In this document: piece by piece, positions 1-57,864 of the stretch | How the letters are laid out: each line of letters starts with the position of its first letter | How positions within the stretch are numbered: position 1 is the first letter of the stretch | IMG/VR virus record: IMGVR_UViG_3300027668_000009 | DNA from: an uncultured virus (IMG/VR IMGVR_UViG_3300027668_000009) | Taxonomy: Duplodnaviria > Heunggongvirae > Uroviricota > Caudoviricetes | Direction: 5' to 3' (one strand) | Length of the DNA: 57,864 nt | The notes under the pieces: model-generated | What the model saw: only the letters and a program-made list of their open reading frames with translations | Database searches by the model: none | Told to the model about the DNA's origin: nothing | Made by a program: the position numbers and the translations under genes

Positions 1-1208
1 GAAACCATACCATATCTAGTTTTGAAACCGATTTTTGGTTGGAAAGTATTCTCACCGACAGCACGAACCATTTGTAATGGTACGTAAGGACAGTAGAAAA
101 GACCAGCATCATAAGGGTTAGTTCCTCTATAACCTACAGTCAAGTAATCAACACCAGCATATGGGTCGACGTATACTTTAACTCTTCCGTTTAGGATACC
201 AGCAAATGTATTGCCAGTGTCGTCAACGTTTAAGTTTGTAGATAAAGCAGGTGCGTAATCTAATACTCCTGCCATTGAAAGAGCAGATGCTACGTCTGAA
301 GAACATAGGATAAAGTTACCTTTTCCTCTTCTTGTTTCTTTAGCTATCTTGTTTGACTCTCTTTCGATTTGGAACAATAATCCTTTAAATTTCTCAACAG
401 ACCATCTTCCGTTTGCGTCAACGTCTAAGTTGAACGTTCCAGCAGTAGCAGTTGCAGCTGCACCTACTTTAGCTTGAACGTTAACATTTCTGATAACTTC
501 ACGGTTGATTTCTGCAAGAATTTCTGATGAAAGAATATTTGCAAGTTCTGATTCTGCATCAAGACCGTGGATTGCTTTGAGGTCTTGTGCTAATTCGAGT
601 GTGTACTCTGCTTTTAATGCTCTGGATTTTGCAGTTACGGTTGCTTTCTCAATGCTGAATGCCATTTGAGCGAAACCGTTTGATGCTTCAACGTCTCCAA
701 GTGCTTCTGCACTTGCTGTTGACATACCCGCACCTGTATCAGTCGCATATGAACCATTGAATGGGTCATTATTACGTGCTGCTAAAGGGCCGTCAGCGAC
801 AACTTGGTTGTCATTGGAATACTTAGTATCTGCTTCGTTAAATAACGCTTCAGTTTTACCTTCTCTTCCTGCTGATGGATAGTCATTGTATCTTGCTTTC
901 ATAGCAAAGATAAGCCCTGTTGGGCCAGTCATTGGTTGAACACCACAAATGTCGTATGCAACGAGATTTGGCATGGCTCTACGTACTAATGAAATCAAGA
1001 TTGGATTCCAGTTAGATACTGCAGAACTTCCAGTAGCATTTAAAGGTGCTGCTTCGTCAAGAGTTTGACCTTCTTCGAAAAGGGCCTTCTCTTGGTTTTC
1101 AAGAATAACAGCAGTAACGGCACGCTTGTAGTTGTCTTCGATTTTTGGTAAATCGGAGTGTTCTAGAATCGGCTGCCACTTCTCTTGTAAGTTTTCTGAT
1201 AAAAACAT
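1..1208 (-). CDS. gp23: Major capsid protein (3' end outside window)
   Basis: Not in ORF track; ATG at 1208 reads MFLSENLQEKWQPILEHSDLPKIEDNYKRAVTAVILENQE...LISLVRRAMPNLVAYDICGVQPMTGPTGLIFAMKARY..., typical T4-like MCP; follows gp22. Confidence 0.97.
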   Translation of the reverse strand, partial: MFLSENLQEKWQPILEHSDLPKIEDNYKRAVTAVILENQEKALFEEGQTLDEAAPLNATGSSAVSNWNPILISLVRRAMPNLVAYDICGVQPMTGPTGLIFAMKARYNDYPSAGREGKTEALFNEADTKYSNDNQVVADGPLAARNNDPFNGSYATDTGAGMSTASAEALGDVEASNGFAQMAFSIEKATVTAKSRALKAEYTLELAQDLKAIHGLDAESELANILSSEILAEINREVIRNVNVQAKVGAAATATAGTFNLDVDANGRWSVEKFKGLLFQIERESNKIAKETRRGKGNFILCSSDVASALSMAGVLDYAPALSTNLNVDDTGNTFAGILNGRVKVYVDPYAGVDYLTVGYRGTNPYDAGLFYCPYVPLQMVRAVGENTFQPKIGFKTRYGMV

Positions 1209-1223
1209 AATTTTTCCTTTAAA

Positions 1224-2576
1224 TTAACCTAATGGTTTTAGTTTTGTTATTGCTTGAGTGTACTGTTGCATATCGGGTGCAAGTGTTGGTGCAGATTGCT
1301 CTGAGATAACACCTGTTCCTTCTTCTACAATAGTATCCTCAACTAGTTTGTCAATGTCATTTGGGAAGTAAGCTTCTGCAATTTCAGCAATCTTCTCAGC
1401 GAAGTCTGCCTCATCTTTAAAGTCTACACCATTTGACAATGATTCTAGCTTCTCTTTTTGTGATTCGGACAAACTGTCACCAGCTGCCGTTACCACGTTA
1501 CTTCTCTTGAGGGCATCTAACTCTTCTGTGATGTCAATATTTCTACTAACTTCACCATCAAGTTTCTGTTCCATCTCGTCGAGACGATTTGCGAGTTCAT
1601 CGATAACGTTGTACTTATCTTCTGGCACGTCAACATAATGTTCTGTGAACAATGTTTTCAAACCATCGATGAAGTTTTCTGTCATCTCTGCTCTCAATCC
1701 TCTTTCTATTGCAAGTTCGTTTTCTTTCGTCCACTCTTCTGCAACATATGAAAGATATTTATCAACACCTTCCGCTAGGTCGGTTTTGATTTTTTCCACT
1801 GAGGATTTTAATTCTTCTGTGTACTGAGTCTCTAGGGACTCTTTAATTTCTGCAACTTTTGAAGTCACTGCAGCTTTGAAGATAGTTCTAGCTTTGTCAG
1901 AATTCTCGTCTGATAAATCTAATGCTTCTGAGATTTTAGATAGGTCGTCTTCTACTTCAATCTCGATTAGATTTGCTTCGAGCTCTGCAGAAGTTTCTTC
2001 GTCAACTTCCTTCTCTTTCTTTTTATCTTCGTCTTCGTCATCACCCTTTTCGAAATTGAACTTTTCAGCGAAGTCTGCGACTGCATCTTCGTCCATTCCT
2101 TTTAGTGATTCTACTATTTTTCTAGCTACTTCTGCTTTAGTAAGGGTCTCGTCAACTTCTTCTTCTGATATAGAACTAAATCTACTTTGAAGTTCTTCCT
2201 TAGTCATTTCCTTCATATTGTTGACGATAGCTTTGATAGATTCCATTTTAGTAGATTTAACTACGTCTTTAGATTCTTCTTCTTCTTCTGAAACTTTTGC
2301 AAGTTTAGGTTGCTTGTCTGCCTTACCAGCATTCTTTTGTTGGGCATCACCACTTACTGGTTTCTGTCCTTCTGCTTTCTTGATAGATGCAACTGCTTTG
2401 TCAACAGGATTTTCTTCGGGTTTAACGACTTCTGCTTTACCTTGACCTACGGTCTCGGCGTCAGATGAACCTTGCTTTACAGGTTTCGCGTCACCTTTTT
2501 GAGCACCGTCTGTAGGTTGTTTCACTTCAGAAACTTCTACTTCTGTACTTTCTAGGTTATTTTCTAACTCTGCCAT
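1224..2576 (-). CDS. gp22: Prohead core scaffolding protein with long acidic N-terminal region
   Basis: KARTIFKAAV, VDKYLSYVAEEWTKENELAIERGLRAEMTENFIDGLKTLFTEHYVDVP; between gp21 and gp23. Confidence 0.92.
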   Translation of the reverse strand: MAELENNLESTEVEVSEVKQPTDGAQKGDAKPVKQGSSDAETVGQGKAEVVKPEENPVDKAVASIKKAEGQKPVSGDAQQKNAGKADKQPKLAKVSEEEEESKDVVKSTKMESIKAIVNNMKEMTKEELQSRFSSISEEEVDETLTKAEVARKIVESLKGMDEDAVADFAEKFNFEKGDDEDEDKKKEKEVDEETSAELEANLIEIEVEDDLSKISEALDLSDENSDKARTIFKAAVTSKVAEIKESLETQYTEELKSSVEKIKTDLAEGVDKYLSYVAEEWTKENELAIERGLRAEMTENFIDGLKTLFTEHYVDVPEDKYNVIDELANRLDEMEQKLDGEVSRNIDITEELDALKRSNVVTAAGDSLSESQKEKLESLSNGVDFKDEADFAEKIAEIAEAYFPNDIDKLVEDTIVEEGTGVISEQSAPTLAPDMQQYTQAITKLKPLG

Positions 2577-2604
2577 GTTTTTCTCCTGTTTGAGTTTACT
2601 TTTT

Positions 2605-2612
2605 TATTTATA
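2605..2612 (-). promoter_or_regulatory. T4-type late promoter TATAAATA upstream of gp22
   Basis: Exact TATAAATA on minus strand in intergenic gap. Confidence 0.8.
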
Positions 2613-2614
2613 TG

Positions 2615-3268
2615 TTAAAGGCTTTCAACAAACCTTTTCCATAGATTTAACTTAGTTTCTTCTAATTTATTCAGCTTAGCACCCCTTAATTGAGTCCTCA
2701 TGCTGTCTGCGTCAACTGCTTTTAATATACCGTTAGACATAATCCACTCTACACCCTCGTAAATACCTTCAACGAAGGCCTCGGGAGCAGATGGGTCTGC
2801 CACTATATCGGCTGCTGTTGCCAATTGGAAGTCACCTTTTACGTATTGAGCACCACCTTTTTCTTCCAAAGAACCTAATCCTCTAGATGAAACTCCTAAT
2901 TTGGCACCATCGTCGATAAGATTTCTTACAATCTGACCGTTTGGTGTGCTCAAAATCTTTGCACGTCCTATATAATTGTTACCATCTTCTTCTAAAGATG
3001 TAATCATATGTGACACTTTATCAAGATTGATAGTCGGGCCCTCGGGATGACCGAGTTCTCCGAATGCTCTATCCTTCTCAATGAATTCTTTTCTATAACG
3101 GTTAACTTCTTTTTCCATAATTGCTTTAGGATAGACTCTACCGTTTCTATTTTTTATTTCTGACTGCATGAAGACACCTTCTATGAAGTATTCCTTCTTG
3201 CCTTCACTGTTTGCTTCAACAATGACTGGTGACATTTGATAGTCGTTATATTCAGATATTAATTTCAT
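2615..3268 (-). CDS. gp21: Prohead protease
   Basis: KNRNGRVYP, GELGHP, LGVSSRGLGSL, DIVADPSAPEAFV motifs. Confidence 0.96.
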   Translation of the reverse strand: MKLISEYNDYQMSPVIVEANSEGKKEYFIEGVFMQSEIKNRNGRVYPKAIMEKEVNRYRKEFIEKDRAFGELGHPEGPTINLDKVSHMITSLEEDGNNYIGRAKILSTPNGQIVRNLIDDGAKLGVSSRGLGSLEEKGGAQYVKGDFQLATAADIVADPSAPEAFVEGIYEGVEWIMSNGILKAVDADSMRTQLRGAKLNKLEETKLNLWKRFVESL

Positions 3269-3554
3269 TTATAATTTCCTCTACTGTTATTCCTTCTTCA
3301 GACATGGTAGACATTATCTTTTTAATGTCTTTCATCTCTTTCTCTGCAGCTTTCAAATCCTTATAAGAATTATCACCACTGAATAAATTACCATCCATAT
3401 ACACATCAACTCTATTCTTTCTGTTCTGTGCATACGACACCATCACTTTTTTCGAACCAATCCTTACCGAATCACTTTTGAGTTCTTTTGAACCTGTTGG
3501 CAACTTTAATTTTGCCTCGTTCAACTCATTAGATAATACGTTAAAGGATTTCAC
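3252..3554 (-). CDS. Hypothetical protein at the gp68 (prohead core) position
   Basis: 100-aa ORF with GTG start between the gp67-like gene and gp21; synteny only. Confidence 0.6.
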   Translation of the reverse strand: MKSFNVLSNELNEAKLKLPTGSKELKSDSVRIGSKKVMVSYAQNRKNRVDVYMDGNLFSGDNSYKDLKAAEKEMKDIKKIMSTMSEEGITVEEIINEINI

Positions 3555-3557
3555 TAA

Positions 3558-3737
3558 CTACTCTCCAGTAGGTTCTTTAGTGGGATTATCCATCCAGTCG
3601 ACTTGAGCATTAACTCGTTTCATGTCGACAGCATCCGCTGCACTCTGTTTAAGTCCATCACCGATAGACCCTCTTGCAGCTTCGAATTGACCTTGTTCTA
3701 TTTGGTCAACTATACTTTTTGCTATTTCACTACTCAT
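3558..3737 (-). CDS. Small prohead core protein, gp67-like (59 aa)
   Basis: Below ORF-track cutoff; MSSEIAKSIVDQIEQGQFEAARGSIGDGLKQSAADAVDMKRVNAQVDWMDNPTKEPTGE*; directly after portal as for T4 gp67. Confidence 0.7.
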   Translation of the reverse strand: MSSEIAKSIVDQIEQGQFEAARGSIGDGLKQSAADAVDMKRVNAQVDWMDNPTKEPTGE

Positions 3738-3740
3738 ATT

Positions 3741-5279
3741 TTAAAAACTCCCGAAGTCATCTTCGTCTTCTTCATCGCCCTTATCACTATTTCCTTCTTT
3801 AGCGATTTGAGCATCAATTATTTTTATGTCTTCTTCTGATTGTCTTAGTATATACTTTCTAATGTACTCATCTGAATAGTACTTACCAACATACTCTGAA
3901 GCCTGACCGAGAGTATCTAATCTCTCTCTTAAAATCTCTGCATCCTTCAACTCTGTAAAATGGTTGTCGGTTGTAAAATCATACTGTAAGAAGTCTTTGA
4001 CTTTGTCAAACTCCTCACCACTTACGATTTCCTTAAGTACTAATTGTGTCTTAAGAATATCTGTAAAAACTCTTCCAAACTTCTTCTGAAGTCTGTTTGT
4101 GAACTTATTAAATTTAAGTTCGTCTCTAGAAATTTCAGATGAACGACCCATGTTGAATCCGTTATCTGCTTCCATTCTAGATGAAGGTACGTTTAGAGAT
4201 TGATATAACTTCTTCTTGAAGTATTCTATATCATCTATGTCTGCTAGGTTTTGTCCGCCTGGCAATGTAGTAATCTCTGTTCCTCTACCACCTTCTCTTC
4301 TTGGTAACCAAAAATCTTCTAACATACTCATATGTTTTCTATCATCTTTGATTTCACCTGTATCTGCATTGTAAACCAACTTGTTCTTGTATCGGTTCAT
4401 TACATCAGCAAGATACTGTTCTGCCTTTGCTTTTGGAAGGTTACCTACGTCGATGTAGAATATCCTTCTTTCGGGGGCTCTTGAAATCCTATAGATAACA
4501 AGTGCATCTTCCATCATTGATAACTGATTTGCAGTCTTCAATGCCTTGTGCAGATACCCGATAACTACGTTCTTAGTGTAGTCAAGTAATCCCGAAGTTG
4601 TATAACATACTGCCTCGGGTGCGATTCGTACAGTGTTTCCTTCCGCTGCACTAGTCTTATCAAAACCTTTATCATTGAATACGAAGAACTCTTCTATCTT
4701 AGAAACCCTTTCTATCTTAGTCTTTGGGTCTCTTTCCTTCTCAATGTTTCTAACCTTCTTAATCTTAATAGGGTCAATATTTCTCAAGTCCATGATACCA
4801 GCTTTTGGTTTTTTGCCGTCCACGACTTTATGGAAGTATATCCTTCCATCCACGTACCATTTTCTGAATAATTCATGAGAGTTCTGATTGAACTTCATCA
4901 TTGATAGGATGCTACTGAACTCGTCTTGTACCTTGTTTTTGATACTGTCAGAGAGTTTAACATCTCTGAGGTCGAGTGACACTATCCTATCGGAACTATC
5001 CGATGTGATACACTCATTAATAATGTCTTCGATAGCAGAGTCACACTCTGGCACCAAAGATATTTCACGGTATCGTCTAATGAGTTCTGCCTCATTTTTG
5101 ATACCACCTTCCATATCGATGTAAGCACCGTATGCTCCACCCGATATAAAACCGCTCTGTTGTTGTATGACTGGCGTACCGTCATCATCAACTGGGGGTA
5201 CAAATGATGGAGATGAGGGCATCTCCTTCGTTCGTAATTCATCCTTTTTACGGGATATTTCAAATCCTAATATTTCCAT
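3741..5279 (-). CDS. gp20: Portal protein
   Basis: YRISRAPERRIFYIDVGNLPKAKAEQY, MLEDFWLPRREGGRGTEITTLPGGQNL. Confidence 0.98.
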   Translation of the reverse strand: MEILGFEISRKKDELRTKEMPSSPSFVPPVDDDGTPVIQQQSGFISGGAYGAYIDMEGGIKNEAELIRRYREISLVPECDSAIEDIINECITSDSSDRIVSLDLRDVKLSDSIKNKVQDEFSSILSMMKFNQNSHELFRKWYVDGRIYFHKVVDGKKPKAGIMDLRNIDPIKIKKVRNIEKERDPKTKIERVSKIEEFFVFNDKGFDKTSAAEGNTVRIAPEAVCYTTSGLLDYTKNVVIGYLHKALKTANQLSMMEDALVIYRISRAPERRIFYIDVGNLPKAKAEQYLADVMNRYKNKLVYNADTGEIKDDRKHMSMLEDFWLPRREGGRGTEITTLPGGQNLADIDDIEYFKKKLYQSLNVPSSRMEADNGFNMGRSSEISRDELKFNKFTNRLQKKFGRVFTDILKTQLVLKEIVSGEEFDKVKDFLQYDFTTDNHFTELKDAEILRERLDTLGQASEYVGKYYSDEYIRKYILRQSEEDIKIIDAQIAKEGNSDKGDEEDEDDFGSF

Positions 5280-5284
5280 AACTA

Positions 5285-5292
5285 TATTTATA
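5285..5292 (-). promoter_or_regulatory. Late promoter TATAAATA upstream of gp20
   Basis: Exact motif; only 5 nt before ATG, so transcript would be nearly leaderless. Confidence 0.65.
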
Positions 5293-5322
5293 CCACTCCA
5301 AAAGTGGTTTTTTTCACTTTAA

Positions 5323-5820
5323 TTAAAGGACTCTTTCCCAATGAGAGAAAGCTATTTCAACTGTAAATTCTTCTAATGCATCGACTGTTTCATAACTTAA
5401 TGCTATTTCACCGATGTTTTTAGGGAACATGTTGAAGAACTCGTATCTCGCTAGAACTGAGTCATCTTTGTTTAACTGTTCTACAAATCCTCTAGATAAT
5501 AAGTAATCTAAAGTTGTAGAGCCTTCACCACTATCCATTGCTTGGATTTCCATCTGCCATGCTTCAAGAGCAGTTCTTGCAGAGAATTCCATATCATTGA
5601 TGATAGTAACTGACCAGTCTGCGAAACTTCTTTCACCTGCCAGTTTTAGAACCATTCCTCTAAAAGGAACTGGTGTTTCACTCAAGGTTGCAGCTGGAAT
5701 GTTTGCACCCTTACACATGAACTCGATATTGTTTCCAGCTCTTGGTAAGAATACTCTAAAACGGTTTGCTCTTGGGCCACCACCGATTAGTTGTGCTTTA
5801 AATTGGTCTATTGTTGCCAT
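5323..5820 (-). CDS. gp19: Tail tube protein
   Basis: GGPRANRFRV, PFRGMVLKLAGERSFADWSVTIIND; after sheath. Confidence 0.95.
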   Translation of the reverse strand: MATIDQFKAQLIGGGPRANRFRVFLPRAGNNIEFMCKGANIPAATLSETPVPFRGMVLKLAGERSFADWSVTIINDMEFSARTALEAWQMEIQAMDSGEGSTTLDYLLSRGFVEQLNKDDSVLARYEFFNMFPKNIGEIALSYETVDALEEFTVEIAFSHWERVL

Positions 5821-5832
5821 GTTTTATACTCC

Positions 5833-7833
5833 TTAAACTGCGCCATAGATTTCACTAAACTCAACACCCGACCTTGCAGCCACGAAGTTAAGAGTGATAA
5901 AGTTAATACTTCTAGCAGGTTTAACAAAGATAGAACAAACGAATTCGTTTCTATCAATGACACTATCAGTGTTGTTTGTTTCGTCACAAACTACTGAAAA
6001 GTCTACTAGTCCTCTTCTGTTTTTTACATCTCTTAGGAAAGGTTCTACTGCAGCTCTAAATTGTGCTCTTGTGAATGCATCGTTGAATTCAAAGAGTTGT
6101 GCTTTCGCAGCTGTTGATATTGCCTTCTCTAATACTATGAATAATCTTCTGACATTAATTCTATCAAATGCTGATGGAGAACTTAATGCTGTCTTATCAC
6201 CGTAAAGAATTGTTCCTTGGCCTGGGAATGTTACTACTGGATTAACTCTTGCTCTGTACAAGTCATCTCTAGATGCTTGTGAAGGGTTAAACGCAAGTTT
6301 AGTAATTCCTAGGTACTGTCCTCTTGAGAATCCTGCTGGTGAGAACCATGCATCTCTAAGTAGGTCAGACCTTGCCATTATGCCTGCTGTATGTCCGTTA
6401 GCAGGTACGTAACAGTACTTATCGTTGTATCTGTCGTACTGATATGTCCAACCGCTGTCGATTACGGCATATGAACTTGAAGACATAGTGTTAGCAGTGG
6501 TTATAACGTTACTTGATTGTGTTGACTCTGAAGTAACACCAACAACGTCTGCACGTCTTGGTGACATAACTGCGACACAATCTTTTCTTGATTCTGCAAT
6601 CATTACCGCTTGATTAGAAAGTGTAGTCCAGTCTGCAAGAATGTCTTGGTCTGTTCCACTTCCATTATCAGTTCTTGAAGAACCTACGATTAGGAAAGAT
6701 ATATCTGTTGTTTCACCATCTTTGAAATGAGTTTCCCATGCACCGTACTTCTGAGCTGCTGTTGCAGTTCTTCCGTTGGCACCATTTGCTAGGGATGTAG
6801 TCTCTGGCAATGTAGGTCTTCCGAATGCTTTGCCTGAAGTAGCAGATATTGCATGAGTTCTGTTTTCATTTGCAGTGTTTACCATTGCAGTTGAATGGAA
6901 TGTCCAATATATGTACTCTGATTTATTTGCTATTACTTTTTTGTAATAGTTAGTCTCACCACTTGCATCTTTTGCGTCTGACGCAAGAGAAACAAATCCG
7001 TAAGTTTCTAAAATTGAATGTCTAACACCACTGATTGCACCGTCTTCGTCGGATACAACAACGTGAATCTCGTCAGCAACTCCACCCGCTGCAGTTGCAG
7101 AAGTAGATGTGCCAGGAGCTTTATCGAATGATGCAAAGAATTCCCAGTATCTATTTACTGCAGAACCATTAGCAACTGTTGCAATTAGACCTGTCCCTGT
7201 AGGTTGACCTAATGCTTCGATTGTTATAATGTCTGTGTTGATTGCAGTAACACGATATTGTTGTGTTACAGCAGCGAATGTTATGATGTCTCTGACTTTT
7301 AATAATGCTCCACCACCACTCGCAAGAGTGATTAGTGTTTGACCAGCTGCTTCTTCAGCACCTGTTGTCGTTGCAGCGTCATTGTAATATGCATCGGGTG
7401 ATGTACATACAGAAACTTTTAATGAATTACCTAAGACGCCAGGGCATCGTGCAATCCATTTTCCTACTGTTGAACCTAGAGCGCCTGTTTCATAAGATGC
7501 GACGTAAGTGTCGTTGTTCTTAAGAAGTGATGTAGTAGAACCACCAGCGTTTGCACTAAACAAACCTGTAGTTCCGACTCTAACGACTCTTAATGATGAA
7601 CCATATCTTAAAAATGCTTCTGCTGAATAAAAGTCTTCTGCTCCAGCATTGGTATTAGCTGGTTCTGAGAACTCTTCTACTAAAGCCTTTGTGTCTGAAA
7701 CTGTCTTAACTTCATCAACAGGGCCCCATTGGAATGAACCAGCGAAAGCACCAGTTGTGCTTGATACTGCTGGTACAACATTTGTAAGGTCAACCTCTTT
7801 GACCTGTACGCCTGGTGATACTTGAAATGCCAT
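5833..7833 (-). CDS. gp18: Tail sheath protein
   Basis: SPGVQVKEVDLT, WFSPAGFSRG, FDRINVRRLF, FEFNDAFTR. Confidence 0.98.
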   Translation of the reverse strand: MAFQVSPGVQVKEVDLTNVVPAVSSTTGAFAGSFQWGPVDEVKTVSDTKALVEEFSEPANTNAGAEDFYSAEAFLRYGSSLRVVRVGTTGLFSANAGGSTTSLLKNNDTYVASYETGALGSTVGKWIARCPGVLGNSLKVSVCTSPDAYYNDAATTTGAEEAAGQTLITLASGGGALLKVRDIITFAAVTQQYRVTAINTDIITIEALGQPTGTGLIATVANGSAVNRYWEFFASFDKAPGTSTSATAAGGVADEIHVVVSDEDGAISGVRHSILETYGFVSLASDAKDASGETNYYKKVIANKSEYIYWTFHSTAMVNTANENRTHAISATSGKAFGRPTLPETTSLANGANGRTATAAQKYGAWETHFKDGETTDISFLIVGSSRTDNGSGTDQDILADWTTLSNQAVMIAESRKDCVAVMSPRRADVVGVTSESTQSSNVITTANTMSSSSYAVIDSGWTYQYDRYNDKYCYVPANGHTAGIMARSDLLRDAWFSPAGFSRGQYLGITKLAFNPSQASRDDLYRARVNPVVTFPGQGTILYGDKTALSSPSAFDRINVRRLFIVLEKAISTAAKAQLFEFNDAFTRAQFRAAVEPFLRDVKNRRGLVDFSVVCDETNNTDSVIDRNEFVCSIFVKPARSINFITLNFVAARSGVEFSEIYGAV

Positions 7834-7872
7834 ACTTTTTCTCCTGTTAATGTAAAAAGTTGTTTACTGTTT

Positions 7873-7880
7873 TATTTATA
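7873..7880 (-). promoter_or_regulatory. Late promoter TATAAATA upstream of gp18
   Basis: Exact motif in intergenic gap. Confidence 0.8.
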
Positions 7881-7914
7881 ACTTTTAATTTCCTATTAAA
7901 TGGCACTAAGGCCA

Positions 7915-9501
7915 TCACATGTTTTTGTGATACCATCTATCACCTTCCTTATCCACAAATGAAGATTCTTGAGGACTTCCCTCTCCGAAGACTCCTGCTG
8001 GTAGCAAATCGTCTTGGATTATCTTCTGTTGTTCGGCATACAACAAGTCTTTAACTTGTGTATCGGTTAAGTGATAGAAGTATTCTGTAGTGATAAACCA
8101 ACTAAACAGGACAATATTCATTACCATGTCGTCGTGATAACCTCTATCAGCTTCGAAACTTGTACCTTTATTTATAAAGGTCATGAGCTCGGTTATTGTA
8201 GGCCTATCCACTAACTCTAATCTGTGTTCTTCTAACAATTCTTTCATTGTTGAACAACCGATTCGTTTAATCTTTCTTGACATCGTAACTCCGATGTCGG
8301 CTGCACTTGCAAAACCTTGGGTAAAAACGTTCTCATACTCAATGTCATAGTGCAATTGATTAGCAACCATAGCACCTTCATTATTATTTTCAATTATTAC
8401 AATTGGTTTATTATAAGGTGTTACAAACTTATTTATAATATCGGGGAAGAGAAGGGGACTTATCATGTTATCTCTGTACACAGCCACCTGTTTAAAGGGT
8501 TGTATGGAGACATCAAAGATTGTGAACGTACTCCAATCCATCCCCCTACCCTTTGCAACATCGACTGTTACTATGTATTCATGACCCTCTACTGGTTTAT
8601 CATACATCGTAAACCCATCTCTCACCCATTCACCGTCTATTGCTTTCATTTCCAATAGGGTGTTACTATTAATAAGAGTATTACCAGTTCCTAAGAACGA
8701 GTTACCATACTCTTGTTCAAACTGTGCTTCGGATGTGTTGCCGATTGTTTGTTGTTTCCATGCTTCATCTCTGCCTGGCACATCAAACCAGTTAATAAGG
8801 AAGTCTTTATAGTCCGACTGGCCATGTACTGCACTCTCATATATCTTATGGAACATATTACCTACACCGTTTGCAGTAGAGGTAATGATAACCTTGGAGT
8901 TTTTACCCGAGGTAACAACTGGATATGTTGCAGTATAGAAGGTTGCAGCGTCTTCTACGAATGCAAACTCATCTAGATATAGTAAGTTAATTGACATACC
9001 ACGAATAGATGATGAGGATGTTGCAGCTGCAACTACCTTTGAATCGTTTGCAAATTCTATTGAACCTTTGTTAAGAATCTTAACGCCGGGCTGTAGAAAG
9101 AACGGAACTGATTCTAACATAGTAACAATACGTGCAATCATCTCCCTTGCAATTGCACCTTTGTTTGCAAGAACCGCTACGGTAACTTCGGGATGAAATA
9201 CTAGGAACCATAGTAAGTAAGCACATGACGTAATGGATTTACCACTCTGTCTAGATGCAAGTACTACGTTAAACCTATTGTCGTTATAATGATTTATTAG
9301 TTTGTCTTGATACCCACGAAGTTTAAAGGGAACCATACCCTCGTCTAGTGAGATAATCTGTGTGTAATTCTCAATGAAATGACAAGGGTCTTCAGAACAT
9401 TTGATGTATTCTGCAAGCTCATCCTTGGTGTATTGTATATCAATACCACCTCTTTTGATGAGGTTGTTACCTAGATAACCTTCATTGGTTGGTGCAACCA
9501 T
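7915..9501 (-). CDS. gp17: Terminase large subunit
   Basis: Walker A SRQSGKS, Walker B LLYLDEFAF, nuclease VDVAKG and HDDMVM. Confidence 0.98.
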   Translation of the reverse strand: MVAPTNEGYLGNNLIKRGGIDIQYTKDELAEYIKCSEDPCHFIENYTQIISLDEGMVPFKLRGYQDKLINHYNDNRFNVVLASRQSGKSITSCAYLLWFLVFHPEVTVAVLANKGAIAREMIARIVTMLESVPFFLQPGVKILNKGSIEFANDSKVVAAATSSSSIRGMSINLLYLDEFAFVEDAATFYTATYPVVTSGKNSKVIITSTANGVGNMFHKIYESAVHGQSDYKDFLINWFDVPGRDEAWKQQTIGNTSEAQFEQEYGNSFLGTGNTLINSNTLLEMKAIDGEWVRDGFTMYDKPVEGHEYIVTVDVAKGRGMDWSTFTIFDVSIQPFKQVAVYRDNMISPLLFPDIINKFVTPYNKPIVIIENNNEGAMVANQLHYDIEYENVFTQGFASAADIGVTMSRKIKRIGCSTMKELLEEHRLELVDRPTITELMTFINKGTSFEADRGYHDDMVMNIVLFSWFITTEYFYHLTDTQVKDLLYAEQQKIIQDDLLPAGVFGEGSPQESSFVDKEGDRWYHKNM

Positions 9502-9920
9502 TACTCTTTAGTCTTCTTCAAAAATTTCTGTAATTCTGAAGTTGAACCTACGTATAGATGATTGTGTTGTGTACCAACCTTTGGTTTATCATCGTCTTTC
9601 TCTAGGTCTTTAATCTTCTTTTGTAGGTCTAATAATTTCTCTGCAGTCTCACCGACTGTCTTAAGTAACTGACCAGCAACCTCGTATGCACGTGGGTGTT
9701 CAGTTTCTTTTGCAACCTCTAAGATACCATCGATAGCATCTTGGCCACGCTCTACAAGACCATAGAGATTCTCTCTTGCGTATTTGTAGTCGTTTATTAT
9801 GGATTCACCTCGGTCATTTAGTGACGGAAGCTTGTTCGGTATTACTTGAACTTCTTGTTTGATTTCTTTTTCGATACCAAGGATGTCATCCAGTTGGTTA
9901 TCTATTGTATCTTTCGCCAT
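9501..9920 (-). CDS. gp16: Terminase small subunit
   Basis: DYKYARENLY, HPRAYEVAGQL, VGSTSELQKFL; upstream of gp17. Confidence 0.92.
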   Translation of the reverse strand: MAKDTIDNQLDDILGIEKEIKQEVQVIPNKLPSLNDRGESIINDYKYARENLYGLVERGQDAIDGILEVAKETEHPRAYEVAGQLLKTVGETAEKLLDLQKKIKDLEKDDDKPKVGTQHNHLYVGSTSELQKFLKKTKE

Positions 9921-9922
9921 AA

Positions 9923-10996
9923 TTAACTCGCATCTGTAGTCCTATCGTCTGCAAAACTTCGGGTAGAACCGTCATCATAAAATGTTACTGTCTCTGCGAC
10001 AACAAAGGTATCGGTTGGGTCAACTGAACCTACAAACTTCAAGTTTGTTTTTGCATCTATTGTGACTGCAGCGGAAACTACCATTGATAGTTTATTTGCA
10101 TTAATAGAAACAATGGTTGGATTGGTTCCCAAATTCGTTCCGAACACTTCATCGTTCACACTTACCTTTGTATTTATAGCTACTGGAAAAGTGATTGTAG
10201 TCGATGCTGATACGGCATTACTTCTGGCTGCAAATGCTGGTTCGTAATGTTTGACTTCTTTAACTAGACCACTACTATCTATTTCACTAGTAGTGAACAG
10301 ACCACTTGCAGTCTTAACTTGTCCTTGGACTCCGTCTGATATATAAATTCTTTCGATAACGTTCTTAATAACCTCTCCAGTATATACTGGGCCGAAGAAG
10401 TATAGTTTCATAGAGAACTCTAAAGTGTATTCTATAACACGTCTTTCTTCGAATGTACCTTCATATGAGTCTTCCATTGTCACTGAGTTAAGGATGATTG
10501 GTACATCTCTGTAATCAGTCATCGAATCAATCATCTTCATGGTAACTGTGTATTCGGGTTGGAAGTATGGTAGTATTTGTTCTACTATTTGTAGTGCATC
10601 ATTCATGTTCTTTGCAAGAATTGATAAACTAAATGTTAAATTGTATGGTGCTGGTTGGTATTGAAACCCTCTTTTTCCAGTATCGCTTCCTTCTAAAGAT
10701 GATTTACTATTTCTAATTAATTTGTTTTGTTGTCTAGTTGCATCATACTCAAATCCAGTAAGTTCAAATGCAAGTCTAGGCATACTGATTGCAGTTCTCA
10801 TACCATCATTAAGATTAGCATCTTCTGCTAGTCGTTGTAAGAACTTCTGTTTAGGCCCATAACTTATGGGTACTTTTGATTCTGTGAGTACAGTTCCGTC
10901 TGCCTTGACTTTCTTAACAGTTATGTTATTAAACAGAGTTCCAAATATGGAAACAGCACGTTTAAAAGTTTCATTATAAAAGTATGTCCCAAACAT
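9923..10996 (-). CDS. gp15: Tail sheath stabiliser/tail terminator with C-terminal extra domain
   Basis: FGTLFNNITV, VPISYGPKQKFL, QIVEQILPYFQP. Confidence 0.93.
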   Translation of the reverse strand: MFGTYFYNETFKRAVSIFGTLFNNITVKKVKADGTVLTESKVPISYGPKQKFLQRLAEDANLNDGMRTAISMPRLAFELTGFEYDATRQQNKLIRNSKSSLEGSDTGKRGFQYQPAPYNLTFSLSILAKNMNDALQIVEQILPYFQPEYTVTMKMIDSMTDYRDVPIILNSVTMEDSYEGTFEERRVIEYTLEFSMKLYFFGPVYTGEVIKNVIERIYISDGVQGQVKTASGLFTTSEIDSSGLVKEVKHYEPAFAARSNAVSASTTITFPVAINTKVSVNDEVFGTNLGTNPTIVSINANKLSMVVSAAVTIDAKTNLKFVGSVDPTDTFVVAETVTFYDDGSTRSFADDRTTDAS

Positions 10997-11859
10997 TATG
11001 TAACCTCACCAAATGGATTCGTCTCACTGAAGTCTAGGTAACCATCTGCCTTATCTTCAAAGTCTTTATTCTGTGCATTACCATCGTTAGCAAACGTCAG
11101 CACGTCTGTAATGGATTCTATGACTACTGTCTTACCACTTGTTGCACCGACTAGGGTGTCACCAACAGCAAGGGTTCTAGTAACATCCTTGATAGTAAGT
11201 TTACGAACGTTGTCTGTCACGCCTGGAGTCCAACCAATAACTTCACCAGTTGCAGCCCCACTATAATTGATAACTTCTTGAATAGTAAAGTCTCCACTTG
11301 TATTTGAAACAACCATTTCGATTGTGTATGCTTGTTCGTTCTCTACTAAGTCTATAACAGTTCCAGTATCGAAGTCTTCTCCACTGTACTCGAACAGTTC
11401 ACACTGCATCTTGAATACAAATAGTTTTCCGACTTGATAGAATGGATTCTCATGTTCTACAAATTTGATTTCAAACAAAGAACCACTGAGAGGGAAGTAA
11501 ATTAAATCTCCCTCGTTAGGTCTTAGTGATGTTGTAAGGTTTGAATCTAGGGAAATGAATCTCTCCCAAGTTCTTAATGATAATACAAAGGTTGCTTGGT
11601 CTCTTACTTGTACACCAAACTTGGACATTAAGTCCCCATCACCTTCAAATCCATCTGTATTTTCTAGATACATTTCTACTGCATAGGATTCTCCGAATGC
11701 AGATTGTACATCTTCACCGAGGATTGTGTCCTCTTCAACTACTTCTCTTGGTAGATAGTAGACTTCATGTCCATACATTCGTAATGATTCAACTACTATA
11801 TCTTCGTACAGGTGTTGTTCAGAATTAACTGCATGGTTAAAAAATACATTTGTTGGCAT
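10996..11859 (-). CDS. gp14: Neck protein
   Basis: YGHEVYYLPRE, RPNEGDLIYFP, FEIKFVEHENPFYQVGK, DFSETNPFG. Confidence 0.94.
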   Translation of the reverse strand: MPTNVFFNHAVNSEQHLYEDIVVESLRMYGHEVYYLPREVVEEDTILGEDVQSAFGESYAVEMYLENTDGFEGDGDLMSKFGVQVRDQATFVLSLRTWERFISLDSNLTTSLRPNEGDLIYFPLSGSLFEIKFVEHENPFYQVGKLFVFKMQCELFEYSGEDFDTGTVIDLVENEQAYTIEMVVSNTSGDFTIQEVINYSGAATGEVIGWTPGVTDNVRKLTIKDVTRTLAVGDTLVGATSGKTVVIESITDVLTFANDGNAQNKDFEDKADGYLDFSETNPFGEVT

Positions 11860-11863
11860 ATTG

Positions 11864-12679
11864 TTATCCCATTAAATCCATGACTGGCATTTCGAAATTC
11901 AGTCTTGACTCTTCTTCTAATCTTAATATCTCTTCTTGAGCTTCTGTTTTCATTTGAGCAGCGTCTAGTGTGACTCCGCCCGGCAATGCAATACCACTAA
12001 ATTTGGATAGGTTTTCTCCCCATTGATACTTAACTAATGCAGTACAATACTTCTTCAACCACATGTCATTGAATACGTCTGTCATATCTGTAGGGTCGAT
12101 TTTTCTGTAACACTCAATGATTAAGTATTCTCCAGTAACCAATCTAGATGCATCTAAGTTCATGTACAATCTGTTGCTGTGCATGTTGTAACTTATTGGT
12201 GTTCTTCCAACTAAAATATTGTTCATCAATGAAAGGTTCTGTTGAACCATGGAGTAATGTAATACATTTGTAGATGATAAGTCATGCATATCATTCAGTC
12301 TTAACTGATATCTTAAGTCAAACATATTGAGGTTTGATTTATCATTGAATGGTAGAATGTTTAGAACTGACAATACATGCTCTGGAAGAGTCAAGTAATT
12401 TTGTTGTTCTAGATATGTTTGACCGTCAACAGCTTGACCGCCACTTGTCGCTGCAGTATGAGACTCGTTAGTTTTGAACGAAGCAATTTGAGCTGCAGTA
12501 AGTTGGTGTTTTAGATAACACTTAATTGAACCGTCATAACAGAATTCTCTGAAGTATTGTAATGCTTCGTCGAGTCTATCGTCGAACTGGTCGTCATCTA
12601 CGTTGATTTCCAACACAGGTGCGCCTAGTTTTCTCTTGACGTATTCCTTAAGAGTAGCTTTTGAATTTGGTGAGGCCAT
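11864..12679 (-). CDS. gp13: Neck protein
   Basis: LGAPVLEINVDDDQ, WLKKYCTALVKYQWGENLSKFSGIALPGGVTL. Confidence 0.95.
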   Translation of the reverse strand: MASPNSKATLKEYVKRKLGAPVLEINVDDDQFDDRLDEALQYFREFCYDGSIKCYLKHQLTAAQIASFKTNESHTAATSGGQAVDGQTYLEQQNYLTLPEHVLSVLNILPFNDKSNLNMFDLRYQLRLNDMHDLSSTNVLHYSMVQQNLSLMNNILVGRTPISYNMHSNRLYMNLDASRLVTGEYLIIECYRKIDPTDMTDVFNDMWLKKYCTALVKYQWGENLSKFSGIALPGGVTLDAAQMKTEAQEEILRLEEESRLNFEMPVMDLMG

Positions 12680-12714
12680 AGTATTAATCCTAGTTTAATA
12701 CTATTTAGGTGTTT

Positions 12715-12975
12715 TTATTCTTGGAAATAAGTTTTGGTAGCGAGTTTATCTATTTTATCTGAGATACGGTTCATTTGGTCAAGAAGCTTCGTCATATCCC
12801 TCTCAATCTCTTCACGTGTGACATAGTCTTTTGCTATCTCTTCACGTGTTTTATTTAGTAGAATACCTTGTCGTGATACTTCTTGAAGTGTGTTCCTAAG
12901 AAGGAAACCAATAGGTACGATAACGAATACCGTAACGATATTCCATAGTATGTAAGGTGTGACTGTAAGTTCCAT
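12715..12975 (-). CDS. Small protein with N-terminal membrane anchor and coiled coil
   Basis: Hydrophobic ILWNIVTVFVIVPIGFLL then heptad-like charged tail; CATAAATA late-promoter variant at 12981-12988. Confidence 0.7.
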   Translation of the reverse strand: MELTVTPYILWNIVTVFVIVPIGFLLRNTLQEVSRQGILLNKTREEIAKDYVTREEIERDMTKLLDQMNRISDKIDKLATKTYFQE

Positions 12976-12992
12976 ACCTTTATTTATGAAAC

Positions 12993-13718
12993 CTATTTCA
13001 CCAAGGGGTTGCCTAGGGCATCTAAATTGAAAATAAATTCATCTATTGATGGTGGAGTATCTTGGGCGTCTCTTCTATCCGAACCTGCGTTCCCAATATG
13101 ATGTACTCTTGAATTGAATGATATACTGTATCTTTCTTTGTCGGTAGGATTAGGTTCTACCATATGCATTGCACCACTAGGAAACAATACAAGTCTTCCT
13201 CTAACTGGCATGTATCCGATACTCTCTTGATTTCTAGCAACGGATGGATGGTCTGCAACAACTTTAGGGTCACAGTTGATTAACTGAAGGTCTCCCTCGT
13301 CACCGTCTCCGTGTATGTAAAAGACTCCACTGTACCAACAACCATTATGTAAATGTGGTGTATTCCATGCACCCTTGTCATTGATGTTTGCCCATGTGTT
13401 ATCTATTTTGACTTGTGCATCGTCGGGATGAACTCTAAAGAATTGTTGTACTTCATCTCTCAACGTAGCTTCAATACATCTAATAATCTTTGCAAAGGCT
13501 GGATGTTTTTCAACACCATCTTGTGATTGCCAACCAGTATATCTATTTGATATCTGTCTACCCTTCGGGTCTCTTCTTCTCCACTCATCCATTTCTTTCT
13601 TAAGAGATATTAAGTATTCTTCTGATACTGAATCTTTACCATACCTTTCTTGGTCTAGTAAGTCTCTCTCAAATATGAATGTGGGGAATGCTAATCTAAC
13701 TGACATCTTGGTCTCCAA
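12993..13718 (-). CDS. 2OG-Fe(II) oxygenase-like protein (TIGR02466-type)
   Basis: FPTFIF start, WANIN...NTPHLH...YSGVFYI, LVLFPS..MHMVEPN...RYSISFN; true start may be MSVRLAFP. Confidence 0.85.
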   Translation of the reverse strand: METKMSVRLAFPTFIFERDLLDQERYGKDSVSEEYLISLKKEMDEWRRRDPKGRQISNRYTGWQSQDGVEKHPAFAKIIRCIEATLRDEVQQFFRVHPDDAQVKIDNTWANINDKGAWNTPHLHNGCWYSGVFYIHGDGDEGDLQLINCDPKVVADHPSVARNQESIGYMPVRGRLVLFPSGAMHMVEPNPTDKERYSISFNSRVHHIGNAGSDRRDAQDTPPSIDEFIFNLDALGNPLVK

Positions 13719-14592
13719 ATAATTCCAATTGTACTTCTTCTTTCTGTTCTAAGTCGGGGTTATGCATAGGACATTCGGGTGGTGGATTGTCTTCTTTAAA
13801 CATCTTACCCTTCTCATTCCAATACTTAATCCTTCTGTATGCACCTGCCATACCTTCGATATGTCTCTTCTCTTCTCTGAGTTCGGGTGACCTATTCCAC
13901 TCATCCATGGTCTTAAGTTTACTACCGTCTTCACCTTCTCTATGAGTGGTTCGAACGGAACGATTCTCTTGCCATGATTTATTGTCGTATGTTATGTATG
14001 ATGCTGTCCAATCTTCTCTTCTGTAAGGTATTATTTGAACTAAGGGTGTGCCTGCTTTGATTGTGAAATCTTTGTCTGTTCTAGGATAGAAAATAATCTG
14101 AGAGTTATCCATGTTAACATTGAATGCATCTGTATCAATCATACCTTGCCATGTTGCAAAATACTTATTCTGAAATAGGAATGGGTCTAGATATAGACAA
14201 GAATAGCCAGGCGGTGTGATAATGTTCCAAGGTGCTTTCATCTTGAATGCATCCCTTGTTGGTGCATCATCCTCGTGTAAGTATGTAAAGTGATGACCTG
14301 CTTGAGCAGCTGGATGTGTTGGGGATGATAATGAATCTCCCTTATCGGTATTTGCAGCTGAGGAGTTTGGACTTACTTTAACTTCCATATCTCTCTTTGC
14401 ACATATTAACCAACCAGTTTTTAACCAGTCATCCATAGCAGGACATGACCTTAGAGTCTGTGCCTTTTGTCCACGAATATTCTGTTGCACCTTCATGGTC
14501 TTCCACCAATCGGGTTGAATGGATTTTGCAAGAACTGGTCTCCAGTTCTCTACCGTTTCCTTATCGTATGTGGTGAATTCTATCGTAGGCAT
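13696..14592 (-). CDS. Conserved hypothetical protein of the type found beside phage 2OG-Fe(II) oxygenases
   Basis: TLRSCPAMDDWLKTGWLI, PWNIITPPGYSCLY, GMIDTD, IKAGTPLVQIIPYRR motifs; function unknown. Confidence 0.7.
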   Translation of the reverse strand: MPTIEFTTYDKETVENWRPVLAKSIQPDWWKTMKVQQNIRGQKAQTLRSCPAMDDWLKTGWLICAKRDMEVKVSPNSSAANTDKGDSLSSPTHPAAQAGHHFTYLHEDDAPTRDAFKMKAPWNIITPPGYSCLYLDPFLFQNKYFATWQGMIDTDAFNVNMDNSQIIFYPRTDKDFTIKAGTPLVQIIPYRREDWTASYITYDNKSWQENRSVRTTHREGEDGSKLKTMDEWNRSPELREEKRHIEGMAGAYRRIKYWNEKGKMFKEDNPPPECPMHNPDLEQKEEVQLELFGDQDVS

Positions 14593-15283
14593 CTTCCCCC
14601 CAGTTTACTTTGAGACTAATTTCGTCTCCTCTTATTACTAAAGAACGTCTATCCATGTATCGTGCTTTAGGTGAAGGTGCATCAGCACCATGTGGTATTC
14701 TTCCATCAAATATTAACAGTCTATTTGGTTTAAAATAAACCTCTTGTGTTTGATGATTCTTAATGTGGTCTGCTCTTCCATGTATTCCTTGTTGCATTTC
14801 ATCATACAATCTTAAAGAACCACCCCATGAGTCATTCCAAAATCTATTAGGATAGTATAGGAATGAAAGATTCCAATCATCTTGCATATCACAATCTGCA
14901 TGTGTAGTTCCTTCAAGTCCTTGAGTCTGAGAATTCAAACCAAAGTATTGAAACCTCTCCCACATAAATCCAAAGTCTGTTTGGAGTTTTCTATTTAACC
15001 AAGCCATTAGATATGTGTCTCTAGGTTCCATACCATCTTCTATTTTTTGGTCATGACCTCTGAAGAAACCTGCTCCCCAAAAACTATGATGAGGTAATCC
15101 TGTAGGACTATCTCCTCTAACTTGATTAGTTTTTGCCCAGTAACTTTTCTGTGTGATGGATTCGTCAATTCTATGATGCATAGTTTGACCTAGATAATCA
15201 TCTAGGACATATACCTTTTGTAAAGGCATATCTTTAATATGAAAGGGTTCGTTGATGAACTCTAACTCAACATCATCATACAT
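14561..15283 (-). CDS. 2OG-Fe(II) oxygenase, prolyl-hydroxylase-like
   Basis: HxD (THAD), WGGSL, PNRLLIFDGRIPH, distal R. Confidence 0.85.
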   Translation of the reverse strand: MYDDVELEFINEPFHIKDMPLQKVYVLDDYLGQTMHHRIDESITQKSYWAKTNQVRGDSPTGLPHHSFWGAGFFRGHDQKIEDGMEPRDTYLMAWLNRKLQTDFGFMWERFQYFGLNSQTQGLEGTTHADCDMQDDWNLSFLYYPNRFWNDSWGGSLRLYDEMQQGIHGRADHIKNHQTQEVYFKPNRLLIFDGRIPHGADAPSPKARYMDRRSLVIRGDEISLKVNWGEDAYDRIHHIR

Positions 15284-15286
15284 TGA

Positions 15287-15847
15287 CTAAACTCTTCTAG
15301 TATCTTCGGGTGCGTAAGGTGAAGGTATTTCACTCACATAAGAATCAAAGTCTTTCAAGAAATCTTCTCTTGTAGATTGTATCTCATTTGCAAGTTGGTC
15401 TAGAACACAATTGGCTGCATCTGCATATTCCATTACTCTTCTAGCGTTGTTTCTATGAGGATGGTTAGACCCTTCTCTTCCAGCATACATTGTTTCTGCA
15501 AGAGTATCAAAGTTATACTGTAAACATTCCTGTTCAACGTATTGTTTAGTTTGTCTGAAAAGAGATTCAACATATTGTTGATTGAGACTATGACCCATAG
15601 GTGGTTCACTGTTCTCAATATACTGTTCAATCATTTCACACTCTTCTTTCGAAAGTGCTACTTTTGTTTGTTGGTCAAATGATAGACCGTCTTCGTAATT
15701 GACTATCTTAACTTCGATATCGTCATAGACGATAACATCGAAATCAAAGTCAAAGGCTGGTTTGTCGACATTCTGATAGTCGTATTCTAGTCCGTTTGGT
15801 TTACGGATGAATAACGTTCCGTCACTGTCGTATATAAATGCATTCAT
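15287..15847 (-). CDS. Hypothetical acidic protein, possibly fibre assembly chaperone-like
   Basis: 186-aa ORF in operon; helical C-terminal half loosely recalls phage tail-fibre assembly proteins; function weakly supported. Confidence 0.55.
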   Translation of the reverse strand: MNAFIYDSDGTLFIRKPNGLEYDYQNVDKPAFDFDFDVIVYDDIEVKIVNYEDGLSFDQQTKVALSKEECEMIEQYIENSEPPMGHSLNQQYVESLFRQTKQYVEQECLQYNFDTLAETMYAGREGSNHPHRNNARRVMEYADAANCVLDQLANEIQSTREDFLKDFDSYVSEIPSPYAPEDTRRV

Positions 15848-15879
15848 AATTTAGTTCCTCTCAATATTATTGTATCACA

Positions 15880-17454
15880 TTAGTCGCCAATTGGCAACTT
15901 TCTTTTCCATTTTAAAAAGTCTTCAAGATTATTTATGGTGCTATAATCCATCCCTTTTACCCAAGGGCCACCACGTGTGTAGTGAATCCCGCTGTAGTTA
16001 TATTTCTCTTCGTGATTATCGTATCCTTCTACGAAGATATAGTGTTCGGGTATCTTGGATATCTTCTCCGTCCACTCAAATTGGTGTAACTGTTTTCCTG
16101 TCCATGTATTAACTACTTCGGGTGTTAACTTCTTACAGTCTTCATGACCATTGTTGAACACCATCATACTAGACCAAAGTTTCCTAGGGTAATCTATGTT
16201 AACCTCACCATCAAACTTTGTCTCATCATGTTTGTATTGTGGATACTGAATACATGCAACAGCATCATTAGGGTTTAAGTAGTAGAACATTGGTAGTATA
16301 CTCTTCTTAAAGATGAAATCATCATCAATAAAGATACTAAATCCTTCATAGTTCTCTAAGTAAGGTATTAAGAATCTACTGTATGTAAACTCAGTACTTT
16401 GATTTGCATACTCTCTAGTATACTCTTCAATCTCTGCAATGTCAAGTATTTTAACTTCGGGTGCCCAATGACATTGGTCATGCATCCATCCTTTACCAAA
16501 GCCTTGTTGAATACTTTCTAAGATTGCATACTTAGATACTTTTGATAAGTCTCCATGTCTACTGTCATGACCGATATAGATTGTAAGTGGTTTACCTTTT
16601 GCAAGGTCAAACATCTGTTTGTTGAATTCATGTACTTCATCTCTGAAATCTAAATCCATCAATGCAGTATTGTATTCGATACACCCATCCACGTATGTAC
16701 ATGAGATATGATATGGTTTATTTAATCTTTCACACTTATTATACCACATCTGTAATACGCTGTCAAGGCTTGATGGTTCTACTTTGACCACATCATAACT
16801 ATCTAAGACCATGATTTCCATATCATTATCTTGCAACTCTTCAAAGACACCCGAACGAATAGAGCCTGGATGTATTCTAAAGGTATAAGTAGGTTCAGTA
16901 TTCAAACCAGTAATACCATTCTCAATTACGTAACCTTGAATAGGAGCTCTAAGACCTTCTTCTTGAATACTCTGAATTAACCAATGTGCTTTTGCACCAT
17001 GATAATACATTGATAGTAATGAACCTTCTGACTGTTCATTTCTGTCTACACCTTCCCAATCGATTAATGTGTCTAAATTAACATACCCATCTGCATCTTT
17101 CATGTCCATTCCAGCATGGCCTGGAATTGGTGTCCTAGGTTTCTCTGCATATCCTACTGGTAAAAACTTGTTATATATTACGGATTCATTTCTAAGACCA
17201 TTGAACCCACCAAATCTATTGTCCTTTCTTAGATACTCAAAGTCTTTCCACTTTGCAACTTTTACTGGGGGTAGAATTTCATCGAACAACCATTCTAATA
17301 TCTTGTATGATTCTTTGGTTTTATCTATGCTATCGAGATTAAAAGCACCTAGATGATAGGGCCCAAGGGATTGTCTGTCTTGTGACGTAAGATTTTTCCA
17401 ATCTTGTTTTGAGATAAGTTCTTTCGCTTGTTCTAAGGTCTCAATTTTCTGCAT
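15880..17454 (-). CDS. Two-domain protein: N-terminal ParB/Srx-like domain plus C-terminal GT-A glycosyltransferase
   Basis: C-half IYIGHDSR, STEFTYSRFLIPYL, DDD (DxD), YPRKLWSS, HYTRGGPW; N-half WLIQSIQEEGLRAPIQG...IHPGSIR. Confidence 0.8.
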   Translation of the reverse strand: MQKIETLEQAKELISKQDWKNLTSQDRQSLGPYHLGAFNLDSIDKTKESYKILEWLFDEILPPVKVAKWKDFEYLRKDNRFGGFNGLRNESVIYNKFLPVGYAEKPRTPIPGHAGMDMKDADGYVNLDTLIDWEGVDRNEQSEGSLLSMYYHGAKAHWLIQSIQEEGLRAPIQGYVIENGITGLNTEPTYTFRIHPGSIRSGVFEELQDNDMEIMVLDSYDVVKVEPSSLDSVLQMWYNKCERLNKPYHISCTYVDGCIEYNTALMDLDFRDEVHEFNKQMFDLAKGKPLTIYIGHDSRHGDLSKVSKYAILESIQQGFGKGWMHDQCHWAPEVKILDIAEIEEYTREYANQSTEFTYSRFLIPYLENYEGFSIFIDDDFIFKKSILPMFYYLNPNDAVACIQYPQYKHDETKFDGEVNIDYPRKLWSSMMVFNNGHEDCKKLTPEVVNTWTGKQLHQFEWTEKISKIPEHYIFVEGYDNHEEKYNYSGIHYTRGGPWVKGMDYSTINNLEDFLKWKRKLPIGD

Positions 17455-17491
17455 GATGTCTCCATAATATCTGTCCTATATTTAGGTAGAC

Positions 17492-17516
17492 AAAAAAAAC
17501 CCCTCTTTCGAGGGGT
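17492..17516 (-). terminator. Intrinsic terminator after repeat gene A
   Basis: Minus strand ACCCCTC-GAAA-GAGGGGT followed by a T run; CTAAATA late-promoter variant just downstream (17479-17485). Confidence 0.9.
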
Positions 17517-17544
17517 CTTTATTCACTGTCGGGTAAGTTCCTAC

Positions 17545-18663
17545 CTATGCTGAAATTGGTGTTGCAGGCCACTGTTGTGAACCAACTCCATCCCATCTTG
17601 CTTCGGGGGTTTGACCCTGTCTTGCATATGTGAACGGACTTCTATGTTGGTACGTAAACGGTGTCTGACCAGTTCTATTGTAAGTAAACGGACTTCTATG
17701 TTGATATGTGAAAGGTGTTTGACCTTGTCTAGCATATGTACTAGGAGACCTGTGACTGTACGTAAACGGTGTCTGTCCAGTTCTTTGATACGTAAACGGT
17801 GTTTGTGCATTTCTTATATTAGGTTCTTGACCTGTTGCGATATAAGGGAAGTTAACCGCTGCATTTCTTATGTTAGGTTCTTGTGCATTTACAGGGTTTC
17901 TATAAGTGAACGGTGACCTATGTTGATAAGTAGCAGGTTGTCTAGCATTAGAAGGGTTCTGATAAGTGAACGGACTTCTATGGTTATACGTAAACGGTGA
18001 CTGACTGTTTCTAATATTAGGTTCCTGTGAAGAACGGATATTAGGTTCTTGGTTGTTTCTAATATTAGGCTCTTGTGCAGATACAGGGTTTCTGTAAGTG
18101 AACGGTGACCTATGGTTGTACGTAAATGGTGCTTGGTTATTCCTAATGTTAGGTTCTTGTATAGACCTAATGTTCGGTTCTTGAATACTTCTAATGTTAG
18201 GCTCTTGTGCAGATACAGGACTTCTGTAAGTGAACGGTGACCTGTAGTTGTACGTATATGGTGACCTATGGTTGTAAGTACTAGGTTGTCTTGCATTATT
18301 AGGCTGTCTTGCATTTGCAATATACGGTTGTCTATATGTAAACGGTTGCCTTGCACTGTTAGGTTGTCTTGCATTTGCAATATACGGTTGTCTATATGTA
18401 AACGGTTGTCTTGCATTATTAGGCTGTCTTGCACTTACTGGATGTCTGTATGTAAACGGATTCTGAAACGTAAATGGATTCTGTCCATTTGCTGGATATC
18501 TTGCGTTATATGTAAATGGTGCTTGGAATGTAAATGGTTGTTGAGCATTCGCAGGGTATCTTGCACTATATGTAAACGGTTGCTGTGATATCGAAGGCGA
18601 CCTTACGTTCACACTCGACTGAGCATTACGGATATTCGGTTGTTGTCTGTACCCTATTGGCAT
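17545..18663 (-). CDS. Pro-punctuated repeat protein A (mirror partner of B), putative fibre chain
   Basis: 372 aa = 8 + 344 repeat + 20; AGGA SD upstream. Confidence 0.85.
   Translation of the reverse strand: MPIGYRQQPNIRNAQSSVNVRSPSISQQPFTYSARYPANAQQPFTFQAPFTYNARYPANGQNPFTFQNPFTYRHPVSARQPNNARQPFTYRQPYIANARQPNSARQPFTYRQPYIANARQPNNARQPSTYNHRSPYTYNYRSPFTYRSPVSAQEPNIRSIQEPNIRSIQEPNIRNNQAPFTYNHRSPFTYRNPVSAQEPNIRNNQEPNIRSSQEPNIRNSQSPFTYNHRSPFTYQNPSNARQPATYQHRSPFTYRNPVNAQEPNIRNAAVNFPYIATGQEPNIRNAQTPFTYQRTGQTPFTYSHRSPSTYARQGQTPFTYQHRSPFTYNRTGQTPFTYQHRSPFTYARQGQTPEARWDGVGSQQWPATPISA
17608..18639 (-). repeat. Array of 47 units of 6/8/10 aa (PFTYxHRS, PNIRxxQx, PFTYRN, PVSAQE, PYIANARQ...)
   Basis: Parsed from translation; includes a near-perfect 60-nt tandem repeat around 18285-18432. 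Confidence 0.9.
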
Positions 18664-18711
18664 CTTAATAGTCCTGTTAAATTATTTGTCATTGTCATAT
18701 GTCTCATCAGC

Positions 18712-19962
18712 TTACGGCTCATAATAGTTAGGACTTCCGCCACCATAGGCAAAGTAGTATGTAAATGGTGACCTATGTTGATATGAACTAGGTGATTGTG
18801 CAATACTTGGAGTCTGAACATTCACCGACGAACGAGCATTGGCAATGTAAGGGACTCTATATGTAAACGGATTCCTTGCACTATTAGGTTGCCTTGCGTT
18901 AGCAATGTATGGTTGTCTATAAGTAAACGGTTGTCTTGCACTATTCGGTTGTCTCGCATTACTTGGTTGTTGATAAGTAAACGGTGCTTGGAATGTGAAA
19001 GGACTCTGTCCATTTGCTGGATACCTACTGTTGTAAGTAAACGGTGCTTGGAATGTAAACGGTGACTGACCATTTGCTGGATACCTACTGTTGTAAGTAA
19101 ACGGGGCTTGGAATGTAAACGGTGACTGACTGTTTCTAATATTAGGTTCTTGAATACTTCTAATGTTAGGTTGCTGAGCACTCACTGGGTTTCTATATGT
19201 AAATGGAGACCTATGGTTGTACGTAAACGGTGACCTATGGTTGTATGTGTAAGGAGACCTGTGATTGTATGTACTAGGTTGTCTTGCGTCTCTTATGTTA
19301 GGTTGCTGTGCATTTACAGGGTTTCTATAAGTGAACGGTGACCTGTGGTTATACGTTGATGGTGACCTATGGTTATAAGTAAACGGACTTCTGTGTTGAT
19401 ACGAAGCAGGTTGTCTTGCTTGACGTATGTTAGGTTCTTGTCCATTCACTGGGTTTCTGTAAGTGAAAGGAGTCTGACTATTACGTATGTTAGGTTCTTG
19501 TCCGTTTACTGGGTTTCTATATGTAAATGGAGACCTATATTGATAAGTAACAGGTTGTTGACCTACATTATTGTAAGTAAATGGAGACCTATGTTGATAC
19601 GTACTAGGTTGTCTTGCATTAGCAATGTAAGGATACGGTTGTTGTGCAGACCTAATGTTAGGTTCTTGGTTGTTAGCAATGTACGGATACGGTTGCTGTG
19701 CATCTCTTATGTTTGGTTCTTGTCCAGTTGCAATATAAGGATACGGTTGTTGTGCATCTCTTATGTTTGGTTGCTGACCAGCTGCAATGTATGGATATGG
19801 AATTTGCGTTGCAGTTTGCCCTGACGCATTATTCCATCCAGTAGGAGTCTTAACATAAATTTGGTCGACGGCCTTCCATGTAGTAGAACCTGTCTTTACC
19901 CATGCACCTTGAGTTGAATTCCAACCCGACGGTGTTTTGACCTTTTGTGAACCTGTTGCCAT
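18712..19962 (-). CDS. Pro-punctuated repeat protein B with N-terminal VK..W beta-motif domain, putative fibre chain
   Basis: 416 aa = 54 + 344 repeat + 18; N-terminus KVKTPSGW..AWVKTGSTTWKAVDQIYVKTPTGW; AATAAATA at 19987-19994. Confidence 0.85.
   Translation of the reverse strand: MATGSQKVKTPSGWNSTQGAWVKTGSTTWKAVDQIYVKTPTGWNNASGQTATQIPYPYIAAGQQPNIRDAQQPYPYIATGQEPNIRDAQQPYPYIANNQEPNIRSAQQPYPYIANARQPSTYQHRSPFTYNNVGQQPVTYQYRSPFTYRNPVNGQEPNIRNSQTPFTYRNPVNGQEPNIRQARQPASYQHRSPFTYNHRSPSTYNHRSPFTYRNPVNAQQPNIRDARQPSTYNHRSPYTYNHRSPFTYNHRSPFTYRNPVSAQQPNIRSIQEPNIRNSQSPFTFQAPFTYNSRYPANGQSPFTFQAPFTYNSRYPANGQSPFTFQAPFTYQQPSNARQPNSARQPFTYRQPYIANARQPNSARNPFTYRVPYIANARSSVNVQTPSIAQSPSSYQHRSPFTYYFAYGGGSPNYYEP
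18769..19800 (-). repeat. Array of 47 units of 6/8/10 aa, mirror image of the array in gene A
   Basis: Parsed from translation; includes a near-perfect 60-nt tandem repeat around 18975-19130. Confidence 0.9.
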
Positions 19963-20013
19963 TTAGTTATCCATTAATTATATTGTTATTTATTAAGATT
20001 CTAAACCCCTATT

Positions 20014-22218
20014 TTAGGAGTATAGAACCCACATGTCACCAACCGCTCCATCACCACTTGTAGGTGCTGAAGTTGACTGGTACATATTTCTTGCAGTTCC
20101 ACCACTATTAGATGCATTTGTTATTGACAATGCTCCTGTAGATACTGCCGAAGGGGTTACTGATATCGCTCCAGTTGAAGCACCAGTTGCAGAAGTTGTA
20201 CCGAATACAAATCCTGTTGCACTGTCGTCCCACCCCATAAATACGTTACTCTCACTTCCTCTCTCAATCACTATACCTGCGTCGTTTGAAGGACTGCCTG
20301 TAGTTCCGTTTCCTAACTCAATCAATGAGTCTGTCATTGTTGTGTTAGTAGAACTTACTGTAGAAGTAGTTCCGTTAACTGTTAAGTTTCCACTTAGTAC
20401 CATGTCTGCAAACGTTACGTTACTTGAAGTAGCAACTGCCTGTCCGATGGATATTGCACCACCACTAAATCCGACACCAGTACCAGCACTTAGTTGAGCT
20501 CTTACATCTGAAGCAGTAGGGCCGTCATAAGTATATGCACCTGTTGAAGCGTTGTATGCAAGTCCACCAATTCCGTTTGAAACTGCTGAATGTAATGCTC
20601 TGATTTCTCCATCTGTACTACCAGTAATGGTAAGTGTTCCAGCTGCGTCATTGTAAGTTTTTGTGATGTTAGTGCCTGCAGTAATAACTGCATTCATTCT
20701 GTCATCTACTTGTTCTTGGTCTAAAGCATCTGTTGCAATAGTAAGTGTTCCAGCACTGTCATCATATGTTGATGTGATGTTTGCACCGTCTGTGATTAAA
20801 GTATTAACTCTATCGTCAACTCTCTCATCTGTGTAGTATAAGTTTCCACTCTCACCAACGTGAGATGTGTTTAAAGTGACCGCTGCTCCTAGAGCAACTG
20901 CTTGTGAGTTAATTGTAACTGAAGAGTTGGAAAGTTTTGCGTTTGCAATTGAACCTGCTAACATGGCATTAGTAATACCAGTTGCTTTTACTCTTAGTGT
21001 ATCTGAATTTGTTTCGATTGAACTGTCATCTACTGTTACGGATAGAACACCACTTGAGTGTCCAAGACCGTCACCTGCTACTGAAGCATCTAGGTTTAGG
21101 GTTGCATCTCCCGAAGTAGCACCACCTGTTAGACCGTCACCTGCGATAACACCTGTGATGTCCGCTGCGTTTCCGTCAATAGTAAGTGTTCCAGCTGCAT
21201 CATTATATGTTGCAGTGATGTTTGTACCACCAACAACTAATGCACCGACTCTGTCGTCGACTCTTTCGTTTGTGTAGTAAAGGTTACCACTCTCTGTGAT
21301 TCCACCAGTATTTAATGTGATGTTTGCTGTACCGTCGAATCCAACACCCGAGATAGTTCTTGAACTTGCAAGTGCTGTAGCAGTTCCTGCTAGGCCTGTT
21401 GTATCTTGGTTAAGTGTTGCAACTGTAAAGTCTAATGTGTTGTCTGCATCTTGATAAGCTACTGTAATACCACTTTCAGCATTACTTGTTACCATTGCTC
21501 CGACTGTATCTGCGATAAATTCTGCGTCTACTGCAAGGTCTATTGTTCCGTCTGCATCGTCATATGTTACTGCAATACCTGTTTCAGTATTTGAACTGAA
21601 CATTGCACCAGCAATATCTTGAACTCTTTCTGAAGTATGATAAAGGTTAGTTGAACCTTCTGTTAAACTGTCTGTGTTTGATGAACTTTCATCTACTAAT
21701 TTTCTCCATGAACCAGCATGAGCAAAGTACCCTTTTCCTGTTCCATGAACATGAGCAAACATACCATGGTATGTACTTGCACTAGGTAAGTCACCTTCTG
21801 CACTATACATGTTAGCAAACAATACTTTGTTACCACCCATGTCGAGGTCTGAACCATCGATACTTGCTCTAATAGCAGTCATGTCAGCTTCAATAGTATC
21901 TGCATTAACTGTGATACCTGTTCCAGCACCAATGTTTAATGTAGCATCTCCACTAGATGCAGTACCAGTTAAACCAGCTCCTGCGTTAACTCCAGTGATA
22001 TCACCTTGTTGTCCATTCAGTGTAAGTGTTCCTGCTGAATCGTCGTAAGTTGCAGTAATTCCTGTTCCACCAACGATTAATGCATTGACTCTATCGTCAA
22101 TTGCTTCGTTTGCAGCGGTACCAAAAGCAGCTGCTACTAGGTCACCCGAACTGTCTAATACATCGTTCGTTCCTACTGATAAACCATTCTTAAGTATAAA
22201 ATTCTTTTCGCCTGCCAT
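20014..22218 (-). CDS. Tail fibre/appendage protein
   Basis: G/T/A/S-rich; repeats xEGSxNLYYTxERVDDRV and ITxTYDDxAGTLT; C-terminal STSAPTSGDGAVGDMWVLY. Confidence 0.8.
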   Translation of the reverse strand: MAGEKNFILKNGLSVGTNDVLDSSGDLVAAAFGTAANEAIDDRVNALIVGGTGITATYDDSAGTLTLNGQQGDITGVNAGAGLTGTASSGDATLNIGAGTGITVNADTIEADMTAIRASIDGSDLDMGGNKVLFANMYSAEGDLPSASTYHGMFAHVHGTGKGYFAHAGSWRKLVDESSSNTDSLTEGSTNLYHTSERVQDIAGAMFSSNTETGIAVTYDDADGTIDLAVDAEFIADTVGAMVTSNAESGITVAYQDADNTLDFTVATLNQDTTGLAGTATALASSRTISGVGFDGTANITLNTGGITESGNLYYTNERVDDRVGALVVGGTNITATYNDAAGTLTIDGNAADITGVIAGDGLTGGATSGDATLNLDASVAGDGLGHSSGVLSVTVDDSSIETNSDTLRVKATGITNAMLAGSIANAKLSNSSVTINSQAVALGAAVTLNTSHVGESGNLYYTDERVDDRVNTLITDGANITSTYDDSAGTLTIATDALDQEQVDDRMNAVITAGTNITKTYNDAAGTLTITGSTDGEIRALHSAVSNGIGGLAYNASTGAYTYDGPTASDVRAQLSAGTGVGFSGGAISIGQAVATSSNVTFADMVLSGNLTVNGTTSTVSSTNTTMTDSLIELGNGTTGSPSNDAGIVIERGSESNVFMGWDDSATGFVFGTTSATGASTGAISVTPSAVSTGALSITNASNSGGTARNMYQSTSAPTSGDGAVGDMWVLYS

Positions 22219-22436
22219 TAGATAGTGCCTCCATCAATTGTCGCATTTGCTAATCTAGTATCGAATGCACTGTTAAATCTACTATCTGTATAGTAAAGGT
22301 TTGATGAACCTTCTGTAAGGTTATCGGATGTAAGTAGAGATATAGCAGTCGCTGCCAGTTTTCCTGCTGAAGAAATAACTTCAGTCGAACCTACTGTGAG
22401 ACCATATTCTATTACGAATGTATTTTGTGTTGCCAT
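22218..22436 (-). CDS. Small fibre-associated protein
   Basis: N-terminus similar to that of 20014-22218; one LTEGSSNLYYTDSR repeat; ends IDGGTI. Confidence 0.75.
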   Translation of the reverse strand: MATQNTFVIEYGLTVGSTEVISSAGKLAATAISLLTSDNLTEGSSNLYYTDSRFNSAFDTRLANATIDGGTI

Positions 22437-22544
22437 TTGTGTGTCCTTTTAATGGTTACCTTGAGGTGTTGATACATTTATTTATCGATTCCACCAGTTC
22501 AAGACCACCGTATATTGTGTGTTTTAAAAAAAATTGCTCTTTAT

Positions 22545-23378
22545 TTAAGCGTCAACCAAAATCTTCTTAAACTTGAAGACCGTTGAGTTGCTTGAGGCAG
22601 GAGTAGTTCTGATACGCAATGTTCCAATGTTTATATCAACACCGAACGTTGCGAGTTCTGTAGACCCTGTTAAGACCGTGCCATACTGTGACACTGAACC
22701 TACTGTTCCATTATGTACTATTGATAATTCTGTGAACTGATAAGTCCCACTTGTCGAATCAGAGATAGATACTTCATACTTTGCACTTCTATATGTCGAA
22801 GTTGAGAATGTATCCATACTAGTTTCAGTTGTTGCAGTAGTAGTTAGTGTTCCACCATCTAATCCAGCTGCAGATTGGAATGTCAATACACCACTACCAT
22901 TTGTAGTGAGAATTTGACCACTAGTTCCATCTGAAGTTGGGTAATTTATACTTGCACCTGTCAAACTATTCGTTGCAGTCAATGTTGTTGCAACTAAGTC
23001 ACCAACATGTAAGTCTGCTAATGCGTACCCACTGCCAGTTAGGTTAACAGTAGATGAAGGTTCTACTTCAAGACCATCAAATAACTTCCATGTAGAGTCT
23101 GTAGCGTCTCTGAATAGACCTGTATACTCACTTGCACCACCTTCCCCACTTAAACCATCATTATAGTTACCATAGATTCCTATATCAATAGTATCCGTAG
23201 CAGTGTTACCACTTGCCAGTTCTATTAAGGAGTCGGTAACGGATTGCGTTGTTGAGTCAATAACCGTATTGGTTCCGTTAACAGTTAGGTCACCTGTAAC
23301 AACTAGATTGCCACCAATACTGGTGTCACCTGCTGTTTGAAGACCAACGTCTGCAAAAAATTTACTCTTTGTTGCCAT
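22545..23378 (-). CDS. Virion fibre-associated protein
   Basis: GNLVVTGDLTVNGT, PTSDGTSGQILTTNGSG; C-terminal domain DTF..YRSAKY...HNGT...YG shared with the next two genes. Confidence 0.75.
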   Translation of the reverse strand: MATKSKFFADVGLQTAGDTSIGGNLVVTGDLTVNGTNTVIDSTTQSVTDSLIELASGNTATDTIDIGIYGNYNDGLSGEGGASEYTGLFRDATDSTWKLFDGLEVEPSSTVNLTGSGYALADLHVGDLVATTLTATNSLTGASINYPTSDGTSGQILTTNGSGVLTFQSAAGLDGGTLTTTATTETSMDTFSTSTYRSAKYEVSISDSTSGTYQFTELSIVHNGTVGSVSQYGTVLTGSTELATFGVDINIGTLRIRTTPASSNSTVFKFKKILVDA

Positions 23379-23383
23379 AGTCT

Positions 23384-23391
23384 TATTTATA
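23384..23391 (-). promoter_or_regulatory. Late promoter TATAAATA
   Basis: Exact motif immediately downstream of a terminator. Confidence 0.75.
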
Positions 23392-23404
23392 GCTAATCCA
23401 GCAC

Positions 23405-23431
23405 AAAAAAAGGGGTTCCGAAGAACCCCTT
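23405..23431 (-). terminator. Intrinsic terminator with C(UUCG)G tetraloop
   Basis: Minus strand AAGGGGTTC-TTCG-GAACCCCTT followed by T run. Confidence 0.92.
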
Positions 23432-23455
23432 AAAAGAATTTACGTTATCTTTTAC

Positions 23456-23869
23456 TTATGCATTTACTGTTGTTCTATCGAACTTAGTAACGGTTGATGT
23501 AGTTGAGGCAGGTGTGATTCTCAATCTGAGGTCACTCCCACTTATATCTGCATCAAATGTTGCTAGAGCAGAACCGCTTTTTAACGTGCCGTATGCTGTT
23601 AGTGTTACATTAGTACCGTCATGAATTAACATTAATTCAGTACTATGGAAATCACTCCCTTGAGACATTGCAATAACATATCTCGCAGCTCTATAACTAG
23701 CCTTTGCAAACGTATCCAAGTTAACTTGGGTAGTTGCAGTAGTAGTTGTATCACCACGACTTCTGTTAGCATCTTCTAAGGCTTTCGTAGTAGTGATACT
23801 ATCCGAGGATGTATCATACTGAAAAACACGGATTAATTCTGCTAATTTAAAACTCATTGATTTTGCCAT
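23456..23869 (-). CDS. Virion fibre-associated protein (stand-alone copy of shared beta domain)
   Basis: LDTFAKASYRAARYVI...FHSTELMLIHDGT...YG...LATFDADI...LRLRITP. Confidence 0.75.
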   Translation of the reverse strand: MAKSMSFKLAELIRVFQYDTSSDSITTTKALEDANRSRGDTTTTATTQVNLDTFAKASYRAARYVIAMSQGSDFHSTELMLIHDGTNVTLTAYGTLKSGSALATFDADISGSDLRLRITPASTTSTVTKFDRTTVNA

Positions 23870-23883
23870 TAGTTAATCCCCCC

Positions 23884-24711
23884 TTAAGAGTGTCTAATTT
23901 GGAATGTATCCACTGTAGTGTTGGTGTTACTTGGAGTAATGAGAAGTCTCATATTCCCCGAGTTAACATCAGCACTCAATGTAAACAAACTTGCTGTTGA
24001 ATACACATCTCCGTATTGTACGAAGAATGCATTCGAGCCGTTATTAATAAGTAATACTTCACATGCATGTGTCCCTGCCGAAGCATGGGTTGCATTAACG
24101 ACATACTTGATGCCTTTAATTGCAACTGCATTTGAAGATAATACTTGGTCTGCTGTCGTAGCGGTTAAAACACTTGCAGTAAAGAACCCTTGAACAAGGT
24201 TCGCTGCAGCTGTTAGAGCCACTACTTCTAGTACATCTCCACTCAAAGCATTTGCTTGGAGTGTGATAGTCGAACTATTAGTAGCAGTATAATCTACTCC
24301 ACCGTCGATTAGTTTCACACCATTCAAATAGACTTGTTCACTACCTGCTTGATAAGTCAACGAATTACTACTATCATCGTTTCCGCTGATAACTGTAGTC
24401 GTTGAACCTATCGTGTAGGTAAATGTGGCAATTCCACTTGATGGTTGTGCAACGAATGACAATGACCCACTACCATTGGTAGATAGGACTTGATTCGAAC
24501 TACCGTCACTAGTCGGAAAGGCATAGGCATCATTAACGCTTAAAGTTGTAGGATTAGAACCGATTTCGAAAACCGCTGCTGACCCATCGTTCTTTTCAGT
24601 ATACATTCTACCATGATAGGTATTAATCGCGACTTCACCTAGTGATAAATCACCAGTAGTCGGGACTGCATTCTGAGTCGAACTTCTTTTAAAATTAATA
24701 ACTGTTGCCAT
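23884..24711 (-). CDS. Virion fibre-associated protein
   Basis: N-terminal MATVINFKRS...P...L.LGEVAIN fibre-start motif; VYLNGVKL; shared C-terminal domain. Confidence 0.75.
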   Translation of the reverse strand: MATVINFKRSSTQNAVPTTGDLSLGEVAINTYHGRMYTEKNDGSAAVFEIGSNPTTLSVNDAYAFPTSDGSSNQVLSTNGSGSLSFVAQPSSGIATFTYTIGSTTTVISGNDDSSNSLTYQAGSEQVYLNGVKLIDGGVDYTATNSSTITLQANALSGDVLEVVALTAAANLVQGFFTASVLTATTADQVLSSNAVAIKGIKYVVNATHASAGTHACEVLLINNGSNAFFVQYGDVYSTASLFTLSADVNSGNMRLLITPSNTNTTVDTFQIRHS

Positions 24712-24755
24712 GTTACTCTCCTAGTATTGATTGATTGATGAAATTTTAATATTAA

Positions 24756-26342
24756 TTAAAATGTTCCGCCGTCAATACCAGTGATTGCAACTGCACCACT
24801 AGAAACCGTGAAGTTTGCTGTAGCAAAACTTGCGATACCTTTGTTAGATACTGTTGCATCTTCTCCAGTAATCGTAGCAGTTCCACCACTATAAGCAACA
24901 TCCATACCTTCACCAGCTGCAACAATAACAACACCTAAATTAGATGCAGTTGACTGTTCACTACTGATTGTTATGCTTCCAGCACCGTTAGTAACATCAA
25001 TTCCGTCACCAGCAGTAATAGTTCCTAGAGCTAAATCTGAACCAGTACCCATCATTATCTGACCGTTACTTGGAGCTGAACCGTCTATTGAAGTGATTGA
25101 ACCACTTAGAGCAAGACCTGTTGCTTCAACATTACCGAATACACCGTCCATCGCTGTACCACTGAATACTGAAGAAGAATCTGTTGCAGCTTTAAGAGCA
25201 ACAAATTTCTGATTATTTTCGTCCATACCGAAGAAACCAATTTTAGCAGTTCCATCGTTATATTTGAATTTAATACCACGGTCTAAGTTATCATCTGAAC
25301 TATCTGAACCAATTTCAAAAACTGGGTCTGCGATAGAAACAGTTTCACTGTTTACTGTAGTTGTTGTACCGTTAACACTTAAGTTACCTGTAACTACAAC
25401 GTTACCACTTGCAGTCAATGTTGATGCAGTGATGTCGTCTGAGTTAAGTGTTCCGCCAACTGTTACGTTGCCGAAGTTAACGTTGTCTGAAGTTCCAACT
25501 GACTGACCAATTGCAAACGTTACCGCTTGTCCTGTTGCAGAAGTTGTTACACCAGTTCCACCTGTGAAGGCGATTGCTTGTGAGTCTAAATCAACTGCTA
25601 ATGTTCCACTGTCTGCAGTTCCGTCAAGGTCTTGACCTTGTAGTTCTGAAGTTACTGCGTCTACATATGCTTTAACTGACTGCTGTGATGCTACCTTAAC
25701 TGCTGAGTTAGAAGCCATGTTGTCTTCATCGACTAAGAAGTCAATGTTTCCAACTTGAACTGCGCCTGCAGAGATTGTTACAGCACCGTTGGCTGCTAGA
25801 GTTGCGTCACCACTGAATGTTACGTTGTCAAATGAGTTACTACCGTCATGAACAAGTACTTGACCTGCTGATGGAGTTGTAATATCTGAATCCGTAGCAC
25901 CTGCTAGGGTTGATGTTGTTGATAAGAATGAAAGTTGTCCCGAACCATCTGTACCGATGACTTGGTTTGAACTACCATCACTTGAAGGAAGAGTCCATGT
26001 TACTGAAGAACCTAAAGTATTTGGAGATTTAAGAGCAACGAAGTTTGTTCCGTTGTCTGTGTCTTCCATTAACTTTAAACTACCACCTGTACTTGCACTA
26101 TTACCAACCTTAAGGTCGGCAGGAGTTGCAGAAGTACCAGCAAGCATATCTGTATAGTACTTACCACCAATTGCTTGGATTAACGGTGTACTATTATCAG
26201 AATCTACTGATTCGATGAATAATTTTGCTCCAGCACCTGAATTCGTCCTATCCTGTACGTACGCTAATTCTCCCTCAGATAAATCTGAGATTGAAGGATT
26301 AGCAAGACCCGTACTTCTTTTAATTTGAATTACTGTTGCCAT
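24756..26342 (-). CDS. Tail fibre-like protein
   Basis: MATVIQIKRS...LSEGELAY start, SQQSVKAYVD, GNVVVTGNLSVNGTTTTVNS, ends IDGGTF. Confidence 0.8.
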   Translation of the reverse strand: MATVIQIKRSTGLANPSISDLSEGELAYVQDRTNSGAGAKLFIESVDSDNSTPLIQAIGGKYYTDMLAGTSATPADLKVGNSASTGGSLKLMEDTDNGTNFVALKSPNTLGSSVTWTLPSSDGSSNQVIGTDGSGQLSFLSTTSTLAGATDSDITTPSAGQVLVHDGSNSFDNVTFSGDATLAANGAVTISAGAVQVGNIDFLVDEDNMASNSAVKVASQQSVKAYVDAVTSELQGQDLDGTADSGTLAVDLDSQAIAFTGGTGVTTSATGQAVTFAIGQSVGTSDNVNFGNVTVGGTLNSDDITASTLTASGNVVVTGNLSVNGTTTTVNSETVSIADPVFEIGSDSSDDNLDRGIKFKYNDGTAKIGFFGMDENNQKFVALKAATDSSSVFSGTAMDGVFGNVEATGLALSGSITSIDGSAPSNGQIMMGTGSDLALGTITAGDGIDVTNGAGSITISSEQSTASNLGVVIVAAGEGMDVAYSGGTATITGEDATVSNKGIASFATANFTVSSGAVAITGIDGGTF

Positions 26343-26484
26343 TTTTATTTTCCTTTAAATAAAATTATTAGTTTTTTCTCGTTCACTATCCCGAGAAGTT
26401 GAGTTCATAATATAGTCTGTCCACTCACAATGTGGGTCGTATCCTCACTGTCGGATACCTTGATTTGTACACTTATTTAGTGTT

Positions 26485-26718
26485 TTAGAATGTTCCACCG
26501 TCAAGGACGGTAGTTGTTGTCCATTTGTCTGCTGACTGGTCATACGATAGTAACCCACCATCTGTCTCTGTTGCAGAAACATCTGAAAGTTCTTGGATAG
26601 ATTTAGTGCCTAAATCAGCACCAGTACCCACGGTTACTTGGTTTGCTTTGATATTACCAGCTCCTGCTACTCTACCACCTACGGTTGCAATTCGTGATAA
26701 TGTTCCTCTAATTGCCAT
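26485..26718 (-). CDS. Small fibre-associated protein
   Basis: IQELSDV...DGGLLSYD...KW, ends LDGGTF. Confidence 0.7.
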   Translation of the reverse strand: MAIRGTLSRIATVGGRVAGAGNIKANQVTVGTGADLGTKSIQELSDVSATETDGGLLSYDQSADKWTTTTVLDGGTF

Positions 26719-26722
26719 AATC

Positions 26723-27052
26723 TTACCTCGTTACACTTGGAGTTACGATGGCTTGTCCTTCTATTACTCTTGTAGTAGTCGAACCTGTAGTTACAGTCAT
26801 ATCATATACGTATCTACCTGCTTCTAAAGCACCTGTTACAGTATCAGTTAAGGTTAATGAAACCTTACCTGCGTTAGCAACAATGACCGTACCAAAAGTT
26901 GCAGAAACAGCAGAAGAACTATAAGTCTTTCTCATTTGAGCAGATGCTGTATAACCAGTTAGATTTAATACATTACCCACTGCGTCTGTGACATCCACAG
27001 TAATTGTAAAATCTGTATGTTGGTCGATGAATATGTTTGCAAGAATAGCCAT
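26723..27052 (-). CDS. Small beta-sandwich virion adaptor-like protein
   Basis: ANIFIDQHTDF, LNLTGYTASAQMRK, GRYVYD, RVIEG..IVTPSVT, a pattern common in marine T4-like phages. Confidence 0.75.
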   Translation of the reverse strand: MAILANIFIDQHTDFTITVDVTDAVGNVLNLTGYTASAQMRKTYSSSAVSATFGTVIVANAGKVSLTLTDTVTGALEAGRYVYDMTVTTGSTTTRVIEGQAIVTPSVTR

Positions 27053-27057
27053 AATAC

Positions 27058-27065
27058 TATTTATA
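27058..27065 (-). promoter_or_regulatory. Late promoter TATAAATA
   Basis: Exact motif in gap. Confidence 0.7.
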
Positions 27066-27070
27066 ACCTT

Positions 27071-28198
27071 TTATGTTTGGTACTGAGCAGATGGTACAGA
27101 TTGGTGTATTTTCCTTGCTGTACCTTGGTCGTTTACATGTAGTTCTGATAATTTTTTAAGAGTTCCACCATCATTTACAAAGATACCTTTGACCTTTGCA
27201 TATCTAGGTATGACTCTTGTTGTCGCATATGTTACTTGATATGTGAACGGACTTCTATGTTGATATGAAACTTGACTTCCAGCGTTATAGAAGAATGGTG
27301 TTTGTGAGTTTCTTATATTAGGTTCTTGTCCAGCAACAGCAGACTGATAAGTAAACGGACTTCTATGTTGGTACGTAAACGGTGTCTGACTACTAGCAAT
27401 GTATGGGTAAGGTAATTGTGCATTCCTAATATTAGGTTCTTGTCCAGTTGCTTGATACGTATATGTTATATCATGATTGGCTGCGACTGGAGTTCGACCA
27501 GTTCTATTATAAGTAAACGGACTTCTATGTTGATACGTGAACGGTAACTGACCAGTATTTTGATAAGTAAATGGTGTCTGACTTACCTTTACAACATTAG
27601 TCTGAGCGTTACTAGGATTCCTATATGTGAAAGGAGTTCTAGACTGATAGGTAGCAGGTTGCAGTCCTTGTCTTGAATACGTAAATGGACTTCTTCTATC
27701 ATAAGTAAACGGACTCTGATGCTGATACTCGGATGGTTGTCTTGTGTCCCTAATGTTAGGTTCTTGAGCATTCACTGGACTTCTATAAGTAAATGGACTT
27801 TGATGACTGTATTCAGAAGGGTTTCTTCCTTGAGCAATGTACGGATACGGTTGTTGTTGTTGTCTAGTATCTTGATACGTCAATGGACTTCTATGATTGT
27901 ATTCTGCTGGTTGTCTTGCCTCTCTTATGTTTGGCTCTTGTGCAGATACAGGACTTCTATACGTAAACGGACTTTGATGTTGATACGTAAACGGTGTTTG
28001 TACCGTTGTTGGATGCCTGTAAATTGCAGATACTTGACCCTGTCTTGCATAAGTAGAAGGTTGTTGAGCATCCCTAATGTTTGGTTCCTGTCCAGTTGCA
28101 ATGTACGGATACGGTTGCTGTGCATTTGCGATAGAAGGTGTTCTATATGAAACTATAGAAGGGTGCTGATATATGAATGGTTGTTGTCCTGTTGCCAT
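27071..28198 (-). CDS. Pro-punctuated repeat protein D (mirror partner of C), with C-terminal KVKGIFVNDGG beta-motif domain
   Basis: Start revised to ATG at 28198 (MATGQQ), 1 nt after the stop of C, GGAGGAG upstream; 6 + 322 repeat + 47 aa. Confidence 0.85.
   Translation of the reverse strand: MATGQQPFIYQHPSIVSYRTPSIANAQQPYPYIATGQEPNIRDAQQPSTYARQGQVSAIYRHPTTVQTPFTYQHQSPFTYRSPVSAQEPNIREARQPAEYNHRSPLTYQDTRQQQQPYPYIAQGRNPSEYSHQSPFTYRSPVNAQEPNIRDTRQPSEYQHQSPFTYDRRSPFTYSRQGLQPATYQSRTPFTYRNPSNAQTNVVKVSQTPFTYQNTGQLPFTYQHRSPFTYNRTGRTPVAANHDITYTYQATGQEPNIRNAQLPYPYIASSQTPFTYQHRSPFTYQSAVAGQEPNIRNSQTPFFYNAGSQVSYQHRSPFTYQVTYATTRVIPRYAKVKGIFVNDGGTLKKLSELHVNDQGTARKIHQSVPSAQYQT
27215..28180 (-). repeat. Array of 41 units, mirror image of the array in gene C
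   Basis: Parsed from translation. Confidence 0.85.
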
Positions 28199-28199
28199 G

Positions 28200-29858
28200 T
28201 TATAAAGGAGCTCCTCCACCTTTTGCTGATACTAGTCTTACTGTTTGATTTGATGGCCCTGTTGTATACAAAGTAGTTTCACCAGTCTTGTAAACTCTTA
28301 ATTGGATTTGCACTGCCGTACTCATCATTTCTGCATAAGGGTTTTGATTCGAGTTCCCACTATTTGTAGACCATTTGAATTCGACGCCCGTTTGAGACGA
28401 ACCATTCCAAACATTATGCCATGTGTTTTTAGCCTTTGCACCAGTTGGATTACTACTATCAAATGGGGCTTTAGCACTACCACCGAACTGTTGTGTCTTT
28501 TGGTCAGCACTTGAAGTCCACTTCACATCAATAGACCAACTGTTATCAATTGGACTGTATACATCAATGTAGTCTTCATATGCAGGCCCTATCTGTGCAG
28601 AGTCTACTGCATACCAGTTTGTTTTTACTTTGTTGACATTACTTCCACTAGTTTGATAGTTGAATTCCATACTTGCAGCTGCCGAAGTTGCAAAGTTTGC
28701 TGTATACGACCTTTGTGTATCCCAAGTTCTGTTTGTTGTTCCTTGTGAACTTTGGGCATTTGTATGTTGGGCTGCACTATTGCCTGGGCCCCAAGTAGTA
28801 TTACCTACCCCATTATCATCTCCATCTACACCATCAAAGATGAAAGGAGTTCTTCCTACTGCTGGAGACCTTTGACTTGTAGTTGCTGGAGTCTGTACAT
28901 TATATGTGAAAGGTGTTTGACCCTGTCTTGCATATGTAAATGGACTTCTGTGTTGGTACGTAAATGGTGACCTAGCATTTGCAATGTACGGATATGGTGT
29001 CTGTGACTCCGAAGGTTGCTGAGCGTCTGAGGGTTGTCTTGCGTTTCTAATGTTAGGTTCTTGACCACTCACTGGGTTTCTATATGTAAATGGAGACCTG
29101 TAATTGTACGTAAACGCTGTTTGGTTATTCCTAATATTAGGTTCTTGAGTTGTCACTGATACAGTATAAGTAGTAGGTGTTTGACCAGTTCTCTGATACG
29201 TAAACGGTGATTGATTGTTTCTAATGTTAGGTTCTCGACCCGACACTGGGTTTCTATAAGTGAAAGGAGACCTGTGTTGATAATCAACTAATGCTTGTGC
29301 ATTCCTAATATTGGGTTCTTGACCAGCTGCGATATTAGGTTCTTGTCCAGTTGCAATATAAGGATAAGGTATTTGTGAGTTTGCAATATTTGGTTGTTGC
29401 CCACTTACTGGATTCTGATAAGTGAACGGACTAGGATGCTGATAAAAACCCGAGGCTCTTGCCTGTGCTATATAAGGGTAAGGTTGTTGTGCATTCCTTC
29501 CATTCGGTTCTTGTCCAGTTGCAATATAAGGATAAGGTTGTTGATGTTGATATATTGCTGGTTGTTGTCCAGTCCTAACATATGTAAACGGTGACCTATG
29601 TTGATACGCTGCTGGAGATTGTCCTTGTCTTACATAAGTACTAGGTTGTCTTGCATTTCTTATGTTAGGTTCTTGTGCAGATACAGGATTGTTGTAAATG
29701 AACGGACTTCTGTGTTGATAAGTATTTGGTTGACGTGCGTTTGCTGGAGACTGTATTGCTACCTGTCGTATATTAGGTTCTTGGGCATTTGCGGGAACTC
29801 TAGCAATATAAGGTTGCTGAATCTCCGTCGCTATATTTACAAAAGTTTCTTCAGACAT
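28200..29858 (-). CDS. Pro-punctuated repeat protein C with C-terminal ~215-aa globular domain
   Basis: 552 aa = 15 + 322 repeat + 215 non-repetitive Trp/Ser/Thr/Asn-rich domain. Confidence 0.85.
   Translation of the reverse strand: MSEETFVNIATEIQQPYIARVPANAQEPNIRQVAIQSPANARQPNTYQHRSPFIYNNPVSAQEPNIRNARQPSTYVRQGQSPAAYQHRSPFTYVRTGQQPAIYQHQQPYPYIATGQEPNGRNAQQPYPYIAQARASGFYQHPSPFTYQNPVSGQQPNIANSQIPYPYIATGQEPNIAAGQEPNIRNAQALVDYQHRSPFTYRNPVSGREPNIRNNQSPFTYQRTGQTPTTYTVSVTTQEPNIRNNQTAFTYNYRSPFTYRNPVSGQEPNIRNARQPSDAQQPSESQTPYPYIANARSPFTYQHRSPFTYARQGQTPFTYNVQTPATTSQRSPAVGRTPFIFDGVDGDDNGVGNTTWGPGNSAAQHTNAQSSQGTTNRTWDTQRSYTANFATSAAASMEFNYQTSGSNVNKVKTNWYAVDSAQIGPAYEDYIDVYSPIDNSWSIDVKWTSSADQKTQQFGGSAKAPFDSSNPTGAKAKNTWHNVWNGSSQTGVEFKWSTNSGNSNQNPYAEMMSTAVQIQLRVYKTGETTLYTTGPSNQTVRLVSAKGGGAPL
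28848..29813 (-). repeat. Array of 41 units of 6/8/10/12 aa
   Basis: Parsed from translation. Confidence 0.85.
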
Positions 29859-29859
29859 A

Positions 29860-31434
29860 TCATATCACAAACCATAGGTGTCCAACTTCGGTTCCATCCA
29901 CACTACTAGGAGCCGATGACACTATTTCATAATCCAATTGTATTTTATCTGTAACAAGACTGCCTGAGTGTTTTAACCCATGGCCTGGGTCTGTTGCAAA
30001 CGTTAATGCATTTCCATCACCAGTATATGTTTCAGTAATACCAGTACCACCCACTGTCAATGCAGCGACATCGTTATCTCCGTATGTAGGAACTCCAGTA
30101 AGTATAATTTTGTCAGCTGCATCGTCATATGATGCAGTGATGTTTGTATGAGAACTATGATTTAATAGTCCCGACACTTTGTCTTGTGCAAATTCTTGGA
30201 AAGTTACTCCACTGAATGTTAGGTTACCAGCAATATCTACGTTGCCACTTACATCTAATGAACCTGCGTCTAGTTCACCACTAAGTGTAACGTTTCTGAA
30301 TCCAGTGATGTCTTTGTTTGCATCTACTACGACTGTTCTATTTGCAACTATGGTTCCTTGAGTTGAACCATCATTGAAGTTTAGTTCGGTTGCAGTTGAA
30401 CTTACGGTCACACCGTTAAGTGAGAACCCATCTGTTTCAAGAATACCATCAACGTCAACGTTACCACTGATATCTAAAGAACCTGCGTCGAGTTCTCCAG
30501 TCAATGTTATATTTCTGAATCCAGTAATGTCTTTGTTTGTATCTACTGCAACTGCTTTACTAGCAATTACAGTTCCATTTGTTAGGTCATCGATTTTTTC
30601 TAAATCTGTTTGGTCTATTCTTGCACTTCCGATTACGAATTCACTTCCAGCAATTATGTCTGTAGATGACGTAATGTCTCCACCAGCTTGAACTGTTGAA
30701 GTTAGAACTGCAGTCGTACCACTTAGATTACCGTTGAATACTGTTGATGTGATTGCAGTAAATCCTGTACCCACACCGCCTGTAATCGTTGCTGTTGAGT
30801 CGGTAAAGGTTGGTGCGGTGATTGTATGTCCTGTGTCTACTGTAAGATTGCCATTAAGGAAGGTCTTACCGTATAATTCTATATCATTGGTACCTGTAAG
30901 AGTTGTTACCCTACTGGCTGCATCTGCATAGTTACCATTTATAATAACACCGTTATCGTTATGATTATAAATTGTATTTGCAGCGGTCTCTGTAAAGAAA
31001 CCTATTGCAGTTCCACCTTCAGTTGATGTACCTAAGTATGAACCTGTGAATGAGTATATGACAACCATGTCATCAACATTAACGGCTGCCGTTAAAGTGA
31101 TTCTGAAATAGATATTTCCAACAACTTGAGAGATAGAGTAGTCAGCACCCTCTAATAATAGAGTAGAATTTTTGAATACTTGGAACCTATCTTGTCTTAG
31201 TCTAAGTGTATTATTAAAATCATCTACACCTTGGAATACTGTTTGACCTGCTGTTGAGGTATAGATAAACTCTTGAAAGAAAAACGATTTGTCTTCTAGA
31301 CTATTCAGAGCATCGATTACCGTTTCGGTATTCTCCGTTCTTAAGCCAGACTTATCACCAACGTCAACTGCTAATTCGTTGTACTTGGTTCTAAACTGTT
31401 CAATAGTTGAGTATGTGTCTACTGTCTTTGCCAT
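29860..31434 (-). CDS. Tail fibre/appendage protein
   Basis: MAKTVDTYSTIEQFRTKYNEL start, TAGQTVF motif, duplicated VDxNKDITGFRNxTLxGELDAGSLDxSGNVD; C-terminal SSAPSSVDGTEVGHLWFVI. Confidence 0.8.
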   Translation of the reverse strand: MAKTVDTYSTIEQFRTKYNELAVDVGDKSGLRTENTETVIDALNSLEDKSFFFQEFIYTSTAGQTVFQGVDDFNNTLRLRQDRFQVFKNSTLLLEGADYSISQVVGNIYFRITLTAAVNVDDMVVIYSFTGSYLGTSTEGGTAIGFFTETAANTIYNHNDNGVIINGNYADAASRVTTLTGTNDIELYGKTFLNGNLTVDTGHTITAPTFTDSTATITGGVGTGFTAITSTVFNGNLSGTTAVLTSTVQAGGDITSSTDIIAGSEFVIGSARIDQTDLEKIDDLTNGTVIASKAVAVDTNKDITGFRNITLTGELDAGSLDISGNVDVDGILETDGFSLNGVTVSSTATELNFNDGSTQGTIVANRTVVVDANKDITGFRNVTLSGELDAGSLDVSGNVDIAGNLTFSGVTFQEFAQDKVSGLLNHSSHTNITASYDDAADKIILTGVPTYGDNDVAALTVGGTGITETYTGDGNALTFATDPGHGLKHSGSLVTDKIQLDYEIVSSAPSSVDGTEVGHLWFVI

Positions 31435-31643
31435 TATTCCCTATCCAATAATTGTTGAAGCATCACTTTCATGTCCGATACTTCGTTCTTTAATGTATTT
31501 ATCTCTTCTCTCTGAGCTAAAAACTTTTGTTTTCTAACTCTGTGTAATCTATACTGTTCTGTATCAGTATTTATGATAGCATGAGATGTTGCATCTCTAT
31601 AAAGATGAGTATGTCCCTCAACCTTTATAGACATCTTATGCAA
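31434..31643 (-). CDS. Small hypothetical coiled-coil protein
   Basis: KVEGHTHLYRD...AIINTD...EINTLKNEVSDMKVMLQQLL. Confidence 0.75.
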   Translation of the reverse strand: MHKMSIKVEGHTHLYRDATSHAIINTDTEQYRLHRVRKQKFLAQREEINTLKNEVSDMKVMLQQLLDRE

Positions 31644-34600
31644 GTGCCATACATCTCAATGCAGTTACCGCTGGTACCACTGAGGTGTTTTGACCTTGTC
31701 CTACTATCTTAACTACGAATCCACTAAACTCGGGTAAGTTGTTTACAGTAAACTCATATTCTTTAAAGTTTCTTGCATCAGCTTCTGTTGCCACATCGGG
31801 TGCGCCAGTTGTATTGAAATATTCAAAACCGACATCATCTAGTAAAGTTTCTTCGTCATTTTTGATGATTTTATACATCAATTTAACTTCTGTTGTTGGT
31901 GGTCTAAAGACATCGCAAATAACCTTAATGGATGTTGCTGGAGTCTTGAGATTAACCTTTCTTGTTACATAGACCATTACGTTATTATCACCTTCGGACT
32001 CTGTTGATGGGACATATACTGACCCACTTGGTAGAGAATTTGTAGTTGTATTAACTTTCTTCGAAGTTGCACTGTCTATGTTATTAATTCTGTTTGCAAT
32101 ACCTAAGCAACCACATGTTTGTACGTCAATCATAGGTGATATATTAGGGTTAAATGACATTAATTGTAACTGTAGGTTAAACGATTTCTGTGAGGACATG
32201 TTTAACTCTTCATTTTCGGGTGAAGCCACGATTGCTGGTGCATCCATGAAGACATTGTCATTTAATGTTACAAATTTATTTGTTAGGTTCCTTGTATATA
32301 CAGTTCCATTGATACTACCTTCGGGTGAGTACTGAGGAGTTGTAAGAACGTTTGCACTAATTATAGTTCCTTTCAATTGTACTGAAGGAATCATTGTGTG
32401 TAATGCATCGAAGTAATAGTTTCTAGTTGCAGTTGCGCTACTTCCACCACCGATTGTTGAATCGAATGCATATGAAGCTGAAAAACTATAACTTGATACC
32501 GAAGGAGTGATTCTAAATGAATCTATTCCTCTATCTGCCATTGTACTGGCAAGATGTAGTTTATTAAGAGATGAAAGAGGACATCCACCGAGGGTGTCTT
32601 CGACTGTACCTAATACAACGGTTACTTCTGCAGTTCCAGTTCCCATGTCTGTGATGACAATACTATCACCAGTAGTGTAGTTCTGTCCACATTTTAGAAT
32701 GTTTACATCTGTTACTGCACCACTTGCTACGATAACTTCAAATTTGATTCCACTACCTGTTCCACCACTATGGACATCATTCGTACAATCGATTGTTGCA
32801 TCTGCTGGTAATGTTCCACTACCAGTCGTTGAAAAACTAGTTACGAGTACTGCAGAATTTTTCTTATCTGCAACAATACCTGCTAGAGTTACGTTATCTT
32901 TACTACTAGTATCATCATAGAAACCATGTTGATATGAATATACTTTGATTTTCTTATCAGCAAAAGTTTCGATTGGGTTTAACTGTAGTTTAGTTGCTGG
33001 TATAGCATCGTTTTCAAAATTAACATTACCTATTTTTGTAATATCATATTTTGCAACTTTCATGTTAAATTTAAGGTCGTCTGTCTGTTCTGCAGTCCAA
33101 GTGGAAGCATTCTGAGACATGAATAATGACCCAGCATATGGTTGACCACTTATAACTTCTGCAGTCACTATGTCTGTTTCTCCCATTCTAGAAATGAAGC
33201 ACTCATACTCGTTTGAGTTAGAGTAAACAACGAAACAATATTCATTGTCTTGTTCTAAATGAACTGCTGAATCAAATGTAAATGTTGTTTTAACTGAACC
33301 ATCTGCAGAGGTATTAATATCTGCTGGATTCTTAGTAACATCTGAGAATGGCATTACAATCTGGCCTGGATATCCATTGACCATGTTTCTAATTTGTACT
33401 GAACAAGGCATGAATGTATCTTTTGTTGAAAAGAACAAGTCGATTGAAGTCATGTCCATACCACCCTGTGCATCAACCAAGAATGATTGTGCAAGTGGGT
33501 CACCCCATCCTCTCATCTCTCCACCATTCAATATTTGGATTAGAGGTCTGTCAATTGACAATCCACTGAAATCTCTTCTGTCAATAAATGGTACTGCTGG
33601 TGGCAACGGAGGCGGTGTTGGTAGAGATATAACAGGTGGTATAAACCTAATATTTGGTATAATGTTAGGTATCAATATCGGTATTGGTATCTCGGGAATG
33701 AATATATCAATTATAACTGGTATGTTATCAATTGGTATCTCATTGACTGGCGGTAGGTCGGGTGCAGTAGTATCATGTACTTCTGAGTTCAGTCTTTCAC
33801 CTCTTCTAGAGAAATCTCTAGTTGCTGAACGGTCTTCTCTAATAACTCTACCATTTCTTGTTGAAACTACTTCTGTTTGAGACGCTTGCAATATACCTTG
33901 TGCAGTATACATTGCATTACCTTGTGAAGCAGGGTTGGCCATGTTGTAGAAACTTGAAGTTATTCTAAAGTCTCTTTGTCCTGTTGGGAATCGTTGAGTT
34001 GCATTGTTAGGCAATACAAATACTGCTCTTAGTCTACCATTACCATCTGTTTTACACTGTAGTGGTAAATTAGCTGCAAGTGTAAGGAAGTCCTCATCAC
34101 TTGAACCTTCAACAAATGAATCGGGTGTTTGAGCATACGTTGAACTATAAGGTCTTACAAATTTGTTAACATTGATGTTATCAAAGTAGAAGTAATGGTT
34201 CGAATTTGGTTTTAAATTAGTTGCATCAACTGTAATAAGTCTTGTACGGATAAATGGTATCAATGACATTGACACAATTCTATCGTTTCTTGTCTCTACA
34301 AAATCTTCAACTACACTTGTTGAAACACCAGTTCTTGTTTGAATTTCGGGTGTGTCTGTAAGTTCTCTACTAACCTGTAGTCCAGCAATCCATTCACCAC
34401 CTTGTAGTGGGTCTCCACTCCATGAACCATTTGAAGTTGCTTGTACTTCACTTGATACAGTAGATGGTTCTCCTGCCCATGTTGTTTGCCATGAGTTCCA
34501 AACTGTTCCTAATGCATTTGCATTAGTAGACATCAATGCATCGAAGTTACCTTCACGGTTAACTCTTACATCTGGCAGTCTGTCTGTGTCTTGCCAAATA

Positions 34601-37600
34601 TCTGTATCGGGTGATAACTTAATGTTACCAATGAATGCAAATACGTGATAAGGGTTTACGTTTATTGAACGAGATGCTTTTGTTTGATTGACATAACTAA
34701 CTTCACTATATGGTAAAGTAATCATATCACCAGTTCTTTGATAGTTAGATGATGCACCAAGATTCTGTGTGACACCGAAGAACTGAGTGAACGACTTAGG
34801 TCTTAACATACCTGTTTTAGTATCGATAGCACAGTTATAGTCGGGATGATTTACATCACCAATCTTGTGACCTCTAAAGTTATCTACTAGGAAGCCTGAC
34901 TTGTATCTATCAAATCCTTCTGCATCTAGTATCTGTTTTGTTTGTGTGTCTTTTTCTAATAAAGAAAGAGACGTAATTCTTTCAAGGTTAGTAACCCTGT
35001 TGTTTATCTTACCGATATCCTTCATGGTATATCGTCTATGGTCGAAACTTCTTACCGATATATCACTTAACTTATTGGTATAAGGTGGTATTTTCATTTC
35101 AAACATTTGAATACAATCGTCTAATGCTGTTGGCTTAGTCGGTGATAATGCTGGTGTTCCCTGTGATATTTCGAACTTACCTTTCTTATGTAAGAATACT
35201 TTATCGATTCTTCCAACATAGAATGAGATGTTACCAGTAACAGCCGAACCACTTACTGGAACGTCTACTGAGTTAGCACCTGTTGATGTAATACCAGTTC
35301 TTGCACCCAAGAATGAACGACCACTCTCATATCCAAATGGTGCATAGTATGCTCCATTCGAATTATCCGATAAATCTACTGGTGATGATGGGTCATTATC
35401 TGTTGTTCCGAAACTTGAGGTTCCAAGAATTTGTCCTACAACTGGTCTAAAGTCCAATGCATCTGAAAGTTCATATGTTCCATCGGGTTCTAATCCACCT
35501 AAATCTACTTTGTTTGGTGAGTAAACTGGGATGTCTGAATAATCAATTGTTGAATATGAAGATACATCAAAGAAATCTCCACCACCCGATACTCTAAAGT
35601 AATCGAATACGATTAGAAGAGGCCCGTTAGGTGTTGGTTGCCCAGGCTTTAATGTTAGTTTTGATAGGTCATAATACCCATCTCTTTGACCATTGTCAAA
35701 GAAGTATCTGTCTTTAATATCGAGTGAACCAGTTTCCAGTCCAGCTGCCAGTGGCATTGTTCCAGTTGCTAAGGATGTTTGTCCTACTACGGTTTCACTT
35801 GCAGAGAATACTTCACCATCTGTTGATTTGTAATACCAGTATGATTTGGTACCACCACCATTTTTGATGAGACATGCTCTTGCGCCCGATGTTTGTCCAA
35901 TGAATGTTTCATAGTTGACAAATGTACCACTTGTTGTGGTTATAATTCCGTTAGGTGTGATTGGTGTTCCATCCACTCCTTCGTATACTGCAACAATCTT
36001 GTGTACGTCTGCAACACCAAATGATATATCTTTATCATCGTATGCAGTTCCGTAATGACCATTACTACTTCTTGGTAATGATACTTTAAGACATCTTGCT
36101 TGAGATAACGTTTTACCTCTTGCAGTAGGGGATGCTACAATAACTGTGTACGTTGCATCGATTATAGCAGTATTGTTCCCACTAGGAACGGTCAATGTTA
36201 ATGTTTGTGTATTTCCACTGGTTGTAACGTTTGGTGATAGGTCTTCAATATTAATTATGTCACCAGCATTGTATCCGCCACCAATTGCTTCTCTTACTGA
36301 GATTGCAAAGTTGTCTGTAGTTCTAGAATCAAATTGTTCGCCTGCGTTAGTTACAATTTGTATACTAGTTCCACCGACTTGTTTACTTACCTGTCTTCTT
36401 ACTTTTGAAGTAAGTGGAGTATGGGTCTTGACCCAATCTCTAGGGAATGAATGAATGTTTGCAGTTTGGTTTTGGTCATATAGTTTTGCACGTCTTCTGA
36501 TTGCATTACCACTATATGTTGATGAACCAACAGCAGTTAAAGTTAAACTTGTTTCTGACTGTACCGAAAGTACTTGGTTTATAGTACCTGCTTGGTCTAG
36601 GAGTTTGTCCCCTTCTTTTAGTTCTTTTGCAAACTGAGTTGCAAAACCTGTAACGGTTGCTGAACCAGTTGACATTGTAACTGTTCCAGTTACGACATTG
36701 TCTAGGGTTAGTGAGATGTCTGCTTTAAATATCTCTCTTGCAACTACGTTAGGTGTTTGTAAGATTGACCTTGCACGGTCTAAGTTATAAGCTCTTATTG
36801 CAGTATTATTAGCTGCAGTAATTGTTGCAGTGTTACCTGTACCAATTGCTGTTATTGCATCTGAAGTTGTGAATACACCTTGTACATCATGCACATATAG
36901 TCCTGCTGAACTTCCACTTCCATCAATGTGATGAACTATAGCACTTGCACCACTTACACTACCAGTGACTTTATCACCTGCTACAAATGTATTTGTTTGT
37001 GTTCCAGTAATTTTAGTGAACATCTTGATATCAAATAGATATAGATTGAATACTGCATCCGTACCATATACGTCACTTGAATCAACACCACTAACATGGT
37101 CAACGTTTCTAATTCTACATGTTCCAATGTTTAAACCAGCAGACGCTGCTAAACCATCATGTAGTAATGCTGGATTGTGTGGGTCTATTACATCTGAACC
37201 AACTTCGTTACCGAACTCGGGTAGACCATGAGCATTGAATACTCTTAATTTGTTTCCTAATCTAATAGGTGCTGATACACCAGTTAGGGATTCTGTTGTT
37301 CTTGCTTTTGGAATGTTTAGAGTAGTTGTTCCAACCTTATCGATTTCATAACCTCTAACATATGCCTTGCCCGGCGATACCATGAATACAAATCTTGCTT
37401 CTTCTCCACCATTATTTTTTGTGTAGAAACCTAGATTGGTTCCATCGTCTAAATGTTGTCTCATTGATGCAGTGAATTGTGAAACTACAAAGTCTCCGTT
37501 TGCATCGAATGTTCTTCTTGCAAGAGTATTTTCTATCTCTGCATATTTTGTTTTGTCTATTTTAAGTGTGATGACACCTGCGTTAACTCTTGATAGTTCA

Positions 37601-38433
37601 ACGAAGGATGTTCCCAATACTGAATCTAAAGTGTGTTTACCTAATGTTAGATTGAATTGTAAACGGTCAGCACCAACTGCGTTTTCGTTTGTTGTTCCCG
37701 AGGCGTTATCTTCTAGAGATGTATCAGCTGATGATGTTACTAATGTTTCAACAATGTCTAAACCCACTCTGAAAGAAGGTGAACCATTGTATTTTTCTAA
37801 CATTAATGTTTGTTTTGCAACCTTGACAAAGAACCCTCTTACGAATACAATACCTTCTGATATTTCTGCAAGAGATGCTCTACCAGTTGGGGACTCTGAT
37901 TTAGGTTGGACTTCGAAATCATTGTTCGATGCTGAATCAGCAGTAACAGTACCATTTGCATCATAACCAACTAACTCTAATGTTTCTGTTGCAGAGAACA
38001 TGAAGTCGGCACTAGCATTAGTACCTTGTTGAACTGGTCTAACAAATAATGTTAGTTTATCTGCAGTAGTTTCTGCAGTAGATGTTACAACTTTTGCAAC
38101 GACACCAGTAGTTTGACCTCTTACATACTTCTCATGAAATGATTCTCTGTATGTTTCTACTGAAGTGTCACCCGCTGAATTTGGGTTTGCAGCTTTTACT
38201 TTAACAAAGTAGATATCCATATCGATGTTCGTTTGAGCACCTTGGATAATTGTTCCCTCTTCGAAGAAATGGTCACCCATTCTTTCAATTTGGTTTTGCA
38301 ATATAGATTGAGACTGAGTTAACTCCCTTGCTTGCAGAGGACGGCCCGCACGATAAAGAACTTTATGGAACTTTTTATCTTCGGAAAAATCGTCGTAATA
38401 AGGTGTTATATTTAAGTCTGTCTTCTCTGCCAT
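31636..38433 (-). CDS. Large virion structural protein (DUF4815/VrlC-like)
   Basis: LNITPYYDDF...FHKVLYRAGRPLQARELTQSQSILQNQ, LARRTFDANGDF, RYTMKDIGKI, KSGFLVDNF, DPLAQSF. Confidence 0.88.
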   Translation of the reverse strand: MAEKTDLNITPYYDDFSEDKKFHKVLYRAGRPLQARELTQSQSILQNQIERMGDHFFEEGTIIQGAQTNIDMDIYFVKVKAANPNSAGDTSVETYRESFHEKYVRGQTTGVVAKVVTSTAETTADKLTLFVRPVQQGTNASADFMFSATETLELVGYDANGTVTADSASNNDFEVQPKSESPTGRASLAEISEGIVFVRGFFVKVAKQTLMLEKYNGSPSFRVGLDIVETLVTSSADTSLEDNASGTTNENAVGADRLQFNLTLGKHTLDSVLGTSFVELSRVNAGVITLKIDKTKYAEIENTLARRTFDANGDFVVSQFTASMRQHLDDGTNLGFYTKNNGGEEARFVFMVSPGKAYVRGYEIDKVGTTTLNIPKARTTESLTGVSAPIRLGNKLRVFNAHGLPEFGNEVGSDVIDPHNPALLHDGLAASAGLNIGTCRIRNVDHVSGVDSSDVYGTDAVFNLYLFDIKMFTKITGTQTNTFVAGDKVTGSVSGASAIVHHIDGSGSSAGLYVHDVQGVFTTSDAITAIGTGNTATITAANNTAIRAYNLDRARSILQTPNVVAREIFKADISLTLDNVVTGTVTMSTGSATVTGFATQFAKELKEGDKLLDQAGTINQVLSVQSETSLTLTAVGSSTYSGNAIRRRAKLYDQNQTANIHSFPRDWVKTHTPLTSKVRRQVSKQVGGTSIQIVTNAGEQFDSRTTDNFAISVREAIGGGYNAGDIINIEDLSPNVTTSGNTQTLTLTVPSGNNTAIIDATYTVIVASPTARGKTLSQARCLKVSLPRSSNGHYGTAYDDKDISFGVADVHKIVAVYEGVDGTPITPNGIITTTSGTFVNYETFIGQTSGARACLIKNGGGTKSYWYYKSTDGEVFSASETVVGQTSLATGTMPLAAGLETGSLDIKDRYFFDNGQRDGYYDLSKLTLKPGQPTPNGPLLIVFDYFRVSGGGDFFDVSSYSTIDYSDIPVYSPNKVDLGGLEPDGTYELSDALDFRPVVGQILGTSSFGTTDNDPSSPVDLSDNSNGAYYAPFGYESGRSFLGARTGITSTGANSVDVPVSGSAVTGNISFYVGRIDKVFLHKKGKFEISQGTPALSPTKPTALDDCIQMFEMKIPPYTNKLSDISVRSFDHRRYTMKDIGKINNRVTNLERITSLSLLEKDTQTKQILDAEGFDRYKSGFLVDNFRGHKIGDVNHPDYNCAIDTKTGMLRPKSFTQFFGVTQNLGASSNYQRTGDMITLPYSEVSYVNQTKASRSINVNPYHVFAFIGNIKLSPDTDIWQDTDRLPDVRVNREGNFDALMSTNANALGTVWNSWQTTWAGEPSTVSSEVQATSNGSWSGDPLQGGEWIAGLQVSRELTDTPEIQTRTGVSTSVVEDFVETRNDRIVSMSLIPFIRTRLITVDATNLKPNSNHYFYFDNINVNKFVRPYSSTYAQTPDSFVEGSSDEDFLTLAANLPLQCKTDGNGRLRAVFVLPNNATQRFPTGQRDFRITSSFYNMANPASQGNAMYTAQGILQASQTEVVSTRNGRVIREDRSATRDFSRRGERLNSEVHDTTAPDLPPVNEIPIDNIPVIIDIFIPEIPIPILIPNIIPNIRFIPPVISLPTPPPLPPAVPFIDRRDFSGLSIDRPLIQILNGGEMRGWGDPLAQSFLVDAQGGMDMTSIDLFFSTKDTFMPCSVQIRNMVNGYPGQIVMPFSDVTKNPADINTSADGSVKTTFTFDSAVHLEQDNEYCFVVYSNSNEYECFISRMGETDIVTAEVISGQPYAGSLFMSQNASTWTAEQTDDLKFNMKVAKYDITKIGNVNFENDAIPATKLQLNPIETFADKKIKVYSYQHGFYDDTSSKDNVTLAGIVADKKNSAVLVTSFSTTGSGTLPADATIDCTNDVHSGGTGSGIKFEVIVASGAVTDVNILKCGQNYTTGDSIVITDMGTGTAEVTVVLGTVEDTLGGCPLSSLNKLHLASTMADRGIDSFRITPSVSSYSFSASYAFDSTIGGGSSATATRNYYFDALHTMIPSVQLKGTIISANVLTTPQYSPEGSINGTVYTRNLTNKFVTLNDNVFMDAPAIVASPENEELNMSSQKSFNLQLQLMSFNPNISPMIDVQTCGCLGIANRINNIDSATSKKVNTTTNSLPSGSVYVPSTESEGDNNVMVYVTRKVNLKTPATSIKVICDVFRPPTTEVKLMYKIIKNDEETLLDDVGFEYFNTTGAPDVATEADARNFKEYEFTVNNLPEFSGFVVKIVGQGQNTSVVPAVTALRCMALA

Positions 38434-38461
38434 AGTCTTTTAGCCTTGTATAAAATGTAAA

Positions 38462-38475
38462 GGGGATTACTCCCC
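38462..38475 (-). terminator. Possible weak terminator after gp8
   Basis: GGGGA-GTAA-TCCCC then TTTACATTTT on minus strand. Confidence 0.5.
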
Positions 38476-38479
38476 AGTA

Positions 38480-39946
38480 TTACATTTCAATAATTAATTT
38501 AATATCTTCTATTTGGTCTGCAGCCCTTGAAACAGCACCACGATTCTCAATGTACATGATGTTGCCAGAGTAATGTTCTACTTCGGGATGTGCAGCAGAT
38601 ACTGCTGAGACGGTACCAATGTTTGCACCAGCCTTATAGACTACGTCAGCATTGGCGAAGTTGAAATACCCACCTTCTGAGTTTGCAACTGGAATGTGAG
38701 ATACCACTGTACCGTTTATAGAAACGATTCTTGATACTGCAGTTCCTGCTACATCTGAGCTTGAATCTGTGATAAGGTCATCGGGAGATAGACCTGTAAC
38801 ACTTGATAGTGTCATCTGAGAATAAGCAGTCATTGAAGTGTCTGAACCTATAATTGTTGTACCATTTTTGAATGGGTCTTGCACCAATCCAATTCTTCTA
38901 AAGTCGTTATCTGTTGGGAAGTCTCCACCACCTTCACCGAACTCAAATCTAGAGTTGATGATTATGTAGTTTCCACCTAATTCTTCTACTGGGTCTGCAC
39001 CGTGTCCAATGATTGGTGATACGATTACCTTAATGACGCCTGATGAACCACCACCGATTCCACTGATACCAGCAACATCGATAGTTGCACGTCTGTATCC
39101 CGAACCTACAGTTGTTACTGTTGCATGTGTGATTGCTCCACTTGATACGTGTACTGAAACTTTACCTAGTGAACCATCTCCGTCGATTGCAACATTTGCG
39201 TATGTACCATCTGTATAACCCGAACCTGCTGAAGTTACAACGGCATGATTTGCTCCACCGTCTACTGCATCTTTTTCAACATCGTACTGTGCTGTAGAAT
39301 CATCTGTTGCTACAGTTCCTAATGCACCGTTAGTACCAGTACCGTAAATCTCTGATTGAGCTCCGATTGTTTTAACTGGGATAAAGTCATTAGTTACGAA
39401 TTTGATTACGTCTGAAGCAGAGATTGAGTACATATATTTCCATACATATCCTCTACCTGTTCCTGCGCCTGAATCTGCAAGTGTTAATAAGGTTGTTGAA
39501 GATGTACCAGTAGGTTTGACGCTTGAGGCAACAACAGCACCATCTGAATCTCTACCAGTTCTTATACATTTGTATACGTTGTACTCTTCTGTCATCACAT
39601 AAAATCTAGAATCGTAAATATTTGAGGCACTAGTTGCAGTGGATGTGTTTGTTGCACTTACATCATGCTGATATTCGTCATAGGTTGTGTTAGTAGTCCA
39701 GTTATATCTGACTAAACCATGAGTTACGTCTGAATTAGGCACCTTCTTAAGTGCAATCATGTCTGACCATGCGTCTAACTCTTCACCAACTGAGTTTGCT
39801 GGTGCAGTAGGAACTGCATCGTTCGGCCAAGCAAATGACCTTCCTATGAATATGTATGTTGAAGAAGCTGTTTCTGCTGATGAGAAGTCTTCTTTGAATT
39901 GTTTCGCATTATGTGTACGAAACTTCTCTGTAATTATAGCTGCCAT
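38480..39946 (-). CDS. gp8: Baseplate wedge subunit
   Basis: MAAIITEKFR, FYVMTEEYNVYKCI, GYVWKYMYSI, GHGADPVEELG, NDFRRIGLVQDP, QIEDIKLIIE. Confidence 0.9.
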   Translation of the reverse strand: MAAIITEKFRTHNAKQFKEDFSSAETASSTYIFIGRSFAWPNDAVPTAPANSVGEELDAWSDMIALKKVPNSDVTHGLVRYNWTTNTTYDEYQHDVSATNTSTATSASNIYDSRFYVMTEEYNVYKCIRTGRDSDGAVVASSVKPTGTSSTTLLTLADSGAGTGRGYVWKYMYSISASDVIKFVTNDFIPVKTIGAQSEIYGTGTNGALGTVATDDSTAQYDVEKDAVDGGANHAVVTSAGSGYTDGTYANVAIDGDGSLGKVSVHVSSGAITHATVTTVGSGYRRATIDVAGISGIGGGSSGVIKVIVSPIIGHGADPVEELGGNYIIINSRFEFGEGGGDFPTDNDFRRIGLVQDPFKNGTTIIGSDTSMTAYSQMTLSSVTGLSPDDLITDSSSDVAGTAVSRIVSINGTVVSHIPVANSEGGYFNFANADVVYKAGANIGTVSAVSAAHPEVEHYSGNIMYIENRGAVSRAADQIEDIKLIIEM

Positions 39947-39977
39947 TTTAATATCTCTCCCGAAATTTTTATAATAC

Positions 39978-39998
39978 TATTTATTAATACTATTTATA
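39978..39998 (-). promoter_or_regulatory. Tandem late promoters (TATAAATA and AATAAATA) in a 13-nt direct repeat
   Basis: taatactatttat occurs twice upstream of gp8. Confidence 0.7.
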
Positions 39999-40001
39999 AC
40001 A

Positions 40002-43000
40002 CTAACCCGACTTAACATAAGCGGAATAGGTTAAATTTGTTCTTTTATTTGCAAAACTCTTCTCATATTCGTCCGAATATCTTCTTGGGAAGTAGTTTTC
40101 GTAGTCACTTATTCTTATACCTTCATATTTAGGTGTTTCAATTAGGACATTTCCAGTACCATTCTCTAAAACTATACCATCATGTCCTTCGAAAGTTAAG
40201 GTTCTATAGTCTGACATGTTAACTGCATGACTCAAAGTGATTTGAGTAGTACTAACTTTGGCTACAATTGTTGGAGCGGTATCTAAATTAGTTCCTAACA
40301 CCTCATCTCCAACTTCAATCCTTGAATTGATTGCTGAACCGAAGTTTACCGTGGTAGAATTAACTACTGGGTTTGAAGTATGTTGTATTAATGTTCCATC
40401 TGAGTCACGATGACCTTCACCTTTCATATAGAAAGACATATCATATGACTGCTGACTTGATAACATATTTAGTCGTCTTAATGTCGTTCCAAAACCGTAA
40501 TTCTGTTCTGAAGCTGCATAAGTTTGAGTTCTTTCTGTTACAAAATACTCTTCTTCTCTTGTTGTTGTTGCATCTTCTAGTTCCATAGAATCATTATCTT
40601 CATATTGCATGATGTCTCCTTCCTCTGCAGCGGTATTCTGTGCATGGGTAGGTTCCATTTGCATGAAGTTATGAATTTGTTCTTGAACTATCTTTGAACC
40701 ATCTTCTAATACTAGTCCTTCATCTCTAAGTGTTTGGACTGAAGTCTGTACTTTACCATCCATAGAAGTTCTTGTTGGTAATGGTATAAGATTTGGTGGT
40801 GTTGATTGGTCATATACGGCACTGTTTATGTTTCCACCAATGCCTGAAATCTCTACGTGGTCTCCGTACTGGTCTGTTGGATATAAGGATACTACAGTTT
40901 CATAAATCGGAACAACCTTCGATGCTTTACCACCCATGTTGTCATGACTCGAACAGAAATAATAAAGAGTAGTTGGTGTTGAACCATCTACAATTAATTG
41001 AGTCATGTTATACAAGTCGGCTGCATTATTATGGGCATAATGTATTACACCAGTTGTGTGAAAGACTCCACCGTTATGTGTTCCTCTATCAGTTGTTGAA
41101 AATTTTAATGGGTGTGCTTTAGGTGTTGTAAAGAAGTATTGATACCCCTGTTGCATAACAAAAGCACCATTGTCATCTGCAATATCCATTACAAATTTAC
41201 CACCGACCACTGTTACATTAACATGTGCATACTTCAGATTAGTATTAAGTCTAGTTGTCTTTCTTACTATTGGCGATGACTTAGAAACGATTCTTGTAAT
41301 GTTTACATGTCGTTGTTGTAATCTAGTTGATACCTGTACTGGGTCTGTTATAACCATTGATGATGAGTCATCAACCTCGTCACCGTCACTATCTTGGACT
41401 CCTGTAACTCTAAGTGTATCTGTGTCAAAAACACCATCTGAAATTGGTGAACCAGCATCATTATAGAATGTTATTGGTGCATTGATTCTCGCAGCTGGAA
41501 TGAATCTCTCATCATTAATCTTACTCTCTGCTCTTGATAGTTCACTGATAAACTTGGTGAGACTTGAATTTGTATAGTCTTCATGACCAAATGGAATTCC
41601 ATCCTCTTGACATATGTGATGCTCTTCATAAAGTTTACCGTCTACTTTAGTCTCAAGAACCAAGTAATCTGTAAGGTATATTTGTATAATTCTTTTTGAT
41701 TCTTTAGAAGTGTGTGCAAAATTGTCTCTAGAGTTTTCATTCTCTAGTAGATGTATGTTTGATGGTGTATATAAGTCATGGTCAATTGCTAATCCATCCT
41801 CAAGAGCAAGATGGTCTTGTCCATCTCTATGAGATGTTTCTAACAGGACATTGTCTGTCGGGTGCAATTGCATTATAACCATAGGCACAAATGTTGATGT
41901 GAGTGCCATTGCATTTTCGGGATTTAGGTCTTCCTCGGAAAATCTTCCATCATAGATAGCCAAGTCTGTAGATTTTACAACGTTTTCAATTGCAACTTCA
42001 CCAAAGAATATATGACCAGCTGGATGTAGTAAATCTTTAACCACACTTCTCCATTTATTAATGGACTCACCAACTTTAACCACATAAGAATGTGATTGGT
42101 ATCTATAGTTATCATGTATGTTGGCTGCAGAAGCATCCAACCAAGATTTGTCACCTAGGAATTGTTCTTGTATTACACCTTCACCACCAAAAGTACCACG
42201 ACCATTATATGGAGTGTCAATTAATACGGTGAATGAGTCCACATTTTCGAATGCACATCTTTCGTTCTCTAAGAATGACCCTTTTAAATTTGTGTACTTA
42301 AGTACGTGTCTGTCTTGGTCATATCTAACAACGGTTGCACTTGCACCCGAGATATCACCAGTAAATTTCAAACCAGTGTTCAAATTTCCAGTTGGAGTGG
42401 TAATCAACATAGGGAATGTTGAAGTAGGACTTGCTACTGCATCTGAATTAAATCTGTTACCTTGGTTTAGTATGTTTAAACTTTCAATTGCACCAATAGT
42501 ATCTGAGTATACAAATAGTTTTGCACCGTTACCTGTTGCAACATTATTGTTAACAATGATGGTTGTTGCTAGAGATGTACCACCTTTGACTAGTTTTGTA
42601 TTTACAAATACACCTGTATGTGTACTGTCTCTTAGGACTGTAATTCTGTTTAAGGATACATCTATTTCTAAAATCCTTGCTGTGGCAGTGGTACTTCCAC
42701 TTTCTATCTGTTGTAATTGTTCACCTACTACCAATCCTGCTACAGATTTAGCAAAGATATGTCCGCCTGGATATGCTTTAGGAAGAGTATGGTAACCAGC
42801 ACCACCGTCTGTAATTACGACTTCTCTAATTCTTCCATCGGTTGATGAATAGTTAATTACTGTACTATCTTCATAAACCATTCTGTAGTATTCGATAACA
42901 ATCTCTACTACATCACCAGCATTTGTTGGTTCTGTGAATACTACTCTATCGTTTTTATGTGAGTAGTCATGAACTGTATGTGAAGTATTAGCCTTTCTTT

Positions 43001-44603
43001 CTATTCCATTTTTGAATACTGTTATTGAGTTATCATTGAAGAATAAACTCTTACCATGAATATCATTACCATTGAAAAGTGTTTGTCCAGCAGTTGCAAT
43101 GTATTCATATTGTCCAAATGTTTCATGGTTTTCTTGGATGACCTCGTCACCTACAGAACCCAATACAGCAGCTGCACCCGAACCTCCAGTGGCAAAATTG
43201 TCAAAGACAATCATCTCTCCACCTTCGTAATTGGTTCCACCTGTTTCTATATAAATCTTTTTAACACCACCTAAAGATAGACCATTAATGGATGTTACTG
43301 CTTCTATAGTATCAGTGTCATCTTTTGCACCAAGGAAGTTAATCTTATCCCCTTGTGAGTACATGGAACCCGCGGTTCCACCTTCCATTAGAACACCGCC
43401 ACCGTCTTCCCATAATAGGTCAAACTCTACAGCTTCTTGTAATAGACTGAACCCATCTTCCTGTAGTACAAGTGACCCATCTTCCAATGCCATTGCACCG
43501 TCTTCAGAATCTACTGAGATGTATGTTGCTGATGCATCATGATTTATAGAATGAACTAGACCTTGTAGAGTTGCAGTCTCGATTGTTATACCGTCTCTGT
43601 CAACTAAGTCAACTAATTTCCCAGCAGTAAATGTTCCTTTATGATTGTCTGTAATCTCTAGTGAGTATTCATCGTTTTCTACAGAAGTAACAAACACTGC
43701 TTCGATAATACTCTCTGCTTGAACTACTGTCTTGGTATCATTTTTATACTCTATTATCTTATCTGTGGCAACTGGAATGTTACCAACCTTTGTCATCTTA
43801 ACATTGACTCTTCTCTTCTGAGAGTAGTTAGAATCGGATGCAAATATAGTTTCGTTATAAGGGTATCGCACCGTTGCATCTTGACCATAGATAAGTCTCA
43901 TTAAGAATTTTAATGAATCTTCTGTACCCTTTTGTTGGTATAGGTCTTTGATGTTTTTGATTGTAAGTCTTTTGTTTACTGTAAGACCCAAATCGAAAGA
44001 TGGTGCTAAATCTTTTTGGAAGTAGTCTAAAAACTCTTCCGTTGTATGGTCGATATCAGAATAATCTAATAGTCGATTGTTTGCGAGAATGCTATTCTCT
44101 TTGTACGATTTTACAGTAGCAGTTTGTCTACCTTGTCGTCCAGTTATGGTTTCACTTTTTGCAAAACCTGTTCCCGATATTGTTTTTATGTATAATGTTT
44201 TACCATTAATTACCGTAATCTCTGCAACTGTTTTAGTCTTAGAACCCACAATATACTCACCAACTGTAAGTGGCATTGCCAATATCTTGTTGTTGCTAGA
44301 GTCTAATTCTGCTTTGTTGTCTTGGGGGTTAGTTGCACTTTGTTCATATCTAATTTTTGACGTTTCTTCGTCGGGTGATGGTGAGACGGTAGCAGTTTCC
44401 AATAACATGGAACCTGTACCGTCTTCATTTAAAACACCATCTATGTCACTCACTACATCGAGTGTTAAGATTTCTGCTTCTAGATATTCAAAGTATGCAT
44501 TGAGGAAAGCCTCAAACATTGGAGACTCTTCCTTCAAATACTCGGGAAGTAATGAAGGAAGTCTCTGACTTAGTTTATCTATAGAATATTCTTGGTGTGA
44601 CAT
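40002..44603 (-). CDS. gp7: Baseplate wedge initiator, expanded
   Basis: LPEYLKEESPMFEAFLNAYFEYLE, IKNIKDLYQQKGTEDSLKFLMRLIYG, YQSHSYVVK...WRSVVKDLLHPAGHIFFGE; between gp6 and gp8. Confidence 0.82.
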   Translation of the reverse strand: MSHQEYSIDKLSQRLPSLLPEYLKEESPMFEAFLNAYFEYLEAEILTLDVVSDIDGVLNEDGTGSMLLETATVSPSPDEETSKIRYEQSATNPQDNKAELDSSNNKILAMPLTVGEYIVGSKTKTVAEITVINGKTLYIKTISGTGFAKSETITGRQGRQTATVKSYKENSILANNRLLDYSDIDHTTEEFLDYFQKDLAPSFDLGLTVNKRLTIKNIKDLYQQKGTEDSLKFLMRLIYGQDATVRYPYNETIFASDSNYSQKRRVNVKMTKVGNIPVATDKIIEYKNDTKTVVQAESIIEAVFVTSVENDEYSLEITDNHKGTFTAGKLVDLVDRDGITIETATLQGLVHSINHDASATYISVDSEDGAMALEDGSLVLQEDGFSLLQEAVEFDLLWEDGGGVLMEGGTAGSMYSQGDKINFLGAKDDTDTIEAVTSINGLSLGGVKKIYIETGGTNYEGGEMIVFDNFATGGSGAAAVLGSVGDEVIQENHETFGQYEYIATAGQTLFNGNDIHGKSLFFNDNSITVFKNGIERKANTSHTVHDYSHKNDRVVFTEPTNAGDVVEIVIEYYRMVYEDSTVINYSSTDGRIREVVITDGGAGYHTLPKAYPGGHIFAKSVAGLVVGEQLQQIESGSTTATARILEIDVSLNRITVLRDSTHTGVFVNTKLVKGGTSLATTIIVNNNVATGNGAKLFVYSDTIGAIESLNILNQGNRFNSDAVASPTSTFPMLITTPTGNLNTGLKFTGDISGASATVVRYDQDRHVLKYTNLKGSFLENERCAFENVDSFTVLIDTPYNGRGTFGGEGVIQEQFLGDKSWLDASAANIHDNYRYQSHSYVVKVGESINKWRSVVKDLLHPAGHIFFGEVAIENVVKSTDLAIYDGRFSEEDLNPENAMALTSTFVPMVIMQLHPTDNVLLETSHRDGQDHLALEDGLAIDHDLYTPSNIHLLENENSRDNFAHTSKESKRIIQIYLTDYLVLETKVDGKLYEEHHICQEDGIPFGHEDYTNSSLTKFISELSRAESKINDERFIPAARINAPITFYNDAGSPISDGVFDTDTLRVTGVQDSDGDEVDDSSSMVITDPVQVSTRLQQRHVNITRIVSKSSPIVRKTTRLNTNLKYAHVNVTVVGGKFVMDIADDNGAFVMQQGYQYFFTTPKAHPLKFSTTDRGTHNGGVFHTTGVIHYAHNNAADLYNMTQLIVDGSTPTTLYYFCSSHDNMGGKASKVVPIYETVVSLYPTDQYGDHVEISGIGGNINSAVYDQSTPPNLIPLPTRTSMDGKVQTSVQTLRDEGLVLEDGSKIVQEQIHNFMQMEPTHAQNTAAEEGDIMQYEDNDSMELEDATTTREEEYFVTERTQTYAASEQNYGFGTTLRRLNMLSSQQSYDMSFYMKGEGHRDSDGTLIQHTSNPVVNSTTVNFGSAINSRIEVGDEVLGTNLDTAPTIVAKVSTTQITLSHAVNMSDYRTLTFEGHDGIVLENGTGNVLIETPKYEGIRISDYENYFPRRYSDEYEKSFANKRTNLTYSAYVKSG

Positions 44604-44617
44604 ATTTTAGTTTAACC

Positions 44618-45091
44618 TTAACTTAAAGTTGCACCAGTAGATGAAACTACGAACCATGAAGTTCCGTTCCACATTAACAATACTGCTTCTCCACGAGTAT
44701 CTAACTTAATTTGCTCTGTACTGTCAGCTGAGTAACCCCAACTTGAAACAGTAATAGCAGCTTTATAAGTTGAAGCTGGTTCTGTTGAAGCAAGAATAAC
44801 TTTTAACTGACCTACGTCTGTTCCGTTATCCAAAGTGAATGCCACATCAGCACTGAATGCAGTACCATCAATGAACGTTGCAAAAGTTGATGCAAGGTTT
44901 GATGCTGTCGCTGTCAATGTTGCAATGTCATCGATTGCAATGTGTGTTGGAATGTTTTCAAACATCTGACCAATGGTCATCTTTTTGTTTACAGGAGTTC
45001 CGCCTGGATTGTCTACTATGTGCAATAAATCATCAGCACCGATTTCTGAATCAGCAACTGCTGTTAAAGCTGTTATTTTCTTGTCTGCCAT
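44618..45091 (-). CDS. Hypothetical virion protein
   Basis: MADKKITALTA...DDLLHIVD start; TLDNGTDVGQLKVI; LMWNGTSWFVV; strong SD. Confidence 0.75.
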   Translation of the reverse strand: MADKKITALTAVADSEIGADDLLHIVDNPGGTPVNKKMTIGQMFENIPTHIAIDDIATLTATASNLASTFATFIDGTAFSADVAFTLDNGTDVGQLKVILASTEPASTYKAAITVSSWGYSADSTEQIKLDTRGEAVLLMWNGTSWFVVSSTGATLS

Positions 45092-45189
45092 TTTTATTTC
45101 TCCTAAAATTGACTAATTTATTATAAACCTCTTTCGAGGAATGCTACTCTAAGCACTGAACCTACAGTCTTAGACCACTCTATGCATAA

Positions 45190-47064
45190 TTAATATGCCG
45201 AGGATGATGTTGATTTATAACCAACTCCAGCACTCGACTCACCACTTGCAATGGTGTCTACCTCACCTGTTACCTTAACATCTATTGGTGCAATATCAAT
45301 TAGATTACCTCTACTTGCTACTACATCATTACCTGCTGGGATAACTGTGAAATCAATCGTTGAATCAGTATTACTTGTAGAAGTAATGTTGATGGCATTG
45401 ATTGTTATTTTTCCATTTGGATAATCCACTGTACCAGCTGTATTGTCCAAATAAACTCTAGCACCACTTGATAAGTAGTACCTTCGGATTACACCTAAAC
45501 CATCATCATCGAAATAGTGAAGGTTAGTTGCGTCTCCTTGAGTATAGAAACCTGTTGTTTGGATGATACCACCACCCACTGAATTATAACCACTGTTAGG
45601 GTTATAGAATCCATTACCAAACGAACTTGTATAACCGAGAGTTTTACCTACGATTACGTTAGTCGCTTTCTTTAATCTGATATTACATGTGTTAGATAGT
45701 ATTGCACTATCTGTTTCATCGATTGCCTTAACAAGATTCGAATGTCTGAATACAGAATCGAAGTTTGCAAGGTTAGTATTATCGAATACATTAATTGCAC
45801 TCGTTACAAGTGTTACCAACTCTCCGTTAGAGTATTGGGTTGCATTCTCATTGTACTTGAATATACATGTTATTAAAATTTTAACTATATCTGCATCAAC
45901 AATAGTAGGTCTTACTGTCAACATGTTCAATGCATTTAGTTTTGTTTGTACTGACTTCTTCTCTGTGTCTGATAGGTAGTCTGAGTTCTTTGGTTTAAGT
46001 GCAATAAACACTTTACCATATTGTGGTGGGTCATTATCTTCTCCACCCCATACTGCAACTGCATCTGCGTTCGGGTAATACTCACTGACCTTTGCTTTGT
46101 AGTCATTCAGTGTTACCAGTCTGTTCTGAGATGTATAGAACTTTGTTGCTTTAAATTTGATTGAGTCTATAGATTCTTTCTCTGCACCACCGCCTGCCTT
46201 GACGACTCTTGTAGTTGTGATATCTGAGAATCCATTGATGTTACTAGTAATTGAGAACTTGTTCGCTCCGTCTGCGTGAGTCACATCAACAACAATGTAA
46301 GTTACTGTTATTGTATCACCATCTTTTAGAGCTGCACCTAGAACACCATCTCCGAAGTATAGTTCTACATACCCCTCTTCGTTTTCTTGAGTGTAGTATA
46401 CTTTAGATGATGTAGTAATTGAAGAGATATTTGTTGACAATGCATAGGTCGATGTCACACCATTAGATGCTACTGTTACAGCAATCTGTTGTTTATCGAT
46501 TCTTGGATTTGATAATACAAATTTAGGATTTGCAATCTGTGTGTCAAAGATAAATGTATCAGTTGAATAGGTTCCTTGAACTAAATTTACATCCGTGTAA
46601 TTGTAAGTAGTTCCGTTCTGAGATGGTCTGACTGTTGAAGTCACAACAAAGTTATAGTTAGTTCCATCATAAACTGTTTGGAAAACTGTTCCTCTTAGTA
46701 ACTGCATCGCTGCAGTAGATGGGGAAGTCCCATCTGAATTGATTACTTTAGAACATGCAACATCAATTGTTGCTACTGAAGCAGTCTCGGAAGCAGGTGT
46801 AAATCCTAAATCCTTTGCACGAGACACTACGTTCTTTCTCATCTGAGCAGAATCTAAGAATAGTTCAGAAGCTGCAATGTTAGTATTTACTGCACCAATG
46901 TGTGATGCATATGCAAGTAGGTCAATCAACACTGACATGTTAGACCCTTCAAAGTCATAATCCTTAAACTTATCTTGACCTTTGAGATACCCTTTTAGAT
47001 TATCTGCAATTGCATCAAAATCTAAATCGGTTACGTTTATTTGTGAACTGTTTGTTGTTGCCAT
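45190..47064 (-). CDS. gp6: Baseplate wedge subunit
   Basis: LDFDAIADNLK, FKDYDFEGSNMSVLIDLLAY, ELYFGDG, QNRLVTLNDY, VWGGEDNDPPQYGKVFI. Confidence 0.95.
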   Translation of the reverse strand: MATTNSSQINVTDLDFDAIADNLKGYLKGQDKFKDYDFEGSNMSVLIDLLAYASHIGAVNTNIAASELFLDSAQMRKNVVSRAKDLGFTPASETASVATIDVACSKVINSDGTSPSTAAMQLLRGTVFQTVYDGTNYNFVVTSTVRPSQNGTTYNYTDVNLVQGTYSTDTFIFDTQIANPKFVLSNPRIDKQQIAVTVASNGVTSTYALSTNISSITTSSKVYYTQENEEGYVELYFGDGVLGAALKDGDTITVTYIVVDVTHADGANKFSITSNINGFSDITTTRVVKAGGGAEKESIDSIKFKATKFYTSQNRLVTLNDYKAKVSEYYPNADAVAVWGGEDNDPPQYGKVFIALKPKNSDYLSDTEKKSVQTKLNALNMLTVRPTIVDADIVKILITCIFKYNENATQYSNGELVTLVTSAINVFDNTNLANFDSVFRHSNLVKAIDETDSAILSNTCNIRLKKATNVIVGKTLGYTSSFGNGFYNPNSGYNSVGGGIIQTTGFYTQGDATNLHYFDDDGLGVIRRYYLSSGARVYLDNTAGTVDYPNGKITINAINITSTSNTDSTIDFTVIPAGNDVVASRGNLIDIAPIDVKVTGEVDTIASGESSAGVGYKSTSSSAY

Positions 47065-47065
47065 C

Positions 47066-47485
47066 TTATCTTGCCCTTGTTACGGTGAATGTTAAATCTT
47101 GATTCTTCACACCATCTACTATGTTATAAAAGATAGTTACGTCCATCTCGTTTCTTTCTACGTCTCCAAATCTGACTACTACGTTTGAAACTCTTGGTTC
47201 AAAAGTCTCTATCATTTCCTTTATCGTACCACGCATTCTATTAATCTTTCTATCGGTATCCAATTCGAATAACATGTTTCTAATAGAAGCACCAAAGTTT
47301 GGTTTAAATGGTCTCTCATACTTATTGGTAAGAACTATATTTCTGACTGCTCTTTTGATTGCATCTGTATCGGACTTAAGAGTGACATCACCTGTAACTG
47401 GATGAGCTCTCATACCAATATCCATATCAGAGTAAATATTTTTCGTTGCAACGGTCTTCCCGTTATTGATTATTGAATCTACCAT
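47066..47485 (-). CDS. gp25: Baseplate wedge subunit
   Basis: AIKRAVRNIVLTNKYERPFKPNFGASIRNMLFE, FEPRV. Confidence 0.95.
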   Translation of the reverse strand: MVDSIINNGKTVATKNIYSDMDIGMRAHPVTGDVTLKSDTDAIKRAVRNIVLTNKYERPFKPNFGASIRNMLFELDTDRKINRMRGTIKEMIETFEPRVSNVVVRFGDVERNEMDVTIFYNIVDGVKNQDLTFTVTRAR

Positions 47486-47490
47486 GTATC

Positions 47491-47498
47491 TATTTATA
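47491..47498 (-). promoter_or_regulatory. Late promoter TATAAATA upstream of gp25
   Basis: Exact motif. Confidence 0.7.
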
Positions 47499-47512
47499 CT
47501 CGCTTAACATCT

Positions 47513-48811
47513 CTAACTTGGTTTCTTAGAAGTATATGTACCCGAACTTGAACCACCACTTACAATTGTCTTATGTTTGTGGGTTGCAAGTGTCGGAGCT
47601 GCTCCAGCCTTAGTTGAGATATCTCCAGTCGCTGCAATTGTTGAATCATTTGTTTGAGCTCCAGTGATATGAACCGTTCCGTCAACCTTTAAGTTTGTAG
47701 TCATTGTTGTTTCGGGTGAAGTCAATGTAGTATTGCCTGTGACATCTGCATTCAGTGTTCCACCTATCTGTGCATCTACGTTACCTTCGGTCACATCTAA
47801 GTTGACGTTTCCTTTTGTTACTGTTGTAAGAACATTTCCTTCTGAAACTGTTGTAGTCATGTCTCCTAGTAATACGTTTGTTGTTACGTTACCTGTATTG
47901 ACATTGATAGTTACGTTACCTTTCTCTACGGTCACCTCTGCATTACCAGCGATGTAAATCTTGTCGTCCTTACATACTACTTGATAGTGGTCGTTAACTA
48001 TTCGTGAAACCTCTGACCCATCGGGATGTATCTCATGGAACGTTCCCGACCTGTGATGTATGTTGAGTCTTTCTGCACCTAGTGTGTCATCAACTTCGAT
48101 TAGATGACCCGACTCTGTTGCTGTTACTTTGTTGTATGGATAGACTGGTGCTTCTGCACTGTCTAAGAATCCTTCTAGGTTGTCTGATAGTTTATGTTCA
48201 TATAGAGTTCCTTCTTTGGAAGTTCCTCTAGCAAAACTTGACAAATCCGAAGCATCGGTATATAATGGATAGTATGGTAAATCTTTTTCTGTAAGTTCTG
48301 TCTCTGTGATTGTAGAACCTGTTGCATCATACATTACCGTAATTTCTTTTGGAGTCTTTGGTGCAGTATCCATTGCCGTTGTTAATCCAAATCCCCTTCT
48401 AGTATCTTGTACTGGATTAGGCCCATCGGATGTATCTTTGTAATCGTCAACGGTTAATTTTCTTGGGTCATTGAACCCTCTTTCAGTTGTCCTAGTTATA
48501 AGATTATCTTGGACGGTTTCTTTGTATCCTGCTTGAGTGATTCCTGCTGTTGTTCCTAGGATGATTGGGTCTTGTTTTAAATCCCCATCTCTAAAGTAAC
48601 CGAATACAGTAGAACCTTCTATCAGTCCATGTTGTGTTCCTATTCCCGAAAGACCTGCTGTGGTTGTTGGAAGGATTACTTGACACCATGGTAAATCGGG
48701 AGACGCAATGTATTGTTTGTCGTCTGTATGAATTCCGTATATACGTACACGTACCCTACCTATCATAAGAGGGTCTTGTCTGTCCTCAACTATTCCATAA
48801 AAATATTCCAT
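47513..48811 (-). CDS. gp5: Baseplate hub/tail spike, no lysozyme domain visible
   Basis: GIVEDRQDPLMIGRVRVRIYG OB fold, YPYNKV.ATESGH..EVDDT...ERL...HRSGTF.EI, VxxGNV beta-helix repeats, C-terminal HKH. Confidence 0.92.
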   Translation of the reverse strand: MEYFYGIVEDRQDPLMIGRVRVRIYGIHTDDKQYIASPDLPWCQVILPTTTAGLSGIGTQHGLIEGSTVFGYFRDGDLKQDPIILGTTAGITQAGYKETVQDNLITRTTERGFNDPRKLTVDDYKDTSDGPNPVQDTRRGFGLTTAMDTAPKTPKEITVMYDATGSTITETELTEKDLPYYPLYTDASDLSSFARGTSKEGTLYEHKLSDNLEGFLDSAEAPVYPYNKVTATESGHLIEVDDTLGAERLNIHHRSGTFHEIHPDGSEVSRIVNDHYQVVCKDDKIYIAGNAEVTVEKGNVTINVNTGNVTTNVLLGDMTTTVSEGNVLTTVTKGNVNLDVTEGNVDAQIGGTLNADVTGNTTLTSPETTMTTNLKVDGTVHITGAQTNDSTIAATGDISTKAGAAPTLATHKHKTIVSGGSSSGTYTSKKPS

Positions 48812-50259
48812 TATACGTTCTTCGCTCCTTTATCAGAATCATAAGCAGATTGTGCATCCTCAATCTTCATTGTTAAACTTTCCTTGACACATTCTAAATG
48901 CATTACACCACTTCCTTCAGTCGGTTGAAAATTAACACTAAGGTCGGTTATAAGATATCTGTCATCATTTAAACTATCACCACTATTACCGTCTATGGTT
49001 TCTGCATGTGGTATGTTAAGTTTAATAACCATCCCCACTGAGATGTCTGTTCTTAATGGTATGGATACTACCATCCTATGTTGTTGTAAAATTTCCATCA
49101 ATGCCTTTCTTTCTAGTTCTGCATTACTCTTACTTTTTGAACCTTGAAAGACTTCATCTGTTTCAATAGAATCTGCATTATCAAATGTATGATTAGATGT
49201 ATACCCATAGTGAACTACGGAATCAAATCCCATGTTCATTGCTATGTCAACATCTAATTCCATTGAATCGGGAGACTGTCTATCATCTGTTTGGTTATGA
49301 GCGGACATAACAACTTCGGGTTCGTCGGTTATGATTAATGGGAAGCCAGAGATGTGAGCTCCTCTTTCCATAGTTTCTTTGTAATCATAAACCACGTCCT
49401 CTTGTAGTTTTCTAACTGGGTCATAGATTTTCATAGAAGACCCATATGCACCACCGATTAATCCTGCGAGAGTATCGAACTCTTGTGGTTTGTAATAAGA
49501 TAGTATTCTACTGTTGAGACCGCCTGGAGCGTTTAAGTCTTTATTTTCACTGTCGGTATCGCCTGATGTTGGTTTGAATGTAAACTCAACTGGGAATTCC
49601 ATACCAAACATTGAATCAACTGAACCAAATCTAAATCCACCATTGAGTGTTTGATAAAAGAACATAGAGTTTTTCCAACCCTCACTCTTTTCAGAATTAG
49701 AGGTATTGACAATGTAATCTATGAATCTATTTACCGTCCAATTAGGACAAATGAATTGATGGTTTGCTGGAGTGGTTTCTTCCCACAAGTCAAACTCATC
49801 TACTTGGAAATGGGCATCGTCTATTAATGCACTGAGTAGCATTGCACTCTTTGACCCTCTAAAGGTCTTACTTAATCTTTTCTTTTTAACAAAGAATTGT
49901 CTAGGGTCAATGAAAGATAACACATATGACTGTGTACTTTCTTTTGGTCTTTGTACGTTCTCTACTTTATAAATTCTGAAGGTCTTATCTATAGTAAATT
50001 CTTTTGCAGCTTCTTCATCGAAACCTTCTTTCTGTTTAATGGATATACGGATGAATTCTTGACCTGTAAATCTGTAGTTCTTTAATAGTCCTAGACCATC
50101 AATAACGGATGCTTGACCCGAACAAAACTTTGAGTAGATTGATTCATATAAGGTAACCCCTACAGTCGTTGCGTCGACAACTACTGTCTCACCAAATTGG
50201 TTTATAATTGTGAATGCTTCGAGGGTAAACCCCCCTGCTACGAAATTACCTGTCGCCAT
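48811..50259 (-). CDS. Probable baseplate hub protein (gp27-like position)
   Basis: 482 aa between gp53 and gp5; LYESIYS...G...IDG, ISVGMVIKLNIP...RYLITDL. Confidence 0.65.
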   Translation of the reverse strand: MATGNFVAGGFTLEAFTIINQFGETVVVDATTVGVTLYESIYSKFCSGQASVIDGLGLLKNYRFTGQEFIRISIKQKEGFDEEAAKEFTIDKTFRIYKVENVQRPKESTQSYVLSFIDPRQFFVKKKRLSKTFRGSKSAMLLSALIDDAHFQVDEFDLWEETTPANHQFICPNWTVNRFIDYIVNTSNSEKSEGWKNSMFFYQTLNGGFRFGSVDSMFGMEFPVEFTFKPTSGDTDSENKDLNAPGGLNSRILSYYKPQEFDTLAGLIGGAYGSSMKIYDPVRKLQEDVVYDYKETMERGAHISGFPLIITDEPEVVMSAHNQTDDRQSPDSMELDVDIAMNMGFDSVVHYGYTSNHTFDNADSIETDEVFQGSKSKSNAELERKALMEILQQHRMVVSIPLRTDISVGMVIKLNIPHAETIDGNSGDSLNDDRYLITDLSVNFQPTEGSGVMHLECVKESLTMKIEDAQSAYDSDKGAKNV

Positions 50260-50975
50260 TACGAACTCATTACTCTATCAAACTCTTGTACTACTCTTCT
50301 TATATACTCGGGTCTGATAATCTTTATTAGTCTCTTCTTCTCATTTTTGTCGAACTCATCCTGCCATAGAGTTACAGACGAGAACCCACTTGCAAAGGTG
50401 TTTCTTATTAACCCATCTGCATTTTTATAATATGCAATACCATCAATCTGATTGATAGCATCTTGGACTGTTGATGACTTATTAGATATTGAACCAGTAA
50501 TAGTATCACCACCTGTGAAAGGTAACACACCTGTAACACCCATACGGCTATATGTAGGTTGCACTTTGATGACGTTTCCTGTATTACCATCTCCAGCAGT
50601 AATGGTTTCTCCTAATAGGTACTTACTTGTCTGAGATATCATCGATGAGGTATCTGCAAACGTCAACCATTGGCCTGGATATTTTTGTTTTAAATATGTC
50701 TCGAAGGTCTGTGTATCTTTATGCCAATCGAAGTAGGATTCCATTTCATTAACTAATAGGAATGTCCAATGAAGGTCACCGTTACCGTACAACTTAGTTG
50801 CAACTACATCGGGCCGTTCACCATCTTCCAATTCGTAGAACTCATAATTGACAATTTGATTAACTGCATTTTGTTCTATAGAAGACTTTCTAAAAAAGTC
50901 TTTGATTGTAATCCATTTACCATTACTAAGTTTGTATTGAGTTGTAGGAAAATTCTTAAAATATTCGTTTGCCAT
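50259..50975 (-). CDS. gp53: Baseplate wedge component
   Basis: YFKNFP, DGERPDVVATKLYGNGDLHWTFLLVN, NEKKRLIKIIRPEY. Confidence 0.92.
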   Translation of the reverse strand: MANEYFKNFPTTQYKLSNGKWITIKDFFRKSSIEQNAVNQIVNYEFYELEDGERPDVVATKLYGNGDLHWTFLLVNEMESYFDWHKDTQTFETYLKQKYPGQWLTFADTSSMISQTSKYLLGETITAGDGNTGNVIKVQPTYSRMGVTGVLPFTGGDTITGSISNKSSTVQDAINQIDGIAYYKNADGLIRNTFASGFSSVTLWQDEFDKNEKKRLIKIIRPEYIRRVVQEFDRVMSS

Positions 50976-50977
50976 TC

Positions 50978-52099
50978 TTAACCACCGCCTGGTTTGTTAG
51001 GTTTTTGAGACATTGCAACGGTATCTGACCTTCTACTTGCAAGTGACTTATTACCTTCACCAATAGTCTTATCTGCATATGAATTTTTAGATATCTGCTG
51101 ATAGTTCTCTTGAGTGAGTATTTTTATTTCTGTGAAACTTATTGACATAGATGTTGAGATTGGGTATCCATCTTCGAATAACTTAGTTGAATGTTTGACT
51201 GTTACATTTGTACAAACCATAGGTAGGAAGTCATCGAATCTCATTGCGATTGGGCCTTCCCAAGCAACATCAAAAATATTAGGATAATTGAAATAGTTTT
51301 CTACTGCAGTTTCCCCTTCAGCATTACTATATGTATCGGGTAGCATTGCAGTCTTGAATGCCCATATGATATCCTGTACTGCTTTTGCTTCCTGTGTATT
51401 TCTAGGATAGAATTGGTAATCAAAACTAAAGTCTCTGAAAGGAACTCCTTCAAACATCTGTTCTTCCATAGGGTTGATTGCTCTACCAGCAAGGAAGTTT
51501 GATGCATCACCAACAACCATTGTTGCAAGGGATTGCAGTCCAGTCTGAATTGCACCTTCTAATGCAGTACCAGTCGCTTGCATTGTTGAACCGTCCATCT
51601 TACCATTAAAGGAATCTTTTATTTCTAAGACACCTCTGATACCAGCACCAATACCAGTTTTAGCATAAGAGGCATCAACCTTATCATCCATTTCTTCTGG
51701 CACGTATAATGCAATCACTGCTTTCTCTGTGGAAAGTAGATTCTTATTGTTTGCACCTTCTCTTGCTGTTCTTGGTCTAGTAGTAAAGACGATGAAGTTT
51801 TCCACACCGTCACCAATTGGATATTGCATTTCCCTTACTGTAGTCGCAGGGGACATCTTAGCATACTTTTTAGTGTTTCTAGTTTCTTGACTTTTACTTA
51901 GACTGTTCCTTCTTGCATTCAAAGTCTGATTTGCTTTTTCAGCTTGTTGTTTAAGTACGTCTGCTTTGGCGTCTGTCAAACCCTCAAAGTCTTTTATATC
52001 GTATCCAGTTCCAGTAAGTTTTGCTTGTATTCCTTTTAGGGATTTAACGGCACTCTTTGCTTGGTTTACTTTGTTCAGTATCTTGTTGATATTCGGCAT
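50978..52099 (-). CDS. gp48: Baseplate tail tube cap
   Basis: IALYVP, INPMEEQMFEGVPFRDFSFDYQFYPRN..EA, ISFTEIKILT. Confidence 0.88.
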   Translation of the reverse strand: MPNINKILNKVNQAKSAVKSLKGIQAKLTGTGYDIKDFEGLTDAKADVLKQQAEKANQTLNARRNSLSKSQETRNTKKYAKMSPATTVREMQYPIGDGVENFIVFTTRPRTAREGANNKNLLSTEKAVIALYVPEEMDDKVDASYAKTGIGAGIRGVLEIKDSFNGKMDGSTMQATGTALEGAIQTGLQSLATMVVGDASNFLAGRAINPMEEQMFEGVPFRDFSFDYQFYPRNTQEAKAVQDIIWAFKTAMLPDTYSNAEGETAVENYFNYPNIFDVAWEGPIAMRFDDFLPMVCTNVTVKHSTKLFEDGYPISTSMSISFTEIKILTQENYQQISKNSYADKTIGEGNKSLASRRSDTVAMSQKPNKPGGG

Positions 52100-52109
52100 T
52101 CGAAATCCC

Positions 52110-52117
52110 TATAAATA
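52110..52117 (+). promoter_or_regulatory. Late promoter TATAAATA for gp4 operon
   Basis: Exact motif 28 nt before gp4 ATG. Confidence 0.8.
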
Positions 52118-52140
52118 GTTATATTAATTATGGTTACTGT

Positions 52141-52148
52141 TATTTATG
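52141..52148 (-). promoter_or_regulatory. Late promoter variant CATAAATA for gp48 operon
   Basis: Minus-strand motif overlapping the gp4 start codon. Confidence 0.6.
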
Positions 52149-52595
52149 GCATATTCGGGTAAGTTTAAACCAAAGAACTACAAAAAATATAGAGGAGACC
52201 CTACTAAAATCTTTTATAGGTCGTTGTGGGAGCGTAGATTCATGGTTTACTGTGATGAAAACAGCAATATCCTTGAATGGGGAAGTGAAGAAATCATAAT
52301 CCCCTACATTTCTCCCTTAGACAAACGAGCTCATAGGTATTTTCCCGACTTTTACATAAAGTATGTGAACGCACAAGGTAAAATACTCCGTGAAATCATA
52401 GAAGTGAAACCAAAACGACAAACTAAACCCCCCAAGATGCCTAAAAGAAAAACTCAAAGGTACTACAAAGAGGTTGCAACCTACGTTGTCAACGAAGCAA
52501 AGTTTAAAGCTGCAGAAAGTTTCTGCAAAGATAGGAAACTAGGTTTTAGAATACTAACCGAAGACCATTTACTCCCAAAGAAGGTAAAAAAATGA
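52146..52595 (+). CDS. gp4: Head completion nuclease
   Basis: YSGKFKPKNYKKYRGDP, YRSLWER, WGSEE, HRYFPDF, IEVKP. Confidence 0.95.
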   Translation: MAYSGKFKPKNYKKYRGDPTKIFYRSLWERRFMVYCDENSNILEWGSEEIIIPYISPLDKRAHRYFPDFYIKYVNAQGKILREIIEVKPKRQTKPPKMPKRKTQRYYKEVATYVVNEAKFKAAESFCKDRKLGFRILTEDHLLPKKVKK

Positions 52596-53194
52596 AGAAA
52601 TTATATGTATTTGATTTAGATGGAGTCTTGATTGACTCAAAAGCAAACATGGAACTGGCATTCAACAAGTTAGACACTGGTAAACCTTTTGAGGATACCA
52701 CTAATACGTTCCCAAGTTACTTTAAACACATCGGTAAACCGTTTAAAGATATCTTAACTGAGATGGGTATACTTACTGACCAAGATGAGTTGATGAGAAG
52801 GTACAATAGATACTCTGCAGCGAACTCTAAGTTGATAAAGTTTTACGATGGGGTGGAAGAACACCTTCAATCTTTAGAGCGTGACGGTAAGAAATTAGCC
52901 GTGGTAACTTCGAAGTCGGAATCACGAGCAAATGCTATTCTTGCTGAGATTAACGTCAATTTTGAAATCATATGTTGTCCCACTGAAGGATTGAGAGGTA
53001 AACCGTCCCCCGACCAACTACTGTATACCCTTGCATATTGTAACACTGACCCAAAGGATGCAGTCTATGTTGGTGACATGCAAGTAGATATGGATTGTGC
53101 AAACAGAGCGGGAGTGGATTTCATTTACGCAGAATATGGTTATGGAGATATAGAGTCATGTTGGAACAGAGCAGAATGCATACAGTCGGTTTAA
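52592..53194 (+). CDS. HAD-family phosphatase
   Basis: FDLDGVLIDS motif I, VVTSK, KPSP, VGDMQVD. Confidence 0.92.
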   Translation: MKKLYVFDLDGVLIDSKANMELAFNKLDTGKPFEDTTNTFPSYFKHIGKPFKDILTEMGILTDQDELMRRYNRYSAANSKLIKFYDGVEEHLQSLERDGKKLAVVTSKSESRANAILAEINVNFEIICCPTEGLRGKPSPDQLLYTLAYCNTDPKDAVYVGDMQVDMDCANRAGVDFIYAEYGYGDIESCWNRAECIQSV

Positions 53195-53895
53195 TCCCAG
53201 CACGTTGGGGTTCATCTAGGTTCGAGGGTAAACCCCTTGCAATCATATGTGGGGAGTCGATGATTAAAAGAACGTATGACCGTGCATCCGCTTCAAAGAG
53301 ACTAGACCAAATTTATGTAGTTACGGATGATAAGAGAATTGAAAATCATTGTAGTCTATTCAACATTCCTGTAATGAGAGTGGATGATGATTGTGCAACT
53401 GGAACAGATAGATGTGCAATTGCATCTCAAAAGATTGATGCCGATATCTATGTTAACATACAAGGTGACGAACCTTTGATTGACCCCGAAGCAATCGATA
53501 GACTATGTGACTACTTCAAACCCGAAATCGGTGTGGCAAATGCATACGTTACAATCGACAAACCATATAAGGTCATGGACAACGATGTAGTGAAGGTTGT
53601 CTTTGATACAAACCATTGTGCAATGTATTACTCACGTCATGGTATACCTTTCCCACGAGGAGTAGGTGGTGCCTGTCATCAACAACTAGGATTGTATGCA
53701 TTCACTAAGGAACGTCTCGAACAATTCAGTTCATTACCTATGCAGACTTTAGAGAAAGCAGAGAGTGTTGAAATGTTGAGATTCCTTGAACATGGTCACA
53801 AAGTATTGATGGTCTATGTAGATGATGATGGTCTATCAGTCGATACCCCTAAAGATATTACATTAGTAGAGGAAAGAATAAATGGTTATAACTAG
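53176..53895 (+). CDS. kdsB: KdsB-like cytidylyltransferase (CMP-Kdo synthetase family)
   Basis: Start revised to MHTVG at 53176; IPARWGSSRFEGKPL, TGTDR, VNIQGDEP, VVKVV, YYSR, LEKAESVEMLRFLE, SVDTPKD. Confidence 0.88.
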   Translation: MHTVGLIPARWGSSRFEGKPLAIICGESMIKRTYDRASASKRLDQIYVVTDDKRIENHCSLFNIPVMRVDDDCATGTDRCAIASQKIDADIYVNIQGDEPLIDPEAIDRLCDYFKPEIGVANAYVTIDKPYKVMDNDVVKVVFDTNHCAMYYSRHGIPFPRGVGGACHQQLGLYAFTKERLEQFSSLPMQTLEKAESVEMLRFLEHGHKVLMVYVDDDGLSVDTPKDITLVEERINGYN

Positions 53896-54598
53896 TGGCC
53901 TACGAGAAGCCTTCGAAAATAAATCTAGGGTATCAATACCAAAGATAGCGACACTGGGTGAATGTAAACATTGGCATCCTTATCACCCGAAGTCGTTTGG
54001 TAAGAATCTCTTGTCATTTATCCATCATGAGAATGTTTCTGAGAACAAGACCAATGAAGATGCATTACGAAACGAAGCACAGAAATTAGTTTGGTTAATA
54101 GACCAATACAAAACAGTCGGATTCTATTCCACACCACAAGCATGGATTAAACCGAATGGTAAGTGGAGAGTACATCCAGGCTCCGTTCGTGTAAATGCTA
54201 TGATACAATGTAAAGCCTATGAAACAAAATTCATTGTTTGGGATGACTCAAACTATCTCCCCGACAATAAACAAATTACTTATGATGACTGGGTAAACGA
54301 ATTCCCAATCCCCGAAGGTAGAACAAGCCAGTGCTTTGATGTCGAGGGTATGATTGAATTTCATATATCCGAAGACCGTGCCGAGATGTATGATTACTAT
54401 AAAGAGTTGAGAGACTTATATGATGGTAAGAGACCTAGACTGTTTGGAACTTGTGATGAGAGTATCAAACATTTGTTTGATGATGATGGTAAGGTTGAAG
54501 TCAATGGACACATCACTGAAGATGACTTAGGGTCATTCTTGGAATTGACGCCAATTAATCGTAAAGTAATAGAAACAAATTTCACGATTGTTGCGTAA
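53882..54598 (+). CDS. Hypothetical protein, ParB/Srx-like, paralogous to N-domain of 15880-17454
   Basis: WLIDQYKTVGFYSTPQA...RVHPGSVR. Confidence 0.65.
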   Translation: MVITSGLREAFENKSRVSIPKIATLGECKHWHPYHPKSFGKNLLSFIHHENVSENKTNEDALRNEAQKLVWLIDQYKTVGFYSTPQAWIKPNGKWRVHPGSVRVNAMIQCKAYETKFIVWDDSNYLPDNKQITYDDWVNEFPIPEGRTSQCFDVEGMIEFHISEDRAEMYDYYKELRDLYDGKRPRLFGTCDESIKHLFDDDGKVEVNGHITEDDLGSFLELTPINRKVIETNFTIVA

Positions 54599-54602
54599 AA
54601 AG

Positions 54603-54610
54603 TATAAATA
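54603..54610 (+). promoter_or_regulatory. Late promoter TATAAATA upstream of gp2
   Basis: Exact motif. Confidence 0.7.
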
Positions 54611-54615
54611 GTTCT

Positions 54616-55212
54616 ATGGTATCAAAAGTATTACTATCAGCTGTTGCAAAACTACTACCCGAGGCAATTGAAGCGGGAACAGAGGATAGTCTAGAATGGT
54701 TCAGACGGAACATAAGAGATATCAGACTTAGGCCTGATATGGTTATGAGTAGTCTAAGTGGTAGTGGTGTTACTGGTTCACAAATGAAACAAGGTAAAGT
54801 ATACATGTTTCATTATGATGCTAAACATCAAGATACCTTACCATACTGGGATAAGTATCCGATAGTAATTCCTATTGATAGATACAAGGATGGATTTTTA
54901 GGAATCAATGTACATTACATCTCTCCAGCAATGAGAGTTGTATTACTGAAACCGTTACTAGAACAATTGAGAAGTAACTCAATTGAAGGTGATGGAGATA
55001 GTAGATTGGATGTTGATTATAATATAATAGAAGCCAATAGTGATTTAAGGTTTGCAAAACCATGTATCAAGAGATACTTAACATCACATGTAGGTGCAAG
55101 GATAGTAGAAGTTCCATATGAGAACTGGGAAGCAATTATGATGTTACCACTGGCAAAATTTAATGTCCATGCAAACACTGTATATAAAGATAGTAGAAGG
55201 AAAGTATTATGA
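54616..55212 (+). CDS. gp2: DNA end protector protein
   Basis: GKVYMFHYDAKHQDTLPYWDKYP, GFLGINVHY, PCIKRYL. Confidence 0.92.
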   Translation: MVSKVLLSAVAKLLPEAIEAGTEDSLEWFRRNIRDIRLRPDMVMSSLSGSGVTGSQMKQGKVYMFHYDAKHQDTLPYWDKYPIVIPIDRYKDGFLGINVHYISPAMRVVLLKPLLEQLRSNSIEGDGDSRLDVDYNIIEANSDLRFAKPCIKRYLTSHVGARIVEVPYENWEAIMMLPLAKFNVHANTVYKDSRRKVL

Positions 55213-56060
55213 GTATAGAAGCATTTAAAGCAAATTTCGATTCTGGCGCAAAAGCAAACATGTTCGATGTTACACTCTTGGGCCCATTGCAAGCGTTTCA
55301 ATTTACGCAAGATGCAATGCTTCGTTGTAGAAGTGTATCTGTAAATGGTTCATCAATGGGTACGAACACAAGGAATCAATACAATTCGGGATACGAGATT
55401 CCCGACGGAACTGTAGACCAAGGTGGAACGGTTGACCTCTCGTTTCTATGTGACTCATCATTTGTTGACCGTGCTTTAATCGAGGCATGGCACCAATACA
55501 TTTTTACTGCAGAGTACAAAGGGCCCGAAGGTGGTACAATGGGTTCTGCACAAATACCAGTTATGAAATACTTAGATGATTATACAGGAAAAATGGAAGT
55601 GTTTACATTAAACAAAGCTGCACAACCAACTATGAAGATGGAGTACTTTGATATATACCCTGTCTCTTTTGAATCACTGGATATGTCTGCTGATAGTGAT
55701 TCACTATTAGAAATCTCTGTATCATTTCAATTCAGACATCATGAAACAACTTATTTACCACCTTCGGAAGCAAGAACTCCTTATGAACCAATAAAGGAAC
55801 CTTCTAAGAGACAACAAGTATTATCAAATATCAACTCTTCGTCTACCATAAATAGTGGTAGGAAAGTTTTAGATACTGTCCTCGGCGGATTAAATGTCGG
55901 TGGCAGATTTAATAAAAAACTGGGTGGTTACTTTAAAAAGTTATCAGCCCTTGACACCGCTGCAACACGAGTGCAAAATCTTTCGGGTGGAGTATCTCGA
56001 CAAGATTTAGCAAAACGAATGGCAGCTGCCAACAAACTTAATCCGTTTGGTGGTATTTAA
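55209..56060 (+). CDS. gp54: Baseplate tail tube initiator (gp19-like fold)
   Basis: GAKANMFDV...FLCD...EAWHQYI...YLDDY...IYPVS...ISVSFQFR; between gp2 and gp26. Confidence 0.7.
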   Translation: MSIEAFKANFDSGAKANMFDVTLLGPLQAFQFTQDAMLRCRSVSVNGSSMGTNTRNQYNSGYEIPDGTVDQGGTVDLSFLCDSSFVDRALIEAWHQYIFTAEYKGPEGGTMGSAQIPVMKYLDDYTGKMEVFTLNKAAQPTMKMEYFDIYPVSFESLDMSADSDSLLEISVSFQFRHHETTYLPPSEARTPYEPIKEPSKRQQVLSNINSSSTINSGRKVLDTVLGGLNVGGRFNKKLGGYFKKLSALDTAATRVQNLSGGVSRQDLAKRMAAANKLNPFGGI

Positions 56061-56083
56061 AATTTTAATTATGGAGTATAATT

Positions 56084-56788
56084 ATGGCATTACCAATTCA
56101 GGCAACACCCACATACAAATGTGACCTGCCCTCAACTGGTGCTGAAGTAAAATTCAGACCGTTCCTAGTAAAGGAACAAAAAATTCTTGTGATTGCACAA
56201 GAAAGTGAAGACCCTTCAACTACACTTAGTGCAGTTAAGGATTTAATTAATAATGTAACGTTTGATAAAGTCAATGCGAATGAATTGACTATGTTTGACT
56301 TAGAGTATTTGTTCTGTAAAATCAGAGCAAAGTCTGTAGGTGAAACCGTTCCCTTGAAGATGGCTTGTATGGTCACCGACTGTAAGGGAAGTGGAGAGAC
56401 GGTAGTTAACTTAGATGAACTAACAGTAACAGAAAGTACTAGTGGTGACCCTAAGATAATGATATCCGATGAAGTTGGAATTGTATTAAGATACCCAACT
56501 GTTAAGGATATGGAAAAGATAACTACTGCAACGGAAGCAGAACAATCGATAGAAGTTCTTAAAGCATCAATTACACAAATCTTTGATGCAGAGAATATCT
56601 ATGAAGAGGCTGATATGTCAGCTGACGACAAAGCAGAGTTTGTGGAGAATTTAACCTTTCCACAAATCGAGAAGTTGAGTGCATTCTTTATGGGCATGCC
56701 CAAACTTCAAGGTAAAATAGGCTATACGTGTAACACATGTGGTAAGCAGAATGAAAGAATATTGGAAGGACTACAAAGTTTTTTTTAA
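56084..56788 (+). CDS. gp26: Baseplate hub assembly protein
   Basis: MALP...PTY...LPSTG..VKFRPFLVKEQKIL, FDLEYLFCKIRAKSVGE, CxxC, LEGLQSFF. Confidence 0.93.
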   Translation: MALPIQATPTYKCDLPSTGAEVKFRPFLVKEQKILVIAQESEDPSTTLSAVKDLINNVTFDKVNANELTMFDLEYLFCKIRAKSVGETVPLKMACMVTDCKGSGETVVNLDELTVTESTSGDPKIMISDEVGIVLRYPTVKDMEKITTATEAEQSIEVLKASITQIFDAENIYEEADMSADDKAEFVENLTFPQIEKLSAFFMGMPKLQGKIGYTCNTCGKQNERILEGLQSFF

Positions 56789-56979
56789 TAACCCTTTCTC
56801 ACGAGTCGGTGTTTAATTACTATAACACCAACTTTCAACTAATGCAACACCACAAATATTCGTTAGATGAATTAGATACTATGATACCTTGGGAAAGGGA
56901 AGTCTACATCAAATTGCTAATGCAACATCTTGAAGAAGAACGTGAACGTCAGAAGCAGGAACAGGCTAGGAACAGATAG
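56785..56979 (+). CDS. gp51: Baseplate hub assembly catalyst; -1 frame relative to gp26, possibly made as a frameshift fusion
   Basis: Not in ORF track; LITLSHESVFNYYNTNFQLMQHHKYSLDELDTMIPWEREVYIKLLMQHLEEE...RNR*; first ATG only at 56842. Confidence 0.85.
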   Translation, partial: LITLSHESVFNYYNTNFQLMQHHKYSLDELDTMIPWEREVYIKLLMQHLEEERERQKQEQARNR

Positions 56980-57008
56980 ATTAACAGATTAAATTAGAGG
57001 ACACACTA

Positions 57009-57389
57009 ATGAGCGATATGGAAAAATTTCAAGGCGACATGAGTCGTAACGAAGTCGAAATTGATTTGAAGAAATTCATGAGCATGGTTACTGAGATTGG
57101 TGACTTAAAACAAGAAATATTCGAATTAACAAACGAAGATAGAAAGAACCCTTGGCAGAAATGGGTATTTGCAGCCAAGACAATTGATGCATGGAGAGTA
57201 ATACCTCGTGCATTCCTAGGTATATACATGTACCTACTATACTATGCAACATTTTGGTTTATGGAACTGCCTGAACCATCACTAGAACAATCGGGATTGA
57301 TTTCCGTATTGGTTGGTGCTGGAGCAGCTTGGTTCGGATTGTACACATCAAGTGCATCCAAAGAACATGGTGATTCAAACCCTAACTAG
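57009..57389 (+). CDS. Membrane protein with two predicted TM helices
   Basis: IDAWRVIPRAFLGIYMYLLYYATFWFM and SGLISVLVGAGAAWFGLY; GAGGA SD. Confidence 0.75.
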   Translation: MSDMEKFQGDMSRNEVEIDLKKFMSMVTEIGDLKQEIFELTNEDRKNPWQKWVFAAKTIDAWRVIPRAFLGIYMYLLYYATFWFMELPEPSLEQSGLISVLVGAGAAWFGLYTSSASKEHGDSNPN

Positions 57390-57399
57390 GAATTAACAA

Positions 57400-57864
57400 A
57401 TGGCCGTAGATAACGCAGAAATAAAGAATTTCACACAAGGTTTAATTGGAAGCTTAAACAGGGTAACAACTGGTTTTGCTTTCAAGCAGTCGGGTGAAAT
57501 AATTAAAGCAAACGAGAGAATGAAAGATTCGCAAGAAAGACTCGCTCGTAGGCAATCTGCACATCAAGATAAGGTCGTCACACAACAAGAGAAGTACGAA
57601 AAGTCTCGTGAGAAGATTGCCGTAAAACACGCTAGCAATCAAACTCAACGTGACATTGAATTATTCAAATTAGACAATCGAAGAAATGCATCTACCAAAG
57701 AATTAGTAGATGACTTTGATACTTTCAAAAAATCATTACAAGATGGTGTTGACTTAGAGAAGGAACATATCTCTAACCTCAAATCTGAAGGTAGTATGAA
57801 TAGTGGCTTCGATGGTATGTCTGCTGGTCTTGATAACATGACCAAAGGTATTGAAGGTTTAACA
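57400..57864 (+). CDS. Probable tape measure/hub protein (gp29 position), 5' part only
   Basis: Open frame from ATG 57400 to window end, MAVDNAEIKNFTQG...; helical/coiled-coil composition; downstream of gp26/gp51. Confidence 0.55.
   Translation, partial: MAVDNAEIKNFTQGLIGSLNRVTTGFAFKQSGEIIKANERMKDSQERLARRQSAHQDKVVTQQEKYEKSREKIAVKHASNQTQRDIELFKLDNRRNASTKELVDDFDTFKKSLQDGVDLEKEHISNLKSEGSMNSGFDGMSAGLDNMTKGIEGLT

What the first reader, a model, noticed from the sequence alone, without database searches (positions are those of the whole stretch)
17545..19962. Two adjacent proteins are unit-by-unit 'reverse complements' of each other: a peptide pairing code
Seen: cutting protein B (18712-19962) at its periodic prolines gives unit lengths N->C 10,8,10,8,10,8,10,8,10,8,6,6,8,6,6,8,8,8,8,6,6,8,8,8,8,6,6,8,8,6,8,6,6,8,6,6,6,6,6,6,8,6,6,8,6,6,8 (47 units, 344 aa). 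Protein A (17545-18663) read C->N gives the same series (344 aa; three boundaries lack Pro and were placed by motif). Opposed units follow fixed rules in both directions: PNIRxxQx with PxTYx(H/Y)RS; PYPYIAxxQx with PFTYxRxGQT; PFTY(R/Q)x with PV(N/S)AQE/PSNARQ/PANGQS; PFTFQ(A/N) with PN(S/N)AR(Q/N); PFTYxxRY with PYIANAR(Q/S); SVNVxx with PSIxQx. For example, each run of three HRS units in B faces a run of three PNIR units in A. This is not a DNA inverted repeat (the antisense of the PNIR codons reads SNVR-type peptides). All spacings are even, as expected for beta strands. Inference: A and B zip into an antiparallel two-chain beta ribbon about 110-120 nm long (344 x ~0.33 nm), perhaps trimerised into a needle-like virion fibre, with register set by an aperiodic complementary code. 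I do not recognise this as a described system.
Basis: partly seen in the sequence, partly recalled or inferred. Interest (0 to 1): 0.97.

Follow-up and report, generated by a model that had tools for sequence, protein, structure and literature searches.

The report
Two phage proteins that zip antiparallel
Two neighbouring genes of an uncultured marine T4-like phage encode proline-punctuated repeat proteins whose repeat units are complementary in mirror order, and dozens of related phages keep that mirror through matched insertions and deletions, which points to a previously undescribed peptide pairing code that holds two chains together along a long fibre.

Summary
The two repeat cores are both exactly 344 aa. 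Of 46 proline-cut boundaries, 44 coincide when A is read backwards against B, against 11 read forwards and at most 29 in 200,000 shuffles. It is not a DNA inverted repeat or an antisense effect.

Comparative evidence:
- All 55 distinct B/A gene pairs from related viral contigs keep the mirror, with cores of 192-544 aa and length correlation r=0.98.
- The cognate partner ranks first for 39 of 46 pairs.
- Indels between relatives recur at mirrored positions with the same size.
- A near-deterministic unit code holds over 1,776 unit pairs.
- Covariation between partner units lies only at even positions, as one face of paired beta strands would give.

The window holds a second, orthogonal mirror pair, C/D. 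Single-chain relatives join a C-like and a D-like arm in one self-complementary protein.

Best reading: obligate antiparallel two-chain beta stalks of host-recognition fibres. Physical pairing, oligomeric state and length are untested, because the complex predictor was unavailable and AlphaFold2 confidence was poor. No family, structure or paper describing this was found.

The parts
18712..19962 (-). Gene B, 416 aa: a 54-aa N-terminal non-repeat domain, a 344-aa repeat core and an 18-aa tail
   Evidence: ORF and translation. 448 homologues at E<=1e-3. No PHROG; the only Pfam hit is Cementoin.
19801..19962 (-). B N-terminal domain (aa 1-54), conserved; it marks the anchored end of the pair
   Evidence: Many invariant columns in 18 relatives. 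The mirror offset is -34 or -35 in 44 of 55 pairs, so the alignment is anchored at this end.
18769..19800 (-). B repeat core (aa 55-398): 47 units of 6, 8 or 10 aa, each starting with Pro
   Evidence: The core contains no K, L, M, C or W.
18664..18711 (-). 48-nt spacer between B and A
17545..18663 (-). Gene A, 372 aa: an 8-aa head, a 344-aa repeat core and a 20-aa conserved C-terminal tail (RWDG..WPATPIS)
17608..18639 (-). A repeat core (aa 9-352), the mirror complement of the B core
17495..17520 (-). Terminator-like hairpin plus T run directly after A, which suggests B and A are one transcription unit
   Evidence: Consensus scan only; sequence.
28200..29858 (-). Gene C, 552 aa: the first chain of a second mirror pair, with a repeat arm and a 215-aa C-terminal all-beta domain
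   Evidence: AlphaFold2 of the domain (28203-28847) gave pLDDT 79.5 and pTM 0.80.
27071..28198 (-). Gene D, 375 aa from the ATG one base after C's stop: the partner of C, with a repeat arm and a conserved C-terminal domain
   Evidence: C against reversed D gives 32 coincident Pro boundaries at one offset (next best 22, forward 19). Cross pairs C/A, C/B, B/D and A/D give at most 21. Start codon.

Best explanation
B and A are the two chains of one fibre stalk.

Proposed mechanism:
- They lie side by side in opposite directions along their whole 344-residue repeat cores. B's N-terminal domain sits next to A's C-terminal tail at one end, and B's C-terminus sits next to A's N-terminus at the other.
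- Every unit starts with Pro and belongs to one of two classes. One class is 'PxTY...' units. The other is their partners (PNIR.., PYIA.., PYPYIA.., PV/N-N-A-Q/R..).
- A unit of one class always faces an equally long unit of the other class.
- The chains are most likely beta strands paired in one two-stranded ribbon. Residues at even positions of both chains share one face and carry the partner specificity. The near-invariant odd positions (T3, R7 / I3, Q7) and the prolines are generic.
- Even spacing lets all prolines of both chains sit at non-hydrogen-bonded edge positions.
- The aperiodic order of the few unit-pair types fixes one register and one partner, much as a nucleotide sequence does in a duplex. 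This lets the phage build two different stalks (B/A and C/D) in one cell without mispairing.
- The genes lie in the host-recognition cluster of a T4-like marine myophage, so the stalks are most likely virion fibres whose length evolves by matched block insertions and deletions in both genes.

Shown here: the mirror, the code, its conservation, the compensated indels, the parity of covariation, the orthogonality of the two pairs, and the split/fused relation to single-chain relatives.

Inferred: direct binding, beta-ribbon geometry and the fibre role.

Open: the oligomeric state.
For: Window:
- 45 coincident Pro boundaries at one offset, against at most 26 in every control.
- 44 of 46 boundaries coincide, and none of 200,000 shuffles reached that; 41 of 42 equal-length mirrored segments pair a TY unit with a non-TY unit.

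Relatives:
- 75 of 79 viral loci carry the adjacent pair.
- In all 55 distinct pairs the mirror score exceeds the forward score, and 44 of 55 share offset -34/-35.
- The cognate A ranks first for 39 of 46 B; mean F is 0.79 against 0.43 for non-cognate partners.
- Core lengths measured independently correlate at r=0.98 over 192-544 aa.
- Indels between relatives match in size at mirrored positions: 44 and 8 / 44 and 8; 26, 14, 16 / 26, 14, 16; 88 / 88; 18 / 18 three times; 16 / 16; 8, 16, 16 / 8, 16, 16. The complex cases agree in net length.

Code over 1,776 unit pairs:
- PYPYIA faces PxTYxxxGxx in 184 of 187.
- PNIR faces xTYxHRS in 223 of 230, and the reverse holds in 249 of 261.
- PYIA faces xTYxxR(Q/Y) in 169 of 174.
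- PVNAQE-type faces PFTYRN-type in 208 of 210.
- PNNARQ faces PFTF in 51 of 54.
- PARQ faces PFTY in 12 of 12.

Geometry:
- Excess mutual information occurs only between even positions and in anti-diagonal order. For 8-mers: I2-II6 0.87, I2-II8 0.66, I6-II2 0.75, I6-II4 0.80, I8-II2 0.62, I8-II4 0.59 bits. The variable odd positions 5/5' stay near 0.

Second pair and single-chain forms:
- A second pair, C/D, lies in the window and is orthogonal to B/A. It is conserved in 7 loci, 5 of them distinct.
- Single-chain relatives such as P0070 have an N-arm that mirrors the C-arm by the same code. P0070's N-terminus aligns with C and its C-terminus with D.
- The low-confidence AlphaFold2 model of P0070 pairs strands 14-37 with 417-440, 45-49 with 405-409 and 55-57 with 397-399. 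All sum to 454, one residue off the boundary register and of the parity that the covariation predicts.

Context:
- The genes sit in a T4-like structural module among tail-fibre-like genes.
- This is the region between the VrlC-like gene and the neck genes, called the host recognition cluster in pelagimyophages (passages of PMC7029224).
Against: - No physical or structural evidence exists. The complex predictor never ran.
- AlphaFold2 on the single-chain relative had mean pLDDT 35.5, with only the base of the stalk at 50-65.
- Seven of 46 pairs do not rank their own partner first. Some near-identical relatives carry a whole-block indel in one gene only: L002 has an exact 44-aa tandem duplication in A; L004 is 88 aa shorter in B; L013 is 44 aa shorter in A; L022 is 18 aa shorter in B. 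If real, these variants show that mismatches are tolerated. They may instead be repeat mis-assemblies.
- Divergent members show a weak or absent Pro-based mirror: L109 scores 29 against 27 and L110 scores 9 against 8. Of 42 single-chain relatives, 29 do not follow the TY/non-TY rule.
- Seven-residue units in distant relatives do not fit the all-prolines-on-one-edge argument.
- The related loci are not phylogenetically independent.
- No virion proteomics exists, and five cultured relatives lack the genes.
Confidence: 0.75

Rival explanations
1. A is a full-length templating chaperone for B rather than a permanent partner. It pairs with B during folding to hold it extended and in register, as downstream tail-fibre assembly genes do in other phages, and is then released. 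The mature fibre would contain B only.
For: The gene order, fibre gene followed by a smaller partner on the same strand, is the usual fibre/chaperone layout (general knowledge, recalled). A has almost no domains beyond the repeat core. All the covariation shows pairing, not permanence.
Against: Single-chain relatives keep both arms in one polypeptide. One locus has the order A then B (L108). A conserved C-terminal tail on A lies next to B's conserved N-terminal domain, as expected for a joint attachment end. A stoichiometric chaperone as long as its client would be costly.
Confidence: 0.1
2. The two chains do pair in mirror order, but not as one long ribbon. Each chain folds into a stack of short strands, one unit per strand with Pro at the turns. 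The two stacks pack face to face, giving a short cross-beta rod of roughly 0.48 nm per unit, about 20-25 nm, instead of about 115 nm.
For: Equal unit lengths and even-even, anti-diagonal covariation would also fit antiparallel face-to-face packing of facing strands. Unit lengths of 6-10 residues are typical of strand lengths.
Against: Long runs of one unit class within a chain (seven class-II units at the start of B, ten TY units at the end of A) show no complementarity between in-chain neighbours, which such a stack would pair. There is no Gly or Asn-Gly turn signal at unit borders. A residue before Pro disfavours tight turns (established stereochemistry, recalled). The AlphaFold2 model, though weak, draws 24-residue continuous strands across several prolines.
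Confidence: 0.1
3. A and B do not touch each other. Each lines up in opposite chain direction on a common third component, or each forms its own homo-oligomer, and the shared unit lengths reflect that common ruler.
For: Mirror-equal unit lengths alone could come from a shared template.
Against: This does not explain why a TY unit always faces a non-TY unit (41 of 42 in the window; table). It does not explain why covariation links specific positions of the two chains. No third co-varying repeat gene lies beside the pair. Self-mirror scores are at background, at most 26.
Confidence: 0.03
4. The pattern is a by-product of nucleic-acid-level processes with no protein-level meaning: an inverted repeat, sense/antisense coding, gene conversion between tandem repeats or mis-assembly.
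For: There is a small peak of base complementarity, 37% at a 3-nt shift against a mean of 24.6% (sd 3.5). The repeats are recombination-prone, as block indels show.
Against: No minus-strand blastn hit appeared even at word size 7 and E=10. In-register complementarity is 23%, and the antisense translation is at most 13% identical with 9-32 stops. The same mirror recurs with 46 different unit series from many independent assemblies.
Confidence: 0.01

Closest known systems
Needle domain of the phage T4 long tail fibre tip protein gp37 (recalled, not fetched here)
   Same: It is a phage fibre made of very long antiparallel beta strands that run out and back, so that strands of opposite direction lie side by side over a long distance. 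The single-chain relatives found here (P0070 type) have that out-and-back topology with a domain at the turn.
   Different: gp37 is a homotrimer of single chains with His-x-His metal sites. Here the out and back strands are two separate gene products. No HxH occurs in A, B, C or D. There is no sequence relation to any solved structure. Specificity lies in a two-class unit code with Pro-delimited units.
Obligate heterodimeric coiled coils (type I/II keratins, orthogonal designed coiled-coil pairs; recalled)
   Same: Partner choice and register are written in short repeated units. Several orthogonal pairs can coexist in one cell.
   Different: Those are alpha-helical, usually parallel, with a 7-residue repeat. 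Here the evidence points to beta strands (period-2 covariation), strictly antiparallel, with units of 4-10 residues in aperiodic order.
Repeat shafts of viral fibres (adenovirus and reovirus triple beta-spiral, T4 gp12/gp34 repeats; recalled)
   Same: They are fibre shafts built from short sequence repeats with conserved Pro or Gly, encoded among tail or host-recognition genes.
   Different: Those are homotrimers of one gene product with one repeat type, about 15 residues in the beta-spiral. No second, complementary chain is involved, and there is no mirror order.
Split versus fused gene pairs ('Rosetta stone' logic)
   Same: C and D in the window correspond to the N-terminal and C-terminal arms of single-chain proteins such as P0070. 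This is the classical genomic sign that two proteins interact.
   Different: Here the two parts are also complementary unit by unit, which gives the geometry of the interaction, not only its existence.
Cementoin repeats of trappins (Pfam PF10511)
   Same: B scores 43.2 bits against a cut-off of 27 on this hexapeptide-repeat model.
   Different: The match is a resemblance of Pro/Gln-rich hexapeptides. Cementoin works as a Gln+Lys transglutaminase substrate (recalled), and the repeat cores here contain no Lys. A scores below the cut-off, 21.7 bits.

Membership tests
T4 gp37-type fibre needle | His-x-His metal-binding motifs along the needle | tested here: not met
   0 HxH in A, B, C and D.
T4 gp37-type fibre needle | Sequence relation to the solved protein | tested here: not met
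   phmmer of B and C against all PDB chains gave 0 hits at E<=1.
T4 gp37-type fibre needle | Homotrimer in which each chain runs out and back | not testable with these tools
   The window has two chains instead of one. Single-chain relatives exist. The oligomeric state is unknown because the complex predictor was unavailable.
Triple beta-spiral fibre shaft (adenovirus/reovirus) | About 15-residue pseudo-repeat of one type in a single gene product | tested here: not met
   The units are 6, 8 and 10 aa in aperiodic order and lie in two complementary gene products.
Collagen-like fibre | Gly-X-Y triplet runs | tested here: not met
   No run of three or more G-x-x triplets in A, B, C or D.
Cementoin (PF10511) | Pfam model above the gathering score | tested here: inconclusive
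   B scores 43.2 bits (cut-off 27). A scores 21.7 bits, below the cut-off.
Cementoin (PF10511) | Gln and Lys donor/acceptor residues for transglutaminase cross-linking (recalled) | tested here: not met
   0 Lys in either 344-aa core.
Hint/intein-like C-terminal autoprocessing domain | Hint domain after a Gly-Gly-Cys junction, ending in His-Asn | tested here: not met
   The window's B ends 18 aa after the core and has no Hint hit. By a motif test, 45 of 55 B-like homologues in the top-120 list do carry it (Pfam column; P0001).
Sense/antisense complementary peptides | One protein is encoded by the reverse complement of the other's gene | tested here: not met
   No minus-strand similarity. The antisense translation is at most 13% identical.
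T4-like phage host-recognition (tail fibre) module | Location between baseplate/VrlC-like genes and the neck genes gp13/gp14 | tested here: met
   PHROG assignments along the window. Region definition from passages of PMC7029224.
T4-like phage host-recognition (tail fibre) module | Presence of the protein in virions | not testable with these tools
   No cultured phage with the genes was found: 0 of 5 isolates, with the positive control.

The most novel reading that the evidence does not exclude
Marine T4-like phages use a natural, programmable beta-strand 'hybridisation code'. A small alphabet of Pro-delimited unit pairs (4-10 residues, two complementary classes) is written in aperiodic order in two genes. 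The two chains can then zip only with each other, only antiparallel and only in one register, over 60-180 nm. One phage carries at least two orthogonal pairs. Fibre length evolves by duplicating or deleting a block in one gene and its complement at the mirrored place in the other. The ribbons may further assemble, for example threefold, through their invariant face. In many relatives a Hint domain at B's far end may process or seal the tip.
Probability: 0.5. Interest if true: 0.95.

Novelty: categorically new. Interest (0 to 1): 0.92.

Why it matters
If the pairing is physical, this would be the first natural example known to me of an extended, sequence-addressable recognition code between two beta strands. 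It would be a protein counterpart of duplex hybridisation. In this code, partner, polarity and register are set by the order of a few complementary peptide units.

- It would explain how very long, thin fibres of defined length can be built without slippage or amyloid-like side growth.
- It would give a direct read-out of fibre length from sequence in uncultured phages. Cores range from 192 to 544 aa.
- It would offer a ready-made set of orthogonal beta-zipper modules for protein and nanomaterial design, an area where rules for heterospecific beta pairing are still scarce.
- It is also an unusually clean natural case of compensatory length co-evolution between two genes.

The family is large: 448 homologues of B at E<=1e-3. 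It has no name, no structure and no paper in the libraries searched (and five literature searches: 21, 50, 70, 84 and 85).

Tried and rejected
- **DNA inverted repeat or RNA pairing:** rejected.
- **Antisense coding:** rejected.
- **Self-complementary hairpins or homodimers of A or B alone:** self-mirror scores are at background, 25-26 against 45.
- **Plain forward paralogy:** forward scores are 25 and 11 of 46. Homologous DNA blocks do exist, but in reversed block order.
- **Phage database searches:** megablast of the region, and tblastn of B and of its N-terminal domain, found nothing. BLAST's low-complexity filter may hide repeats. I therefore searched five isolate genomes (Melnitz-3, Mosig, HTVC008M, P-HM2, S-T4) six-frame with HMMER. 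None of the five matched. All four positive-control records matched.
- **Complex prediction:** the job was B 1-228 with A 179-372, both as alignments. It never ran, so no statement on binding comes from it.
- **AlphaFold2 of the single-chain relative P0070** (42-sequence alignment): mean pLDDT 35.5, usable only as a weak hint.
- **Tip domain of C:** it folds well but has no clear structural relative. Foldseek against the PDB gave no hit at E<=0.001. The VIA wide search gave best Z 4.7, to pilus subunits. This is inconclusive.
- **Tip domain relatives:** only 8 clusters among 1.84 billion representatives.
- **B's N-terminal domain versus D's C-terminal domain:** my by-eye resemblance is not supported by BLASTP.
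- **ESM Atlas:** only unnamed viral clusters.
- **Host inference from genome contigs:** 4 loci in 3 metagenome bins of three different orders, probably phage contigs binned by mistake, so no host call.
- **Earlier findings of this scan:** none for this genome.
Full report
**The observation**

The window carries two adjacent genes on the minus strand. B is 18712-19962 (416 aa). A lies 48 nt downstream at 17545-18663 (372 aa).

- A boundary-coincidence test that needs no parsing gives 45 shared Pro boundaries at one single offset for B against reversed A. The forward comparison, both self comparisons and both self-reversed comparisons peak at 24-26.
- The two repeat cores are both exactly 344 aa.
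- With anchored ends, 44 of 46 boundaries coincide in mirror order and 11 in forward order. None of 200,000 shuffles of A's segment order exceeded 29.
- Of the 42 mirrored segments of equal length, 41 oppose a 'PxTY' unit to a non-TY unit. Sliding the chains by one to four units in either direction drops this to 8-12.
- The cores contain no Lys, Leu, Met, Cys or Trp.

**It is not a nucleic-acid effect**

- blastn between the two genes at word size 7 gave only same-strand hits. These show homologous blocks lying in reversed block order: B 900-1127 with A 126-353, B 582-824 with A 384-626, B 405-477 with A 723-795.
- In-register base complementarity between the cores is 23%. The best value at any shift within 60 nt is 37%, at a 3-nt shift, against a mean of 24.6% (sd 3.5).
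- The antisense translation of B is at most 13% identical to A and is full of stops.

**Context**

- The window is the structural module of a T4-like myophage. PHROG assignments cover baseplate hub and wedge proteins, a VrlC-like 2,265-aa protein, tail-fibre-like proteins, neck proteins, terminase, sheath, portal and scaffold.
- The nearest cultured relatives of its gp6 are Methylophilales phage Melnitz and the Pelagibacter myophages Mosig and HTVC008M, at about 40% identity.
- B/A lie between the VrlC-like gene and the neck genes. The pelagimyophage paper (passages of PMC7029224) calls this stretch the hypervariable 'host recognition cluster', which holds tail fibres and glycosyltransferases.
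- A terminator-like hairpin follows A directly.
- Neither protein has a PHROG family. The only Pfam hit is the hexapeptide-repeat model Cementoin: B 43.2 bits, A below the cut-off. I read this as a composition resemblance, since the cores lack the Lys that family needs.

**Relatives keep the mirror**

B has 448 homologues at E<=1e-3 in the protein collection. A scan of viral contigs returned 79 loci. Of these, 75 carry a B-like gene and an A-like gene side by side, giving 55 distinct pairs.

- In all 55 the mirror score exceeds the forward score.
- In 44 of 55 the offset is -34 or -35. The alignment is therefore anchored where B's conserved N-terminal domain meets A's conserved C-terminal tail.
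- I dropped two pairs whose B is cut by a contig end (L028, L077) and collapsed identical Pro-spacing series. That leaves 46 pairs.
- The cognate A is the best mirror partner for 39 of the 46 B. Mean F is 0.79, against 0.43 for non-cognate combinations.
- Core lengths measured separately in each protein range from 192 to 544 aa and correlate at r=0.98.

**Compensated insertions and deletions**

I aligned B with B and A with A for 17 pairs of related loci. The indels recur at mirrored positions with the same sizes:

| Loci compared | Indels in B (aa) | Indels in A (aa) |
|---|---|---|
| L001/L005 | +44 near 143, +8 near 320 | +44 near 149, +8 near 318 |
| L003/L007 | 26, 14, 16 | 26, 14, 16 |
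| L015/L007 | 44 | 44 |
| L003/L010 | 88 | 88 |
| L029/L033 | 18 | 18 |
| L025/L048 | 18 | 18 |
| L024/L051 | 18 | 18 |
| L042/L047 | 16 | 16 |
| L049/L035 | 8, 16, 16 | 8, 16, 16 |
| L058/L069 | 18, 18, 8, 12 | 18, 18, 8, 14 |

- Three cases with messier alignments agree in net length: +80/+80, +28/+28 and +8/+8.
- Three comparisons disagree in part: L057/L065, L040/L035 and L037/L053.
- These comparisons are not phylogenetically independent. The variety of sizes and positions still implies several separate compensated events.

**The code**

Over 1,776 matched segments from the 46 pairs, the unit classes pair almost deterministically:

- PYPYIA-10 faces PxTYxxxGxx in 184 of 187, and the reverse holds in 35 of 36.
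- PNIR-8 faces xTYxHRS in 223 of 230, and the reverse holds in 249 of 261.
- PYIA-8 faces xTYxxRQ or xTYxxRY in 169 of 174.
- PFTYRN-6 faces the PVNAQE type in 194 of 235, and the reverse holds in 208 of 210.
- PNNARQ faces PFTF in 51 of 54.
- PARQ-4 faces PFTY-4 in 12 of 12.

Loci with quite different unit orders obey the same rules. The general rule is that each rung has one 'PxTY' unit and one unit of the other class, equal in length.

**Geometry from covariation**

Excess mutual information between partner units is confined to even positions of both units and runs anti-diagonally.

- In 8-mers: I2-II6 0.87, I2-II8 0.66, I6-II2 0.75, I6-II4 0.80, I8-II2 0.62 and I8-II4 0.59 bits.
- The variable odd positions 5 and 5' show about 0.
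- Same-end pairs such as I2-II2 or I6-II6 show about 0.1.
- The same pattern holds for 6-mers and 10-mers.
- Odd positions are near-invariant: T3 96% and R7 96% in TY units, I3 99% in partners.

A period of two, one shared face and opposite polarity are what two antiparallel beta strands in one ribbon would give. The covarying sums (i+j = L or L+2, not L+1) place Pro opposite or diagonal to Pro. With even unit lengths, every proline of both chains can then sit at a non-hydrogen-bonded edge position. That last point is an inference from standard beta-sheet geometry, not a result.

**A second, orthogonal pair and single-chain forms**

- The window holds another pair. C is 28200-29858 (552 aa). 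D is 27071-28198 (375 aa), starting one base after C's stop.
- C against reversed D shares 32 Pro boundaries at one offset, with a next best of 22 and a forward score of 19. All cross combinations (C/A, C/B, B/D, A/D) stay at or below 21. The two pairs are therefore mutually orthogonal by this measure.
- C/D pairs recur in 7 of 10 related loci, 5 of them distinct. Mirror scores are 27-39 against forward scores of 17-22. They often lie on the same contigs as B/A pairs.
- Among the homologues are single-chain proteins of about 480 aa, such as P0070 and P0029. Their N-terminal arm (about 16-152) mirrors their C-terminal arm (about 299-434) by the same code, around a 150-aa non-repeat middle.
- P0070's N-terminus aligns with C's N-terminus, and its C-terminal arm and end domain align with D's. 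C and D thus correspond to a split form of such a hairpin protein.
- The rule is clear in 13 of the 42 family members examined. The other 29, more distant, do not follow the TY/non-TY test. At least some of them use other units, including mirrored 7-residue units.

**Structure prediction**

- AlphaFold2 on P0070 with a 42-sequence alignment was poor, with mean pLDDT 35.5. It modelled only the base of the stalk, as long paired strands: 14-37 with 417-440, 45-49 with 405-409 and 55-57 with 397-399. All sum to 454, and pLDDT there is 50-65.
- That register is one residue off the boundary register, which is the parity the covariation predicts. I treat this as a weak hint only.
- The complex predictor was full and then closed, so no A/B model exists.
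- C's 215-aa C-terminal domain folds confidently as an all-beta domain, with pLDDT 79.5 and pTM 0.80.
- That domain has no clear structural relative and only 8 sequence clusters in 1.84 billion representatives.
- Its position at the far end of the C/D stalk would suit a receptor-binding tip, but that is inference.

**Exceptions, told in full**

- Seven of 46 pairs do not rank their own partner first. Three of them are near-identical sister loci (L034, L063, L065).
- The others are variants in which one gene alone differs from a near-identical relative by a whole block:
  - L002 has the window's B exactly, but its A carries an exact 44-aa (six-unit) tandem duplication.
  - L004's B is 88 aa shorter than its relatives' B, while its A is 99.8% identical to theirs.
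  - L013's A is 44 aa shorter than that of its near-identical relatives.
  - L022's B is 18 aa shorter.
  - L064 and L065 differ in both genes.
- These may be real, uncompensated polymorphisms or mis-assemblies of repeats in short-read metagenomes. I could not tell which.
- Four more loci came from metagenome bins:
  - Two keep the mirror well: L107 with 24 of 27, and L108 with 24 of 26. L108 has the gene order A then B.
  - Two divergent ones do not by the Pro-based test: L109 scores 29 against 27, and L110 scores 9 against 8.

**Comparison with what is known**

- No solved structure is related by sequence.
- The ESM Atlas returns only unnamed viral clusters.
- Five cultured relatives lack the genes (with the control).
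- Five full-text searches found nothing that describes paired, mirror-complementary fibre proteins. Searches were seen as listings and abstracts only, apart from passages of PMC7029224.
- The closest kinds are listed here from memory; none was fetched:
  - the out-and-back beta needle of T4 gp37;
  - homotrimeric repeat shafts of viral fibres;
  - heterospecific coiled coils.
- The system differs from all of them in having two gene products, a two-class unit code, strict mirror order and compensated length evolution.

**Verdict**

What remains to be shown is physical: binding, beta-ribbon geometry, stoichiometry, length and location on the virion.

Noticed in passing
window 27071-29858 (-): A second mirror-complementary gene pair, C (552 aa, with a 215-aa all-beta C-terminal domain) and D (375 aa). 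It is orthogonal to B/A by the Pro-boundary test.
   Followed up: yes
homologues P0001-P0068; loci L053, L056, L058, L072, L078: Most B-like homologues in the protein collection (45 of 55 by a motif test) carry a C-terminal Hint/intein-like domain after a Gly-rich stretch and a Cys, ending in His-Asn. The window's B lacks it. Other B forms end in an unrelated domain of about 150 aa (L042 type). This domain might cut itself off after assembly, or might activate B's C-terminus next to A's N-terminus. Neither idea was tested.
   Followed up: partly
P0070, P0029 and relatives: Single-chain proteins whose two arms are mirror-complementary around a 150-aa middle domain. The N-arm is C-like, and the C-arm and end domain are D-like.
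   Followed up: yes
L002, L004, L013, L022, L064/L065: Near-identical relatives in which only one of the two genes has a whole-block indel of 18, 44 or 88 aa. In L002 it is an exact six-unit tandem duplication in A beside a B identical to the window's. These are either real polymorphisms or repeat mis-assemblies.
   Followed up: partly
L108 (metagenome bin contig): The gene order is inverted, with the A-like gene before the B-like gene, yet the mirror is kept (24 of 26 Pro boundaries).
   Followed up: partly
P0133 and similar: Distant single-chain relatives use mirrored 7-residue units (PVAAVQQ / PIAAYRS type), so even unit length is not universal in the wider family.
   Followed up: partly
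window 15880-17454 (-) and 12993-13718 (-): Just downstream of A lie a 524-aa protein with a weak glycosyltransferase family 8 match (20.4 bits, below the cut-off) and, further on, a 2OG-Fe(II) oxygenase (PF13759, 71.6 bits). Whether they modify the Pro-, Thr- and Tyr-rich fibre proteins is unknown.
   Followed up: no
window 18001-20000 and 28001-30000: GC skew on the + strand turns positive (+0.21 and +0.09) exactly over the two repeat-gene pairs, against a negative background. This probably reflects their peculiar codon composition.
   Followed up: no
window 17611-17916, 18268-18588, 19369-19824 (+): Long open frames run antisense to A and B (101-151 aa). They are most likely a by-product of the stop-poor antisense of a Leu- and Ser(TCA)-poor repeat, not genes.
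   Followed up: no
cores of A and B, 3-nt shift: There is a modest peak of base complementarity between the two cores at a one-codon shift, 37% against a mean of 24.6%. By eye it comes partly from Arg AGG codons lying opposite Pro CCT codons. It is too weak for pairing, and its cause was not examined.
   Followed up: no
L107-L110: Homologous pairs occur on contigs binned into Verrucomicrobiales, Sphingobacteriales and Rhodobacterales metagenome-assembled genomes, including contigs of 111 and 121 kb. These are probably phage genomes mis-binned, so they give no host information.
   Followed up: no

Follow-up and report, generated by a model that had tools for sequence, protein, structure and literature searches.

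Two adjacent genes, here called C and D, carry 322-residue repeat arrays that mirror each other: when the units of D are taken in reverse order and exchanged for their complements, they match most of the classified residues of the C array without gaps. On the strength of this relationship we consider it highly probable that C and D supply both chains of a single antiparallel, in-register fibre shaft, part of the tail-fibre module of an uncultured T4-like myovirus of marine origin. The window analyzed is the whole 57,864-nt stretch of this viral DNA, and all positions below are counted from its first base. A second pair of genes in the same window, A and B, uses the same code with a different unit order, and 60 distinct gene pairs from related loci follow the same rule.

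Organization of the C/D locus

Gene C (28200..29858, minus strand) encodes 552 aa comprising a short conserved N-terminus, the repeat array (residues 16-337; 28848..29813, minus strand) and a C-terminal domain predicted to be all-beta (residues 338-552; 28203..28847, minus strand). The C array, like that of D, is made of Pro-started units which were tokenised as 6, 8, 10 and 12 aa. Gene D (27071..28198, minus strand) encodes 375 aa counted from its ATG, with a repeat array (27215..28180, minus strand) that is the reverse-order complement of the C array, followed by a beta-hairpin-like C-terminal domain of about 47 aa. The coordinates and frames of both genes had been given by an earlier sequence-only reading of this DNA, as had an array length of 322 aa for each with C residues 16-337; open reading frames and translations confirm all of them. 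D starts at the ATG at 28196-28198, and a longer GTG frame from 28219 is unnecessary; we number the D array in that GTG frame (P0003), where it spans residues 14-335, equivalent to 7-328 counted from the ATG.

The junction of the two genes is compact (28196..28217, minus strand). A GGAGGAG motif at 28211-28217 lies within the final codons of C, the TAA of C occupies 28200-28202, and a single base separates it from the ATG of D. This motif and the stop/start spacing suggest coupled translation of C and D. A contig of 1735 nt spanning the junction was assembled in two independent DNA studies, which speaks against a DNA artefact. RNA-library contigs cover much of the stretch (27/30 and 26/30 bins, with gaps in the remainder), which is not proof of transcription because such libraries can contain DNA.

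The module around C and D consists of T4-like baseplate and fibre genes. Homologs of C, 37-97% identical, were found on 10 viral contigs, and the neighboring genes recur with it. Directly upstream of C lies a gene for a 524-aa fibre-like protein (29860..31434, minus strand; phrog_30158, unknown function), which has a homolog in nine of the ten loci found with C as query. Two small genes encoding 109 aa and 77 aa (26485..27052, minus strand) are directly downstream of D, and each has homologs in eight of these ten loci. For the 109-aa protein there are matches to phrog_1084 and to phrog_3304, whose annotation reads 'L-shaped tail fiber protein assembly', and the C-terminal part of D matches phrog_13729 (unknown function; E 1.7e-5).

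Mirror match of C and D

The pairing rule places PNIR units opposite PxxYxHRS, PFTYxRxGQx opposite PYPYIAxxQx, and PFTYRNPVSAQE opposite itself, with the units of D taken in reverse order. It also holds for the sister pair, in which gene B (18712..19962, minus strand) comes first and gene A (17545..18663, minus strand) second; both chains are nearly all repeat, and A matches the mirror of B at 236 of 236 residues. Applied unchanged to C and D, the A/B rule matches 224 of 256 classified C residues without a gap (240 residues are classified in D). The control orientations gave 92 (unreversed, complemented), 68 (reversed, not complemented) and 96 (same order and class). Non-cognate mirrors scored 80 for C against B and 62 for A against D. 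When the unit order of D was shuffled 5000 times, the mean was 70 (sd 8.5) and the maximum 122, so that none of the shuffles reached 224. The proposal of the sequence-only reading that C and D form a second pair, under the A/B rule and with a different unit order, was therefore borne out by the mirror test. Its figure of 41 units per array depends on the way in which 12-mers are divided; our regex tokeniser yielded 30 classified C units and a few unclassified stretches. Judged by their unit orders, C and D are a second, orthogonal pair within one genome, and because neither matches A or B, the irregular order of units would fix both partner and register.

The unit map is simple, with C residues a-b facing D residues (351-b)-(351-a). 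It brings all five previously listed irregular pairs face to face by coordinates: an elongated 10-mer (C 28-37) is opposite another elongated 10-mer (D 314-323), a 12-mer (C 228-239) is opposite a 12-mer (D 112-123), the two PNIA units of C (174-181 and 156-163) are opposite His-less units of D (170-177 and 188-195), and a degenerate unit (C 136-143) is opposite the NVVK... unit (D 208-215). A check that uses no unit classes gave the same answer. Setting C residue i against D residue 350-i (zero-based) places 32 of the 40 D prolines on C prolines, compared to 22 at the next best offset, and this best offset is the same constant as in the unit map.

Conservation and covariation across related loci

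We identified 89 related loci, 82 of which contain two adjacent repeat genes; the remaining seven stop at the edge of the locus. Among the 60 distinct gene pairs, the mirror score was 77-100% of classified residues, always gapless, and it exceeded all three controls in 58 pairs and tied with one control in two homogeneous pairs. The reversed partner fitted the proline positions better than the forward partner in every one of the 60. We use the name mirror-coded repeat pair for adjacent genes on the same strand whose units are equal in length and complementary in reverse order, a description that applies to C/D and to 60/60 pairs. This family is defined in the present analysis, and we found no published name for it.

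Counting distinct unit pairs by class, N faced H 222 times as opposed to two N-N pairs and no H-H pair, and G faced I 111 times with no G-G or I-I pair; V faced V 147 times. The 60 pairs contain 45 different unit orders. The partner from the same locus scored best in 50 of them, whereas in the other ten a partner from another locus scored higher; these include L012, L014, L023 and the truncated L038, and in several others the margin was 0.01-0.05. In L012, L014 and L023 (3/60 pairs) one partner is longer than the other by a complete 44-aa super-repeat or by two; the mismatch could be genuine and uncompensated, or a 132-nt tandem repeat may have collapsed during assembly. Fibre lengths of partners covary over the 60 pairs (r = 0.72).

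Matched irregularities, whose loss in homologs had been set beforehand as the refutation test of the pairing, survive. The degenerate ...YQHPS unit is opposite NVVK... in all four C/D-type pairs that carry it, and a QSPAxARQ-type stretch is opposite PFFYNAGS in 4/4 pairs. In L004, two odd 12-mers also face each other, but exchanged between the chains. The most distant homolog, L010 (37% identity), has a C made up nearly entirely of His-type units and a D nearly entirely of PNIR-type units, and it twice shows a 4-aa insert opposite a 4-aa insert. The expected inter-protein covariation was likewise found, as the rule held in 60 pairs and 45 unit orders. The strongest covarying positions, N8-H2 and N6-H2, connect the end of one unit with the beginning of the unit opposite; they persist after conditioning on the class of the neighboring unit, with z about 22, although relatedness among the sequences inflates the covariation z-scores.

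Could the mirror relation be a by-product of DNA history, through inverted duplication on the other strand or repeat recombination, without the proteins pairing at all? The codons for PNIR (CCTAAyATTAGG) come close to a palindrome, and antisense frames are long and open in places. However, C and D share one strand, and reverse complementation turns PNIR into PNIR and not into a His unit. No inverted repeats were found in the DNA; the best minus-strand blastn match was 12 nt (E 0.09) versus 114 plus-strand HSPs, and the antisense frames contain no unit types save one chance PNIR. With inverted repeats absent and minus-strand matches trivial, we rejected a DNA-level cause. Retention of the rule across 45 unit orders requires selection on the protein, which makes this explanation extremely improbable.

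The same conservation bears on the possibility that D is a templating chaperone, which would pair transiently with C through the code, keep the repeat soluble and in register while the fibre assembles and then be released, leaving a mature fibre of C only. Dedicated chaperones are a frequent requirement of phage fibres, a gene just downstream of D matches a PHROG annotated with 'tail fiber protein assembly', and D alone has no predicted fold. Against this, the arrays have the same length and complement each other along all 322 aa, a relationship retained in 60 pairs, which suggests a permanent 1:1 structure. In addition, both chains of the sister pair A/B are nearly all repeat and D has a conserved terminal domain of its own. 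We therefore regard a transient role of D as unlikely.

Residue-level correspondence

Across distinct contexts, Pro is opposite Pro in 80%, Gly is opposite Tyr in 60% and His is opposite Arg in 62%. More generally, the residue opposite Tyr is Ala or Gly, that opposite His as well as Ile is Arg, and that opposite Phe as well as Thr is Gln. A contact between the Arg of PNIR and the His or Tyr of the facing unit, which the sequence-only reading had put forward, fits this residue map, where the PNIR Arg is opposite position 6 of the facing unit. With Arg at position 4, His or Tyr is found at facing position 6 in 236/247 distinct pairs with Tyr at position 4, while with Ala at position 4 this is the case in 15/222, a contrast that is partly due to the difference in unit classes.

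Short Pro-started units could also serve as strand-turn elements of a layered solenoid, with one C and one D unit per layer, stacking at about 0.48 nm, which would form a rod of about 20 nm instead of a ladder of extended chains measuring about 100 nm. Beta-helical fibres built from 8-residue repeats, such as gp5 of T4, offer a precedent. But successive units stacked in this way should be uniform in length, and here lengths vary from 4 to 12 aa within a chain and are matched across chains, with Pro opposite Pro residue by residue. Variable lengths matched between chains and facing prolines are what a ladder requires, and we judge the solenoid improbable.

Relatives and predicted structures

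No Pfam family was found for the C and D arrays beyond a match of B to PF10511 (Cementoin; 43.2 bits, cut-off 27), for which D scored 15.5 bits, below the cut-off, and C gave no match. The likeness is one of short Pro/Gln/Val-rich repeats, as in the transglutaminase-substrate hexapeptides of trappins, and the match spans about 25 residues, corresponding to the PV.GQ.P portion of a single unit type. In cementoin, Lys is the cross-linking partner; it is nearly absent from the arrays, which contain 2-4% Gly and 12-15% Pro. We read the match of B as driven by composition.

There was no PHROG match for A, B or C, nor for the repeat array of D. Cultured phages (50,697 records) gave no match to the region 26000-31000 by megablast or to C and B by tblastn. 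The BLAST low-complexity filter may mask the arrays; the 215-aa globular domain of C was also without a match. The portal protein shares 56-60% identity with its counterparts in Pelagibacter phage Mosig and Methylophilales phage Melnitz, both of which lack these genes, and an HMMER-scored search of the whole genomes of Mosig and Melnitz-1 with B returned no match. In the literature we found no paper with any of four unit motifs, and searches on antiparallel, heterodimer and tail-fibre themes returned nothing relevant among the matches listed.

AlphaFold2 modeled the C-terminal domain of C, for which 14 homologs were found, from alignment A2 with about 15 strands, a mean pLDDT of 68.4 and a pTM of 0.71. 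This model had no Foldseek match in the PDB at E<=0.001 and no usable match in the ESM Atlas; in a wide VIA-align search the best Z was 4.7, and matches to pilus-adhesin and Ig-like sandwiches were no better than chance. For D alone, the mean pLDDT was 28.6 and two short strands were the sole predicted structure, none of it in the array, which is uninformative for the pair. Three longer homologs (674-695 aa) are C-like proteins with other C-terminal domains and not C-D fusions. No self-mirroring chain was found among 134 repeat proteins (maximum score 0.67, median 0.40).

Comparison with known fibres and stalks

According to excerpts of PMC12609058 and PMC7291167, the strands of the T4 gp37 needle run antiparallel along its axis, three up and three down, with the distal head domain at the turn; no unit-pairing code is described in these excerpts. 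Like this needle, C/D would be a long thin antiparallel fibre segment with His at regular intervals in a T4-like tail-fibre module, and at the sequence level the likeness takes the form of a gapless in-register reverse complement over 322 aa. The differences, as far as the excerpts go, are that one gp37 chain doubles back whereas the up and down arrays of C/D are in two genes, and that gp37 has iron-binding HxH motifs whereas A, B, C and D contain none, with YxH or YxY in C/D (YxH six times in C and nine times in D). A phmmer search of C against all PDB chains gave no match at E<=1, and hence none to solved gp37-like chains. The C/D array is about six times longer than the gp37 needle. By analogy with the homotrimeric gp37 tip, a six-stranded antiparallel beta barrel, three C and three D chains might assemble into a six-stranded needle split at the turn into two genes. 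We consider this possibility speculative and less likely than not, since HxH motifs and sequence similarity to a solved chain, both defining for that class, are missing.

The stalk of streptococcal antigen I/II, as described in an excerpt of PMC6586375, is also long and narrow, with two different repeat arrays paired lengthwise and a binding domain at its far end. The likeness to C/D would lie in the use of two paired repeat arrays to build a long stalk carrying a distal binding domain. In that excerpt, however, the antigen I/II stalk is a single chain pairing an alpha-helical Ala-rich array with a polyproline-II array, whereas C and D are two separate chains whose Pro-started units are alike in kind; type-by-type and residue-by-residue complementarity and matched variable lengths are features of C/D. 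The genes described here do not have that build, being two chains of one unit grammar, both 12-15% Pro, and AlphaFold2 placed no helix in the D array (low confidence).

Sequences from which partner and register can be read are not unique to C/D. In heterodimeric coiled coils and heterotrimeric collagens, too, a periodic sequence pattern encodes both; these assemblies are helical, their chains run parallel in most cases, and one repeat length is used throughout. C/D instead have at least five complementary unit pairs, four lengths and an aperiodic order. No heptad pattern was found in C/D, and G-x-x-G-x-x-G occurs 0 times.

Proposed fibre and its implications

In the shaft that we propose, the two 322-aa arrays would run alongside each other in antiparallel orientation with their register fixed, forming a ladder of short, extended stretches delimited by prolines, with each C unit opposite a D unit of equal length and complementary type. 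Unit lengths would covary because an insertion in one chain must be matched in the other. Because unit types are arranged irregularly, and not alike in A/B and C/D, the partner and the one correct register would be selected by the sequence itself. With an aperiodic order, a long repeat fibre would escape the problem of slippage, and two such fibres, A/B and C/D, could stay orthogonal in one virion. That D by itself has no predicted fold would fit such a two-chain shaft. The proximal end may be formed by the conserved N-terminus of C and the C-terminal mini-domain of D, and the distal, receptor-facing end by the variable beta domain of C and the N-terminus of D. The analysis shows the code directly, along with its conservation and covariation and the lack of any DNA-level origin; from these we infer that the chains pair physically, are extended and beta-like, reach a length near 100 nm and are made in coupled 1:1 fashion. 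The figure of about 105 nm rests on fully extended chains.

It is also reasonably probable, at a lower confidence than the shaft itself, that the code (Pro-Pro, Tyr-Ala/Gly, His-Arg, Ile-Arg, Phe-Gln, Thr-Gln and equal unit lengths) specifies partner and register of an antiparallel two-gene fibre of about 100 nm, as a form of protein 'base pairing'. Each virion would then have two orthogonal messages, and fibre length would evolve by matched gain of modules in both genes.

Should the chains pair in the way that their sequences indicate, they would exemplify a new principle of long-fibre construction, in which two gene products zip together antiparallel and aperiodic complementary units act as both register lock and partner address. 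Such a code would explain how several long repeat fibres can occur in one phage without mispairing. It would also be a rare case of inter-protein contacts that are legible from natural covariation, with 45 unit orders on hand, and a source of natural orthogonal peptide pairs for the design of self-assembling rods of defined length. For abundant marine myoviruses, these gene pairs would represent an unstudied type of fibre.

Mirror order of repeat units

Genes C (28200-29858, minus strand, 552 aa) and D (27071-28198, minus strand) are neighbours that encode arrays of proline-started units. Units were assigned with six regular-expression rules fixed before any homologue was inspected: N (PNIR...., 8 aa), H (...Y.(H/Y)RS, 8 aa), V (PFTYRNPVSAQE-like, 12 aa), G (P..Y...GQ., 10 aa), I (PYPYIA..Q., 10 aa) and a short PYIA form (8 aa). 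Each protein was rewritten as a string with one unit class per residue, and the strings were slid along each other without gaps, with N pairing with H, G with I and V with V. Against reversed and complemented D, 224 of the 256 classified C residues match, while the remaining C/D orientations score 68-96 and 5000 shuffles of D unit order average 70 and peak at 122. This bears out the sequence-only reading that C and D are related by the same mirror rule as the sister pair A (17545-18663, minus strand) and B (18712-19962, minus strand), for which 236 of 236 classified residues match. Cross pairs score 80 (C with mirrored B) and 62 (A with mirrored D); one genome holds two pairs with orthogonal unit orders. 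Residues a-b of C map to residues (351-b)-(351-a) of D, so that C 16-337 lands on D 14-335. Under this map all five irregular pairs proposed earlier face each other. The proposed extent of 322 aa in each chain also stands, while the proposed total of 41 units shifts according to whether each 12-mer is taken as a single unit or split in two.

An inverted duplication as the origin of the mirror is ruled out, since C and D lie on the same strand, no inverted repeats were found, blastn gave 114 plus-strand HSPs and only a 12-nt minus-strand match (E 0.09), and the antisense frames lack every unit type save one chance PNIR. The sequence is no assembly quirk of the window. At least half of the window's sampled words are present in 20 public runs from 13 studies (six of the runs are metatranscriptomic libraries, where presence is no proof of transcription), and a 1735-nt contig across 27361-29095 occurs in two DNA studies with 7-8 differences.

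Conservation and covariation in homologous loci

Scanning IMG/VR with C gave 10 loci at 37-97% identity, and scanning with B gave 179 relatives, with 79 loci retained. Two adjacent same-strand repeat genes occur in 82 of the 89 loci; the other seven run into the locus edge. Together with the window these loci supplied 60 distinct pairs, to which the unit rules were applied unchanged. Mirror scores range from 77 to 100% of classified residues. In 58 pairs the score exceeds every one of the three controls, and in two pairs of nearly uniform runs it equals one of them. Distinct unit pairs comprise 222 N-H, 111 G-I, 147 V-V and two N-N, with no H-H, G-G or I-I. There are 45 different unit orders among the 60 pairs, and the best-scoring partner is a protein's own partner in 50.

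The matched irregularities, previously taken as inter-chain covariation, are preserved in homologues. The ...YQHPS unit faces NVVK... in all four C/D-type pairs having that irregularity, and a QSPAxARQ-type stretch faces PFFYNAGS in four of four. In locus L010 (37% identity), where C is nearly all H units and D nearly all N units, a 4-aa insert twice faces a 4-aa insert; in locus L004 the odd 12-mer pair is present, but exchanged between the chains. Fibre length in the A/B type shifts by 44-aa super-repeats (132 nt; V N H H H opposite V H N N N) in both genes together. The exceptions are three of the 60 pairs (L012, L014 and L023), in which one partner has one or two additional super-repeats. 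These could reflect collapse or expansion of a tandem repeat in metagenome assembly, or uncompensated states that arise naturally as fibre length evolves.

Facing residues and a possible fibre architecture

When residue i of C is set against residue 350-i of D (zero-based), 32 of 40 D prolines fall on a C proline, and this constant is identical to that of the unit map. Counting distinct local contexts over all 60 pairs, Pro is opposite Pro in 80%, His opposite Arg in 62%, Gly opposite Tyr in 60%, Tyr opposite Ala or Gly in 47%, Ile opposite Arg in 47%, and Phe and Thr each opposite Gln in 45%. Mutual information in N-H pairs is highest for N8-H2 (z ~28) and N6-H2 (z ~27) and persists when conditioned on the neighbouring unit class (z ~22), although the sequences are related and z overstates their independence. 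In the Pro-Pro register (i + j = 10), the Arg of PNIR faces residue 6 of the His unit. Where one unit has R at position 4, the facing position 6 is H or Y in 236 of the 247 distinct pairs with Tyr at position 4; the figures are 15 of 222 for A at position 4 and four of 18 for G, which mostly faces Phe instead. These contrasts are partly unit-class differences. PNIA is rare (three distinct pairs) and faces a His-less unit in two; the homologous positions in L004 are likewise opposite His-less units.

Unit lengths vary along each chain yet are equal across chains, with Pro facing Pro at nearly every boundary. This is exactly what two antiparallel extended chains in one register need, and a stacked solenoid does not need it. 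As read from the sequences, C and D would most likely be two such extended antiparallel chains. The Tyr-Ala/Gly, Phe-Gln and His-Arg facings resemble the packing, across a ladder, of large against small side chains and of polar ones; cross-strand pairing of aromatic residues with glycine is known in antiparallel sheets. The aperiodic unit order would set partner and register, keeping A/B separate from C/D.

A two-chain ribbon of 322 residues seems too thin to stand alone. One speculative step, by analogy with the T4 gp37 tip, is a C3D3 assembly, that is, a gp37-type needle divided into two genes at the turn. The absence of HxH motifs from the repeat proteins counts against a gp37-type needle. 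The distal end would carry the variable beta domain of C and the N-terminus of D, and the proximal end the conserved N-terminus of C and the small C-terminal domain of D. The stalk of antigen I/II offers a looser analogy (PMC6586375).

Genome setting

The window is a structural module of a T4-like myovirus, with nearly all genes on the minus strand, including major head protein, portal, sheath, tube, baseplate wedge and hub genes and a series of fibre-like proteins. The portal shares 56-60% identity with its counterparts in Pelagibacter phage Mosig and Methylophilales phage Melnitz, and a baseplate wedge protein ~37% with those of cyanomyoviruses. Beside the wedge genes, a 2265-aa protein (31636-38433, minus strand) matches phrog_358 (function unknown, 1648 bits); its N-terminus is similar to large cyanophage structural proteins.

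C and D are arranged head to tail, and the earlier placement of the D start was correct: its ATG (28196-28198) follows the TAA of C (28200-28202), with GGAGGAG at 28211-28217 within the last codons of C. This stretch encodes the Gly-rich C-terminal tail of C, conserved as GGG in five of five aligned homologues, and resembles a ribosome-binding site for D. Because the same codons appear to serve both, the tail may be kept for translating D and not for protein function.

Four notable genes lie directly downstream of A (12993-17454, minus strand). The first encodes a 524-aa protein (phrog_28018) whose C-terminal part weakly resembles glycosyltransferase 8 (Pfam E 4e-4, below cut-off); in 73 of 79 B-query loci this gene comes after the second repeat gene. 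A 186-aa ORF follows, then two 2OG-Fe(II) oxygenases at 14561-15283 (minus strand, PF13640, 34 bits) and 12993-13718 (minus strand, PF13759, 72 bits). These genes may encode fibre-modifying enzymes, acting for example in Pro hydroxylation or glycosylation.

Relatives and terminal domains

Pfam gave no match for C and only Cementoin for A, B and D, above cut-off solely in B. PHROGs gave none for A, B or C, while the C-terminal ~35 residues of D match phrog_13729 (function unknown). A PDB sequence search with C found no match, 50,697 cultured-phage records held no relative of C or B, and Mosig and Melnitz-1 none of B. Among 1.84 billion cluster representatives, D matched 126 proteins at E<=0.001, of which 89 reach E<=1e-10. 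As far as seen, the repeat family is small and its relatives are metagenome-only. We found no paper containing the unit motifs, and a targeted literature search showed nothing relevant among the 15 of 43 titles listed. The C-terminal 215 aa of C are predicted to be all-beta with fair confidence (pLDDT and pTM), with no convincing structural neighbours; D alone gave no predicted fold, at very low pLDDT.

Outside the repeats, B and D have only short Lys/Trp/Gly-rich, hairpin-like segments (N-terminal 54 aa in B; C-terminal ~47 aa, 27074-27214, in D). These lie at opposite termini, in the first gene of one pair and the second gene of the other. In an antiparallel fibre each would sit at a fibre end, beside the opposite terminus of its partner.

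Three longer metagenomic homologues of C (P0005-P0007, 674-695 aa) share its N-terminus and repeat units with a different globular domain, followed by a C-terminal segment with a Cys-rich start and a '...HNNFYA.G' end. By its sequence this segment resembles an autoprocessing module of the Hint/intein type; for these proteins Pfam yielded no more than a weak AXH match. Such a candidate self-cleaving or ligating end would adjoin the N-terminus of the partner chain.
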